A stretch of DNA of 64,000 nucleotides from Dictyostelium discoideum (taxonomy: Eukaryota), in assembly GCA_000004695.1 (NCBI GenBank), contig CM000151.3, positions 1,984,001 to 2,048,000 of the forward strand, read 5' to 3'. A program made the translations under genes and the position numbers. Below the pieces are notes generated by a model that was given only the letters and a program-made list of their open reading frames with translations, ran no database searches and had not been told where the DNA came from. Shown here one piece after another: positions 1 to 64,000 of this stretch. Within the stretch, counting starts at the first letter, position 1. Every line of letters begins with the position of its first letter.

Positions 1-1
1 C

Positions 2-1207
2 TCTAAAAAATCAAAATCAACCTCACACAAACTTTCAAAACTTTCAAAAAAACAAAGTGAAAGTGAAAGTGAAAGTAGTAGCAGTGAAAGTGAAAGTGAA
101 AGTGAAAAGAGTAGCAGTAGTGAAAGTGAAAGTGAAAGTGAAAGTGAAAATAGTAGCAGTAGTGAAAGTGAAAGTGAAAGTGAAAGTGAAAAAAACCAAG
201 ATAAAAAAAAGATAAATAAAAGTGATAGCGAAAGCGAAACTGATAGTGATAGCGAAAGCGAAGCTGACAGTGATAAAAAAAAAAAAGAAAGTGATAGTAG
301 TGATAGTAGTGATAGTGAAAGTAGTGACAGTGATAAAGAAACTGAAAATAAAGATAAAAATAAAACCAATAAAAAAGAAAGCAGTAGTAGTGATGAAAGT
401 GATAACAACTCATCTGCTGAAAGTTCAAGTGAGGAAGAAGAGGAAGATGAAGAGGAAGTAGATAAAGTTTTAATGGATATTGATACAAAAACTAAAAAAA
501 GTCAAAAGGGTCAAAAAGAAAATGAAGATGATGAAGAAGAAGAAGAAGGGGATATAATTAAAAGTACAAAAGATTTATTAAATTTATTAGTTAATAATAA
601 TAATAGTAGTATAACATCATCATTAAATTACCCAAATAAGAAAAGAATCTCAAAGAAAACTGAACAAGAAAAAGATTACTTTATTGACAAATCTTCAATT
701 CTCTCAACTAGATTATTATTATTATTAAGAAAAACTTTATCATTACAAACTGATAATAAATTCTCATTATCAACATTATTCAATCAGTTATCATTTAATC
801 AATCTTCCTCCTCTTCCTCCTCCACCTCAAACACAATTTCAACATACAGTGATTTAACACTTTGGAAAGATATTCAAAAAAATAATCAAAATATAATAAA
901 TCAAACTGATCAACAAATAAAACTAAATGATAAGAAATCAACAAATAAATCTGATGAAAACAATATAAACAATAATAATAATAATAATAATAATAAGATA
1001 AACAAAAGTTTTAGAGACTTTTATGTAGATAGAATGACAAATCAATTTGGTGATGATTTAGATAAATTAAGAGATGACCCATATTATAAAGATAGTATGT
1101 TAACTATGATTTTAGAAAGTATGGAATCTGGTATCGATTTATATACAACTCAAGATAAATTATTATTATTAAAATCAAATAATAATAATAAACAAACAAA
1201 TAAATAA
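2..1207 (+). CDS. 3' part of a gene for an acidic Ser/Glu/Asp-rich protein; the 5' end lies outside the window. (SE)n and (SD)n tracts, Asn-rich middle, conserved-looking C-terminus ...DRMTNQFGDDLDKLRDDPYYKDSMLTMILESMESGIDLY; possibly nucleolar or ribosome-biogenesis-like
   Basis: Frame 2 is open from position 2 to TAA at 1205-1207. The listed ORF 473..1207 is only the Met-initiated tail of it. Coding agtgaa hexamers translate as SESE. The overlapping minus-strand ORF 3..488 is the antisense artefact. Confidence 0.6.
   Translation, partial: SKKSKSTSHKLSKLSKKQSESESESSSSESESESEKSSSSESESESESENSSSSESESESESEKNQDKKKINKSDSESETDSDSESEADSDKKKKESDSSDSSDSESSDSDKETENKDKNKTNKKESSSSDESDNNSSAESSSEEEEEDEEEVDKVLMDIDTKTKKSQKGQKENEDDEEEEEGDIIKSTKDLLNLLVNNNNSSITSSLNYPNKKRISKKTEQEKDYFIDKSSILSTRLLLLLRKTLSLQTDNKFSLSTLFNQLSFNQSSSSSSSTSNTISTYSDLTLWKDIQKNNQNIINQTDQQIKLNDKKSTNKSDENNINNNNNNNNNKINKSFRDFYVDRMTNQFGDDLDKLRDDPYYKDSMLTMILESMESGIDLYTTQDKLLLLKSNNNNKQTNK
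56..206 (+). repeat. Imperfect tandem (AGTGAA)n / higher-order ~45-nt repeat encoding (Ser-Glu)n
   Basis: Repeated agtgaaagtgaaagtgaaagtagtagcagt units are seen directly in the sequence. Confidence 0.8.
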
Positions 1208-1269
1208 ATTATTATTTTTAATTTAATCTATTATTATTATTATTATTTTTTATTTTTTTATTTTTTTTT

Positions 1270-2069
1270 TTACAAATTTGTCCAAGTGGTAACTTTACTT
1301 TTAGTTTCAAATTTAACTAAAGAACCATTGGTTGGTCTTGAATCAGAGTTTGTTGACCATTCAAATAATTTTTCAGCGACTTCAGAGAGTGGTGTCCAAT
1401 CATCAAAGTTAGCATCAGACATGTATTTACGATTGGTTGGAGTATCTAATGTAACTGGTAAGATACCTAATGAAGTTGAACCGGCTGGGAGACCACCATT
1501 TTCACTTGCTAAATCTTTAATAATGTGATGAGTTGCTGCTTTGGTTGCACCATAGGCAATCATACCTGATGTTCTATTCAATGCTGCTGATGCACCTGTT
1601 AAAACGAATAAACCACCTTGATTTAAAAGTTTAGCTCCAATATGTGCTGATGCAAATGCTGAATATAAATTCATATCGATCATTCCTTTAACTGATTTTA
1701 AAAATTCATCACTTGATGCATTACCACCTGACCAACCACCTGCTGCACATACAAATGTATCAACTTTAATACCTTTTAGTTTTTTTATAAAAAAAAAAAA
1801 AATAATAAATAATAATAAATAATAATAATATTAGTATTTTTTTTTTTTTTTTTTTTTTTCAATAATATAAACTTACTTTTTGAATTGATTTTTTCAATTA
1901 CTGATTTAATTTCTTCTTCACCTGAATCTTTAATTGTAAAAGAATGATCAGCATTTGGATTTTCACGGAAATCAATTGAAATTGTATTCCAACTCTTTGA
2001 TTTAAAAAATTTAACAACTTCAGCACCTAAAGCACCTGATCCACCTAAAACTAATATATTTTTTGACAT
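1270..2069 (-). CDS. qdpr: Dihydropteridine reductase (QDPR/DHPR, SDR family), 2 exons: complement(join(1270..1772,1877..2069)), 231 aa
   Basis: MSKNILVLGGSGALGAEVV...(Rossmann GxGxxG) continues as ...VDTFVCAAGGWSGGNASS...MIAYGATKAATHHI...LPVTLDTPTNRK, collinear with human QDPR. Exon 1 ends ...AAAA|GTAAGT (phase 1). The 104-nt AT-rich intron ends ...AAAAG|GTATTAAAG. The joined frame continues without stops. Confidence 0.85.
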
Positions 2070-2848
2070 TTTTAAATTATTATTATTAAAATTATTTTAA
2101 AATAATGAAAAAAAAAAAAAAAAATTGGAATTATAAAAAAAAAAAATAAAAAAAAAAAAATTTGAAAAAAAAAAATAAAAAAAAAAACAAAATTTGAAGG
2201 GGTAGATGATCACTCCAGAATCAAAAAAAAATTAAAATATTTCAATTCCATTCCAGAAATTATTTTTAGAAATTTCAATTTGTTTAAAAAAATACACACG
2301 AACGAATTCATTTATAGATTTTTTAAAAACCAAAAAAGGTTCTCATTTTGAAAATTGGAAAAAAAAAAATAAAAAAAAAAAAAAAAAAAAAAATTCTAAT
2401 TTTATTTTATTTTATTTATTTATTTATTTTATTTTATTTCATTAGATTATATATTGTATATGTATTTTTTTTTTTTTTTCTTTTGAAATGAAATAGAGAT
2501 AAATTATTTAATTTATTTTTTTATTTTTTTTATTTTTTATTTTTTTTATTTATTTTTATATAAAAATTAAAATTTCATAAGAAATTAACCCATAATTATT
2601 TCAATTAACTTTTAAAAAAAAGTCAGTACATACATGGTTTTTTTTTTTATTTTATTTAATTTAATTTTTTTTTATTTCATTTTTTTTTTTTTTTTTTTTT
2701 TAATTTTTTTTTTTTTCTTTTTATTTTATTTTATTTTATTTTTTATTTTTTTTTTTTATTTTTTTTTTTTAATTAATACTAAATTTAAATAATTATAAAA
2801 TTAAATATATAAAATTACAATAGAAAATAAAAATAATAATAATTAATA

Positions 2849-3547
2849 ATGAATGAAAATGAAGGAATAATAATAGAAAATATTAATAATGATAGTGGTA
2901 GTACATATTTAATGAATATATTAGGTATATTAATACCAATAAAGATAGTTGTTACAATTTATTTATTTTCAAAAGCAAGATTACCAGTTGGATTTGCAAG
3001 ATATTTTGGTAGGTTATATCATTTTATGACCAACCCAATAAGATTAGGATTACAAATTGCAGGTCTTAGAGGACCTTTCATAAGTCAATTGGATGATAAC
3101 GTTTATTTGGGTGCAATGCCAATGGGATCAGATGTAACATTACTATTTTACAAATATAAAATCAATTCAATCGTTAATCTTTGTGATGAATATCAAGGAC
3201 CAACTCAACATTACACTCAATATGGTATGCAACAATTGTATGTGCCAGTGGTTGATCATTTCGAACCAGATGTTGAAATCATTGAGAAATCAATTCAATT
3301 CATTTTAAAACAAATCGAATTAGGAAATCGTGTTTATATTCATTGTAAAGCTGGTAGAGGTCGTTCAGGTGCAATCGCAATCTGTTGGATAGCTTACTCA
3401 AGACGTGTTTCATTAGAAGTTGCTCAAAAAATTTTATTAGAAAAAAGAAAAATAGTTAGAAAACAATTATATAAACAAAAAAATGTTAATCAATATTATT
3501 CATCTTATTGTTTAAATAGTAATATTAATTCAACAACATCAATTTAA
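2849..3547 (+). CDS. plip: PTPMT1/PLIP-type dual-specificity (phosphatidylglycerophosphate/PTEN-like) phosphatase, single exon, 232 aa
   Basis: CX5R P-loop [16 protein letters not shown]. The flanking sequence is collinear with PTPMT1 ([11 protein letters not shown]..., ...[14 protein letters not shown]). The symbol is a guess from the described Dictyostelium Plip. Confidence 0.75.
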
Positions 3548-3713
3548 AAAATAAAAAAAAATTCAAAAAAATTCAGTAATAATAAACAAAACTAAAAAAA
3601 GCGAGAGAAATAGATTTTTCATTTAAAATAAAAAAAAAACAATTTTATTTTTTTAATTTTTTTTTATTTTTTTTATTTTTTTTTATTTTTTTTTTATTGA
3701 AAAAACAATAATT

Positions 3714-3753
<40 letters not shown>

Positions 3754-3847
3754 ATACAACCACATTATCGATAAAGGGATTTATTTGTTTTTTTTTTTTT
3801 TTTGTCTTTTTTTTTTTTTCTTCTATTTAATTATTCAATAAAAAAAA

Positions 3848-4067
3848 ATGAATAAAAATCAAAATGATTGGAAAGTTGAATTAAGAAAAGCAACAAGATC
3901 AAGTTTAATTAGTATAACCAATGAAACAGATTTTCAATTACAAAGAATATCATGTAAATTACAACAGGGAATGTTAAGATTAATCCCACCAGGTATGTTA
4001 ACAAGTTTAATTATTTTATGTTTTTCCCCCCCTACAAGTGGTGTGATTGTTGACATTTTATTTTGTG

Positions 4068-4103
<36 letters not shown>

Positions 4104-7100
4104 ATTATACCACCAAAATCAAGCATAGAATTTGGAACAGAAAGTAATGCATTTATGACAGGTACAAAAGGATCAGTAATTTATATAGTATTACCACCAT
4201 CAAGTTCACCGATTAATGTTGGATCAATTCAATCATTAACTCATTTACAATCATTAAAACTTTGGGATCCATTAGTTTATATTATAATTGAATGGTCAAC
4301 ACCATATTGGTCACAACATAGTTGTAGTATTCAAGTACAACCACAACAAAATTCATCATTATTAAATGTTAAATCAAATTTATCACAAAGAGAAATTAAT
4401 AAACAAATTCATTCAGAAGTTTTAATGTTTATACATAATAATGATAGTAATGGTGAAATTCAATTTAAAATTTATAAAAATTCATTATCAAATAGTGGTA
4501 ATGGTAGTAGTGGTGGTAATAATAATAATAATAATAATAGTTTAAATAATAGTAATAATAGTATAGGTAGCAGTGGTGGTAATGGTGGTGGTGGTAGTAA
4601 TGGTTCATCACCAAGTATGTCACCACAATTTACATCAATTTCAAAAACAAATTCACCACAAATTATTAATACAAGTAGTAATAATTTAAATAGTAGTAGT
4701 GGTAATAATAATAAACCAATATTTTCAATTGTAGATAATGATTATACATCATCACAATCAACATCATCAATACCAGTAGTTGCAGGTATAAATAGTAATA
4801 GTAATAGTAATACTAGTGGTAGTGGTAGTACAAGTATATCATCACCAAATTCATCATTTTCATCAAGTTTACCATCATTTTTTTCAAATAATTTCCCATT
4901 ACCATGGTCAAATGATGGATTTGGAGTTGATGGTGGTTGGAAAGCAAATGTAAAGAGAGGATCACGTGGTCAATTTATAACGATTCGTAATAATACAAGT
5001 AAACATTTAATAAGAAGGAATCAAACATGTTTAAATAGTGGAAGATGGTGTGAACCACCACCAGAGGGTATACCACCCAATTCTATGATTGAATTTGGTT
5101 CGGTTAGTAGTGGTTTCACTACGGGTACTGATGGTGTAATTCATTATCATAGTCAAGGTTCGAAATCTGATTTTAGATTTCAATTTAATAATCCATTAAT
5201 GGGTAAATCATCATTCACCTATCATTGTCCAAATGGTTTCAATGTTGAAGAGAAATATACTGATGGTAATATCTCATCAGTATCATTCACAATTAATGAA
5301 GGTGATAGTCAAACAATTCCAAAACAAATACCTGATTCACCATTACCAATACCACCAATTAAAACTGATCCAAAACAAGTTTTCATAAATGATGATTCAA
5401 TTAGAATATTTTCATTTAATGTTGGTTCAATAAATGTTAAAGAAAGTGGTAAAGAATTAATGAATATTAATAATAATAATAATAACAATAATAGCAATAA
5501 TAATAATAATAATAATGATCAAAATAAAGATAAAGATAATCAAATGTTAAATAATTCAAATTTAATTAATAAAAGAATTGAACAAATTTCAAAGAATTTA
5601 ATTAATTTTTCAGAGAAATATGATATAATATTATTACAAGAAGTATTTTTAGATTCATCAAAAGATATTTTAATAAAGAATTTAAAGATTTATTATCCTT
5701 ATATTATTGATAGATGTGGTGAAAATTCGGGATTATTCTTTGCAAGTAGATTCCCACCACTATGGAATGAATTTAGACAATTTAATAATGGTATTGGATC
5801 TGATGTAAAATATGGTAAAGGTGTACAAGGTGTGAAATTGGATATATCAACCATTAAAGAGAATACTTATCTTTACGTTTTCAATGCAAATTTACAAGCT
5901 AATCCTGATAACTCAATCGCTTGGCAAATGGTGAATGGTGATGATAAGCAAAGGAAAGCAGCAACAGTGCGTACATTACAATTACAATCGATTCGTGATT
6001 TCATTTCAACGGAATTGGCAATGCAATCTTCAACCATTGCAAACTCTGCTCTATTATTAGTTGGTGATTTCAATTTAAATGCAGAGGTTGAGCAAGTCAT
6101 TTCCGATCATGAGAGTAATAGTATCACTCTCTCACAAATCATACCAGAGTTGGCAAAGAAAATCAATAGTAAAGAGATCACCCTAACTTTTAGTTACCAA
6201 TTGTTAGAGTATTTAAATGATTTAAATATTCCAATGAGATATTTAGGCATTCTAAGATCACAATTACAAAATAATCGTATGAAATCTTTGGTACTCACTG
6301 AAATGATCACCTATATCATCAAGAAGGATATCATTGAACATTTAACTCAACGTCATAATCAATATCAGTCAAATATTAATGAAGATGAACAAATCTATAG
6401 AGAGGTGGTATTGGAGACTTTTAATTTAATATTTCATTATACTAGAAAGGATTGTATTCAATTTTGGCGTCATCATCTTAGAAAGAGATTAAGATCCGAG
6501 TTTAGTTCATCCCTATCGGAAATTGAACAACAAGATTGGGTGGATTTAAGAACTCATGTAATTAATCTTCAACTATTTACAAGTTTAAAATATTCTTTAG
6601 AGATCACTTTTAATCCAAAAGCTGTTTTCCAAATTATGAAAGGTTCAAGAATAAATACAAAAGAAATCATACCCATACCATTGATTTTACCTGAACAAAT
6701 CGAAGAAATCATTTTACCACCATTAACTTCTTATTGGGGTTCAGATTCAAATACTGATATAAATTATTTTACAAATATTGATCATTTAAAAGAACAACAA
6801 AAAAAACAAGCTCAATTACAACAATTACAACAACAACAAGCTCAACAACAACAACAAGCTCAACAACAAACCCAACAACAACAAAATTCAAATATAAATA
6901 TAATTAATACAATAGAATCATCACAAATTCAACAAAATAATAATATACAAATTTATTTGAAACAAACTGATGAATATAATAATATGTTAAAGATATTAGG
7001 TAATCCTGTTGATTTATTTAGAGAGTCTAATCCATTTTCACCAGGTTATACAATTCATCAATCTTTAAATCAACGTGTTGAAAAACCTTCACTCAAAGAA

Positions 7101-7280
7101 CGTGTAGATTATATATTAAACTTTAAATTATCTCCAAATTTTGGTGATCATGAAGGTAGAAATCAATTATTAAAATTGGAATGTACTGAAACTAATATAG
7201 TTCCAATGGGTGCAACTCCTCAAACTAGATTATCAAATCATTTTGCATTAGAATGTATATTACATATTAAAAAGAAATAA
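3848..7280 (+). CDS. Endonuclease/exonuclease/phosphatase (EEP) superfamily protein, neutral-sphingomyelinase-like, with a long low-complexity N-terminus; join(3848..3992,4102..7280), about 1108 aa
   Basis: Exon 1 ends ...CCAG|GTATGT. The 109-nt intron is poly-A rich and ends AAAAG|AG, preserving the frame (G+AG=Glu). EEP motifs present: SFNVGS, DIILLQEVF, LLVGDFNLN, and a C-terminal RLSNHFALECIL. Poly-N, poly-Q and Gly/Ser tracts. Confidence 0.7.
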
Positions 7281-8057
7281 AGAAAAAAAAAAAACAAATA
7301 AATAAAAAACACAAATAAAAATTTATTATTTTATATATAAATAATAATTATTACTTTATTTTAAATAATTATTTAAAGAAATAAAAAATAAAAAAGTAAA
7401 TTTTAATCATTTATTTTAATAATAAATATTATTATTATTATTATTATTATCATTTTTTTTTTAATTGACTCTCCTTTCTGTATTTTTCATACTTTAATTA
7501 AAAACACTTTTTTTTTTTTTTTTTTTTTTTTTTTGTTGGTGGGACATGTGTTATTTCTATTTTTATATTAACACATTGGTTTTTTTTTTTTTATTATTTT
7601 TTTTTTTTTTTTCTATTTTTATTTTTATTTTTTATTTTATTTTTATTTTTATTTTATTTTTTTTATTTTTTTTTTTTTTTTTGTAATCTGTTGGATAGAT
7701 ACATAATAAATCTATCACATAAAATTTTTATTATTTATTTTAAACAAATTAAAATTAAAATTAAAATAAAAAGACAATATATATGAAATCAAAAAAAAAA
7801 AAAAAAATAAAATAAAAATATAAATAAAAAAAAAAAAAAAAAAAAAAAGGAAATAAAAAGAAGAAAAATATTAATATCCTTTTAATTGTTGAAACTATAA
7901 TTATAGTTAATATTTATTGATAGTTAAATTGTAATAGTAAATTGTGTAACATAAATTCTTAATTAATTAAAACAATAAAAATAATTAAAAATAATTAAAA
8001 TAATAATAATAATAAAATAAAAATAATAGTAAATATAATAATTTTATAAAAAATAAA

Positions 8058-8121
8058 ATGCCTCGATATTTTTATATATTTAATGAAACAACTTATGATA
8101 TGGATCTTAAATTAGCATGTA

Positions 8122-8164
<43 letters not shown>

Positions 8165-8456
8165 TATTTTTTATTATTTTTTTTTAATTAAAAGATAAAT
8201 AAATAACAAATAATTTAAAATTTTTGATATAGATGTAAGCTTTAAAGACCCATTTTCAAAAATTAGAATATCATTTTGTATTTTATTTTTTATTATATCA
8301 TTTGCAAGTTTATATTTTGGTAAAAGATCATATGATATTAGAAAAAAACCGACCTTTTTTACAGTTATAGCTATAATAGATTCAATAAGTTCTGCTTGTA
8401 TGTTTATTTATTTATTTATTTTTTATTTTTAAAAAATTTTTTTACATCATTATTAA

Positions 8457-8491
<35 letters not shown>

Positions 8492-9555
8492 ATAGTAAAG
8501 GTATTAGTTTTAGGAACCGAATTTATTAAACCAACTTCATTTATACAAATTGGAATTTCATCATTTATTTTTAATTTTAATTATATTTTGGTTCATATAT
8601 CAGTATCAGCTTTGGTATTTTATTGGTTTTATTTTTATTTCTATTTATTATTTTTTTGTTTTTTTGATAAAAAAACAAAATTTAATTTATACTTTTTTTT
8701 ATTTTTATTTTTTATTTAGGATTCATAAATATCATGATCATATAAAAAAACAATCAAAGAGTTGGTCATCAATGTTTATATGTGTAATATTTTTAATGTT
8801 TAATACATTTGGAATTTTAGTTTGTTTTGTTTATGCATATTGTGAAGCAAATAGGTTATGTGATTCTCAATTTTATAGGTCAACAACATATATAGTAAAT
8901 ATAATTTACTTTTTAGCTGATGTTTGTTATGCAGGTTCACTATTTGTTTATGGTTTTTTAATTGGTAAAAATCATAAAAAATCAATGGGTGTATGTATAA
9001 TAATTTTTATTATTTTTATTATTAAATTATAATTATTATAATTTTTATTTTTACATATTAATATTTTTTTTTTAAAAAAATTAAACAAAATAGATATTAG
9101 TTTGTTCAATTGCATTAGGAGTTACATTTTTATATAATGCAGTTGAATTATTTACAACAGCATTTATATCATCATTAAATGAAGTTCAATCAATGTTATT
9201 CGATATAACTGATTTATTAAATATAATTATTATTTATTTATGTGTGATTGGAATTGTTCATTTTGATACAGAAGTAAAAGTTAGATATTTAAAAAAATTG
9301 GAAGTTCCAAATCCTGACAAAGAAGAAAATATCAGTAATTCTCATTATATTCAAAATATAAATAAAATTACAAATGGTGATTTCAATTATAATAATAATA
9401 ATAATAATATTAATAATAATAATAATAACAATTTACATCGTCATCAAAATCATACTGGTGGTGCTGGAGGTATATCACCAATCTCAATTTTTAATAATGG
9501 TAATAATAATAATATTAATAATAATAATAATAATAATGGGAAAACTGCCATTTAA
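8058..9555 (+). CDS. Multi-pass transmembrane protein of unknown family, at least 5 exons. Confident exons: 8058..8118, 8233..8397, 8720..8990, 9094..9555. A probable exon 3 starts at 8496; its 3' junction is unresolved
   Basis: ATG 8058 MPRYFYIFNETTYDMDLKLA|GTAAGA; acceptor ATAG|8233 gives YVSFKDPFSKIRISFCILFF...DSISSA|GTATGT (8398). Frame-2 segment 8496.. (LKVLVLGTEFIKPTSFIQIGISS...) is residue-diverse. Good acceptor TTTATTTAG|8720 leads to ...KKSMG|GTATGT (8991). Acceptor AAAATAG|9094 leads to ILVCSIALGV...FDTEVKVRYL...NGKTAI*. No canonical GT donor links the 8496-frame to 8720 in phase. Confidence 0.45.
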
Positions 9556-9620
9556 TAAACAGTTTATAAAAAGTTTAAAAGAATTATATTTTTTTTAATT
9601 TTTTTATTTTTAATTTTTAA

Positions 9621-9651
<31 letters not shown>

Positions 9652-9874
9652 AACTAGGATATTATTTGTTTGAAAATTAAAAAAATTAAATCTATAATAA
9701 TAATAATAAAAAAAAAAATAAAAAAAAAAAAATTTAATTGGTGTTTTGCAGGAATTGCATGTGTGAGGTCTTGTTTAACTATGACTTTTTAATTTTTTAA
9801 TTGAATCTATTTTTTTTTTATTATTAATAATTTTTTTTTTTTTTTTTTTTTATTTTTGGAAAAGGAAAGTTTAA

Positions 9875-9918
<44 letters not shown>

Positions 9919-10415
9919 TTTTTTATTTTTTTATTTTTTTTTTTATCGATTTGTTTTATTTTTATAACTTCTTCAAACTTAAAGAAATCAAATTCATATA
10001 AAACAAACCTTTTTATTTAAGATTTCAAAGATTTTAAAAAATTTTCAGTCAAAAAGTTTGTTTTTTGGGGGTCAGATTTTTTTAATTTTAAAGGTTTATA
10101 AATATTTTTAAAATCAAATAATTTTCACCCTAATATTCCATAATGTAGCCTACTTTTTCATTTTAATAAGATAAATGAAACCCGTTCATTGATATTATGT
10201 ACCCTATTTTAATAGATTGCTTATAAAAAAAAAAGTATAAATAAAAATCAAAAAAAAAAAATTTTATTCATTAACAACAATAAAAAAAAAAAATATATAT
10301 ATATAGTTTATTTAATTTATTTAATTTAAACAAAAATAATCTCTCTCTCTTTCTTTATAAATTTATTAATATTTTAATTATTTTTTTTAAAAAAAAAAAA
10401 ATAAAAAAAAAAATT

Positions 10416-13400
10416 ATGGAAAACTTTAAATATAGAAATAATGAAAATGATGTTGCAATTATTGGTATTGGATTTAGATTACCAGGTTGTAAAAATTTTA
10501 CACCAAATGAATTATGGAATAATTTAAAAAATGGATTTAATGGAGTGGTTGAATTAAGTAATAGATGGAGTGACAATTTCTATACAATGGGTAAAGTTAG
10601 TAGTGCATATGCTGGTTTATTACCATTTGACGAACTAAAATCGTTTGATCCATTATTTTTCGGTATTAATCCAACAGAAGTGCCAACAATTGACCCACAA
10701 CAAAGAATATTATTAAAATGTACATGGGAAGCATTTGAAGATGCTGGAATTGATCCAATTAAAATCCGTGGTTCAAATACATCGGTTTTCATTGGTACCT
10801 CAACTAATGATTATCAAAGAATCATTAGAGAAAAAGATCAAACAATTACAAATGCATTTGGTACATCTTTACATGCTACATCAAATCGTATTTCATACTG
10901 TTTTGATTTTCGTGGTCCATCAATGACTCTTGATACTGCTTGTTCTTCCTCTTTAAATTGTGTAAAATTAGGTTATCAATCAATTAGAGATGGTACTTCA
11001 AATTTATCAATTGCTGGTGGTGTAAATTTAATTATTGGTAAATTATTATTTTAATAATTAATTAATTATTATTATTGTTATTTTAAATTAATTTTTTTTT
11101 TTTTTTCTTTTTAGATCCATACTTTACTGCTAGTATTTCCGATTTAAATATTCTTAGCAAAACTGGTTCATGTAAAACATTTGATGCAAGTGCAGATGGA
11201 TTTGCACGTGCTGAAGGGTCTGGTATAATTGTTATGAAGAATTTGAAACAAGCAATGATTGATGGTGATAAGATTTATTGTGTAATTAAAGGTGCTAGTT
11301 CAAATGTAGATGGTGGTGGTTTACAAGATAAATCCAATTTTTATGCACCATCATCTTTATCACAATGCAATAATATTAAGATGGCATTAAAATCAACTAA
11401 TGGTACTGTTGAACCAAAAGATATTTCATATTTTGAATGTCATGGTACTGGTACACCAACTGGAGATCCAATTGAAACTAGAGGTATTTCAATGGTTTTT
11501 AATGATGAAAGTCGTTCAAAAGAAAATCCATTATTAATTGGTTCAATTAAATCAAATATTGGCCATTTAGAAGCTGGTTCTGGTATTGCTTCATTAATTA
11601 AATGTTGTTTAATGTTTAAAAATAAATGTTTTGCTCCAAACATTAATTTTAAAGTACCCAATCCTAAAATTAAATTTGAAGAATGGAATTTAAAAGTTGT
11701 AACTGAACCAATTCAATTCACAAAATCAAATACTTGTATTGGGTTAAGTAATTTTGGTGTAACTGGTTCAAATTGTTGTTTAATTTTATCACAATTTAAC
11801 AATAATAATAATGATAATCAAATTGTTGGAAATAATAATAATATCAAATCAAATAAAGAATATCTAATACCATTCTCATCAAATTCTGTTAAATCATTAG
11901 AAAACTATCAACAATTGTTAATTAAAAATGGTGAAAATGAATTTAAATTTTTAGAATTTATTAAACATCAAATTTTTACTAAACCAACCTCACTTTATCA
12001 ACGTTCTGTAGTTATTGCATCAAGTTGGGATCAATTTAATAATGCCAAGATAATGAAAACATCAAATTCAAAATCATCAAATATTTCAATTGAAAGAAAT
12101 AATCCAATAACTGTATTTGTATTTTGTGGTCAAGGTTCACAATATGATAGAATGGGTTTGGAATTATATAATAATGATTTTATTTTTAAAGAATCAATGG
12201 ATTTATTGGATAATAAATTATCAAAATATTATGGTTATTCAGTTTTAGAGAAATTAAGAAATTGTGATTCAAAATCAATTCAGCATCCAATGATTGCTCA
12301 ACCTGTAATGTGTATGTTTAATATATCATTATTTGAATTGTATAAACATTGGGGTATAGAAGTATCATTTATAATTGGCCATAGTTTAGGTGAAATTCCA
12401 GCAGCATATTGTTCAGGTATGATTAATATAGATACTTTATGTTATTTAATTTATCATAGATCAATCGCACAAACTAAAACCCATACCAATGGAAGAATGT
12501 TATCAATTAATATCAGTGCAGATGAATACTTTTCACAATATTCTAAACAATATCCAGATATTGAAATTGCATGTTTCAATTCACCAACTTCAATAGTCAT
12601 TGCCGGTAATGAACAAAAATTAAACGAAATTTCTGAAATTCTAAAAGAAAAAGGTATATTTTCAGCAATGTTGGCTTCACTATCATCATTCCATACAAGT
12701 AGCCAAAATAAAGTAAAAGAGGATATTGTAAATAAACAATTTGATTCTAAACAATCTGAAATTCCAATATTTTCTACAGTTACAACAAATTTATTCGATT
12801 CAGTAACATCACCATTCAACTCTAGTTATGTATTTAATAATATAGTTTCTCCAGTTAAATTTTCACAAACAATTTCAAATTTATATAAACATATAGAATC
12901 AAATCAATTAGGAAATGATATCGTTTTCATTGAATTGGCTCCACATCCAACATTACAATTTTATTTAAAACAAATGATACCAAAACCAACTAATGATGAT
13001 AATTCAATTGAATTTAAAGTTTCAGTTTATTCAGCACTTAATAAGAAAAACAATGATATTGAAGAAATTCAAAGAACCATCTCACAATTATATTGTGATA
13101 ATGGCTATAATGTTAATTTTAAATGTCAATTCCAACATGATGATACCCATGGATCCATCAATTCAAATATCAATCAATTATCTAATATTAGTTTACCACA
13201 TTATCAATGGGATGATGAAAAATATTGGAAAGAAGATCCAAGTATTTCCAAACTTATTGTAAATGGTCCACAAACTGATAATTTAGGTTATTTAAATGAA
13301 AATTCACCAAATTCCAAATCATATGAAACATTTATAGATATTAAGAGACCACCATTCCAATATTTAAAAGGTCATATGGTAAAAGGAAAATACTATTTCC

Positions 13401-16400
13401 CAGGTTGTGGTTATATTGATAATTTATTAAAAATATACAAATCACAAGATTTAACAATTAATCAAATGGGATTTAAATCACCATTAATTTTTATAGAAGG
13501 TGTTAATCAAGCTTTACAAACAAATATATTTAAAAAATCAACTTCTAACACCACCACCAATAATAATGATGAATTTAGAGTTGAATATCATTTTAATGAT
13601 CAAAAAACAAATCGATGGATTTTATCATCATTTGGTGATTTTCAATTATCAAATCATTCAAGTAACTCTGATAATTTAGAAAAGATAAATATTAAACAAT
13701 TAATCCAAAATCAATGTAATTTAACAAAATTATCAAGGGATGAATTGTATAGTCATATAAAATCTAAAACAGGTTTAACATATAATGGTGTATTCCAAGG
13801 TGTAAATAAATGTTATCTTGGTGAAAATTGTTCATTATCAGAGGTTTCATTAGAATTAAAGAGAGAGCCATCATCATTTTTCAATACTGCTGTATTAGAT
13901 ACATGTTTACATGGTATGCTTTGTTTGTTAGAGGAACAATCTCAATTGGTGTTTGATAGAATTGAAGGTTTTAAATACCATTCTTCAAATGTACCAACAA
14001 GTGAAGAAGAAATGAAAATACATTCTAATATTTATGTTTACTCTACTATTAATCCATCAAGAATTGGTGATTCATATTCTGCATCAATTGTAATAATGAT
14101 GGAAGATGGTACGGTTTTAATTGAAATTGAAAATGCAGTTTGTACATCTTTAACTCCAATTAAAGAATCAATATCAGTTAAATATCCAACTAATCAATTA
14201 TTTTCAATGTATCTTCAATCTAAAGATTCACCAATTCCATCACCATTAAATTTCAAATCATTATATAATCAAAACCAACAACAATTAAAAATAGATAAAC
14301 AATTTACAGATTGGATGCAAAAATGTGAAAAATTCATTTCAAATCAATTCTTTAAAAATATTGAAAAAAGAAATCCAGAAATTAATTTAGAAATTTTAAA
14401 TTCAAAAACCATTATTGAATTAAAATCAAAATATTGTCAAAATTTAAAAAATGAAAGATTATTTCAATTTGTTTTTGAAACTATTAAACAACTTGGTGTT
14501 AATGCCTATGATGATGATGATGATTTAACAATTGATTCAAGTGAAGATAGAAAAAGTATTTATGAAATTTTAATAAAATCAACTAAAGTAATTCCAAAAT
14601 TATTATTCCCATTAGAGGATGAAGATTTAACAATTGATTCACCACAATCTCTTTTTGAAAATGGTTTATTGGATAGATTTTATAATAATCCAAATTTAAT
14701 GACAAATCAATGTCAGCTTATTGCTCAAATTATTAAAGAATCTTTAAAACCATTATTAAATAAAAAGATGGTATTTAGAATTTTAGAAATGGGTGGTGGT
14801 ACATGTTCATTATCAGTTGTTGTATTAAATTTAATTAATCAATTACTTTTAGAGAATCCTTCATTTGAAATTGATATAGAATATACTTGGAGTGATATTT
14901 CACCATCGTTCATCTCAGCCGCTAAAGAAAAACTATCACATATAGATAAACGTATAAATATTCTATATCGTTCAATTGATATTGAGCAACCATTTATTGA
15001 AAAGCAAGATCTTAGTCCATCATATTATGATTTTGTAATAATGTCAAATGTATTACATGTTGTAAAGAAATTATCACCAAGTTTAGATGAAATTCATAAA
15101 ATACTCACTCCAAACGGTCATTTATTATTTGTTGAAATTCCATATAAAGAACTTATATCTGATAGTATTTTTGGTGCATTCAATCAATGGTGGGCATTTG
15201 AAGACACTGATATTAGAAAGGATAGATGTAGTATACCACCAAATCAATGGATTCAAGTTTTGTCGAATCACAATTATAAAGATACTATAGTCTCTGATAA
15301 TAAAGAATGTACATGGTGCTGTTTTGTTATTCACTCTCAAAAACCATCACTTTTAGAACTATCAAAAAAAATTGAATGTAATCAATATGATAATATTATA
15401 GTTTTTGGAAATGAAAATAGTCAAGATAATTTCACCAAATCTATAAAATTATCATATAATAATAATATAATTAAATGGGTATCAAATATTGTAGAAATTA
15501 AAAAGTTTATTAAATTAAATATTATTACAAATAATTCAATAATTTATTTTACAAAAGGTATTGAAGAATTAACAATTGATAATTTCAAATTAATTAATTT
15601 CCAATATATTCAAATTAATCAATTATTATTAAAATATGAATCAAAATGTAAAAATGTATTGGTTACTCGTGATTGTGATGGTTCAAATTATTTAGCATCA
15701 TCATTAATCGGTGCAGCAAGATATTTTGATGAATATCGTCAACTTGAATTATTTACTTTAGATTTTGATAATGATACAATTCAATCATGTGATGAATGTA
15801 GTAGTAGTAGTTGTAGCAATTTAATTAAATTAATTGAACCATTAATTGATCCAAAAATTAATATTCAAAGAGAATTTTTAATTAGAAATAATCGAGTTTA
15901 TTTTGAAAGAGCAAAATTAGAAACAAATTTAAAGAAATCTTTTAAATCTGAATCATTTGAAAATAGTAATAAATTAATTTCAACATTAAATTTTAATTTA
16001 GATTATCAATTACAATCCAAACCATTTAAACAATTACTACAAAATGAAATTGAAGTTGAAATTAAAGCAACAGGTATTAATTATAGAGATTATTTAGTAT
16101 TTACTGGTTCTTTACCAATTGAAAAAACTAATCATAATGGAATATCAAATCAACCTGAATTTGGTGTTGATTTTTCTGGTATAGTTACCAAAGTTGGTGG
16201 TGGTGGTGGTAATGGAGAATTTAAAGTTGGTGATAGAGTTTATGGCATTGGACATAATACAACATCATCACATATAACAATTGATTCAAGATATGCTAGT
16301 TTAATACCAAATAGTTTAGATTATATTGAAGCTTCATCAATAACATCTTCATATATATTGTCATTGTATGGTATTTTTGATATTGGTAATTTAGATATTC

Positions 16401-18148
16401 AAGATAATGAATCAATTTTAATTCATTCAGGTACTGGTGGTATTGGTTTATCAGCATTAAATTCATTGAGATGGAAAGGTCATAAATCCCATCTATTCGT
16501 TACTGTTAGTTCAAAAGAAAAAGAACAATACCTTCGTGATAATTATGGTTCGTTCATTACAGGAATTTATTCAAATAAAGATAAGAACTATCCAAAATTA
16601 ATTAAAGAAAAGTTAAATCAATTAGGATCAAATAAACAAGGTGTAGATTTAATATTAAGTAGTTTACCAAATGGTGATGATAATTTAAATTTTAAATGTT
16701 TAGCAAAGAATGGTAGAATAATTGATCTTTCAAATAATATTGATTTATTTAATATTAGTAAAAGTAAAATTAAGAAATTGTTAAATACAATTAATGATGG
16801 GTTTGAAAGTGGTGAATTACAAGTGATACCAATTATTGAATTTTCAAACTCAAATATTAGAGATGCAATTGAATTTATTAATGAACGTCAACATATTGGT
16901 AAAATAGTTATATCTCATGATGATTCAAATCTATTAATTGATTTAATTAATAAACATTCAAACCAACCAAATTATTCAATACTAAAATCAGATTACCAAA
17001 TTTCTCAATCAAATTTAGGTAAAAATATATTAATTACCGGTCAATCAGGTATAGTTTTAGAAATTTTAAAATGGATTATTAAATTTTCAAATTCAATTGA
17101 AAATGTTATAATTTTATCAAAATCATTAATGAAATGGGAATTGGAATTATTAATTGGTAAAACAATGAAAAAAGCAAATAACAAAATTAAATTTCATTTC
17201 AAGAGTGTTGATGTAAGTGATTCAATACAAGTTGAGAATTCAATTAATCAAATTTTAAATGATAATCCAAATATTGTAAATATCGATTCAATTTTTCATT
17301 TTGCATTTACTCAAATAACTAAAAAAGTTGAAGAAATTGATATGGAAAGTTTAAATGTATCTCATAATGCCAAAACTATTGGTGCAATTAATTTACATAA
17401 TCAATCAATTAATAGAAATTGGAGATTGAATAATTTTGTAATGGCATCATCTGCAACATCAATCATTGGTTCAACCGATCAGTGTAGTTATGTTTGTGCA
17501 AATACTGTATTGGATTCATTATCAAAGTATAGAAAATCAATTGGGTTGCCATCAATTTGCACAAATTATGGTGCTATTGAATCAGCAGGTTTCGTATCAA
17601 AGAATGAATCTGTTGCGGCAATGTTTAATGGTATTGGAATTATTTCAATCTCAACCGATTTAATATTGGGTACATTGGATTTACAAATTCAAAATCAACA
17701 ATCTTCAACCAATTTAATGTTGAGTGATTTTAATTTTTTAAATTTTGTAAATAATAATTTACAATTATCATTAATCTCAAAATTTGATTTCCAAACTAAT
17801 TTAGCTAAAAATCAAGTTAATGAAAAATTACAAAACCAAACCCAAAATCAAAACCTTCAAATTCAATCACCATCATCAACAACTGATTGTCAAACAATTA
17901 TTAAAGATTCATTTTTACATAAAATTTCTGAAGTACTATCAATTGATATTTCAAAATTAAATTTGGATTTGAAATTATTAGACTATGGTGCTGATTCTTT
18001 AGCAATTGTTCAAATTAAAAATTGGATCGATATGGAAGTATCACCAAATTTAATTGTCATTCAACAACTTCAAACTTTTACAATAACTTCATCCATTCAA
18101 TATACAATTAATTCATTTTTAAAGAAAAAAGTTCAAAGCCAAGAATAA
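10416..18148 (+). CDS. Highly reducing type I iterative polyketide synthase (KS-AT-DH-cMT-ER-KR-ACP); join(10416..11037,11115..18148), 2551 aa
   Basis: KS: DTACSSSL active site, then GGVNLII|GTAAAT. A 77-nt intron ends ...CTTTTTAG|ATCCATAC. AT: [16 protein letters not shown]: [15 protein letters not shown]-MeT: [12 protein letters not shown]: [17 protein letters not shown]: [17 protein letters not shown]: [17 protein letters not shown]. The protein ends ...KKKVQSQE* with no type III PKS (Steely) tail. Confidence 0.9.
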
Positions 18149-19095
18149 ATAAAAAAAAAAAAAAAATTAAATTTTGATTATAAATTTTGGTTTTTTTTTT
18201 TTTATTATTTTATTTGGTTTCCTCAAATTGTGAAAAGTAAAAAAAAATAAAATAATGTCACCCCTTACAAATCCAAACACCTTTTTTTCGACACCTAAAT
18301 TTTTATTATTTACAAATTAATTTTTCAATTTTATATATATTTATTTAACTTAAAAAAAAATAATTTCCATAATTTCTTGATCAAAAAATAAAAAAAAAAA
18401 TAAAAAAAATAAAAATAAAAATAAAAAAAAAATAATAAATTTTCATGAAAATTTGTTGTTGAAAACAGTTGCCATTGCAAAAAATTATTTGAAAAAAAAA
18501 ATTTTCAAAATTAATTCAAATAAAAAAAAAAAAAAAAAAAAACATAATCGCAGGGAAAACTGTTGTCTTTTTTTTTTTTTTTTTTTGTTTTTTTTTTTTT
18601 TTTTTTTTAGAAACTAGGGAAATAAAATATACCAAACCATCATTACATTATAAATATAATTTAAATAATAAAAATAAAAAAAAATAAAATAAAAAAATAA
18701 AATAAAAATAAAAAATAAAATAAAAATAGATCAACAAAAAATAAATAAATTAATTTAAAAATAAAATAAAAAATTAATTTGAAAAAATAAAAAAATAAAA
18801 AAATAAAAAATAAAAATAGAATAAAACAAAATAAAACAAAACAAAATCAAATTTATAATCAAATTTTAAATAAAAAAAGAAAAAAAAAATAAAAACATTA
18901 ACTCAGTTTTTTTTTTTTAATAATAATAATAATAAAATAACAGAAAAATTATATTGTTTTTTTATTTTTTTTATTTTTTTTTTTGGAATTTTTTTTTAAA
19001 TTTTTTTTTAAATTTTTTTTTTTTTTCTTTTCTTTTTTTTTTTTTTTTTTTTTTTTAATGAAAATAAAAAGTAAAAATAAATAATAAAAAAAAAT

Positions 19096-19126
<31 letters not shown>

Positions 19127-19146
19127 TATAACTTTCTTCATCATCA

Positions 19147-19190
19147 TAATCACCATCACCATCACCATCACCATCACCATCATCACCTTC
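19147..19190 (+). repeat. (CACCAT)n microsatellite in the presumptive 5' UTR of the PP2C gene
   Basis: caccatcaccatcaccatcaccatcaccat lies about 40 nt upstream of ATG 19225. There is no in-frame ATG, and a stop separates it from the CDS. Confidence 0.6.
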
Positions 19191-19224
19191 ATCAAATATT
19201 AAAACCCAAGTTTAAAATTTTAAA

Positions 19225-19384
19225 ATGGTTTTAAATTTAGTCTCTGATGAGAATGGATTGGATATATCATTCATTTCATATAATGTTACTTTTATAGATA
19301 GATGTGCTCAATTCACTGTAACACTAAAATATAAAAATTTATCAAGTTTACCATTACCATTAAAGTACATATTTTAATTAATTT

Positions 19385-19431
<47 letters not shown>

Positions 19432-20583
19432 CACTTTTTACTTTTTACTTTTTTTATTTATTTATTTATTTAATAACTAACAGTCCATTTTCTAAAATAA
19501 ATAAATAAATAAAAAATTTAAAACATAAAAAATAATAATAATAATAAATTTATAAAAATTCAATTTAAATATTTATATATTAAAAAAATAAAAAATAAAA
19601 AATAAAAAAAATAAAAAAGATTTAAGAATGATGGTAGAGATTTAGGAATTTTAATACAATTAGAATCAAAGATTGGTGAAGAAGTAGGAGCATTTAAAAT
19701 AGAGAATTCAAACTTAACAAGTATAGACTATCCATTATTAAAATCATATGGTATGAGTCCTGAAATAGAGAATAGTGGTAGTGGTAGTAGTAGTGGTAAC
19801 AACAATAATAATAATAATAATAATAATAATAGTTTGGTACATGGGGATATAAATATAGAGGAATTAATAAAGAATATGACAATCGATCAATATTACGATA
19901 ACAAAGTATCAATGATGAATATCGTTGATCTTATGCCCGGTAAAGAGATTACAATGATTTCAAAATATTTAAAAGAATTACCAACTATAAAAACTAATAA
20001 CAATAATAATAATAATAATAGCAAACCAAATCCAAATATAGATAGTAGTAATGGAGATGAGATAATATCGATAACCATACCGAAACAGACATCAATAACA
20101 TCACCATTCCCACCAATAAATATAGAGATTACAATCGATGGTGAAGTTAGTATACCACTTCACTCATCGGTATGTCCATCACATCCATCATCAATTTCAT
20201 CATTGACCCTATGTGAGAATATCATATCATCGAAACATGATATCAAAAGTAATTCCTTATTGAATGATGATTTCAATTTACTCATTGGTTTAGAATCAGA
20301 ATTGCATCACAGTGGTTGGACAACATGTACATTATCACCCTCCTCATCACCTCCATTATTATCCTCCTCTCCAAATTCACTACCACCAACCACTGTAATT
20401 TCAACTTTGATAAATTTAAATCAACCAACACCACCACTTGTCGATAGAGTTTCTTTTAACAATGTAGAATATAGTCTAAATAGTTCATCAACAACAACTA
20501 CATCTTATAGTAATAATAAACAAACTATAATTTATAGTTTGAATAATAATGATAATAATACAAATAATACAAATAACAATACA

Positions 20584-20614
<31 letters not shown>

Positions 20615-21955
20615 TAATTTTAAAGTATAATAATAACAAAGAATTTAACCTTTTATTAAAAACCCCAACTTTACCCTCTTCATCGAGTATTTTAAATAAA
20701 TTTTCTTCACTTTCAAAAATTCAACAATTATGTAAAAATAATGATAATAATAGTAATAATAATAATGATAATAATAAAAATAATGATAATAATAATAAAA
20801 ACAATGATAATAATAATAATAGTAATATAGATACAGGTACAGGTTTAGATATAGGTACATTATTGAATATAATATTCACAACATCAAATAATAATAGTAA
20901 TTTAGTAAATAATAATAATAATAGTAGCAATACGATAGTGTCACCACTTTCACAATCAGCACCACCAATTAATAATAATAATAATAGTAATAAAGATATA
21001 TCAATGATTGAACAAAATATAACGACAACATCATCACCACCAACAACAATAACAACAACATCACCACCATTACCAAAACTTCAAGAATCTGGTGAACTTT
21101 TATCAAATATGTTATCGAATTTACCAAAAGCGAAATTAGGGGGATTAAATCAACAAAGTTTAACAGCACCACCATCAGTTGGTAAAGATCTTTCAAATCC
21201 AATTGCAGATTTCATAGCAAGTAGAGCTGCAGCAGGTGGTTCAAGTGGTAGTAATAAACCCAAGAAGGGACCACCACCTAAATTGGGTGGTTTAGGTGGT
21301 GGGTTGAATACCTCAACAGGTGCAGGTGGAATTGGTGATGTTAGAGTACAAAGATTGGCAAGTTATAATAAAGTCAACCAATTATGGAATGTTTCATCAT
21401 CAGATTTTGCACAACGTGTTTCAATTACCCTAAGAGAACTTGAACCCTATGCAATTGATTATGCATTGTCTCATATTAAATCAAAGTGGTGGGACAAGAA
21501 TAGGATAGCAACACTAGCTGAAATCAAATGTATACATTCTATAATCTCTTCAATCATTAATAGTCCAAAAATTAATTTAACATATATTTCTCCATCATCA
21601 TCATCATCAACAAACTCTTCAAATTCAGACGCAAAAGATCAAACATCAACCACTACAACCACCACTACATCATCACCAACTCCAAGTGCTTCAGATGTAG
21701 CAGCAAGTAGATTTTTATTACAAAAAGGTAGTTTTACTGATTTAACAAAATTAATGGGAAAACCACAATCATCATCATCATCATCATTATCACCCTCATC
21801 TTCACTCAATCCTTCACCATCAACCTCATCAAATTCTTTATTATCACCATCATCACCAAGTAAAACGAGAAAAGAGGTAGAGATGGAAATTGATCCAGTA
21901 AAACTGAGATGGATTGTTGAAGAAGTTTTAAATGGTGAAAAAGCGTCAATAGAGA

Positions 21956-21999
<44 letters not shown>

Positions 22000-22919
22000 G
22001 GTAATAAATGGTTTAGTGTAAGTATTGGAGAAACAAAAGGAGGTAGACCTCATATGGAGGATAATCATGTTATTCTTGAGTATCCATATGAATTATATGG
22101 TTTAGAGAAAAAGAAAAGTGTAGATTCAATAGCAGGTGCAAATAGTAATAGTAATAATAATAATAATAATAATAATTGTATAAGTATTTTATCATCAAAT
22201 GAACAATTCTTTTTTGGTGTATTTGATGGTCATAATGGAAAGATAGCAGCTGAATACTCAAGAGTTAATTTACCTTATGAAATTTTTAATAGCTTTATAA
22301 AAATTAACAAAGTTGGCAACAGCGCAAACAATAACAATGTTGATGATTTATGTTTGGAGGCTATCAAACAAGGCTATTTGAATACAGATAAATACTTTTT
22401 AGATTATGCAGAATCTGATAATAAGAAAGCAGGTACAACAGTTGCAACAGTGATCTTGGAAAGAGAAAGATTTATCGTTTCAAATGCAGGTGATACAGAG
22501 GTTGTATTATGTTCAGGAGGCATTGCTGAACCATTGTCAATCATTCATACACCAAAATTAGATACTGAAAGAATACGTATAGAGAGTGCTGGCGGTTCAA
22601 TCATTCATTATGGTACACTAAGAGTCAATGGTTTATTGTCAGTATCTCGTTCCATTGGTGATAAGAATTTAAAAGAATTTATTATACCAAATCCTGATTC
22701 CCACATTCACAATATCAATAAACCCAATGACCAATTCTTAATGATTGCAACTGATGGTCTTTGGGAAGTTTTTAACCATCAAGATGTAGTCAATGAAGTC
22801 CTAAAATTATTACAAGATAAAACTATTCAAAAAGATGATATCTCTTCAATCATTGTTGAAGAAGCAATTAAAAGAAATTCAAAAGATAATATAACTTTAA
22901 TAATTATTTTCTTTAACCA

Positions 22920-22926
<7 letters not shown>
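19225..22926 (+). CDS. Large low-complexity protein with a C-terminal PP2C (PPM-type) Ser/Thr phosphatase domain; join(19225..19364,19620..22926), about 1149 aa
   Basis: Exon 1 MVLNLVSDENGLDISFISYNVTFIDRCAQFTVTLKYKNLSSLPLPL + AA|GTACAT (phase 2). Acceptor AAAAAAG|A at 19620 restores the frame into ...FKNDGRDLGILIQ...MSPEIENSG.... PP2C motifs: GGRPHMEDNH, FFGVFDGHNG, NAGDTEVVL, ATDGLWEV. Poly-N, poly-S/T and GPPPKLGGLGGG tracts. Confidence 0.65.
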
Positions 22927-22963
<37 letters not shown>

Positions 22964-23026
22964 AAATCAAAATCAAAATCAAAAATCAATAATATTAATT
23001 AGGAAAAAAAAAAAAAAAAATAAAGG

Positions 23027-23065
<39 letters not shown>

Positions 23066-23611
23066 TAAAATCAAAAAATAAATAAAAGTTTAAATTTTAA
23101 ATGCAACTTTTATTAAAAATATCAATAAATAAATTTAAAATTTTAAAGTTAATGTTCAAATTATTTTTATTTTATTTTATGATTTTTATCTCGTCATTTG
23201 ACTTTTTCTTTTTTGATTTTTTTTTTTTTAAAATTTTTTTAATTTTTTTTTTATTTTTTTTTTTTTATTTTTCATTTTTTTTCGATTTTTCCACTCACAT
23301 TTATTTATTTTTTTTTTTTTTTTATTTTTATTATTTTTTTTTTTTTAAAATTATTTTTTTTATTTAAATATTATAAAAAAAAAAATAAACAAAACATTCC
23401 CACACACACACACACACACACCAACAATACCAACAACAACGGCAGCAAAAATATATTTTTTTATCACATAAAAAAAAAAAAAAATAAAAAACAATAAAAC
23501 AATACTTTAAAAAAAAGTTCTGTTTTTTTTTTTAATTTTTTAGTTTTTATTTTTATTTTTTCAGAAGGTGGGCAAAAAGCGAATAAAATAATAAAATAAA
23601 ATAAAAACAAG

Positions 23612-24422
23612 ATGATTGTTGATGAAGAAGATGGACCTTTAGTTGGAGAGGAGGTCAATAACAATAATAATAATACTATTGATAATATTACAAATGAAGA
23701 AAGTGATGAAAACAGTGGTAGTGTAAATAATAACAACGATAATGGCAATGGTGTAAGATCAAGATTCAATAAAAAAGATGATCAAACATCAGAGAGTAGC
23801 GATGATCAAACTTTACCACAACCACCACAACAACAACAACAAAGTAACAGTAACAGTAATAATAGCAACAACAATAAAAATGTACCAAAATTAGTAAAGA
23901 TGGTAGTTTCAAGCGATAGTGAATCTGATTTAAATAGTAACAAAAACAATATAAATCCAAACGCTTTAATTGGTGTTTGTGCTGATGGTACTAGATTCCC
24001 ATTACCTTATACAAAGAATCCACTTACATTACATCCAATCAGTGAATGGTCTTTCTTTGATTATGCAAAGAATGCTTCATTAGCAAGTTTATTATTATTA
24101 TTATTCAATTTACCAGGTTGGGTAAGTAAATTTATACACCTATAAATGAAATATATATATACATTTAGAGATAGAGAGAATGAATATTTACTAATTAAAA
24201 AAATAAAAAAAAAATAAAAAGGTTTTCATTGCTTGGTTTATATTTTGGAGATTTATGTATAACATCGGACTTGGTTTATTACTTAGATATCAATCAAATA
24301 CAACATTCATCACCAAATTCGTTAAAACTTGGTCAAATCCTTCTCATCCATTATATCCACATTTAAAACAATTTTGTACTTCAGGTATGGGTTCAGACTA
24401 TGATTTTGATGTAAGTAATTTA

Positions 24423-24458
<36 letters not shown>

Positions 24459-25354
24459 GTCATTAATTTTATTTTATTTTAATTTTTTTTTTTTTTTTAT
24501 AAATACAGAATACTCCAGCTGAATATAATGCATGGTTAGCATTTAGACACATTGTTGATATTGTTTTAGCAAATGATTTAGTAACCTATGTTGTATTTGC
24601 GTTAGCATATTATGAAATTCCAAAAGATGTAGGATTCTCTATTATTCCAATCTATTTGTTAGGTGCATTCTTATGTGCATTCACATTTTGGGCAAAGACT
24701 GATGCATACCGTGTCGTTAAAGATTTCGCATGGTATTGGGGTGATTTCTTCTTTTTAGTTGATCAAAAATTAACTTTTGATAGAGTTTTCTCAATTTCAC
24801 CACATCCAATGTATACAATTGGGTATGTAAAAATAATAATTAATAATTAATAATAATTTATAATACTAATACCAATATATATATATAAATAAATAGGTAT
24901 ACATTTTATTATGGAGCAAGTTTAATAACACAAAGTTATACAGTACTTTATGTTAGTTTATTCGCACATTTTTGTCAATTAATATTTTTAGTACTTGTTG
25001 AAGATCCACATATTCAAAAGACTTATCCAGAGATTGTAGAAGATCCACATATTACACGTGAAAAAGTTAAAACTTATTTCGGTCATGATTTGGTTGTAGT
25101 AAAGAATTTCCAATTCCTTCGTGCAGCTGATCTTTTCACTTTGTTAATTGTAATCTATACATTGGCATTGAATTTATTATCACTTCCAACTTGGTTCTAC
25201 ATTGTTCAAGCTATCTTTTGGAGATGTGTTCTTTCATTTGGTTTAGGTTGGGTACTTAGATTACAATCAAATCAACAATGGTGGACAAATAAATATCAAT
25301 CTGTTCTTGGTAAAGATAAATTCATTTCTTTTGAAAATTGGAAAAAGTAAGTTT

Positions 25355-25386
<32 letters not shown>

Positions 25387-25422
25387 TAATCCATAAATAC
25401 TAATTTATTATTTTTTATTTAT

Positions 25423-25457
<35 letters not shown>

Positions 25458-26203
25458 TTTATAATTTATGTTTAATTATGGCACATATTTCATTTACATC
25501 ATGTTTTTTCAAATATGTTCAAATTGATTTCAATTTCTTTGGATCAATCTTTTGGAGACAAATTTTAGGTTTAATGTTAATTTTAATCAATTTATGGAGT
25601 TCCTTATCAACATTTGAAGTTTTGGGTGAATTTGGTTGGTTCTATGGTGATTTCTTCATTGAAGATATTCCATCCAATCTTTATTATACAGGTATCTATA
25701 GATTTTTAAATAATCCAGATTCTGTAACTGGTTTCGCTGGTTTCTATGGTCTCAGTTTAATTGCCGGTAGTTTCCCATTATTTGCCTTGTCAATATTCTC
25801 ACAAGTTGCCAATTTCCTCTTTATCAAATTCGTTGAGAAACCACATATGAAGAGACTCTATGGAAGTAAAGTACGTTCTCAAAGTGGTATTTCCAAAGGT
25901 ATTCAAGAGATTGTCAATGAATTAACTGAAACTTCACCACCAATTCAAAAATTAGTTACAAAAACTCGTAATCTTACTGAACGTGTTGAAAGAAGAGTTT
26001 CTGATCGTATTAATTCCTTTGTTGATGAACTTCAAAAACATGGTATTCCATTATCAACTGAACAATTTGAAATTTTAAAAACTTTAAAAGAGAAATATAA
26101 TAATAATAATAATACTTCACCAAGTGATAGTGATAATAATAATAGTAATAATAATAATAATAACACTAATAGTAATAATAATAAAAAATCAAAGAAAATA
26201 TGA
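23612..26203 (+). CDS. Cho2-type phosphatidylethanolamine N-methyltransferase (two PEMT-like halves), 5 exons: join(23612..24121,24222..24410,24509..24822,24897..25346,25456..26203), about 736 aa
   Basis: Donors GTAAGT (24122, 24411), GTATGT (24823), GTAAGT (25347). Acceptors AAAAAG|, TACAG|, AAATAG|, AAAAG|. All phases close. Conserved PEMT motifs: FAWYWGDFFFLVDQ...SISPHPMYTIG|G-YTFYYGASL in half 1, and GEFGWFYGDFFIEDIPSNLYYTGIYRFLNNPDSVTGFAGFYGLSLI in half 2. Confidence 0.8.
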
Positions 26204-26404
26204 TCAAATAATAAAAAATTAAAATAAAAAAAAAAAAATAAAAAATATATATATCAATAATATCGCAAAAGTATCAATTCCACATTTAAAAATAGTAATA
26301 CAACCATACTATTATCGATAATAAATCATTAATTAAATTAATATTTATTTTTAAAAAAAAAACAAAACAAAACTTTTTATTTATATAAAATTGTATTATT
26401 AAAT

Positions 26405-26647
26405 TTATTTATTTTCAATATTTGGAGAATGACAAATTTGTAAATGGAATTTATAATTTTTAATTTGACATTCTTTTGAACAATAATAAACCTTTTTACA
26501 TTTTGAGCATTTTTTTAAAGGAACATTCTTTTTAAAACAAGTTTGACAAACTTTAATTAATGCACTGGTGCTCGAGCTCGATGATGATGATGATGAAAAA
26601 GAGGAGGAAGATGATTTTGAAGGTGATTGGGGTTGTTGTTGCTGTGG

Positions 26648-26712
<65 letters not shown>

Positions 26713-28223
26713 GAATTGGTGAAGAAGGCGAAGGTGGTGAAGAATAAGGTTGAATTGCAGAATCATTTGATTGTTCTAATGAGAATGAAAAGAAATATAA
26801 TTCAGCCATAATTAATAATGAATAACCTAAACTAAGGGAACCAATGAATAACCATTCACCAGTTGAAAAATTTAAAAAGTATTGAATAACTAAAAATATG
26901 AAACCAGTTAAGAATTGTTTAACAGTTTTCTCAACTAAAAGTTTTGATTTTTGATCGATATCTAAATTCTCTTTATTGTTGATTAATGCTAAATTTGCCT
27001 TATAAATTACCATATGAAATAAGAAATGAATGATATAATTCGATAGGAATTGATAGATTCTTGATGGTATGAAATAGTAAACACCAGTTGCCGAAAGAAT
27101 CAATGGTAATGCTATTTTAAAAGGTGAAGATTGGAATAGAATTAACTTTACAATTGAGAAAGCTGGTGGAATTAACCATTCGATTCTTCTACCTGATAGG
27201 AAATCTAAAAACCAAATTGGACCCCAAAATATTAAATAGATGCTAATATCCAATTCGGAATTATTTAATGATGTGAAAATTAATGCCAAAATCGATGAAT
27301 AAAATGATGGACCTGTTTCTGGTTTCTTGAATACATAAATTCCTAATAACAACAATATGATACTACCAAAGATCATAATATTCAAACTTAATAATCTCCA
27401 AAACATTGGATAACCACTACTTATATCGATCTCTCTCAATGAGTCATAAAACATTACAAAAAACCATAAAGTAACTGTGATTGATGAATTCTTTTTCCTA
27501 ATATTTGGCCATAAGAATACAATACCATAAATTATGAAATTGGTTATGAATGGTAATGCTTTAGTTGGTAATATAAAATATAATAATAAATTTGCACCTC
27601 CAACATACACAAAAAATAATAATTCTAATTGTGATCTAGATAAAAATAAAAAATATAATATAAATAATGATACAAATATCCTTTAAAATAAAAATTATTA
27701 TTAGTATATTGATTGATTGATTAATTGATTGATAGATTGATTGATTAATTGATTGATTGATTGATTTATTGATACAATACCATTCTATATAAATTGTAAA
27801 AAAGTGATCAATTATTAAGGATATAACACAAAATGAAATTGATATTAACCATTCTGAGCCTTTACTATCAACATTATTACCAAGTTGATTAAACATTAAA
27901 CCATCATAACCAAATGAATCATAGAATAATTTAGTATCGGGATTCGATAAGATTTGATAGGCTTTATTAATCTCTTGAAATTTATCGACACCATGCGGAT
28001 TCTTGTCAGGATGATATTTTAATGCTAATACTTTATAGGCTTGTTTAATCTCTGATGCATTATCTGTTTTTTCAATTCCTAATATTTCATATGGTGATTT
28101 TAATTCTCCTTCTTTATTATAACTACTATTACTATTGCTATTACTATTGCTATTGGTACCACTGCTATTATTATTATTATTATTATTATCGCTATCACTA
28201 CTAATATTATTACTATTTGACAT
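26405..28223 (-). CDS. J-domain (DnaJ) protein fused to a multi-pass transmembrane region and a C-terminal zf-MYND finger; complement(join(26405..27680,27781..28223)), about 572 aa
   Basis: J domain YEILGIEKTDNASEIKQAYKVLALKYHPDKNP in exon 1. Exon 1 ends ...GSEW with TG|GTATTG (phase 2). The 100-nt intron carries a (TCAA)n microsatellite and ends TTTTAAAG|G. Exon 2 is hydrophobic (IFVSLFILYFLFL...VYVGGANLLLYFILPTK...), then poly-Q/Ser, then CQTCFKKNVPLKKCSKCKKVYYCSKECQIKNYKFHLQIC (MYND). Confidence 0.65.
26631..26714 (+). repeat. (TTG)n microsatellite (about 25 units), encoding poly-Gln on the minus strand within the J/MYND gene
   Basis: Seen directly in the sequence. Overlapping ORFs 26557..26766(-) and 26560..26811(+) are translation artefacts of this repeat. 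Confidence 0.9.
27709..27772 (+). repeat. (TTGA)n tetranucleotide microsatellite inside the intron of the J/MYND gene
   Basis: gattgattgattaattgattgatagattgattgatt... Confidence 0.85.
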
Positions 28224-28542
28224 ATTATTCTATTCTAGCATATAAAATAAGAATAAATGATATTTATTTGTTTATTTGTTTATTTCTTTTTTTTTTTTAT
28301 TTGTTGGTTTAAAATTTTTTTTTTTTTTATTTAATTTTTTTTTTCCAAAGCTTTTTAAGGTTTCGAATTTTCAAATAAAAAAAAAAAATATAAAAAATAA
28401 ATAAAAAAAAAAAAAAAATTTTGGAAAAAAAAAAAAAAATAAAAAAAAAAAAAATAAAAAATAAAAAAAAAAATTAAATTAAAGTTATCAGATTGTGATG
28501 GGATTGTGTTATTTTATATGATTAATTAAATAAATAAATAAA
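28224..28542. promoter_or_regulatory. Divergent intergenic region between the J/MYND gene (minus) and vps54 (plus), presumably a bidirectional promoter
   Basis: 319 bp of A/T homopolymer-rich sequence between two divergent start codons. No motif was verified. Confidence 0.3.
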
Positions 28543-31500
28543 ATGTCTTTAAATAATTACAACAACAACAACAACAACAACCGCAACAATAACAACAACA
28601 ACAATAATAGTAATAATAATAATAATAGTTTTACGAATGATAACTATGCAATTGATACAGAATGGGAAAATAATAAAAATAATAATAATGTAACATCACC
28701 AATATCATCAAATCATAGTTCACCATCTTCGTCATCATTATCAAGATCATCATCTATGTTATTTGGAGAGAACAATGGCACATCACCATTTATATTTGCT
28801 CAATCATTAACATCGGTTTGTTTAGATCCAATGTCACCATTACCAAATGAATGGTCACCCTCAGATTTACAATTACCACAATCATCATCCTCTTCATCCT
28901 CTTCAGCGACAACAGCGACAACAACAAATGGGAATAATGTTATAACATCACCAACATTACAATTTAATAATAGTAGTAATATTAATATTCAATCATTTAA
29001 TAGCTATATTCAAAAGATTAAGCCATATTATAAGATATTCTTAGAGAATAAACAAAAGGATTTAATACCAACAAACAAAAAAACTAAAGAAGAAATCATC
29101 AGTTTAGAGAATATACCAGCATTCTTTTTTAAAAAGGATATGACAGTTAATGAAATTTTAAACTATGCAAATAATGATCCATCACCAATCATATTTCAAA
29201 AGTTGGAACATTATTACACTATAATCGAGGAGAATATAGTTGGTCATGTTCGTGATAAATCTTTATTATTCTTTTCTGCAATGTCTGATTTAAAACAATT
29301 TAGATCTCAATTAATTAATTTATCGAATCATATTAAAAATTCAGAGTAATATATAATTTATAATTTATAATTTATTTTTTAAGTTTTATATATATATTAA
29401 TTTTTTTTAAAAAAAAAAGAGAAACATTAGGTGAAATTGATGATAATATTATACATGGATTAAATATATCAAAATTATTTCTTCAAAAGAATAGAATAAA
29501 GGATACATTAGAAACATTATCATTGGTATCAGAGGTTACACAAGCACAACCCGCATTACAACTTTTACTATCTAAAGGTGATTATATGGGTGCATTGGAA
29601 TTAATCAATAGAACTCAATCAGCTATCTCTTTAGAATTACATTACATTTCATCATTAAAGAATTTATCACCACAATTATTGGAAATGATTAATTTAATCG
29701 AGAAAATGTCATTACAAGATTTTATTAAATATTCATTAAATGATGAAATCCTATTAAGTTCTTCACCAAATAGTAATAATAATTCACCAATTTTTAATAA
29801 ACTTTCTTTAAAAAATAGAAATAGAAATAAAATTAATAGTAGTAATAATGAAGAAAAAGAAGATAATGAAGATTACTATGATGAAGAAGACGATGATGAT
29901 GATGATGATGATGAAAATATAAACTATGAATCATTAAATGAAAATTTAAATAATTATTTATCACCATTAATAATTGTATTATTAAAAGTTGGTAGAATTC
30001 AAGAAGCATTAGAAGAATTTAGAGATGCATCAAATGAATCATTTAAACAACTTTTTAAGAATACTGTTGCAAATATAACCTATCAATTATTGGATAGTGG
30101 TGGTAGTAGTCATCATAAAACACCCACAAACTCATTCAACTCTCAAAATTTCAATTGGAATGATTGTAAATTAAAACTTTTAAAATTATCTTCTAATGAT
30201 TCATTACCATTATTTAAAGCTGTTGAAAAAGCATTTCGTAGGAAATTCATTGTATTTTCAAAAGTTTTAGAATTAATTATAGATATTGTAAATAATAATA
30301 ATGGAATTAATAATAATGGAATTAATAATAATAATAATAAGAATGGTGATAAATCACCAAATATATTTGGTGAAACAGTTATTAATACTTGTAGTACAGT
30401 TGCATATTCAATAATTGAAACTATGCAAGAAAGAATATCATCATTAATGAAAGTTAGGGGTGAAATTAATGCAAAATTGGCATTACCAGATTTTGTATTA
30501 CTCTATAATCAAATTGAATCATTTTTAAAGTTTACTGAATCTTATTCACTTTCAAAAAGAAAAACACCAATCTTAAGATCATCAATATTGGCTCAATTAA
30601 AAATGTTTTTAGATATTCTTCATCAAAATAGATTATCATCATTAAAATTATTATTAGAAAATGAAGATTGGGTACAAGTTAAAGTAGTTTCTGAATTTCA
30701 AAATATTGTAAATAGTATAGTTCAACAATCAACTGATTATAATAATAAAGATAATAATAAAGATAATAATAATAATAATAATAATAATGAAAATAATAAT
30801 ATATCAGATGAAATTTATATAAATAGTGAACCATTTAAAGTTGTAAATACATCATTAATGTTATTGAAATTTATAAATGACTATTTATGTTGTTGTGAAA
30901 AGTTACCAACGATTATTATAGATTCACTTCCAAAGATTATAGAGATTTTAAATACATTTAATAGTATGACTCATCAATTGGTATTGATGGCAGGTGCTAG
31001 ACAAACTATGAAATTGAAAACTATCACTTCCAAACATTTAGGTTATGCATCACAATCATTAAGTTTTCAAATAAAGTTAATACCATATATAAAGGTGATA
31101 GTATCAAGATCATTAACAGTGAAACAGTTATCATTATTGAATGGATTGGATAAGTTGCTACAAGATTTCGTTTCACATAGACAAGAGATTTTCAATAAAT
31201 TTGTGGTTATCATTAAAGAAAGATCAAGTTATCATCTTAAAGTTTTAGGTTCAATAGATTTAAGAGATGATACTTTACCAATTCCAACACCACCAATAGC
31301 ATCACTCTCAAAAGATATTACAACACTTCATAAATTATTAGCTTCAATTTTACCACCTGATCAATTATTTAAAGTATTTACAAATATTTACTTTATGTTT
31401 AATAGTTTATTCATTGAAAATCTTTCAAAGTTTGATATGTCTCATAAATTATCAAAAAGAAGAATACATAATGATGTTTTACATTTATTAAATTCAATTC

Positions 31501-31571
31501 GTAATTTGCCAAATGCTGGTGATCCTGGTAATGATATTGAAGATTATTTAAATCAACATTTTCCAATGTAA
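28543..31571 (+). CDS. vps54: VPS54 (GARP complex subunit); join(28543..29345,29420..31571), about 984 aa
   Basis: Exon 1 ends ...NSE with GA|GTAATA (phase 2). The 74-nt intron ends AAAAAAAAG|A. The N-terminal region ...LEHYYTIIEENIVGHVRDKSLLFFSAMSDLKQFRSQL matches the human VPS54 motif LSHYLDIVEVNIAHQISLRSEAFFHAMTSQHELQDYL. The C-terminal Vps54 domain is ...LVLMAGARQTMKLKTITSKHLGYASQSLSFQ.... Confidence 0.8.
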
Positions 31572-31698
31572 TTAAAAATAAAAAATAAATAAAAAATAAA
31601 AAAATAAAATAAAATAAAATTAAAATTAAAAAATTAAATTGTATATTTGTAACATATATATATTTATTTAAAAAAAAAAAAAATAATAAAAAAATTTT

Positions 31699-33900
<2,202 letters not shown>

Positions 33901-34382
33901 TTGTCGTTGGAAGAAAACAATTAAAAAAAAAAAAAAGAAAAAAAAAAAAGGAAAAAAAAAAAGAAAAAAAAAAAATTCTAAAAAAAAAATCATAAAAAAA
34001 AAAAAATCATAAAAAAAAAAATGTATTTTTTTCTATTAAAAAAAGTTTCGACATTAAGTTTACATTTTAATAATCGATTATTAAGATTTTTTTTTTTTAT
34101 TTTATTTTTTTTTAAAAAATGGATTTTTGAACCAACTTACACCAAGTTATTTTTATTTTTATTCAAAGAAAATGTATAAAGTTTTTTTTTTTTTTTTTTT
34201 TATTTTTTTTTAAATTAAAAACTTAATTTAACCAATCAATTGATATTTTTTTTCTTTTTAGATACTTTTTTTTTTAAAAATTTCAAGCTTTTCTTTTTTT
34301 TTTTTTATTTATTTTTCCTTTTTTTTTTATAACAATGATTTAATTTTAATTTTATTTATTTTTAATATGAATATAGTGTATA

Positions 34383-34552
34383 AAATAGAGCACCCAAAAA
34401 TACAAAACGATGTGAAATATAAAAAAAATGAGTGTAACCATTCTGTTTTTTGAAATTTTTTTTTTTTCTAAAATTTAAATCTATTTTTTATTAATTATGG
34501 ATACAATCATTTTTTTTTATTTTATTTTATATTATTTTTGAGTGCTCTATTT
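34383..34552. repeat. 20-nt imperfect inverted repeat (AAATAGAGCAC[C/T]CAAAAATA) with arms at 34383..34402 and 34533..34552, separated by about 130 nt of AT-rich spacer
   Basis: Arm 2 (tatttttgagtgctctattt) is the reverse complement of arm 1 with one mismatch. It lies in the intergenic space between the FNIP gene 5' end and the rps4 3' end. Confidence 0.5.
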
Positions 34553-35069
34553 TTGTATACTGAATTCAACGATTTAATTTCAATGAAATGGTTGCCAAAA
34601 AAAAAAAATTCAAATTAGATTAATTAATTGATTAATAATATTCTGGATAATTAAGGAGATTGAATTGTTTTGAGTTTGTTGGGATTTAATTTATTAAAAA
34701 CTCTTTATCCAATCAATTTTTTAATTGGGGCGAGCAACATAATCCATTGGTTAAATAGTTTATTAATCATTGAAGGTTCTTTTTTTTTTATTTGAATATA
34801 CTGATAATTTAGAACAAGTATTTGAAACTATCTATATCTTTATTAAAAAAAAATATTAAAAAAAAAAAATAGGTAATATCTACTTGGTCGTCCATTAACT
34901 CGTTCCTTTGAATTTAATTTAATGATCAATTTCTTTATTAATTTCAAATCCTAATTCTATTATTTTAAGTTTTGAGACTAATTTTTTTAAAACTGTCATA
35001 ACAAAAACAAAGAAAATAAAAATAAAAAATCTTTAAACTTTTTTTTAGTAAAATAAACTAATTATTTAT

Positions 35070-36303
35070 TTAAGCAACGGTTTCGATTTTTTCACCACGT
35101 CTCTTGAGGGCAGCGTTACGTTCATCAACTCTTGAACGTCTGACACCTTTACCGGCTGGGAGGGAGACGAAAGTTTGGGAGGCTTTACCAATGATGAAGA
35201 CGTTAGATAAACGAGTGGCGAATTGATGACCAGCAGTATCGGTAACGTGAACGATATCGAAGGAACCTGGATGTTTTTCACGGTGAGTGACGGCACCAAC
35301 ACGACCTAAATTGTGACCACCAACGATCATACATAAGTTGTTGACTTCGAATGGGATGAAAGCAGTGATTTTACCTGATTCAATATCGATTTTAATGGTA
35401 TCGTGGATTGAGATGGCTGGATCTGGGTAACGGATGGTACGACCGTCATCAGTGTGGACGTATGGGATACCTTGGTTACCAGTTTCAACACGGGTGACAC
35501 GGGCTAATTTGAATTTAGCTTCTTCTGGGGTGATTCTTTGTAATGTGAATCTACCTTTTGGATCAAAGAGTAAACGGAAATTTTCCTTGGTCTTTTCAAT
35601 TGAGATGACATCCATGAAACCAGCTGGGTAGTTTGGATCGGTACGGACTTTACCATCAACTTTGACGAGTCTTTGCATTAAGATTAAGGTGACTTCCTTT
35701 TTGGTTAAGGCATACTTTAATCTGTTTCTTAAGACGAGGATTAATGGGAGACATTCTCTTAATTTGTGTGGACCACTTGATGGTCTTGGTGCCCATTTAC
35801 CAGATAATTTATCTAACATCCAGTGATTTGGAGCTGCTAATCTTTTTAAATGTTTCTTTGGACCACGAGCCTATATAAAAAAAAAGAAGAAAAAGGAGAG
35901 GAAAAAAGAGTCGAAATAATTTAGTTTATATTATTAAATATAATTACGTGATTTGATTAATTTTGATGAAATTTGATCAAACACACAAATTATTAGGACA
36001 TGAATAAAAAATGAAAAAAAAGTTAGAGAACTAAATCTTTTTTGATTTTTTTATTTTGGAATTACCGACTCTTTAAGTATCTAACCACATCTTACAATAA
36101 TCAAAACAATCTCTTATCCGGATTAGGGATTGATATTGGATTGATTTGAGAAGGAGCAGTGTACAATAATGAGAGAACCAAATTGATAACAGATTATGCT
36201 AGTATTAAATGATTTCGTAAATGGGTGAACCAATTCAGATTGACCATATAAACTGATAATTTTAAACTGTTATACTATTATAGATTCATAAATCCCATAC
36301 CAT
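35070..36303 (-). CDS. rps4: 40S ribosomal protein S4; complement(join(35070..35870,36301..36303)), 267 aa; first exon is the ATG codon only
   Basis: Exon 2 begins immediately after TTTTATATAG| with [22 protein letters not shown]..., i.e. residue 2 onward of RPS4, and is collinear with human RPS4X to ...GEKIETVA*. The only ATG|GTA candidate upstream is ATG|GTATGG at 36303..36295, which gives a 430-nt first intron. Confidence 0.75.
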
Positions 36304-36829
36304 CTTTGTATATGTTTTTTTGAGGAATCGACAAAAAGGATGAATGAAAAGTTGAAAATAATTTTTAAATACCCTCGCGTAAAAAAAATTTTGAAAAAAA
36401 AAAAATTGAAAAAAAAAAATTAAAAAAAAAAAAAATTTCCGAAATAATTGATATCGTTACTGTCAAAATTTTTCAACCTTTTTTCTGTTTCATGTGTTTT
36501 TTGAATTTAATTAATATCCATACTTTATTTTTTTAACAAAAAAAAAAAAAATAATAAAAAAATAATAAAAAAATAATAAAAAAATAAAAATAGTAAATTA
36601 TTTTATTATTTTTAATATATAAAAAAAAAAAAAACCCTTTTTAAATACCAAAAAAGAAATAAAAAAAAAAAAAAAAAAAAAAAAAATTCAAAAAAAAAAA
36701 AAAAAAAAAAATTAAATTTCATATTTTTTTTTTTTATCCTATAAAACAAAGCCTGACTCAAAAAAAAAAAAAAAAAAAAATATTTGTTTAGATCTCATTA
36801 AATAAATCTTAAATGATACATTTTAAAAT
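36304..36829. promoter_or_regulatory. Divergent intergenic region between rps4 (minus) and the IRE1-like gene (plus)
   Basis: About 526 bp with A-rich runs. No motif was verified. Confidence 0.3.
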
Positions 36830-39503
36830 ATGACAAAACCAATATTTAAAAGTAAAACCAAACCATTAGGGTGGTCTAAAATATCAAGTAAGGAAGTTAT
36901 TAATGAAGATGAAGAAGAAGAGGAAGGAGGAGAAGAAGGAGGAGAAGAAGAAGAAATAGATAATAATAAAAACAGTAATAATAGTAGTAGTAATAGTAAT
37001 AATAATAATAATGATAACAATAATAACAATGGTGAAGAAAGGAAGGTAGAAAAAGAAGAAGAGAAAGAAGAAATTAATCATTATAGAAATCAATTTGAAA
37101 AAGATTTATTAGATATGGAATTAAAAGCATTAAATAGAGAAACAATTGATAATATTTTAAGTGGTTTAAATTCCTATGAAATTTTTAAAGAAGTTAATTT
37201 CGATTTTGAAAAGTTATATTCAATAATTATTAGTGAACCTCCACCATTATTTGATACTTTCTTTGATTCAGTATCTTCATTTGAAATCTTCTTTACAGAT
37301 TGTTTAATTCTATTATGTAGTAATTTCCCAGACGGTATTGATACATCAATTACACGTCCAAATTTTAATGATTTTTATAATCATTTTAAAGATAGGTTAG
37401 TAGTATAGTAATAATAATAATAATAATAACTATTATTATTTTTCACTGATTATAATATTTATAAAATAAAATTACTAATATATTTCTTTTTTTTTTTTTA
37501 AAAAAAAAAGAGGAGTTATAAATAAATATATTTCAAGAGAAAATATTCACAAAGCATTAAATGATAAGTTAATGACAGATTATTTTAATTCAGGTATATA
37601 TTTAGGATTGTTGGATACTTTAGATATAGCAGCCATTAGATTTATAACGATATTTGGAAAGTTTTTATCATATGAGGTTGTAGAGACAATCAGTAATTCA
37701 TTATTTAGATATAGAACAGACAAAATTGAATTTCTATCAGATATTATTAGAGAATTATTATTATGTAATGAAAAATATAGAACATTATCAAAAAGTTACG
37801 ATTTAGTTCAAAAGAGATTACAAAAAGAAGAATTTACATTTATTAAAGTGTTTGAAGATGATGATCCAAAATTATTCTCAGCATTATATCAACCCCCTGA
37901 TATAATCAAGTTAATTACAGAACCAGAAAAAGATTCAGGGTTTTGGTGTATGATTGGAATATTTAAATCAAAGAGGATTTTAGATTATCTTATAAGAACT
38001 GAACCAAGTAAGAGTTGGTTCAAAGGTAAAGAATCTGATTACTTTTTTTCAATAGCGGAAATGGGTGGAAAATATTTCAATTGGACATTATTGGAACCAA
38101 AATTAATTAAAAAGGAAGTTAATCAGAAATCATTAAAAGGTGTAATACCACCAAGGGAATTGAATAGTCAACAACGTAATACTCAATTCTTTCGAGTTTT
38201 CAATGGAGTTACAGGGTTCAATGATATACGGTTTGTTTATGCCAATCCATCATTAGCTCAACATGCAATAAAATTTATTCAAAAGGTGACTGAATGTGGT
38301 CTATTTTTAAATACTGATGTAAGAAATGTTAGAGATTCCATACCAAATTCCAATAGTTTTCTATTTAGAAAATTCTTAGAGGTTAATTTTTTCTATAGAT
38401 ACGAAAAAGACAATGAGGTATATCAACATCAACCAACTGAAGAAAACTCACTCTTATACTCAACATCAATCATTTCAAGAATTGTGGAAATGGAAGTAAC
38501 TGATCTTTTATCAGTGGTTCTTAAAAATTTAACTCAACAAGGTTGTTCATTAGCACGTGAAGCCGTTGATGAGAGATCTTTGTTAAGTACAATTCATTCG
38601 GATAAATACTATAATAGTTCAATTGTGGTATTACATAATTATTGGCCAATTCCACCAAAGTTTTGTGATTGTTCAACATCATTTATTTCAATGGCCAATG
38701 GTAAATTGCCTAGAACCTATTCTGGTAGCGATGGTGTTATACCTTATATATTTTTCGCTAGAAATCATTTAACACTTGGATTCTTACTATCAATTCATAA
38801 TAATATCACCGATACCATTGATATTAATCATTGGATTTCCGTTGCGATATCTGGTGGACTTTATTATGACAAAGAGGAAATCTTTAGGAAATATCCATTA
38901 CTTCAAAAAGAATCTACACTTCAAAAATATCCAAGACCAGTTAATATTTTAGAATTTCAAACTTTATTAGAAAATAATGAGTGTATCGAATATATCGCCA
39001 GAACTTTCATTAAAGAAATTCCACCTCATGAAGTACCAACTGTTAAACATTCAGATTTACTCATACTCTTTGAAATTTCAGTTATGAAAAAAAGATCAAT
39101 TAGATCAAAAGAATCACTTCAAGCTGAATTAGATTTAATTGAAGAAGAAAAAAGAGAAAAGAAAAAACAAAAAGATAAAAAGAAAAATAAATCAAATCAA
39201 AATCAAAAAAATAATAATAATCAAAATAATCAAAGTAATAATAATAAAATAAATTCACCATCATCAAATAAACTCACTCAAAATGTTACTCCACCATCTT
39301 CACCTGTAAATATAATAACTTCATCATCAACTACATCATCAAGTACATCATCAACAACATCATCAACAACATCATCAACTATAGAACCAAAACCGCCAAC
39401 ACAAACATTACCAATAAAAACATCATCACCAACCAAACCAGAATCACAAAAACCATCAACTCCTGATCCATTAATCCCCAAATCTTCAAAATCAACTACA
39501 AAA

Positions 39504-39581
<78 letters not shown>

Positions 39582-39708
39582 GAAAATAGAGAAATGGCTT
39601 TAGAGGTTATAAATGAAATGGAAAAAATTGAAATTGAGGAATCATTATTATCAACATCTTCTTTGGTACAACCACAACAACAATCACAACAATCACAACA
39701 ACAACAAG

Positions 39709-39800
<92 letters not shown>

Positions 39801-41240
39801 GAAAAACAACAAGAACAACAAGAACAACAAGAATCTATTCAATTAAATCAAACCCTAACACCAATAATACCAGATTTTCAAATTGGTAAATTTAAATTTA
39901 GTAGAGACGAAAATAATATAATAGGGAGAGGATCAAATGGTACATTAGTATTTAGAGGAATTTGGAATGACAGAATACCAGTCGCTGTTAAACAAATGCA
40001 AAAAGCTTTCAATCCTCATATTAGTAAAGAGATTGAAGTATTAATTCGTTTAACGAGTAATAATTGTTCAAATATGATTAGATATATAGATCAAGAAGAG
40101 GATCAATTATTTGTTTATTTAGGTTTAACTTTATGTGAAGAGTCATTACAAGATTTAATGGAATCTAAAAGGTATAAAGAATTTATAGAGAAAACCACCA
40201 CTACCAATATTACAACGACTTTTAATAATAATATTATTGATGAAAATTTATATGAACAAAGAATATTAAGTCTTTTTAAAGATGTTATTAATGGAATTAA
40301 CTTTTTACATTGCCAAGATATTGTACATAATGATTTAAATCCAAGAAATATTTTAGTACATAAGGGTAACTTTGTTATATCAGATTTAGGACTTAGTAAA
40401 ATGCAAGTTGAAACATCATATTCATTTACAAATAATGCACCAACTGGTCAAGAAGGTTATCATCCAATTGAAGTACTTCAAGAGAAACGTAAAACTAAAT
40501 CAGTGGATATATTTTCATTGGGTTGTATTTTATTTTATCTTTTAACCAATGGTCAACATCCATTTGGTAATAATAAATTATTAAGAGTTGCAAATATTGT
40601 CTATGATAAACCAGATTTAGAGCCATTGAAATTTAATGCACCTGCCTTGGATTTAGTTAGATTAATGATTTCCCAAGATGAAAAGAAAAGACCAACCATT
40701 GATACCATACTTAATCATCCATTGTTTTGGTCAACTAATGAAAAAATCAAATTTTATGAATCTTCTTTAAACCTTTTAAAAGATCCAAATAATTCTCAAT
40801 CAAAACATAGTAAACTATTGAATTATTATCAAAATGATAATAGTGGTGGTGTATTATTTTTATCAAAACCTTGGAATCAAATTATTGATCCATTTTTAAT
40901 TGATCATGTTGAAAATAATAATAATAATAACAATAACAATAACAATAATAAACAAAACTCTAAAAAGTTAGCAATAGTTGCATATCAATACGATCAAGTT
41001 AGAGATTTAGTTCGTTGTATTAGAAATTCCTTGGTTCACCATAAGGATATATTAAGATCAATCACTCAACAACAAAACTTACCCCCATCCTCAAAGGAAT
41101 TTGCCAATGATTGTCTAAAAAGTCAAGAATCTGTACTATTATATTTCGAATGTAAATTCCCTGACCTATTATTTCATTTATATCAACAATTTAAAAAATC
41201 AGATTTCAATTCTAAAGATTATTTAAATATAAAGTTTTAG
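36830..41240 (+). CDS. IRE1-like protein (Ser/Thr kinase + C-terminal KEN/RNase-L-type ribonuclease domain) with a long non-lumenal N-terminal region; join(36830..37395,37511..41240), about 1431 aa
   Basis: Exon 1 ends ...HFKD + AG|GTTAGT (phase 2). The 115-nt intron ends AAAAAAAAAG|A. Kinase: [12 protein letters not shown]...[34 protein letters not shown] domain: [14 protein letters not shown]...[10 protein letters not shown]...FPDLLFHLY, matching human IRE1 HPFFWS...RNKKHHYREL...FPHLLAHTY. No signal peptide or TM. Poly-N(32) and poly-Q(40) tracts. It resembles the irl (IRE-like) family, but member identity is not determinable from sequence alone. Confidence 0.8.
39513..39581 (+). repeat. 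(AAT)n microsatellite encoding poly-Asn in the IRE1-like gene
   Basis: Seen directly in the sequence. Confidence 0.9.
39706..39830 (+). repeat. (CAA)n microsatellite encoding poly-Gln in the IRE1-like gene
   Basis: Seen directly in the sequence. Confidence 0.9.
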
Positions 41241-41585
41241 TTTTGTTTTTTTCTTTTTTTAATTAAATAAAATTTGTAAAATTTGAGCTTTATATTTTTT
41301 TGTTTTTAATTTATTTAATTAATTACAATTTCTGGTTTTTTTTTAAAACATTTAAATATCGTTAATAAAATGATTATTAAAACAAGAATAAATTTAAATA
41401 GAAATCCAAGATATAAAAAAAAAAAATTAATTTATTAATAAACAATGATATTTTTCTTTTTTTTTTTTTTTTTTTTTATACATTAAGTAAATGAGTAATA
41501 GTACCATCTTAAATAGAATCTATTTTATATATTTTATTTTTAATTTTTTTTTTTTTTTTAAAAATTTTTTTTTTTTTTTTTTTTT

Positions 41586-43977
<2,392 letters not shown>

Positions 43978-44795
43978 TTTTCTTATCTATTATTTTACTT
44001 TTATTAACACTCTAAAAATGAAAAAATTATATAATAGTAATGTTAATATAACCCTATTTAAATTTTATTTATATGACAATATAAGACAAAAAAAAAAAAA
44101 AAACAAAAAAAAAGAAATTACATGATCAATGTGAGGTGCAATAATGATTAAAAAAAAAAAAAATAAAAAAAAAAATAAAATTAAAAATTGAAAAAAAAAA
44201 CACAAAAATTGAAAAAAAAAAAAAATAAAAAAAAAACCAAAAAAAAAAAAAAAATAAATTATGTATGCAATTAAGGGTATAACCCCTTGAAAATTAATCA
44301 TAAAAAAGCCATTCAGTGATGGGTTTAAAAGTCTTCAATATTTTACAGTTTTTTTGAAATCAGGTTTATTTTTTAATTTTTTTTTTTTTTAATTCTTTAC
44401 ATTTATTTTATTTTTTTTATATAAGAGTTAATTAAAAAAAAACAAAACAAAGCAAAACAAAATAAACAAATAAAATAAAATAAAATTAAAAGAAAATTAA
44501 ATAAACCACATAAATTTCATTTTTATTTTTATTTTTGTTTTTATTTTTAGAATGGATAAAACTTACTTATTACTAATATTTTATTTTAATTTCTTATTTA
44601 CCCACCTTTTCAAAATGAAATTTTCAAACAGAAAAACTAAAACTAAAAAATAAAAAAATAAAAAAAAATAAAAAAAATAAAATAAAAATAAACTGCAATG
44701 TTGGCAGAAAAAAAAAAAAAAAAATCTTTTTAAAAAGTTTTCTTTTACTATTTATTTAAAAATATAAAAATTAATGAGGGTGGACTATTTATGTG

Positions 44796-48812
<4,017 letters not shown>

Positions 48813-49227
48813 CTTGATATACCTATCTCTATCTCTTCTACCTCCTTTATTTTTTTTTTTTTTTTTTAAAAAGATTTATATTGGATGACCTTTTTTTTTT
48901 TTTTTTTTTTTTTTTTATCAATAGTTCCTTTATTATTTATTATTTATTATTTATTACTTTTATTATTTGTTTTAATTTATTATTTATTATTTTTTTTATT
49001 TGTTATTATTTATTATTTATTATTTTTATTTTTTGATTAGCAATTATATATATTTATTTATTAATTAATATCTGATATTATAATAATTAAATCTCCAAGA
49101 TTTTTTTTTTTTTTTTTTTTTCAAATTTTTTTTTTTTTTTTTCCTAAAAAATAATATACAATACCACAACAACAGGTATTAAATAAATAAATAAATATTT
49201 GTACACAATTAAATTAAACCTAGTTTG

Positions 49228-49258
<31 letters not shown>

Positions 49259-49293
49259 TTGATGGGTTATTTTAAAATTTTTTTTTTTTTAAA

Positions 49294-49326
<33 letters not shown>

Positions 49327-49509
49327 AATTTTAATTTTTTTTCCTTTAATTTTTATTATAAATTATTTTCATATGAAAAACTTTTTTTGGTTTTGTTTTG
49401 GATTTGATTTGATTTAATTGTTGGTTTTATATATATAAAACTATAATTTTAAAACCTAAGTGGTTTAATAATTTTTTTAATTTTAAAGTTTAAAAATATA
49501 AAATGCCCG

Positions 49510-49568
<59 letters not shown>

Positions 49569-50014
49569 TAAATTACTAATTTTTATATTAGTAATAAAAT
49601 AAGAGTGGTGTAGACAATACAAATTTTTAAAAATAACCACATATTATCATTTTTTTATTTTTTATTATTATTTTATTATTTTATTTTAATTTTTTTTTTT
49701 ATTATTTTTTATTTTTTATTTGAGAAGAATTGAGAGTAATGATGATATTGGCACACACACACACACACACCTTGTACCCCAATTCACAAGCAATTGAATA
49801 ATTGATATAAAATTATTTTTTATTTTATTTTTTTTTATTTTATAAAAAAATAATAATAATAATAATAATAATAACATATTAAAAAAAAAAAGAAAAAAAA
49901 AAAAAAAAGAAAAATAAAAAAAAAAAAAAAAATTAATTAATAATTTTTGTATCCATTGTGAAAATATTATTTAATTTCTACTTTTTCTTTTTTTTTTTAA
50001 ATTTATTGTTTTTC

Positions 50015-50139
50015 TTATTGTGAATCAAAAACTCTATCAAGTTTTCTATTAATATCATCGGTTGTCTCAAATGGAACAAAATTCTTTTCTAAATGAATTT
50101 TTTCTAATCTGCACCTAATAATTTTAATTTTAAAATGAT

Positions 50140-50214
<75 letters not shown>

Positions 50215-50472
50215 AATAAATAATTTTATTTTTTATTTTTTTTTTTTTGATTTTAATTTATTTTTACTTACAATTCTTTAAATTGATCATAAGATCTCCC
50301 AATTATATTTTTAGCTTCGGTTTTTAATTTCAATTTTAATTCTTGGTCTGGTATATCAAATTTCAATTTATTTAAATCATTAAAAGTTTTTAAGAAATTC
50401 TAAAATAAATAAATAAATAAATTAATAAATATGTGTGTTTTTGTTTGTGTTTGTGTTTGTGTTTGTGTTTGT

Positions 50473-50531
<59 letters not shown>

Positions 50532-52271
50532 ATATATTCTTACAGTATGTTTTTTAATTATTGATTTAACTTCATCTTTTTCTTTATTTGATTTATTAGT
50601 TATTAAAATATCAGCTATAGTTTTCCAAAATGAATTTAAAACTTTAATTTCATTATCTAAACAAGTTTCAAATTCATGTAGTATATGATTTGCACTCGCC
50701 AATTCATTATTTTCAAATTGTTGATTCGATAAGATTTTAGATTGTTTTAAAGAGGTTGAAATATAATGATAATTATTAATTTGAAAAATTACAGATTTAA
50801 TTGGTGGTTTAAAGAAATCAGTTGCAGGTTGAGTTGGAAAATCTTTTTTCGCTCTACCTTGTAAATATTTAATTAAATTTTTTAATATCTTTTCTAAGAA
50901 ACCAATAAATGATGTAGGTAATATTGTTGAAGATGCAGAATTTGATGATGATGATGATGATGATGAAGATGAAGATTTACTATTTGAAGAGGTTGATGAT
51001 GGTGCATTACTATTGCTGTTACTATTATTATTATCTTGACCTTTTAATAATAATTCAACAGAATGTTTATATTCAATTAAACGTTTAAAATAATTGATCA
51101 TATTTGAAGAGATTTCATCAACAGTTGCATCAGAGATGATTTCTTTTCTATTTGAACTTGAAATTTCTTTTTCTTCATCCAATGAGAAATCTAATAGAGA
51201 GGCACAAGTATCTTGTAAATGTTTAATTTGAGTTTTTAATTCACTAATATGTTTACCATCTCTTGAACTGATTGCAGTGATAAAGTCTGGTAATAGTTTA
51301 GTAAAAGTATCGAATAGATCTAGTAATGGGAAAATACTGAAGATTTTATCACCAGGCGTTTTTCTTACTTTAATGATTGGTTCAGTGGTTTCCAAGAGTA
51401 GTTCATGGGCAGGGTCAATGATTTCGTCGAGAATCAATTGATATTGGTTGCCAAATAATTCACTTGCCAAATCGTACTCTATCTGATAGAGACGCAATGT
51501 TTCTTGAACGTAGGAAATCAGTGGATGGGATCCCTTGACGTAGGCGAGGTTCTTGGTTTCACTGGTTTGTTTTATGAATTTCTCAGGCGCCATTTTACGG
51601 AGTGACAAAAGGATGAATTTCGATCGCTTATCTTTATACTCTTTTAAGAATGCATTGTAATGTAGTTTTTCAAATAGTTCAATATATTTGGAGATCTCTT
51701 CGACGTGGTTGGGTAGGATGATTGCTAGATAACGCTTGGAGTTGGGTAACTTCGCTATGGTGGTTGGGTCGACCAAATTGCTGATTTTGAGAAGCAATGA
51801 CTTGAAGCTGGTTTCAAGCTCGTTCAAGCCGGTGGCTTTCAATTGTTTCAAAGCGTCCATCACCTTGTCTGACGACTTGAAGTGCGATTTCTCGGCAATG
51901 TAGTCGATGGCATTGCCGACATGCTCCAATGCCAGCATGTACGACACGTAGTCTCCCTTGGCGCCGTCGTTGATTTTGGAGTCGATCTTATCGACGTCGA
52001 ATTTGTCCAGTACCGATTTCACCTGCTCCATGGTGGAATTAATATTATTGAAAATGCTCGACCACTCATTCATCGATGCATTGATGGGAGCCACATCCAT
52101 CTCCAATTGGGACAAGCCTTCATTGAATCGATCCAATATATAAATCATTTGCTTTGACATTGAATTGTTTTTCTCTAATTGCTCTTTTATGAATTGTAAA
52201 TCACGTTTATCATTCTCCAATTGGTCGTCCTGTTCGGTCAATTCCGAGGTCGCATTGTTTTTCCACGACAT
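50015..52271 (-). CDS. exoc7: Exocyst complex component Exo70; complement(join(50015..50114,50272..50399,50544..52271)), about 651 aa
   Basis: N-terminus MSWKNNATSELTEQDDQLENDKRDLQFIKEQLEK... aligns residue-for-residue with the human EXOC7 start (...FIRDSLEK 27 aa in). Main exon ends ...KKHT|GTAAGA. Acceptor ATTTTAG|AATTTC gives NFLKTFNDLNKLKFDIPDQELKLKLKTEAKNIIGRSYDQFKE + TT|GTAAGT (phase 2). A 157-nt intron carries (ATC)n. The last exon L..LEKIHLEKNFVPFETTDDINRKLDRVFDSQ* is the Exo70 C-terminal signature. Its acceptor could be 50115/50116 or 50109/50110; both are in frame. Confidence 0.75.
50136..50213 (+). repeat. (GAT)n/(ATG)n microsatellite (about 25 units) within the last intron of the Exo70 gene
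   Basis: Seen directly in the sequence. Confidence 0.9.
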
Positions 52272-52407
52272 TACCACCAAATTACTGCTTTTCAAAGCAC
52301 CTGTAGATTGAACTGTTGTCACAGAGTATTCAGAGTTTAATAGATTTCTAATATGCTCAAACTCCTCATCATCAGCTTCTGTTGGTGTCGCATAAAATAG
52401 CTAATCA

Positions 52408-52935
52408 TCAACATATTCTTTGATAACTTGGTATATTGGACCCCCATCTTGTAGACGATGCACTAGATGGTTTACGTGAATGACCTTTACTAAATACACT
52501 TGCACCTGGTTGTGGTACAACTGGTGATAATGGATTCTTATTTAGCATCATCATTGACATCATTGTATTTAAATTTTGTGCTGATGCTTGTTTACCTAAA
52601 TATGAAAATGGTGATGTTGTTGATGTTGCTGTTGGTGTATTTGATGATGGTGATGTTGATTTATTTGTATGTTGTTGTTGTTGTTGTTGTAATAATGATA
52701 AATTTGCTGAATTTCTTTTTGGTAATGTTGGTGATGTTGATTTTGTTGATGGTATAGTTGGTAATGATGAAATTCCAACAGATGATTTTAATCCTCCACC
52801 ACCACCACTACTACCACTATTTGGTGGCATACCTAATGATGTCTTTAATCCAGTTGGTGATGTAGGTGAAGGTGCATTTGATTTCTTTTGATCTAATACT
52901 GATAATCTTGCACTTAATCTTGGTGGTGCACTCAT
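52408..52935 (-). CDS. Small (175 aa) Ser/Thr/Pro-rich protein of unknown function. Either an independent gene or the 5' exon of an N-terminally extended Exo70 (see findings)
   Basis: ATG at 52935 follows typical AT-rich upstream sequence. MSAPPRLSARLSVLDQKKSNAPSPTSPTG... has varied codon use and is uninterrupted to TGA 52408, which is only 137 nt upstream of the Exo70 ATG on the same strand. Confidence 0.5.
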   Translation of the reverse strand: MSAPPRLSARLSVLDQKKSNAPSPTSPTGLKTSLGMPPNSGSSGGGGGLKSSVGISSLPTIPSTKSTSPTLPKRNSANLSLLQQQQQQHTNKSTSPSSNTPTATSTTSPFSYLGKQASAQNLNTMMSMMMLNKNPLSPVVPQPGASVFSKGHSRKPSSASSTRWGSNIPSYQRIC

Positions 52936-53249
52936 TTAAAAAAACAATATAAAAATATAATTATATTATATATTATATAATTATATTATATGTTTTTTTT
53001 TTTTTTTTTTTAATATTACAAGTTTTATTGTTGAAAATTAAAAAAGAGAAATAAAATTATATTATATGTTTTTTTTTTTTTGAATTTTTTTTTTTTGTTG
53101 ATTTTTTTTTTTTTTTTTTTTTTTTAATTTAATTAAATTTTTTTTTTTTACAGAATAAAAAACCATTTTTCGTTGTTTATTTCATTTTTTTTTTATTTTT
53201 TTTATTTGTTCTTCATCCAATAGATGAGTTGAAAAAAAAAAAAAGGAAA

Positions 53250-55714
53250 ATGGCTAATGAAATAATTACACCTACTGAAGGTGAATTAAAAAGTAAGTAT
53301 CCCCTTTTTATTTTTTTTCATTTTATTTTTATAGTATTTTAAATTAAATTATTAATTTTTATTATAACATAAAAAAAAAAAAAAAAAAAGCTATCATTGA
53401 TAAAACAGCAGCATATGCAGCAAAATTAGGTGAGAGTTTTGAAAATAAAGTTAAACAAAGAGAAGGACACAATGCAAAATTTAATTTTATGAAAGAAGGA
53501 GATCAATATTATCCTTATTATAGAAATAAAATTGTAGAGAATAAAGCAAAAATTCAAGCAGATGCAGCAGCAGCTGCCGCAGCTGCAAATCCAAAAACTC
53601 CTTCTACTACCACCACCACAACAACAACCACAACAGCAACAACACCACTACCAACAGCAACAGCAACAACAACATCACCAACTCCAACAACATCATCAAC
53701 TATAGTACCAGTACCTCAAACAAATTCAACTCAACAACTACAACAACAACAACAACAACAACAACAAACAACACCAGTATTTGAAAAACCACAACCTCCA
53801 CCCCCACCACCACCAAAAAAAGAACCAACACAACCTGATCCACTTTTATATATTTTAGATGTACCTGATTTTATGACCCCATTAGAATTGTAAGTTGTAA
53901 AATTAATTAATTTTATTGTATCTATCATATTAATTTATTAATTTTTTTTTTTTTAATAATTATTACTCTCTAGAGATACAATTAGATTAACAGCACAATT
54001 TATTGCAAAAAATGGTGATAGTTTTTTTATGGAATTAGCAAGTAGAGAAGTAAAGAATAGTCAATTTGATTTTTTAAAACCAACCAATCATTTGTATGAA
54101 TGGTTTAGAGCATTGGTAGAATCCTATGCTCAAATTATATATCCACCACAAGGTATAAAGGAGCAATTAAAGTCAAACTATTTCTCCAATAAACAAACCA
54201 TTCTAGAGAGAGCAATGAATCGTTGTGAATATAATCAACTCAAAGAGATTGAGGAACAAAAGAAAGAGGAGCGTGAGGATGAGGAGAAAACAATCATTGC
54301 CTCAATTGATTGGCATGATTTTGTAATTGTAGATACCATTGAATTCAATGAGGATGATTTAGACGACTTACCACAACCAAGAACATTTGACCAACTGATT
54401 GCTGGTGATACACCATTTGGTGGCAGTGATTTCGATAATGATGGTCATGGTTCAAATGGTAAAGGTGGTCAAGATATGGAGATGGAGATGGATATGGAGA
54501 TGGAGATGGATGATGAAGATAATAATAATAATGAGGATGAGATTGAAGAATCATCATTATCGTCAACAAATACAACAGGTAATTTACCACCAAAAGATCA
54601 ATCAAAATTAAAAATTGTTAAAGATTATCAAAAATCAAATTCATCTGTTAAATCTAATGCACCAACAAAATTAACTCAGTTATGTCAATTTTGTAAACAA
54701 GAGATACCATTGGACGAAATGCAAGAACATATGAGAATTGAATTAATTCAAAAACAACAAAGAGATTCGAGATTGGGTGGTGGTGGTAGTAGTAATAATA
54801 ATAATAATTTAACAAATACTTTAACTCAAGATGACGATATCGCAAGAAATCTTCAATCATTTGCAAGTAAAAGAGTTGATATCTTTGGTGAAACAGAATC
54901 TTCTAAGAAACAAGATGAACAACCAACTCAAGCACCAAAAGTTATTTGGGATGGTCATTCTGGTAGTATTCCAAGAGTACAAGCTGCTCAACAAGCTGCT
55001 CAATTAGCTGCTCAACAAGCTGCTCAACAAAAAGCTGCTGCTATTGCTGCTCAACAAGCATCTCAGCAACAAGCATCTCAACAACAACAACAACAATTAC
55101 AACCACCACAACCAATTGGTATTCACCATCATCCACAACGTCATTTACCACCAGGTATGATGCCTCCTGGAATGATGCCACCTGGAATGATGCCACCAGG
55201 TATGATGCCACCTGGAATGGTACCACCACCACCATTTGGTATGATTCCACCTGGAATGGTACCACCACCACCACCAGGTTTAATGATACCAACTGCACCT
55301 CCAGGATTAATGATACCACCAACACAACAACAACAATTACCTCCCCAAACAAATACATCCCCATCCTCATCCTCTTCAATTAAAGTTGAAGAACCTCAAT
55401 CTAAAAAGTTAAAGATTGATGATGTATTAATTCCTGAATCAGTTTGGTTACAAAATAATCCAAACCCTGTCAATTTAACAGTAGAAATGGCTGATAAAAG
55501 TAATATTTATCAAATTACACTTCAACCAACCGATAGTATATCTTTATTAAAAGAGAAAATTAAAGAACTTAATGGTATGCCAACTAATAAACAAAAATTA
55601 CAAGCTCCTGGTTTATCAATTTTAAAAGATACTTGTAGTATAGCTTTTTATAATTTAAAATCATTAGCAATAGTTACTTGTGGTCAAAAAAAAAAAGGCG
55701 GTAAAAAGAAATAG
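53250..55714 (+). CDS. sf3a1: Splicing factor 3A subunit 1 (SF3a120/Prp21), with SURP modules and a C-terminal ubiquitin-like domain; join(53250..53292,53391..53889,53974..55714), about 760 aa
   Basis: Exon 1 MANEIITPTEGELK + A|GTAAGT (phase 1). Acceptor AAAAAG|CT leads to TIIDKTAAYAAKLGESFENKVKQREGHNAKFNFMKEGDQYYPYYRNKI (SURP1), ending ...TPLE + TT|GTAAGT (phase 2). Acceptor CTCTAG|A leads to LDTIRLTAQFIAKNGDSFF...FDFLKPTNHLYEWF (SURP2), ...ASIDWHDFVIVDTIEF..., MQEHMRIELI, KVIWDGHSGS, a PPGMMPPGMM repeat, and Ubl ...IYQITLQPTDSISLLKEKIKELNGMPTNKQKL.... All are collinear with human SF3A1. Confidence 0.85.
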
Positions 55715-55837
55715 TTAATAGATTAATTAATAAATAAAATAAAATAAAATAAAAAAAAAAAAAAAAAAAGGATAGAAAATAATTAAGTAAAAAAAAAAAA
55801 AAAAAAAAATATTAAAAAACAATATTTAAAAATAGAT

Positions 55838-55869
<32 letters not shown>

Positions 55870-57161
55870 ATTAATAAAACATTTATTTAAATAACAATCC
55901 ACAGACAAATTACAAATTTCATCATTTAAATTAATTTGAAAGATCGAAGAAATATTTTTATTTTTATTTTTATTTTTATTTTTATTTTTTATTTTTTTTT
56001 TAAAAAATAAATAATTATAATAATAAAATATTGGAAATATTTATTTTCCATTTTATTTTATTATTTATTTTTTTTAATTTTTTAATTTTTTAATTTTTAA
56101 TTATTTTTTCTTTCAACACACACACCACCAAAACCACGCATTTTACTATTATTAGGATAATTTGCATATAATAGATAAAATATATCTCATTAAAATATTG
56201 GTGTTTTTGTGTTGTCTGTTCTTAACTTTTTTTTAAGGTTTTGAACAAAGTGTTTTTTTATTATTTTTTTTTTACTAAAAATATTTTGATATGGAAACTG
56301 TAGTGTGTTTGTTTTTTTTCATTTTTTTCATTTTTTCAACACATAAAATGGTGTTCTAAAATTAAAAAAAATAAAAAATAAAATAAAAAATAAAATAAAA
56401 AATAATTATTTATAGAAAATATTATACAAAAACCACAATATTTTCACACACACATTTTATATAACTACCCACACCAAAAAAAAAAAAAAAAAACACTTTT
56501 TTTTTAAATGTTTTATATTATTATCAATTTAATTTTTTTTTTTTTTTTTTTTTTTTTTATCATTGTAGAAACAAATAGATAGTTTTAAAATTTTTTTTTT
56601 TTTGTAATCTGTTTAGGTTTGGGGTTTTTTTTAAATAATTTATTTTTGTACTCTTTAATGAGTAATAAAAATAATAAAAATAATAATAATAATAATAATA
56701 ATATAATAGTTAAATTGTAATATATCATCATAAACTATAACAATATTTAATGTGTGTGGTGTTGTTATGTTTTGTTTTAATATATATATATATATTTATA
56801 AAATAATATAATAAAATAAAATAAAATAAAAATAAAATTAAAATTAAATATAATAAAATAATAAAAATAAATTCATAAAATAAAAAAAAATATTTATATA
56901 CTTTATATGTGCCTTAAATATTATTGGTTTTTTTTTATTTTTTATTTTTTTTTTAAGATTAAAATTATTTAACAATAATACACTAGTTACATTTATAATA
57001 ATAAAATCAACTATTAGTAATTGCTGATTGATTATCATATAACAATAAAAAAAAAAAAAAACAAAAAAAAATAAATAAACAAACAAACCTCACAAAATAA
57101 TATTTTTAAAAATAAATAAATTATTAATTGGTGTGATATAATTTTTTTCTTAGTGTTTTGG

Positions 57162-57199
<38 letters not shown>

Positions 57200-57458
57200 C
57201 TTTCTCTTTATTTTATAAATAAAATAATAAAATCATTTGCTTATTATTGCAATAATAAATATTTTAAAATAAATAATTCACTCAAAATTTAAAAACAAAA
57301 TCAATTAAACTATTTCTTTTTTTTTTTATTTTTTTTCTTTCCAACAATTATTTTTTTTAAAAAAAATAATTATTATAAGAATAATTATAAGAATAATTAT
57401 AATAATAATTATAATAATAAGAATAATAATAATAATAATAAAATAATAATTATATATA

Positions 57459-58274
57459 ATGGCAACTTCAACAACAACAACATTAAATTTTCAAATAACA
57501 ACAATAATTATACAAATAACTAGTGAAAATGTAAGTTTTAAATTTAATTATTTTTTTTTTAATCTAATCTTCAAAAAAAAAAAATTTTATGAGGTGTTCA
57601 TAATAATCTTCATAGTTTATTAATTCTTTTTTTTTTTTTTTATTTTTATTTTTTTTTTTTAAAAAATATAGGCAGATAAATTATCAATCGAAAATTCAAT
57701 AAAATCATTTAATTCATTAATTGGAAAAACATATAAAGATAGTCAAATATCAATAGCATTCAGAGAATCATTAACAAAATGGATTGAAATTTCAAATAAT
57801 AGAAATTTTGTAACCAATAAAGTTTTAGAGAATTTTTTAAAGTTTATTCACCAATCTACTTTATTTAAAACATTAAAATTTGATGAATTTATTGGTATGT
57901 GGTTTTCTTTTTTTTTTTTTTTTTTTGTTTGAAAAAAATTACTTGAATTATTTATTAATACATAATTTTAATAATAATTTAAAATTATAATAATTCCTTT
58001 AAAAATATATAGAATATATGAAATGGGCAGAAAGTGAAGATAGGTTAAGAGGTGAAATTGCAATTAATATTTTATGTACTATGGAAGGTTATTCATATTT
58101 TAAAAATTTTGAAAATGGGTTAGATTTTTTATCACAATTTGATTATTTTAAATTATCAATTACAGGAAGTTTTTTATTTTTATTTTTATTACTATTTCTA
58201 AAAAAGTTATTTTTTATTTTTTATTTTTTGTATTATTACTATTTTTAATAATTATTTAATTTTTTATTTTATTA

Positions 58275-58309
<35 letters not shown>

Positions 58310-60097
58310 CAAAAAAAAACAGACTGTTGATAAAGTTAATAAATTTTTAGAAATTTTATTAGAAGAAGATTCAGATTATATAAATATAGAATATATACCA
58401 ATGATGGAAAATATTTTAAATAGAGTTTATTCAACAAATTTATCTACAACATTAATAAAACCATCTCCAAGAATCTTTAATTTCATATTGAATTTAGGAA
58501 AATTACAAGTTGCTGATATTGAAAATCATAAAAAGTTCATTCCAATGTTACGTTCACTTTTGGCAATTTTAGCAATTAATAATATTTCATTTTTAAAATT
58601 AACAAAATTCATTTTTCGTTTAGTTCATATAATTTGTGATATACCACTTTCAAATTATTCTTTTGAAAAAAGACAAACAATTTTTAAAAATCATTATTCT
58701 TCAATTATTCCATTTATTTTTGAAAATTTTATAAATGTAATGTATAAATAAATAAATAAATAAATAATATAAATAAATAATATAAATAATAAAAATAAAT
58801 ATTAATTTTTTTTTTTTTTTTTAAATTTTATATAAAAAAATAGTGTAAAGATGATTTAAATATATTAAAAAATTTATTTGGTGAAATTGTTGAACAATTT
58901 TCATATCAACATTTATTATCATTAATTCAAAATAATAGATTTGAAAAGGTAACATTAAATATTATATCATCATTGAATGCTGGACCAACATTGGAAAAGA
59001 ATATAATGTCAATATTTAATACAATAGTTTGTTTCATTAATTATGATATTCTAAGGGATGATGCATATCAATTACTTGAACATCATATGGCAAATTTTGG
59101 TTGTTACTTGGCAGAGTTACATTCATACATTTTACCATTGGTTTATAAACAACAACATAATTTCCCAATATCAACTTTTAAAGCTTACTTTAAATCTCAT
59201 GAACTTTTAACATTATCACAATTTCCAATTTTATTTAAAAATTTATCAACAACAAGAATTGATATTATTAATCATACTTTATTAACACATAATAAAGAAA
59301 TTATTGAAACTGTAAGTTTAATAATAATTAATAATAAATAAATAAATAAATAAATAATAATAATAATTACTTACCCCTCCCCCCTTTTTTTAAAAAATTA
59401 ATTTTTAAAGCATTTTTATAATTTTATACCAAAATTATTAGAAGTTTTATTAGATAATACTATTGAAAGACCATATTATGTTTTACCAAGTATTGGATCA
59501 TCAATTCAAACAATTGGAAAGAATGAATTTTTTGATAAAGTTGTATTGAATATTTCAAATCATTTATTTTCAATAAAAGTATTAAGATTAGATAATTATG
59601 ATGTTGGTTCAATTGGTGAGATTATATTGGGTTTATTTAAAATTTATAAGGCATATTCAAGGGATTATGTTAATCTTTGGAATTTAGGTATTAATACATT
59701 TTTATATTATTTAAATACAACTTCAACTACAATGTATTTAATACCATATGTAAAGGATATATTAGAGAAGTATCCAATTGATTCAATACCATACGTTAAA
59801 CAATTTGAAGAGAAATTATTAAAGAATTTTGAAATCATTTCAATAAATTCAACAAATAAAGAAATCATTGATCAATATATAGAACTATTTGAAAAGTTAT
59901 CCACTATTAAATATTTCAATTATCTATATAATTATAATTTAAAACCACCCCAATTACAATCATCTTTAAATTCTTCAAATGGTTCTTTGCCAAATTTCAC
60001 TCCTCTTCAAAAATCACAATCAATAAATTCTTTCTCTGGTTCTTCTTCAAATAATTCATTATATAAATCACAATCAATTACAATAATTCATGGTGGA

Positions 60098-60131
<34 letters not shown>

Positions 60132-63100
60132 CATCATCGTCATCTTCAAATGTATTAAATAATAGTAGTAACAGTTTAACAAAATCAACAAGTAATGGCG
60201 TACTATCATCATTTGTAATTCATAAATTTACATTAAATAAGATAATTGATTCTTTAAAATTAGTTAATAGTAAATTTAAGAATCATAAGATTAATCATTC
60301 AATTTTAAAGATTATAGCATCATTATTTAATGAATTTGGTATGGATAAGAAAACTGGTAATATTAAACATATAATTGGTATTTTGAATCAACATGAAATT
60401 GTAGACTTGATTAAATCTTATAATTTAAATAACTCTTTGATTTTATCATCAAATTCAATTTATCAATTGTTTTCATTGGATATGGTTAATGGTATTGGTA
60501 ATGATATTAAAATCTTATTCAATCAATTAGTTAAAGAATCACGTTCTTTCATTTTACAATATTCAAAACAATTCATTAGAGATTTAGTAATAAACTCTGC
60601 TTTAATTGATCAAACTAGTTATGGTAATCAAAATAGTCTATTCATTGGTGACCAGAAATTCAATCACATTCGTTCCTTTTTTAATTTCATTATTTCAATT
60701 AATGGTGACACAATTAATAATTATCTATTGGAAGTTTTATTATTATATTCAAAATATTCAAAAATAAATAATAATAATAATAATAATTCAACTTCTTTAT
60801 CATCACTCTCTTCCTACTCATCAAAGAATTATTATAATCAAGGTAATGAATTATTGGAGAAATTAATTTGTTTTTTAATTGAAGATAATAATCATTTCCC
60901 ATTAAGTCAATCAAATTTAGATTATATTATTCAATTAAGAAGTAAAACTTCTCAACATTTTGTTGAAAGAATTTGGAAAGTTTATGGATTAGAAACTCTT
61001 AAACGTTCAAAATATTTCGATCGTTATTATGAAGTTGTTTCAATTAGTAATACAAAATTTAAATTATCAACAGCTATATTAAATAATATTAATAATAATA
61101 GTAATAATAATACTACAACTATTAATGTTCCAACAAGATCACCATTATCACCAAGACCTTCTGATAATAAAGATTTAACAAATGAAGTTTTACCATCAAG
61201 TAGTAGTAGTTCTATTAGTAGTAGTGGCGGTGGTGGTTCAACCCCATTAGATTCATCATCAACAACAACTACTCCTTCAAATTCATCAGTTACAAGTAAT
61301 AATGGTGGTGATGGAAGTAGTAGCAGTGGCAGTAGTGTGACAAGTAGTGTCGTATCATCACCAGTTGTTGGTGTAAGTGGTGGTGTTAAAACTACATCAA
61401 CTTTAACAACAATTACAAAAACAACATCAGTTGTCGAAACTAAGGTTAATAGATATTCAAATATATCTGGTAATGGTGACATTATTAAATCTTCAACTAC
61501 TGAAATCCTTGAAAAACCAACACAAATCTCATCGGTAACTGAAACTAAAGTTAATAGATATGCAAATATCTCTGGTAATGGTGATATTATTAAACCTTCA
61601 ACTAATGAAGTCCTTGAGAAACCAACACAACTCTCATCGGTTACAACTTCAAAAGCTACCAATAGTACACCAGGTGTTCATACTGCTGCAGGTATTGAAA
61701 TTCTACCAAATAAACAAAATCGTTATTCAAATATCTCTGGTAATGGTGATATTCAAGAATCTGGTAAAACTACATCATTAGCTTATCTTGATAAACCTTC
61801 TTCTTCCTCATCATCATCAAATGAAAATAAAGTTGATCAAACTGCTTCAATTCATAATAATCCTTCAATAGCTACTCATACAACTGGTAGTAGTCATAGT
61901 TTCTTAAAACCTTCAAATAGTGGTGTAAATGTTTTAAATAATGAAATTTATAAACCAACTTTAATTTCCCAAAATTTAATAAATAATAAATTATTATCAC
62001 CAACTTCAGCAACAACAACAACTACCACAACTACAACTACTACATCACCATCATCGTCAACAACAACAACAAACAATTATAATAAAACATCAACAAGTAT
62101 TTCACCAACAATTTCATCTACATCATCAAATTATTCATCACCATATGAATCATTACCACCAAGTCCATCAGTTTCAACAACAATGATTAAACAAAGTAAT
62201 TTTACAAGATCACCATCAGGTAAATCATATCAATTTATTAAATTAAAGAATCATATTGATGATTATGGTTTCTTAATTTTAAATGAATCAAATAAACCAG
62301 TTGTACAACTTGATTCAAAATTGATAAGTTTAATTATTAAACATTATGTAAATGATTTAACAATTGATATAAAGGATAAAATTGATATATTAGGTACAGT
62401 TTCAAGAGAATTCTTTAAATTATTATCAATTGAATTATCAAATCTTAAAACAATTTGTCATTTCATTAGATCAAAACCATTGGTAAATGAATATGATACA
62501 ACTCAATTATCAGATTACTCTTTAATTAAATCAATACCAAATTGTTTTTCAATGGATTCAATTCATAAATTTCCTTTAGTTTTTATTTTATCAAATCATA
62601 ACAAATTATTTAATCAAGTTAATACATTAGAAATTAATCCAAAATCATTATATACTTTTGATTTAATTAATTCTTCAGAACAACAACAACAACAACAACA
62701 ATATCCATTATTAAAAAATTTAATAATTACAAATAATGTTGGTGAATGTGTTAATCCATCATTTAATGGTGAAGATATTGCTTTCCAATGTTTAAAAAAT
62801 TATATTGATCAATTAGAGAGATTGGATTTAAATTATAATTATTCAGGTTTATCATTGGATGGTGCAATGGATTTGGAAAAAGATTTAATAGATTGTCAAC
62901 TTTTAAATGAATTAAATTCATCAAAGAATACTCAATTAAAAACTAGAATCTCTTTGAAGTCAATTCATTCAATGTCAAGTTTAACAGTTTTGTATAATAA
63001 TTTATTATGTAAAAATTTGAAAACACCAATGGTGCCCACTTCAAACACTACTACTACGAATCCTACAATTGTTCTTGTTGAAAATGGGGTTAGTATTAAT

Positions 63101-63835
63101 CAATGTAAATCAATCTTGATTGATGTTAAATTATCAAAACAATGTAAAGATTCAATAATTGATGGTGAACAACAATTTAAAGTTCAAATGGTACCTTTTT
63201 TTAGATCTTTAGATATTCATTATCCAGAGAATGATTTCATATTTAAGCATCCATCTGATAGTTATTTAAATTTACAAAGTTTATCAATTAATTTAAATAC
63301 TAGTACTGCTAATATTGGTAATGGTGGTGGTAGTGGTTCAAATACTCCTTCAAGATCTTCACCAATTCCAGGTGGTGCTGGTGCTGGTACTGGTACAAAT
63401 ATTGGTAATTCACCTGTTGGATTTTCACAATCAACATTTTTAAATCTATATTTAAAGAATAAGAAAATTAAATTATCAAAATTAAAGTTTAAAACCAATT
63501 CATTATCTTTAATTAATCAATTGTTAACTCAATCTCAATTTGAATCATGTTCAAACTCAATTAAAACAATTGAAATTTTAATTGATTTAGATACAAGTAC
63601 AATTCATTATGATCACATGTCTATCATTAATGGTGATTTCTTTGCTTCAGATTTAAATCAATTATTTTCCATTTTGGAAAAGAATAAATCAATTGAAAAG
63701 GTTATTATTTCAACTTCAAATGATCACAATGATATGATTTTCATTGATAGAGATCATTGGAATAGAATTAATACTGGTTCTTTTAAACCAATTAGATTAA
63801 ATTCTTTAAATTTGTTTGAAAGATTTTTATCATAA
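57459..63835 (+). CDS. Large (roughly 1900 aa) uncharacterised protein, at least 6 exons. Confident exons: 57459..57530, 57672..57894, 58323..58736, 58844..59311, 59411..63835. A probable additional exon begins at 58013; its 3' junction is unresolved
   Basis: ATG MATSTTTTLNFQITTIIIQITSEN|GTAAGT. Acceptor TATAG|GCAGAT gives ADKLSIENSIKSFNSLIGKTYKD...KFDEFI + G|GTATGT (phase 1). Acceptor TATAG|AA restores the frame in EYMKWAESEDRLRGEIAINILCTMEGYSYFKNFENGLDFLSQFDYFKLSIT.... Exon from AAACAG|ACT: TVDKVNKFLEILLEED...FENFIN|GTAATG. Acceptor AAATAG|TGT: CKDDLNILKN...HNKEIIET|GTAAGT. Acceptor TTTAAAG|CAT: HFYNFIPKLLEVLLDN... through the 1429-aa ORF to TAA 63833-63835. There is no family-level match I can name; S/T/N-rich tracts and an internal 3x tandem repeat are present. 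Confidence 0.55.
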
Positions 63836-64000
63836 ATTATCAATTAATAAAATAAATAAAAAAAATTAAATAATAAAAAAAAATTAAAAAAAAAAAAAAA
63901 AAAAAAATTAAAGTGTAACACAATAATCCTATTCTTAATTTTTATCATTTTAAAATTCAATTCATGATTATTCACTGATTAAAATTAAAAAATTAAATTA

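Follow-up and report, generated by a model that had tools for sequence, protein, structure and literature searches.

Pks13 of Dictyostelium discoideum, a probable stand-alone highly reducing polyketide synthase with a clade-specific ER deletion

Introduction

Polyketide synthase (PKS) genes have undergone lineage-specific expansion (PMC3188802), and the 40 Dictyostelium discoideum PKSs (DdPKSs), of which 21 bear C-terminal offloading domains, have established products only for Pks1, Pks5, and Pks16 (PMC12828403). Polyketide production requires DiSfp (PMC12625978). Pks16, which PMC12828403 calls the main fatty acid synthase, has been solved by cryo-EM (PDB 9NJU); this fatty-acid-producing enzyme is the best solved full-length relative of Pks13 (E=0, 1533 bits), the protein considered here.

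We analyzed a 64-kb window (the whole stretch of DNA examined; GC content ~23%) from chromosome 2 of D. discoideum AX4, in which positions 10416..18148 (+ strand) are pks13, DDB_G0272981. An earlier note on this DNA had described the gene as a complete PKS and had considered that it might form a small metabolite locus with its two upstream neighbors.

Results

The spliced 2551-aa product is identical to XP_644907.1/Q559A9, "Probable polyketide synthase 13," by exact-sequence cluster look-up, and this match to Q559A9 confirms the one intron within the KS domain that had been proposed earlier. Exon 1 (10416..11037) carries the N-terminal portion of KS, with the catalytic Cys176 at nt 10941–10943; the sole intron (11038..11114; 77 nt, GTAAAT...TTTTAG, phase 1) is followed by exon 2 (11115..18148, including the stop codon), which encodes the remainder of KS and then AT, DH, cMT, ER, KR, and ACP, all on the + strand. 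The orthologs share the intron position, with lengths of 81 nt in D. firmibasis and 135 nt in D. citrinum. This is an already annotated and catalogued orphan PKS gene with a UniProt entry, ordinary rather than new, and all 40 DdPKSs, Pks13 among them, were reportedly modelled with AlphaFold 3 in 2025. Full-text literature searches gave no relevant match for pks13 with Dictyostelium or for DDB_G0272981, and turned up no Pks13 product. We agree with the earlier note that this product is not predictable from sequence; as for most Dictyostelium PKSs, it lies beyond the reach of such analysis.

Pfam recovers the domain order KS-AT-DH-cMT-ER-KR-ACP with one copy of each, that is, one module, and nothing after the ACP, so that a C-terminal release domain is absent. 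The KS domain (10446..11650, aa 11–386, spanning the intron; PF00109 E=4e-70, PF02801 E=8e-31) carries a Cys-His-His triad of C176 (DTACSSS), H317 (HGTGT), and H358 (NIGH). The AT domain (12113..12979, aa 541–829; PF00698 E=1.5e-41) has the GHSLG serine, Ser631, with Arg668 and an SFHTS motif of family type, and the DH domain (13358..14155, aa 956–1221; weak but significant matches to PF21089 and PF14765) has H961 in HxxxGxxxxP and D1136 in DxxxH. Within the C-methyltransferase (14768..15271, aa 1426–1593; PF08242), motif I at 1431–1438 reads LEMGGGTC, a family variant in which Cys replaces the last Gly, and is accompanied by the motif [10 protein letters not shown]1522 and by E1548. This domain aligns with the biochemically characterized C-MTs of CurJ, PsoF, PksCT, and LovB (E=1e-18 to 3e-14). 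NVLH and E of the His/Glu dyad (H1522/E1548) are conserved, and the Pks13 C-MT appears, from its residues, conserved and active-looking. The ER domain (16043..16912, aa 1851–2140) matches PF08240 and PF13602, with PF00107 absent. The KR domain (17030..17581, aa 2180–2363; PF08659 E=7e-26) has TGQSGI at 2182 and K2294, S2320, and Y2333 aligned with the catalytic residues of MAS, and the ACP (17879..18142, aa 2463–2550; PF23297 E=8e-31) has its phosphopantetheine-attachment Ser2502 within GADSL. Domains and motifs thus bear out the description of a complete highly reducing type I PKS with an embedded C-methyltransferase, and all of the catalytic motifs that the earlier note had named are present. 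Its statement that all seven domains are intact holds for every catalytic motif; it needs qualifying for the ER, which carries a 21-residue clade-specific deletion.

Only D. citrinum and D. firmibasis yielded orthologs of pks13 (84% and 80% protein identity, respectively). All other homologs are at most 58% identical; the best D. purpureum match reaches 53%, and that species has no pks13 ortholog clearer than a paralog. In a KS-AT neighbor-joining tree, Pks13 and its two orthologs are nested among many orphan dictyostelid PKS paralogs, with a sister group (P0047, P0056, P0070, and P0073) that lacks MT and ER. Whole-gene dN/dS is 0.17–0.22 in the three species pairs; pks13 is under purifying selection, and its MT domain is strongly constrained (0.09–0.13).

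The ER deletion follows S2080 (nt 16730–16732). The deleted segment, family-conserved as (I/V)TH(L/M)...(F/Y)(K/R)(Y/F)xxxY, is kept in 93 of 98 family members; the five without it are all Pks13, from three D. discoideum strains and from the orthologs of D. citrinum and D. firmibasis. We initially entertained this deletion as the loss of a Rossmann core strand, a reading dropped in light of a control model of a paralog ER, in which the segment is modelled as a loop of low confidence, followed by no more than a two-residue bridge. Because of the deletion, the degree of reduction by Pks13 is uncertain, and full saturation should not be assumed when predicting or seeking its product.

It is conceivable that the deletion marks a decaying paralog, with the ER dead or the function of Pks13 lost altogether. 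Beyond the restriction of the lesion to the Pks13 clade, Pfam ADH_zinc_N (PF00107) is not detected in D. discoideum Pks13, and the ER, with DH, has the highest dN/dS among the catalytic domains (0.20–0.27). However, this value is still far below 1 and the whole-gene ratio is about 0.2, while four D. discoideum strains (three beyond AX4) and the two other species all keep the 7.65-kb reading frame uninterrupted. The ER retains its NADPH motif HSGTGGIG ([10 protein letters not shown] at 1978), and its AF2 model, which is of good confidence (pLDDT 87), resembles solved ERs, most closely that of Pks16 (TMq 0.83); what is missing corresponds in the paralog control to a low-confidence loop rather than to a core strand. 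We regard decay as unlikely.

Immediately upstream of pks13 is a gene of five exons (8058..9555, + strand; 8058–8118, 8233–8397, 8496–8625, 8720–8990, and 9094–9555), whose 362-aa product has seven hydrophobic segments and exactly matches XP_644906.1/DDB_G0272923. The gene that the earlier note had called a novel multi-TM protein is therefore real; "novel" was an overstatement, as this is an annotated, dictyostelid-restricted family. UniRef labels three 7-TM proteins of the group "THH1/TOM1/TOM3 domain-containing"; no Pfam domain, that one included, matches the D. discoideum, T. lacteum, or Heterostelium album (H. album) proteins at E<=1, or that of D. purpureum at E<=0.001. Pfam detects no transporter domain in DDB_G0272923. 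The D. purpureum ortholog (61% identity) shares the upstream neighbors, but what follows it downstream is a HIT-family gene and not a PKS. An exhaustive profile search adds relatives from T. lacteum (E=5e-17) and from H. album (E=6e-8).

Farther upstream is a sphingomyelinase-C-like EEP gene (3848..7280, + strand), modelled with an intron at 3993..4101 and an 1107-aa product; this model has no exact match among deposited sequences, and the annotated model may differ. The gene, which the earlier note had called an EEP enzyme, is real; its product has a weak Pfam Exo_endo_phos match (E=1.4e-5; 25.4 bits against a cut-off of 24.5), and its best solved relative is the Bacillus cereus sphingomyelinase C (PDB 2DDR, E=5e-4). 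Among what we take to be the catalytic residues of the latter (E53, H151, D195, N197, D295, and H296), the alignment keeps E53, D195, and N197 and replaces H151 by Asn. Read by eye, outside the alignment, the C-terminal region has SNH for SDH, such that Asp295 is apparently Asn. Among distant dictyostelids, Tieghemostelium lacteum and Cavenderia fasciculata have orthologs of the EEP gene. Very few clusters came back when homologs of the EEP and 7-TM proteins were sought: the word-indexed EEP search gave four hits, the D. discoideum AX4 entry not among them, and the 7-TM search missed the D. firmibasis ortholog, though it is visible at its locus; absence from these searches is not evidence of absence, and neighbor conservation is based on locus inspection and the exhaustive profile search.

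In the window, the neighbors of pks13 are plip phosphatase, the SMase-like EEP, the 7-TM gene, PP2C, PEMT, and DnaJ. The distances previously given are correct: the 7-TM gene ends 860 bp and the EEP gene 3.1 kb upstream of pks13, all on the + strand. The order in both D. firmibasis and D. citrinum is MFS, saposin-GDSL, PALP, 7TM, PKS13, PP2C, PEMT, with EEP and plip absent; in D. firmibasis, the EEP gene adjoins plip ~350 kb from pks13 on the same chromosome. The intergenic stretch 7281..8057 contains a D. discoideum-specific synteny breakpoint, with a plip-EEP block to its left and a 7TM-pks13-PP2C block to its right; neither a tRNA nor a repeat was found in it. A 327-aa gene downstream of the D. 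firmibasis pks13 is matched neither in the window nor in D. citrinum.

A P450, halogenase, O-MT, thioesterase, and known transporter are all absent from the 64-kb window. Its other ORFs with Pfam matches are mostly housekeeping and none is tailoring, several ORFs have no match, and the sole short-chain dehydrogenase ORF adjoins plip, in an unrelated block. The window offers pks13 no evident shared-pathway neighbors for tailoring, release, or transport. Nor is co-localization kept across species, as the EEP gene lies apart and the 7-TM gene is adjacent only in three close species.

Discussion

We consider it very probable that pks13 is a stand-alone gene for an iterative type I highly reducing polyketide synthase, with neighbors that are independent of it. 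There is likewise a strong case that the 7-TM and EEP genes are conserved independently of pks13 and owe their position near it to normal gene order together with a rearrangement specific to D. discoideum. The earlier expectation that amoeba PKS genes usually stand alone is supported here. The small metabolite locus considered alongside it is not supported, and fails by the sequence-based refuting conditions that the note itself had set: in the KS-AT tree Pks13 groups with orphan paralogs, and both neighbors have conserved orthologs elsewhere. What looks like a locus is best read as chance gene order, and pks13 should be handled as a gene on its own in knockout or co-expression studies.

A narrower association, in which the 7-TM protein is devoted to the Pks13 product as its exporter, receptor, or membrane anchor, would draw on the fact that the two genes are adjacent and co-oriented, about 750–860 bp apart, in D. 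discoideum, D. citrinum, and D. firmibasis. But these species are so close (dS 0.37–0.57) that adjacency is expected by default, and the downstream PP2C and PEMT are syntenic as well. Further, the 7-TM family predates pks13, as its reach into D. purpureum, T. lacteum, and H. album indicates, and DDB_G0272923 lacks a detectable transporter domain. Such a dedicated partnership is, in our judgment, improbable. A related conjecture, which we would give only a slender chance, is that the ER deletion turned Pks13 into a non-saturating enzyme with a methylated polyene-type product like the Pks5 dictyodenes, and that the adjacent 7-TM protein handles this product at the membrane, the two forming a young two-gene unit of the D. 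discoideum/D. citrinum/D. firmibasis lineage. That the EEP hydrolase, the 7-TM protein, and Pks13 jointly make, modify, or export one metabolite is hardly credible: the three genes are co-oriented within 15 kb and TPS-P450 clusters do occur in D. discoideum (PMC6524965), but EEP is missing from the D. citrinum and D. firmibasis pks13 loci and linked to plip in the latter species, its orthologs reach T. lacteum and C. fasciculata where those of pks13 stop at two close relatives, and two of its catalytic positions are apparently Asn (His151 by alignment, Asp295 by the unaligned SNH).

For the stand-alone synthase that we favor, a working sequence can be proposed from the established FAS/HR-PKS family mechanism and the literature. 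Ser2502 of the ACP would receive its phosphopantetheine arm from the Sfp-type transferase DiSfp; the AT would then supply malonyl units, which the KS (C176/H317/H358) would condense repeatedly with decarboxylation. The cMT may, in some rounds, methylate the alpha carbon from SAM, and in some the KR and then the DH would reduce and dehydrate; the ER, if still active, would saturate the double bond. The chain could be released by hydrolysis or by a trans-acting enzyme, and the expected product would be a C-methylated linear polyketide acid, reduced or partly unsaturated.

Several known systems place this enzyme. Animal FAS and the mycobacterial mycocerosic acid synthase (MAS) share with Pks13 the type I architecture, an MDR-type ER, and an SDR-type KR fold. 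A thioesterase and an inactive pseudo-methyltransferase are found in animal FAS, where Pks13 has a C-MT that looks active from its motifs and no thioesterase. MAS, unlike Pks13, is without an MT (PMC12828403). Fungal HR-PKSs such as LovB (PDB 7CPX) are closer in plan, as iterative single modules of KS-AT-DH-cMT-ER-KR-ACP; LovB matches Pks13 at E=6e-123 over KS-AT-DH, with low identity outside KS-AT, and unlike Pks13 has a condensation domain and an inactive ER. The genes of fungal HR-PKSs are normally clustered with tailoring and release enzymes, whereas pks13 is not. For the methyltransferase, the comparison is with PksCT and CurJ, whose His/Glu dyad and SAM motifs align with those of the Pks13 MT.

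Pks16 resembles Pks13 in domain order, in ER fold, and in having no C-terminal release domain, and the KR Rossmann motifs of the two are close variants (TGQTGI in Pks16, TGQSGI in Pks13). It differs in retaining the ER segment that Pks13 has lost, and at a threshold of E<=0.01 its MT region does not match that of Pks13, although active C-MTs do. The closest full-length paralogs (P0020, P0021, P0025, and P0030) have a C-terminal NAD_binding_4 reductase domain that Pks13 is without. The orphan D. discoideum HR-PKS paralogs, which include same-chromosome neighbors with a thioester-reductase tail, are the nearest groups to Pks13 in the KS-AT tree, and share with it 52–58% full-length identity, the same architecture, and the same motif variants.

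Gene model and identity

In a window of about 23% GC, two plus-strand ORFs of 212 and 2304 codons (10416..11054 and 11234..18148) are joined across a 77-nt phase 1 intron at 11038..11114 (+; GTAAAT...TTTTAG), chosen by enumerating GT..AG pairs with restoration of the canonical KS sequence '...[38 protein letters not shown]...' as the criterion. The spliced product, 2551 aa, exactly matches XP_644907.1/Q559A9, the Dictyostelium discoideum AX4 entry for DDB_G0272981 ("Probable polyketide synthase 13"), which lies on the 8.48-Mb record for chromosome 2. The earlier note's observation of a PKS gene was correct. Near-identical copies occur in three further D. discoideum strains, and both orthologs carry an intron at the matching codon (81 nt long in D. 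firmibasis, 135 nt in D. citrinum). pks13 is already known: it is annotated in a model organism and belongs to a well-described PKS family. Of the interpretive proposals, only one would have been new, that pks13 and two upstream neighbors form a small metabolite locus, and comparative gene order contradicts it.

Gene order and neighboring genes

In both D. firmibasis and D. citrinum the locus reads MFS(+), saposin-GDSL lipase(-), PALP(-), 7TM(+), PKS13(+), PP2C(+), PEMT(+), with no sequence of plip or of the sphingomyelinase-like EEP gene within 10 kb. In D. firmibasis, the EEP ortholog immediately follows plip at 2.26-2.28 Mb, on the same chromosome as the pks13 ortholog (1.90-1.93 Mb). Because EEP-plip is distant from pks13 there, a breakpoint specific to the D. 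discoideum lineage can be placed at 7281..8057, flanked by a left block (Rsa3-like, adh_short, plip, EEP) and a right block (7TM, pks13, PP2C, PEMT, DnaJ/zf-MYND) that sit on separate contigs in D. citrinum and, in D. firmibasis, ~350 kb from each other. The comparison indicates that this breakpoint brought plip-EEP beside 7TM-pks13; the junction holds no tRNA and no obvious repeat. The adjacency of 7TM and pks13 is common to all three species, but it carries little weight because dS between them is only 0.37-0.57. From this gene order, and from the orthologs and relatives described below, both neighbors predate pks13 and are independent of it.

The 7-TM gene, DDB_G0272923 (8058..9555), has five exons, and its model exactly matches XP_644906.1; one intron has an unusual GTTTTA donor (8626). 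The product has seven hydrophobic segments and matches no current Pfam model, THH1/TOM1/TOM3 included; UniRef labels it "THH1/TOM1/TOM3 domain-containing". Its D. purpureum ortholog (61% identity) keeps the upstream neighbors found elsewhere and has a HIT-family gene downstream, with no PKS remnant after it at the inspected locus. In an exhaustive profile search, the only further relatives were those of T. lacteum and H. album and one environmental sequence; beyond that sequence, the family was found here solely in dictyostelids.

The EEP gene (3848..7280; one intron, 3993..4101) has orthologs in D. firmibasis, T. lacteum and C. fasciculata. Its protein begins with two copies of a ~100-aa module ("...IPPxSxIEFGxxSxxFxTGTxGxxxY") without a Pfam match, followed by a sphingomyelinase-C-like domain seemingly split by a ~330-aa insert with a polyQ tract. 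The Exo_endo_phos match is marginal, and the closest resemblance is to B. cereus sphingomyelinase C, from which it differs in having Asn at the catalytic His151 position and, apparently, "SNH" where the enzyme has "SDH". The protein may be a lipid-binding one that is non-catalytic or of altered chemistry.

Elsewhere in the window, Pfam-matched ORFs encode an Rsa3-like protein, a short-chain dehydrogenase (adjoining plip here and in D. firmibasis), PP2C, PEMT, DnaJ/zf-MYND, Vps54, a FNIP-repeat protein, RPS4, an IRE1-like kinase/RNase, Vps5, Exo70 and a PRP21-like protein; several ORFs have no match, and Pfam reveals no tailoring enzyme. The kinase ORF (37572..41240; 1222 aa), unrelated to pks13, joins a protein kinase domain to Ribonuc_2-5A at the C terminus in an IRE1-like architecture. 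The PP2C ORF (19753..22926; 1057 codons, C-terminal PP2C domain) exactly matches no deposited protein; its true start is probably upstream of 19753, with an intron, given that its counterparts are modeled as longer proteins, of 1108 aa in D. citrinum and 1122 aa in D. firmibasis. In D. firmibasis, an additional gene model of 327 aa (18006..19077, minus strand, of the D. firmibasis locus) separates pks13 from PP2C; it has no Pfam match, and neither D. discoideum nor D. citrinum has a counterpart.

Evolution of pks13

The only close Pks13 orthologs recovered are those of D. citrinum, at 84%, and D. firmibasis, at 80%. Beyond these, matches drop to paralogs at no more than 58%; the top D. purpureum protein, at 53%, is no nearer to Pks13 than the D. 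discoideum paralogs are. In a KS-AT neighbor-joining tree, the three orthologs group together, nested among PKSs lacking MT and ER and reductase-tailed PKSs of the same chromosome region, a placement that matches the lineage-specific expansion of PKSs described earlier (PMC3188802). Whole-gene dN/dS of 0.17-0.22 indicates that selection maintains pks13. By gene numbering at the two comparison loci and the homolog match list, several PKS paralogs (e.g., RB653_010286, RB653_010317, ACTFIU_008717, ACTFIT_002682) lie within 14-35 gene models of pks13 in each species; such a PKS-rich region suggests local duplication.

Domain architecture and the enoylreductase

Pfam places each domain once: KS (aa 11-386, followed by its C-terminal extension), AT (541-829), DH (956-1221), methyltransferase (1426-1593), ER (ADH_N 1851-1917 and ADH_zinc_N_2 2049-2140), KR (2180-2363) and an HR-PKS-type ACP (2463-2550), with no domain C-terminal to the ACP. 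The motifs named previously were all located at defined residues: KS C176/H317/H358, AT S631, DH H961 and D1136, MT motif I at aa 1431-1438, [10 protein letters not shown] at aa 1978, the KR Rossmann motif TGQSGI at aa 2182 with K2294/S2320/Y2333, and ACP S2502.

The claim of seven intact domains has to be qualified for the ER (16043..16912), where all members of the Pks13 clade are missing a family-conserved segment, "(I/V)TH(L/M)...(F/Y)(K/R)(Y/F)xxxY", that normally follows "GRIxDLS". The segment is kept in 93 of the 98 homologs with this anchor, the other five all being Pks13 sequences. In D. discoideum 21 residues are lost (after nt 16730-16732); the other two orthologs carry Asn-rich filler instead. 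Most family members have ~224 residues from the ER NADPH motif to the KR Rossmann motif; D. discoideum Pks13 has 203 and its orthologs 213-214. The fold is probably retained, the deletion shortening a loop, because the AF2 model of the ER has a confident pLDDT of 87 and the segment, where present in a control paralog ER, is modeled as a loop of pLDDT <50. The Pks13 model resembles solved ERs (TMq 0.83 to Pks16, ~0.78 to JamJ and CurK). ER dN/dS (0.20-0.27) exceeds that of KS, MT and KR and is far below 1. ER activity is uncertain on these alignments and models, and hence so is product saturation. In one paralog group (e.g., homologs P0022, P0029, P0032, P0034), the ER NADPH motif is degenerate (HLGSDGFG or HLSSDGFG), which suggests that some Dictyostelium PKSs have naturally inactive ERs.

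Proposed mechanism and comparison with known systems

A mechanism for Pks13 can be proposed from its homology to FAS-type and HR-PKS enzymes. The Sfp-type transferase DiSfp (PMC12625978) would modify the ACP serine; the AT would load malonyl units and the KS extend the chain iteratively, while the C-MT would methylate some beta-ketoacyl intermediates, with KR, DH and possibly ER processing each round. Release would have to be hydrolytic or in trans, because Pfam detects no thioesterase, reductase or chalcone-synthase tail, such as is present in 21 of 40 DdPKSs; products are named only for Pks1, Pks5 and Pks16 (PMC12828403).

The best solved relative is D. discoideum Pks16 (cryo-EM structure PDB 9NJU). 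Its KR carries TGQTGI, a close variant of the Pks13 TGQSGI, and the Pks13 motif, though unusual-looking, is typical of the family. The MT, among the most constrained parts of Pks13 (dN/dS 0.09-0.13), aligns with the C-methyltransferases of CurJ, PsoF, PksCT and LovB (E=1e-18 to 3e-14); both the histidine of "NVLH" and a glutamate downstream of it are conserved among them.

Follow-up and report, generated by a model that had tools for sequence, protein, structure and literature searches.

J-domain proteins give Hsp70 chaperones their specificity, so that a new J-protein architecture points to a site at which the cell brings chaperone activity to bear. Dictyostelium is well suited to genetic work and has a proteome that is unusually prone to aggregation and rich in poly-Q and poly-N. 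A gene on the minus strand of the 64,000-nucleotide stretch of D. discoideum DNA analysed here (the window) raises the question of whether an N-terminal J domain, a polytopic membrane region and a C-terminal MYND zinc finger are genuinely joined in one protein and, if so, whether the membrane region does more than hold the other two domains at a membrane. Study of a J domain that is wired to a large, conserved, duplicated membrane module for which no relative could be detected, often with a MYND finger in addition, could uncover both a new family of membrane proteins and a previously unrecognized site at which Hsp70 acts.

The window has a GC content of ∼24% and contains poly-N and poly-Q coding tracts. 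No conserved synteny was found around the gene beyond D. discoideum strains. Its neighbours are ordinary genes unrelated to it: a phospholipid methyltransferase (PEMT) gene converges on its 3' end, a Vps54-like gene diverges from its 5' end, and genes for a PP2C phosphatase and an FNIP-repeat protein lie further out. The predicted gene has two exons and is organized as follows.

28223-27781 joined to 27680-26405, minus strand: two-exon gene; the joined coding sequence of 1719 nt is in frame and encodes 572 amino acids
27781-28223, minus strand: exon 1, with the start codon, a poly-N/S N-terminal extension (residues 1-40), the J domain, membrane helix 1 and codon W148 as far as its second base
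27681-27780, minus strand: intron of 100 nt, phase 2, GTATTG...TTTAAAG, enclosing a (TCAA)n microsatellite
26405-27680, minus strand: exon 2, with the remaining membrane core, a low-complexity linker, the MYND finger and a TAA stop (26407-26405)

The ATG at 28223 has an in-frame TAG 9 nt ahead of it, and splicing would join the end of exon 1 (...ATAGAATG) to the start of exon 2 (GATATTTG) across 27781/27680. The GTATTG donor is weak in its extended consensus, as the initial annotation had sensed, but the label 'non-canonical' does not hold, the intron being of the canonical GT-AG type. The microsatellite reported within it is indeed present, as a (TCAA)n array of 16.5 copies at 27708-27773. 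Four combinations of donor and acceptor are in phase, and the two that use the acceptor giving an exon 2 start at 27635 were rejected, as a TGA then arises where the exons meet. With the alternative GTTAAT donor, exon 1 would end at 27850 and the downstream frame is indeed preserved, as had been claimed, but this splice was rejected because it removes a conserved helix, the 23 residues lost (LISISFCVISLIIDHFFTIYIEW) being kept in every orthologue. The products of other D. discoideum strains, recorded as 'hypothetical protein', are 96-99% identical and follow the same gene model (for example P0001). In another strain of the species the same GTATTG donor precedes an intron of 76 nt, the difference in length being due to a shorter TCAA array. 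These comparisons argue that the predicted gene model of the 572-residue protein is correct.

The layout of J domain, membrane core and MYND finger recurs in other D. discoideum strains, D. citrinum, Polysphondylium violaceum, Tieghemostelium lacteum and Cavenderia fasciculata, with partial models in Heterostelium and others; these orthologues are labelled 'hypothetical protein' or 'J domain-containing protein' in the databases. When the P. violaceum and C. fasciculata proteins were mapped to their genomic loci, the intron was found at the same codon and in the same phase as in D. discoideum (...IEW/IF..., with the codon split as TG/G). In T. lacteum the intron is absent, and a single exon covers the latter half of the J domain and membrane helices 1-6. 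A JGI contig of 1,917 bp (L006), with 82-90% nucleotide identity to P. violaceum, encodes the whole 540-residue protein as one open reading frame and lacks exactly both of the P. violaceum introns, so that it represents either a spliced mRNA or an intron-less gene. A Logan contig of 2,051 bp (L004) likewise carries a 517-residue protein with J domain, core and MYND finger as one reading frame, and a Trinity transcript of Ceratiomyxa fruticulosa encodes all three parts.

The fusion would be an artefact of the gene model if the J exon and the core/MYND exon were separate genes or transcripts in D. discoideum. Several observations could be read in this way: the joining in D. discoideum itself is predicted from genomic sequence, the extended donor consensus is weak, and the unspliced frame of exon 1 runs on as an open reading frame of 195 residues. 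Moreover, exact look-ups in a collection of 15 billion proteins returned no entry for the 572-residue product; the same look-ups also returned none for the 549-residue, the 195-residue (unspliced) or the 349-residue (internal ATG) product. Against separate genes, exon 1 alone already joins the J domain to the first conserved membrane helix in one reading frame, and exon 2 has no upstream ATG able to supply the conserved N-terminal helices. The junction IEW/IFVSL is colinear in T. lacteum genomic DNA, L006 and L004, the codon and phase of the intron are shared with two other species, and the Ceratiomyxa transcript holds all three parts. An artefact is thus extremely improbable. With Pfam matches at both ends of the protein, the intron position and read-through in orthologues, and the Ceratiomyxa transcript, the unusual fusion proposed at the outset stands, and transcripts that separate the J exon from the remainder, which would have spoken against it, are countered by the T. 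lacteum exon, the L006 and L004 reading frames and the Ceratiomyxa transcript. One polypeptide thus contains the J domain, the membrane core and the MYND finger, a conclusion that is independent of the splice call in D. discoideum.

The N-terminal part of the protein contains the following features.

27918-28094, minus strand: J domain (residues 44-102); Pfam PF00226 with 75.1 bits (cutoff 27.8) and E 4.9e-21
28005-28013, minus strand: HPD motif (H71, P72, D73), inside the J domain

The HPD motif is invariant across the Dictyostelia and is present in all J-bearing distant homologues, and residues 41-100 were modelled by AF2 with pLDDT values of 67-80 in a run on the full-length protein. A Pfam scan of the 572-residue protein gave no match to PF00684 or PF01556, a G/F region is also absent after the J domain, and the first membrane helix begins ∼20 residues past it. 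Because the J domain is accompanied by neither a G/F region nor the domains of classes A and B, the protein is assigned by sequence to the class C (type III) J-domain proteins (Hsp40).

The membrane region (core) is considerably larger than the initial annotation, which counted about eight helices, had estimated. Hydropathy and two AlphaFold runs yield 13 helices between residues 123 and 444, or 12 if a linker helix between two halves is not counted.

27314-27866, minus strand: membrane repeat A (residues 120-270), six helices, spanning the intron; invariant D139, E147-W148, Y182 and P186
27263-27313, minus strand: linker between the repeats (residues 271-287), with a helix of weak hydrophobicity (residues 273-288); pLDDT <50 in the core model
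26771-27262, minus strand: second membrane repeat (B) of six helices, residues 288-451, in which W304, D307, E315-W316, P320, Y349 and P353 are invariant

Both repeats carry the motifs D-x7-E-W and Y-x3-P, and alignment of the two halves pairs IIDHFFTIYIEWI with FLDFLSGRRIEWLI and LYFILPTKALPFITNFIIYG with YYFIPSRIYQFLSNYIIHF; helix A5 is short (∼15 residues). Comparison of the repeat A and repeat B profiles by hhalign gave a probability of 97.8% (E 8.9e-13) over 130 aligned columns, with a score of 79.7 for the real pair versus 9.4-13.7 for reversed or column-shuffled profiles. As the halves match far above these controls, the core is interpreted as a tandem duplication of a six-helix unit. 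The repeat A and B residues listed above are invariant or nearly so across ten family members, the distant ones being only 18-25% identical, and the core is the best-conserved region of the protein, with a mean column identity of 82% in the Dictyostelia. A first AF2 run on the full-length protein, with nine mostly dictyostelid sequences, was unusable for this region, most 10-residue blocks of the core having pLDDT values of 30-40. A second run on the core alone, with ten more diverse sequences, reached a pLDDT of 75 and a pTM of 0.51 and produced six helices, a low-confidence linker helix and six further helices. The best reading of a core that is conserved, duplicated and marked by invariant acidic and aromatic motifs is that it would be more than a plain anchor. 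The conserved polar residues could equally serve helix packing.

Relatives of the core proved to be very rare. An exhaustive HMMER profile search of the core against 1.84 billion representative proteins, with E values up to 0.001, matched eight proteins in all: two dictyostelid representatives, the Ceratiomyxa protein, one from Nolandella sp. (Tubulinea) and four environmental or SRA sequences, among which one has J domain, core and MYND finger (P0127) and one has J domain and core. A word-index profile search with a diverse core alignment added one dictyostelid fragment (P0132), and a search from P0127 returned matches to J domains only. The Nolandella protein (P0129) is a complete reading frame with J domain and core from which the MYND finger is absent. 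P0128, from a 1,565-bp contig and possibly incomplete, also has J domain and core and lacks the finger. Given that the complete Nolandella protein has J domain and core and no MYND finger, the combination of J domain and core is best read as the older, ancestral module. Both of the named members outside the dictyostelids (Ceratiomyxa and Nolandella) are amoebozoan and, as far as named members show, the family is provisionally restricted to the Amoebozoa.

The core resembles no established family in the collections searched. Pfam found no family shared by all ten cores (best E 0.018), a profile search of PDB sequences with the core gave 0 matches, and a fold search with the core model (ten-sequence alignment, pTM 0.51), run on collections other than AFDB, returned no match, a negative that would weigh more with a confident model. 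A known transporter family with accreted end domains, which would have spoken against a new combination, was thus sought at the levels of Pfam, PDB sequence and fold, the last with the ten-sequence model outside AFDB, and no transporter, channel or enzyme family was matched. Full-text searches of a collection of papers, which also covered Dictyostelium J-proteins and MYND proteins, turned up no account of a membrane protein with J and MYND domains, or of this Dictyostelium gene, which agrees with the earlier impression that the combination belongs to no described family. From these searches the core appears to be an orphan, internally duplicated membrane family that was hitherto undescribed.

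The remainder of the protein, beyond the last membrane helix, comprises a tether and the zinc finger.

26558-26770, minus strand: disordered low-complexity linker (residues 452-522); pLDDT 27-29 over residues 441-520
26432-26548, minus strand: MYND zinc finger (residues 526-564); Pfam PF01753 with 36.9 bits (cutoff 22.7) and E 3.7e-9

Directly after the last helix lies a conserved A-[IL]-Q-P-Y motif (A-I-Q-P-Y here, residues 455-459), and the linker of ∼70 residues between core and finger includes a poly-Q tract encoded by (CAA)n at 26632-26713. For this finger, as for the J domain, the Pfam match is far stronger than chance would give. All eight zinc ligands of the C4-C2HC pattern are present (C526, C529, C539, C542, C548, C552, H560 and C564), and the PDB sequences matched by the finger include the MYND fingers of SMYD2, DEAF1 and ZMYND10. 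[quoted passage not shown] In our alignment these two residues correspond to Q553 and Y557, which are therefore putative peptide-contact positions; position 557 is Tyr in D. discoideum and D. citrinum and Trp in the other species.

The number of membrane spans determines whether J domain and MYND finger share one side of the membrane. The J domain is located at the extreme N-terminus, and no signal peptide precedes the N-terminal region of ∼120 residues with its folded domain. MYND domains are zinc fingers of the cytosol and nucleus, and an N-terminal J domain without a signal peptide together with a cytosolic or nuclear finger argues for an even number of spans. For a 12-helix model with both termini inside, Lys and Arg residues in the loops, summed over eight homologues, are distributed 69 inside versus 31 outside, while the same sum for a 13-helix model is 45 inside versus 55 outside. 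The positive-inside rule is only moderately informative here, and the result is due in large part to a single long loop (B4-B5). This loop and its homologue A4-A5 are each rich in Lys, which fits parallel repeats. The core thus probably has 12 spans, with a linker helix that does not span the membrane and with J domain and MYND finger both cytosolic. This 12-helix topology is moderately supported, and in it the D-x7-E-W and Y-x3-P motifs of both repeats would sit at the extracytosolic ends of helices 1-3.

A topology of 13 helices would put the J domain and the MYND finger on opposite sides and invert the repeats in the membrane, for instance with the finger in the cytosol and a J domain that works in the lumen with BiP, like those of Sec63 and the ERdj proteins. 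AF2 and hydropathy do give 13 helices if that of the linker is counted, the R-R of the B1-B2 loop would then face the cytosol, and inverted repeats are common in transporters. Nevertheless, this arrangement is very unlikely: it would require the translocation of a folded N-terminal region of ∼120 residues that has no signal peptide, which would be unusual, the linker helix has low hydrophobicity and a pLDDT below 50, and both the charge balance and the Lys-rich A4-A5 and B4-B5 loops fit the parallel repeats of the 12-helix model better.

Beyond the architecture itself, we infer the function of the core, the recruitment of Hsp70, the type of ligand bound by the MYND finger and the topology. We propose, as the somewhat more probable reading, that the protein is a lineage-restricted class C membrane J-protein in which a conserved 12-helix core serves as a specificity or activity module and both ends are cytosolic. 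Through its HPD motif the J domain would stimulate ATP hydrolysis by cytosolic Hsc70, so that Hsp70 would be loaded onto whatever adjoins the core. The core would be the specificity or activity module of the family, with a role beyond anchoring, and the location of D-x7-E-W and Y-x3-P at extracytosolic helix ends suggests a putative binding or catalytic site there. In the Dictyostelia, Ceratiomyxa and the source of P0127, the MYND finger on its long disordered tether may provide a second cytosolic contact. Judging from other MYND fingers, its ligand would be a peptide of the PxL type, with proline, in a partner protein; Hsp90 co-chaperones with a PXLE motif are a candidate partner class. The finger would thus act as a lineage-specific accessory that tethers a proline-motif partner.

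The initial annotation had viewed the protein differently, as a possible membrane-anchored platform for Hsp70 in which the core is a passive anchor or scaffold, the MYND finger picks a client with a proline motif and the J domain passes this client to Hsp70. The platform idea is plausible by analogy with what is known of the domains, and the protein has an intact J domain, an intact MYND finger with its contact residues kept, and a long disordered tether ahead of that finger; the single-pass membrane J-proteins DNAJB12/14 and Hlj1 broadly work in such a manner. However, 12-13 helices are not needed for anchoring, and the core, rather than either end, is the most conserved part, being duplicated and keeping its invariant D/E/W/Y/P motifs out to ∼20% identity. 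As the complete Nolandella protein keeps J domain and core in the absence of a MYND finger, selection of clients by the finger fails as a family-wide mechanism, and a purely passive core is unlikely. A bolder version of the proposal in which the core is a specificity or activity module is that it represents a new membrane fold or family with an activity of its own (such as that of a transporter, a receptor or an enzyme that handles lipids or glycans), with its D-x7-E-W/Y-x3-P site on the lumenal or outer side. The J domain would couple this activity, or its quality control, directly to cytosolic Hsp70, and in the Eumycetozoa the MYND finger would also link it to a partner with a proline motif, which may be the Hsp90 co-chaperone machinery. 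We consider this version decidedly unlikely as it stands; if true, it would amount to a membrane hub, hard-wired both for Hsp70 and for another partner, that has no counterpart in animals, fungi or plants.

By its predicted domains, the protein belongs with the known class of membrane-tethered J-domain co-chaperones, among which its conserved architecture is an undescribed one. It would act in the manner of these proteins, and homology to known J-proteins was detected for the J domain only. In DNAJC22 the J domain is C-terminal, the helices are fewer and there is no MYND finger. DNAJC22/Wurst is similar to the protein described here in being a multi-pass class C J-protein of the membrane with a cytosolic J domain, although, going by its description, the order is reversed here, with the J domain (residues 44-102) preceding the core (residues 120-451). 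It is tabulated as a plasma-membrane protein of clathrin-mediated endocytosis (PMC5597180). Closer in order is a fungal protein from Tieghemiomyces (P0133), in which an N-terminal J domain directly precedes a polytopic domain of the TMEM185A type (PF10269). A core shared with this protein was rejected, since hhalign gives a probability of 1.5% and the membrane domains are thus unrelated, and P0133 has no MYND finger.

DNAJB12, DNAJB14 and yeast Hlj1 are single-pass or tail-anchored proteins of the endoplasmic reticulum, whose cytosolic N-terminal J domain brings Hsp70 to membrane-proximal clients. An N-terminal J domain, cytosolic in the 12-helix model, is common to these proteins and the one described here, and homology is limited to that domain; a DNAJB12 protein (P0186) was among the J-domain matches in the search from P0127. 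They have one helix, a C-terminal DUF1977 domain and no MYND finger, in place of the duplicated core of 12-13 helices. Sec63 has three helices, with its J domain in a lumenal loop and a cytosolic Brl domain. Although it is also a polytopic membrane J-protein, listed as DnaJC23 in a table of J-proteins (PMC5597180), it has neither architecture nor core sequence in common with the present protein.

For the other end of the molecule, the MYND fingers of PHD2/EGLN1, ZMYND10 and SMYD2 share the same zinc-ligand pattern and the same Gln and aromatic contact positions, with the contact Trp replaced by Tyr in D. discoideum. Unlike the protein described here, these are not membrane proteins and have no J domain; PHD2 is nonetheless a precedent for the docking of a MYND finger on the Hsp90 machinery (PMC6916684).

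The J-protein gene carries a single intron in D. discoideum, and this intron varies within the species. It is 100 nt long in the window and 76 nt long at the corresponding locus of another D. discoideum strain (L005, around 4460-4540), with identical splice sites in both, and the (TCAA)n array that it contains (window 27708-27773) varies in length among D. discoideum strains. Intron number and position were compared across the orthologues from the following regions:

L001, 6349-6425
L002, 6422-6510
L003, 6197-6757

The P. violaceum and T. lacteum orthologues have 2 introns each, and that of C. fasciculata has 4. The D. discoideum intron, which interrupts the coding sequence at EW|I, is common to three species and was lost in T. 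lacteum, where it is absent. An intron within the J domain (DK|FQ) is common to T. lacteum and C. fasciculata.

Immediately C-terminal to the final membrane helix, the motif A-[IL]-Q-P-Y (residues 455-459; window 26747-26761) is kept across all Dictyostelia, within a linker that is otherwise of low complexity and cannot be aligned. This motif may serve in docking.

A complete protein with the J domain, membrane core and MYND finger (P0127) is also encoded by L004, a 2051-bp contig from Logan (SRR10580902) with a GC content of 47.5%, far above that of dictyostelids. A search with P0127 as the query found no close relatives of it. The 466-residue protein P0133 of the fungus Tieghemiomyces parasiticus is a fusion of an N-terminal J domain with a polytopic domain of the TMEM185A type (PF10269). 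As in the D. discoideum protein, a multi-pass membrane domain comes immediately after the J domain; however, the membrane part of P0133 is unrelated to the D. discoideum core, and P0133 is an independent case of this arrangement.

The J-protein gene is surrounded in the window by the following genes:

19753-22926, plus strand: large PP2C phosphatase ORF (1057 aa, catalytic domain C-terminal)
25478-26203, plus strand: PEMT, a phospholipid N-methyltransferase gene (final exon; Pfam E 1.7e-34)
28543-29349 and 29523-31571, plus strand: Vps54-like gene (PF07928, E 7.7e-42)
31699-33531, minus strand: FNIP-repeat protein (9 repeats)

The PEMT exon lies beyond the 3' end of the J-protein gene in convergent orientation, with stop codons ∼200 nt apart, and PEMT is also the neighbour at L005; this gene order is not conserved in other dictyostelids. 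On the other side, the Vps54-like gene, probably a single gene with both ORFs as exons, is divergent from the J-protein gene across a common, extremely A/T-rich intergenic region of ∼320 nt. The PP2C phosphatase and the FNIP-repeat protein are both typical of Dictyostelium.

Follow-up and report, generated by a model that had tools for sequence, protein, structure and literature searches.

A soluble IRE1-family kinase and KEN RNase gene of Dictyostelium discoideum with a predicted ankyrin-like N-terminal repeat domain

Within the window, by which we mean the whole 64,000-nt stretch of Dictyostelium discoideum DNA that was analysed, the local gene order is FNIP (31699-33531), rps4 (35070-36303) and the irl gene studied here (36830-41240), and no second irl-type copy (paralog) was found elsewhere in this stretch. 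The irl gene is real at the coordinates that an earlier note on this DNA had assigned to it on the + strand: it starts with an ATG at 36830 and consists of two exons, and splicing gives one unbroken 4296-nt frame that encodes 1431 amino acids (aa) and ends with a single terminal stop. The positions of all features are compiled in Table 1. Retention of the intron would end the protein at an in-frame TAG at 37406-37408. The intron is absent from the earlier note, yet the protein start and length quoted there fit the two-exon model. The head-to-head arrangement with rps4 across 526 bp, which had also been described, is exact; the ATG of rps4 occupies positions 36303-36301 on the minus strand and is followed by an intron. 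According to the family alignment, the product of exon 1 comprises an acidic and N-rich low-complexity head (aa 1-81), followed by the conserved helices with which the N-terminal domain opens (aa ~82-188).

Table 1. Features of the irl gene and of its upstream region. Positions are those of the window, and residues are those of the 1431-aa protein.
Feature	Positions	Strand	Residues	Description
Intergenic region	36304..36829	.		526 bp, shared with head-to-head rps4; very A/T-rich, long poly-A tracts
Exon 1	36830..37395	+	1-188	plus 2 nt of codon 189
Intron	37396..37510	+		115 nt, GTTAGT...AG, 9.6% GC
Exon 2	37511..41240	+	189-1431	plus stop codon
N-terminal half of helical-repeat domain	37073..38096	+	82-384	split by the intron
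Variable segment	38097..38462	+	385-506	one conserved helix (aa ~433-456)
Conserved ankyrin-like repeat subdomain (predicted)	38463..39092	+	507-716	about six helix-turn-helix units
Conserved charged helix, then lysine-rich stretch	39093..39179	+	717-745	R[ST]KES[IL]QAE.DL[IL]E
Low-complexity linker	39180..39884	+	746-980	S/T/P-rich tract, poly-N25, poly-Q30, Q/E-rich tract
Protein kinase domain	39885..40730	+	981-1262	Pfam Pkinase E 1.2e-35, aa 990-1261
KEN (kinase-extension nuclease, HEPN-type) RNase domain	40716..41237	+	1258-1431	

The C-terminal part of the protein carries the kinase and KEN pair that had been proposed from the sequence, with Pfam matches to Pkinase and Ribonuc_2-5A that both lie above the gathering scores; the module is complete, and its size is about 450 aa instead of the 430 aa first given. 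Among PDB sequences, yeast and human IRE1 match it best (E 3e-43 to 1e-39), followed by an unrelated kinase (5e-21). The motifs of the kinase domain are GRGSNG, VAVK (K1016), HND (D1130), DLNPRN, DLG (D1147) and GQEGYHPIE, and it also contains a T/N-rich insert. The beta3 Lys, the alphaC Glu, the catalytic Asp and Asn and the Asp of DFG are kept, and the departures from a canonical kinase are HRD to HND (Arg to Asn), DLKPxN to DLNPRN (catalytic-loop Lys to Asn), DFG to DLG and APE to PIE, with GQEGYHPIE occupying the place of GT..APE. The kinase motifs do not vary among five dictyostelid relatives, and the unusual ones, including PTGQ.G.HP.E, are identical across three genera (Dictyostelium, Polysphondylium and Tieghemostelium), which argues that they are under selection and not decaying. 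Purifying selection on the family-specific kinase motifs is thus evident from these alignments. Given HND, the catalytic-loop Lys to Asn exchange and the missing APE, the kinase may be atypical or weak, and its phosphotransfer is uncertain.

The earlier note had placed the KEN domain at residues about 1290-1420 and had let its interpretation depend on an HMM search for it; Pfam Ribonuc_2-5A matches aa 1285-1420 with an E-value of 1.6e-09. The quoted motifs HPLFWS (aa 1258), IRNSLVHH (1359) and FPDLLFHLY (1405) are present and align with human IRE1alpha, with Y1347, R1360, N1361 and H1365 opposite Y892, R905, N906 and H910. All four catalytic residues are also aligned with pig RNase L and are invariant in 6 family members. 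When the KEN domain was compared as a family profile, it matched pig RNase L at 6e-07 and IRE1 at 3e-06, and the RNase L alignment spans the whole domain. A poly-N12 loop is inserted inside the domain of the window protein (aa 1324-1335). One Acytostelium paralog (P0006) is without the RN...H segment, so an active RNase is not required of every family member.

The window gene belongs to the dictyostelid IRE-like (Irl) family, whose paralogs are named irlA-irlF in dictyBase and UniProt ("probable serine/threonine-protein kinase irl"), and its product combines the features of that family: it is soluble and has the conserved Irl N-terminal region, the kinase signature and the KEN domain. An identical 1431-aa sequence was not found in the protein collection searched. 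The family is not a new discovery, and neither is the gene: the Dictyostelium kinome paper (Goldberg et al. 2006) counted seven kinases of the IRE family, each of which has an RNase(L) domain, and found IreA alone to be membrane-bound (PMC1420674), which means that the soluble IRE-like proteins were catalogued in 2006. Our literature search returned no biochemical or genetic results on any Irl protein, and the strings irlA to irlF matched unrelated uses only.

The phylogenetic range of the N-terminal region is narrow. An exhaustive HMMER search through 1.84 billion representatives gave only 4 protein matches (E 4e-36 to 4e-08), all of them dictyostelid kinase-KEN proteins, and a word-indexed protein search, with either the single sequence or a 5-sequence alignment as query, gave no match; the domain is therefore restricted to dictyostelid kinase-KEN proteins. 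The position next to rps4 is kept in D. purpureum, in the order FNIP, rps4 (minus strand) and P0001 (XP_003282980), and in A. subglobosum, where rps4 (minus strand) is followed by a continuous ORF of 1211 aa that joins the N-terminal region and the kinase-KEN part and that is mis-split in the public annotation. Orthology is thus backed by conserved gene order, with rps4 head-to-head upstream. The identity between orthologs is 31% in the N-terminal region versus 60% in the kinase-KEN part. This contrast, together with the dictyostelid-only N-terminal region and the conserved rps4 adjacency, goes beyond what the earlier note had described.

The absence of a membrane anchor was confirmed. The N-terminus is hydrophilic, and no signal peptide was found; over 19-residue stretches the Kyte-Doolittle mean peaks at 1.55, where the sequence includes D, D and R, and neither Pfam nor PDB searches of the window protein returned a lumenal-domain match. 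The other full-length gene models of the family, from four further species, also have no signal peptide or transmembrane (TM) segment. What stands of the description "cytosolic" is this lack of an anchor, the cytosol itself being presumed; the conserved lysine-rich stretch (aa 730-745) might just as well be a signal for nuclear localisation. A missed 5' exon carrying a signal peptide or TM segment was considered and rejected after inspection of the 526-bp region and of the gene models of relatives: up to the rps4 ATG there is no plausible coding exon, and the sole + strand ORF in 36304..36829 would encode a 27-aa K-rich low-complexity peptide.

These data bear on the reading that the protein is an inert scaffold, with a pseudokinase and/or a dead RNase, or else a true IRE1 that was mis-modelled and whose membrane-spanning N-terminus was missed, which we hold to be highly improbable. 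The deviant HND and DLNPRN, the missing APE and the truncated KEN of the Acytostelium paralog would suit a scaffold, but no residue that is essential to ATP binding or phosphotransfer is missing, nor is any of the four KEN catalytic residues, and all of them are invariant across the family. Similarly, the mis-split Acytostelium ortholog shows that errors in gene models do occur in this family, but a mis-modelled IRE1 is at odds with the upstream region lacking coding potential and with the anchorless models from four further species, and the kinome paper had come to this view as well (PMC1420674).

The N-terminal 900 aa had been described as a novel and partly structured region, which holds, although the length does not: the pre-kinase part measures 980 aa, of which about 235 aa are low-complexity linker. 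The homopolymers of this linker are also shorter than the poly-N(32) and poly-Q(40) first reported, the uninterrupted runs being N25 (aa 854-878) and Q30 (aa 923-952). Neither the sequence nor the length of the linker is conserved among relatives. A functional role for the poly-N and poly-Q tracts was rejected, since the tracts are absent from orthologs. Preceding the linker, the charged helix and the lysine-rich stretch are kept in four of the five aligned proteins, the T. lacteum protein being the one without them; this element (aa 717-745) could serve as a coiled-coil or dimerisation element or as a nuclear localisation signal.

The structure prediction suggested in the earlier note, as a way of finding an ankyrin-like fold, returned such a fold at medium confidence in two AF2 models (mean pLDDT 62-64, pTM 0.48-0.59), which were built from 5-6 sequences. 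The first model represents the translation of exon 2, without the exon-1 residues 82-188, and the second is that of the T. lacteum protein, which covers the equivalent of residues 82-188 at low confidence. In the N-terminal half of the domain (aa 82-384), helix hairpins recur with a period of about 32-38 residues, at moderate model confidence. The variable segment is poorly predicted (pLDDT < 50 at model residues 196-243 and 268-318) and has large indels among relatives, while the subdomain that follows it contains a 26-aa insertion specific to the window protein. Based on these models, the N-terminal domain of ~650 aa is predicted to consist entirely of helical repeats with an ankyrin-like fold.

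Sequence comparisons give no significant ankyrin assignment. Pfam, run on six proteins at E <= 10, gave no significant ankyrin repeats, nor did a profile search against PDB sequences; an HMM built from 19 ANK repeats had no significant match in the N-terminal region. With hhalign, comparisons with designed and natural ANK domains were non-significant against reversed and column-shuffled controls (best P about 0.05-0.16), although the alignments follow the register predicted by the models. A Foldseek search with the model gave nothing at E <= 0.001, and ARM/HEAT proteins were mixed among the ANK matches. The MAFFT alignment of the putative repeat units to one another was too noisy for a repeat profile.

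Taking these results together, we consider it probable that the gene is a soluble Irl member of a dictyostelid expansion of the IRE1 family, with a regulatory repeat domain and an intact output module. The IRE1 output module, that is, the nucleotide-binding kinase and the KEN RNase, would have been retained whole, while the ER-lumenal sensor and TM segment would have been replaced by the repeat domain, predicted to be ankyrin-like, the conserved charged helix and a disposable low-complexity linker. That the protein cleaves RNA and dimerises, and that its repeat domain controls it, is inferred, as are an activating signal, RNA targets and its place in the cell; its most likely function is that of a soluble endoribonuclease activated by dimerisation and regulated by the repeat domain. 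As in IRE1 and RNase L, the kinase domain would bind nucleotide and pair back-to-back, this pairing would assemble the KEN dimer, and the dimer would cut RNA metal-independently by means of Y1347, R1360, N1361 and H1365. The repeat domain may act as a regulatory or sensor module that keeps the enzyme monomeric or inactive, until the binding of a ligand or partner protein to it would drive self-association.

Which kind of ligand this would be is where two other readings enter. Ankyrin-type solenoids are generally protein-binding modules, and the protein might accordingly be a cytosolic or nuclear sensor of proteostasis or another stress that works like IRE1, in which the repeat domain binds client or partner proteins and not a nucleotide, and clustering leads to site-specific RNA cleavage or RIDD-like decay. 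That its closest homology is to IRE1 fits this possibility, as does the charged helix after the repeat domain, which could mediate self-association. Part of the Dictyostelium ER-stress response does not depend on IreA, and it has no known XBP1/HAC1 target (PMC6025073), which would leave room for such a sensor. In the same review, IreA is the sole Dictyostelium protein counted as an IRE1 ortholog. The fast divergence of the N-terminal region, however, fits a conserved housekeeping sensor poorly, and we regard this reading as rather unlikely.

The same divergence (31% versus 60%), together with the lineage-specific expansion and its tandem paralogs, is typical of defence genes and would favour a functional analogue of RNase L. 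In such an analogue, the ligand of the ankyrin-like domain would be a small nucleotide second messenger, either 2-5A-like or some other oligonucleotide from an OAS/CD-NTase-type enzyme, that is made on infection or in response to foreign RNA, and dimerisation would lead to broad RNA decay in an innate-immune or abortive response. The order of an ANK-like domain, kinase and KEN is the RNase L architecture, the family KEN profile matches pig RNase L slightly better than IRE1 over the whole domain, with a shared KFPDL, and amoebozoan OAS-related proteins have been reported (PMC10400998). Nevertheless, the kinase is IRE1-like and apparently catalytically competent, unlike the RNase L pseudokinase; the ANK assignment is at the fold level only, and the 2-5A-contacting residues are not mappable, as the repeat domains defy residue-level alignment. 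Furthermore, the OASb proteins, the type found outside jawed vertebrates, are not functionally coupled to RNase L, whose origin is placed in jawed vertebrates (PMC10400998). We therefore judge an RNase L analogue to be distinctly unlikely, and it seems very doubtful that the Irl proteins are independently evolved RNase-L-like innate-immune effectors in which a cryptic ankyrin sensor binds a nucleotide messenger, for instance one from the amoebozoan OAS-related enzymes, or a pathogen-derived molecule and thereby dimerises an IRE1-derived kinase-KEN module that sets off RNA decay.

The window gene is a catalogued and functionally blank member of a known family, and its value is that of an experimental lead, not of a discovery. 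If the N-terminal domain truly is an ankyrin solenoid that has diverged, the architecture of RNase L would have been invented at least twice, and Dictyostelium would offer an easy genetic system for finding the signals and the RNA substrates of such enzymes. Irl enzymes might also shed light on that part of the amoeba's stress response which does not require IreA. Should they be immune effectors after all, a second, convergent OAS-RNase L logic would exist outside vertebrates, in a genetically tractable amoeba.

To our knowledge, there are two known wirings of the kinase-KEN RNase, that of IRE1, in which a lumenal domain couples it to ER stress and the output is splicing of a HAC1/XBP1-type mRNA or RIDD, and that of RNase L, in which ankyrin repeats couple it to antiviral 2-5A. 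Like IRE1, the window protein has its kinase fused directly to the KEN RNase, keeps the Y/R/N/H tetrad and has a Ser/Thr-rich activation segment, and its RNase is presumed, by analogy, to be switched by back-to-back dimers. Unlike IRE1, it has no signal peptide, lumenal sensor or TM helix and carries instead the predicted helical-repeat domain of ~650 aa and the low-complexity linker; its kinase is non-RD (HND), has Asn at the position of the catalytic-loop Lys, reads DLG at the DFG site and lacks GT..APE.

In RNase L, 2-5A is bound by ankyrin repeats 2 and 4 and the kinase N-lobe, and dimerisation depends on 2-5A. The window protein resembles RNase L in being soluble, in the order of repeat domain, kinase-like domain and KEN, in an N-terminal domain that is ankyrin-like by model prediction, and in a KEN profile that aligns end-to-end with the pig enzyme (Y, RN..H and KFPDL conserved). 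The layout proposed earlier, RNase-L-like rather than IRE1-like, is thus supported by the intact kinase and KEN, the missing anchor and the predicted fold. The window protein differs from RNase L in a kinase that resembles active IRE1 and not the pseudokinase, in ankyrin repeats undetectable by sequence, in a repeat region about twice as long and in a charged and low-complexity spacer of ~260 aa before the kinase. The Irl family, moreover, is dictyostelid-only among the matches, while the origin of RNase L lies in jawed vertebrates (PMC10400998). Membership in the RNase L family was rejected, given that IRE1 is the best PDB match (3e-43), that the 60 best matches do not include RNase L and that all relatives are dictyostelid. 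Since the kinase-KEN part is IRE1-like by sequence, the likeness to RNase L is one of architecture, most likely reached by convergence rather than by descent.

The irl (IRE-like) gene was found as two open reading frames on the same strand, separated by an intron of 115 nt (9.6% GC) with a donor GTTAGT at 37396 and an acceptor AG at 37509-37510, whose removal joins the frames into a CDS of 4296 nt encoding 1431 aa. The homopolymer runs, taken in the earlier note as N32 and Q40, measure N25 and Q30, and both tracts are found in the window copy of irl alone.

At the C-terminus, the expected kinase and KEN domains were recovered in Pfam (Pkinase, E 1.2e-35, aa 990-1261; Ribonuc_2-5A/KEN, E 1.6e-09, aa 1285-1420), and the motifs quoted from them are present and align to human IRE1alpha as had been said. 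Irl Y1347, R1360, N1361, and H1365 correspond to its RNase tetrad Y892, R905, N906, and H910. Just upstream of the catalytic tyrosine, a KEN-domain loop (aa 1324-1335) contains a poly-N12; since relatives carry N/T/Q-rich insertions of varying length at the same place, this loop tolerates expansion. The kinase retains the glycine loop, the VAVK lysine, the alphaC glutamate, the catalytic Asp and Asn, and the DFG aspartate, with four deviations: HRD to HND, DLKPxN to DLNPRN, DFG to DLG, and GT..APE to GQEGYHPIE. All four are identical in the relatives from D. purpureum, D. firmibasis, Polysphondylium violaceum, and Tieghemostelium lacteum, which marks them as a family signature kept by selection rather than decay. 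They also agree with the kinome paper, in which the Ser/Thr at PKA position 201 is missing from IRE-family members except IreA, the membrane-bound IRE1 of Dictyostelium (Goldberg et al. 2006, PMC1420674).

In a search of all PDB sequences, yeast and human IRE1 were the best matches to the kinase-KEN region (3e-43 to 1e-39), followed by EGFR (5e-21), and RNase L was not among the best 60 matches. A KEN-only profile of the Irl family scored similarly against human IRE1alpha (3e-06) and pig RNase L (6e-07), the latter matched over the whole domain with Y, RN..H, and KFPDL in common, so that the KEN domain alone cannot separate IRE1 from RNase L. The kinase domain, judged by its sequence, does discriminate between them and favours IRE1.

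The best-supported reading is that Irl is probably a soluble endoribonuclease that is switched on when it dimerises or oligomerises. By analogy with IRE1 and RNase L, its kinase domain would bind nucleotide and pair back-to-back, assembling the KEN active site, while the N-terminal repeat domain would provide the regulatory input; because the kinase is non-RD (HND), activation-loop phosphorylation may be unneeded. That Irl is instead an inert scaffold, for which the altered kinase motifs might speak, or a mis-modelled membrane IRE1, is unlikely given the retained catalytic residues and the lack of a membrane anchor. Hydropathy peaks at 1.55, in a stretch that includes D, D, and R, and so offers no TM candidate; the N-terminus is lysine-rich and hydrophilic, with no signal peptide; and in the relatives checked, too, neither a TM segment nor a signal peptide is convincing. 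The observation of a soluble IRE1-like kinase-KEN protein was correct and its interpretation sound, with "cytosolic" to be read as not membrane-anchored and nothing beyond that; a conserved lysine-rich stretch (aa 730-745) may serve as a nuclear localisation signal.

The N-terminal region gave no match in Pfam or PDB sequence searches, even at E <= 10. When 1.84 billion representative proteins, a collection that appears to lack D. discoideum's own proteins, were scanned exhaustively with HMMER, only four matches emerged (4e-36 to 4e-08), all dictyostelid proteins with the same kinase-KEN C-terminus; all relatives found belong to the dictyostelid social amoebae. In the family alignment, homology spans about aa 110 to 745 and is strongest at aa 507-716 and in the charged helix that follows, R[ST]KES[IL]QAE.DL[IL]E, downstream of which lie low-complexity linkers unrelated among relatives. 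No sequence-based test for ankyrin repeats in this region, hhalign included, was significant; the marginal hhalign alignments, for example one to DG.TPLHLAA..GHLE.V..LL..GA, do fall in the same register as the structural models predict. Foldseek with the N-terminal model ranked AnkB first (E 0.013) and RNase L 27th (E 0.3), with ARM/HEAT proteins intermixed, and its support for an ankyrin-like fold is much weaker than the other support. An ankyrin-like solenoid is, from the models, probable, not proven.

irl and rps4 stand head-to-head across the 526-bp spacer, a poly-A/T-rich stretch in which no ORF looks credible as coding sequence; the spacing is exact, as had been noted, because the first rps4 exon consists of the ATG only, followed by an intron of ~430 nt.

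Coordinates of irl, its neighbours, and related loci
Feature	Location	Strand	Remark
PP2C	19753-22926		large phosphatase
Vps54 and FNIP-repeat protein	29523-33531		
FNIP-repeat gene	31699-33531		
rps4	35070-36303	-	
rps4 exon 1	36303-36301	-	ATG
rps4 exon 2	from 35870	-	GCTCGTGGTCCAAAG...
irl	36830-41240	+	
irl ORFs	36830-37408; 37572-41240	+	
poly-N12	40914-40949	+	
Vps5	41586-42446		BAR protein; convergent with irl 3' end
Long ORF	44796-47162	-	787 aa
Exo70	50523-52322		
PRP21/SF3a	54029-55714		PRP21/SURP/ubiquitin splicing factor
Long ORF	59546-63835	+	1429 aa
A. subglobosum locus (DF837595.1)	L001:2116-6200		
A. subglobosum continuous ORF	L001:2565-6200		1211 aa
D. firmibasis second Irl-type gene (CM069769.1)	L002:9017-12420		

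Base composition in the window is strongly skewed to A and T (GC about 0.13-0.30), with homopolymeric N and Q in coding tracts. The named neighbours are all ordinary eukaryotic housekeeping genes, with no functional clustering with irl in the window. Neither long ORF has a Pfam family at E <= 1e-5, and the larger, yet so close to Irl in length, is unrelated to it by tblastn.

The head-to-head pair is kept in D. purpureum (L003), where the order FNIP, rps4 (-), irl relative (P0001) is that of the window, and in Acytostelium subglobosum; the irl gene and its position therefore date to early Dictyostelia. In A. subglobosum, rps4 faces an annotated 892-aa "no Pfam" gene, with a 399-aa kinase-KEN gene 53 bp downstream; one continuous ORF runs across both, so the public annotation splits a single irl ortholog in two. 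An A. subglobosum paralog (P0006, 649 aa) has a short N-terminal region with the conserved subdomain only, and its KEN domain lacks the Y...RN...H catalytic segment, the Pfam match covering the last 39 residues only; this could be a decayed family member with a dead RNase, or its gene model could be wrong. Four proteins of about 500 aa from ENA assemblies (P0007-P0010), in which the N-terminal sensor region is wholly absent, open straight into a canonical kinase domain (HRDLKPQN) with a KEN-like domain after it, and are another class of soluble kinase-KEN proteins.

Between the window and D. purpureum orthologs, the kinase-KEN region is about 60% identical and the N-terminal region about 31%. 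D. firmibasis has two Irl paralogs in tandem, a local duplication inside the family; the second, immediately downstream of P0002, is matched in tblastn by both the N-terminal subdomain and the start of the kinase. Lineage-specific expansion with a fast-evolving input domain is the usual pattern of defence or conflict genes, which we infer here and do not demonstrate. Of the two main sub-hypotheses on the input, sensing of a protein partner or stress signal is possible but doubtful.

These genes carry the dictyBase/UniProt names irlA-irlF, "probable serine/threonine-protein kinase irl". The family and its solubility have been on record since 2006, when Goldberg et al. counted seven IRE-family kinases in Dictyostelium, each bearing an RNase(L) domain and IreA alone bound to the membrane, so the finding as such is not new; in a 2018 review, IreA stands as the only IRE1 ortholog and the other members are not taken up (PMC6025073). 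The literature searched contained nothing on Irl function or on an ankyrin-like fold of Irl N-termini. The predicted fold, the conserved rps4-irl synteny, and the mis-split Acytostelium gene model may be new, and irl, though it will not surprise a Dictyostelium kinase specialist, offers a good starting point for experiments in a tractable organism.

According to a 2023 OAS-RNase L study (PMC10400998), RNase L arose in jawed vertebrates from a kinase+RNase protein that acquired ankyrin repeats, a few proteins outside its clade gained ANK repeats independently, and OAS-related proteins occur in amoebozoans. The second sub-hypothesis, an RNase-L-like nucleotide messenger sensed by the input domain, fits the OAS-related proteins of amoebozoans and is nevertheless unlikely beside the IRE1-like kinase. 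For a soluble, oligomerisation-activated Irl, an ankyrin-like input domain, if true, would make its architecture convergent with that of RNase L.
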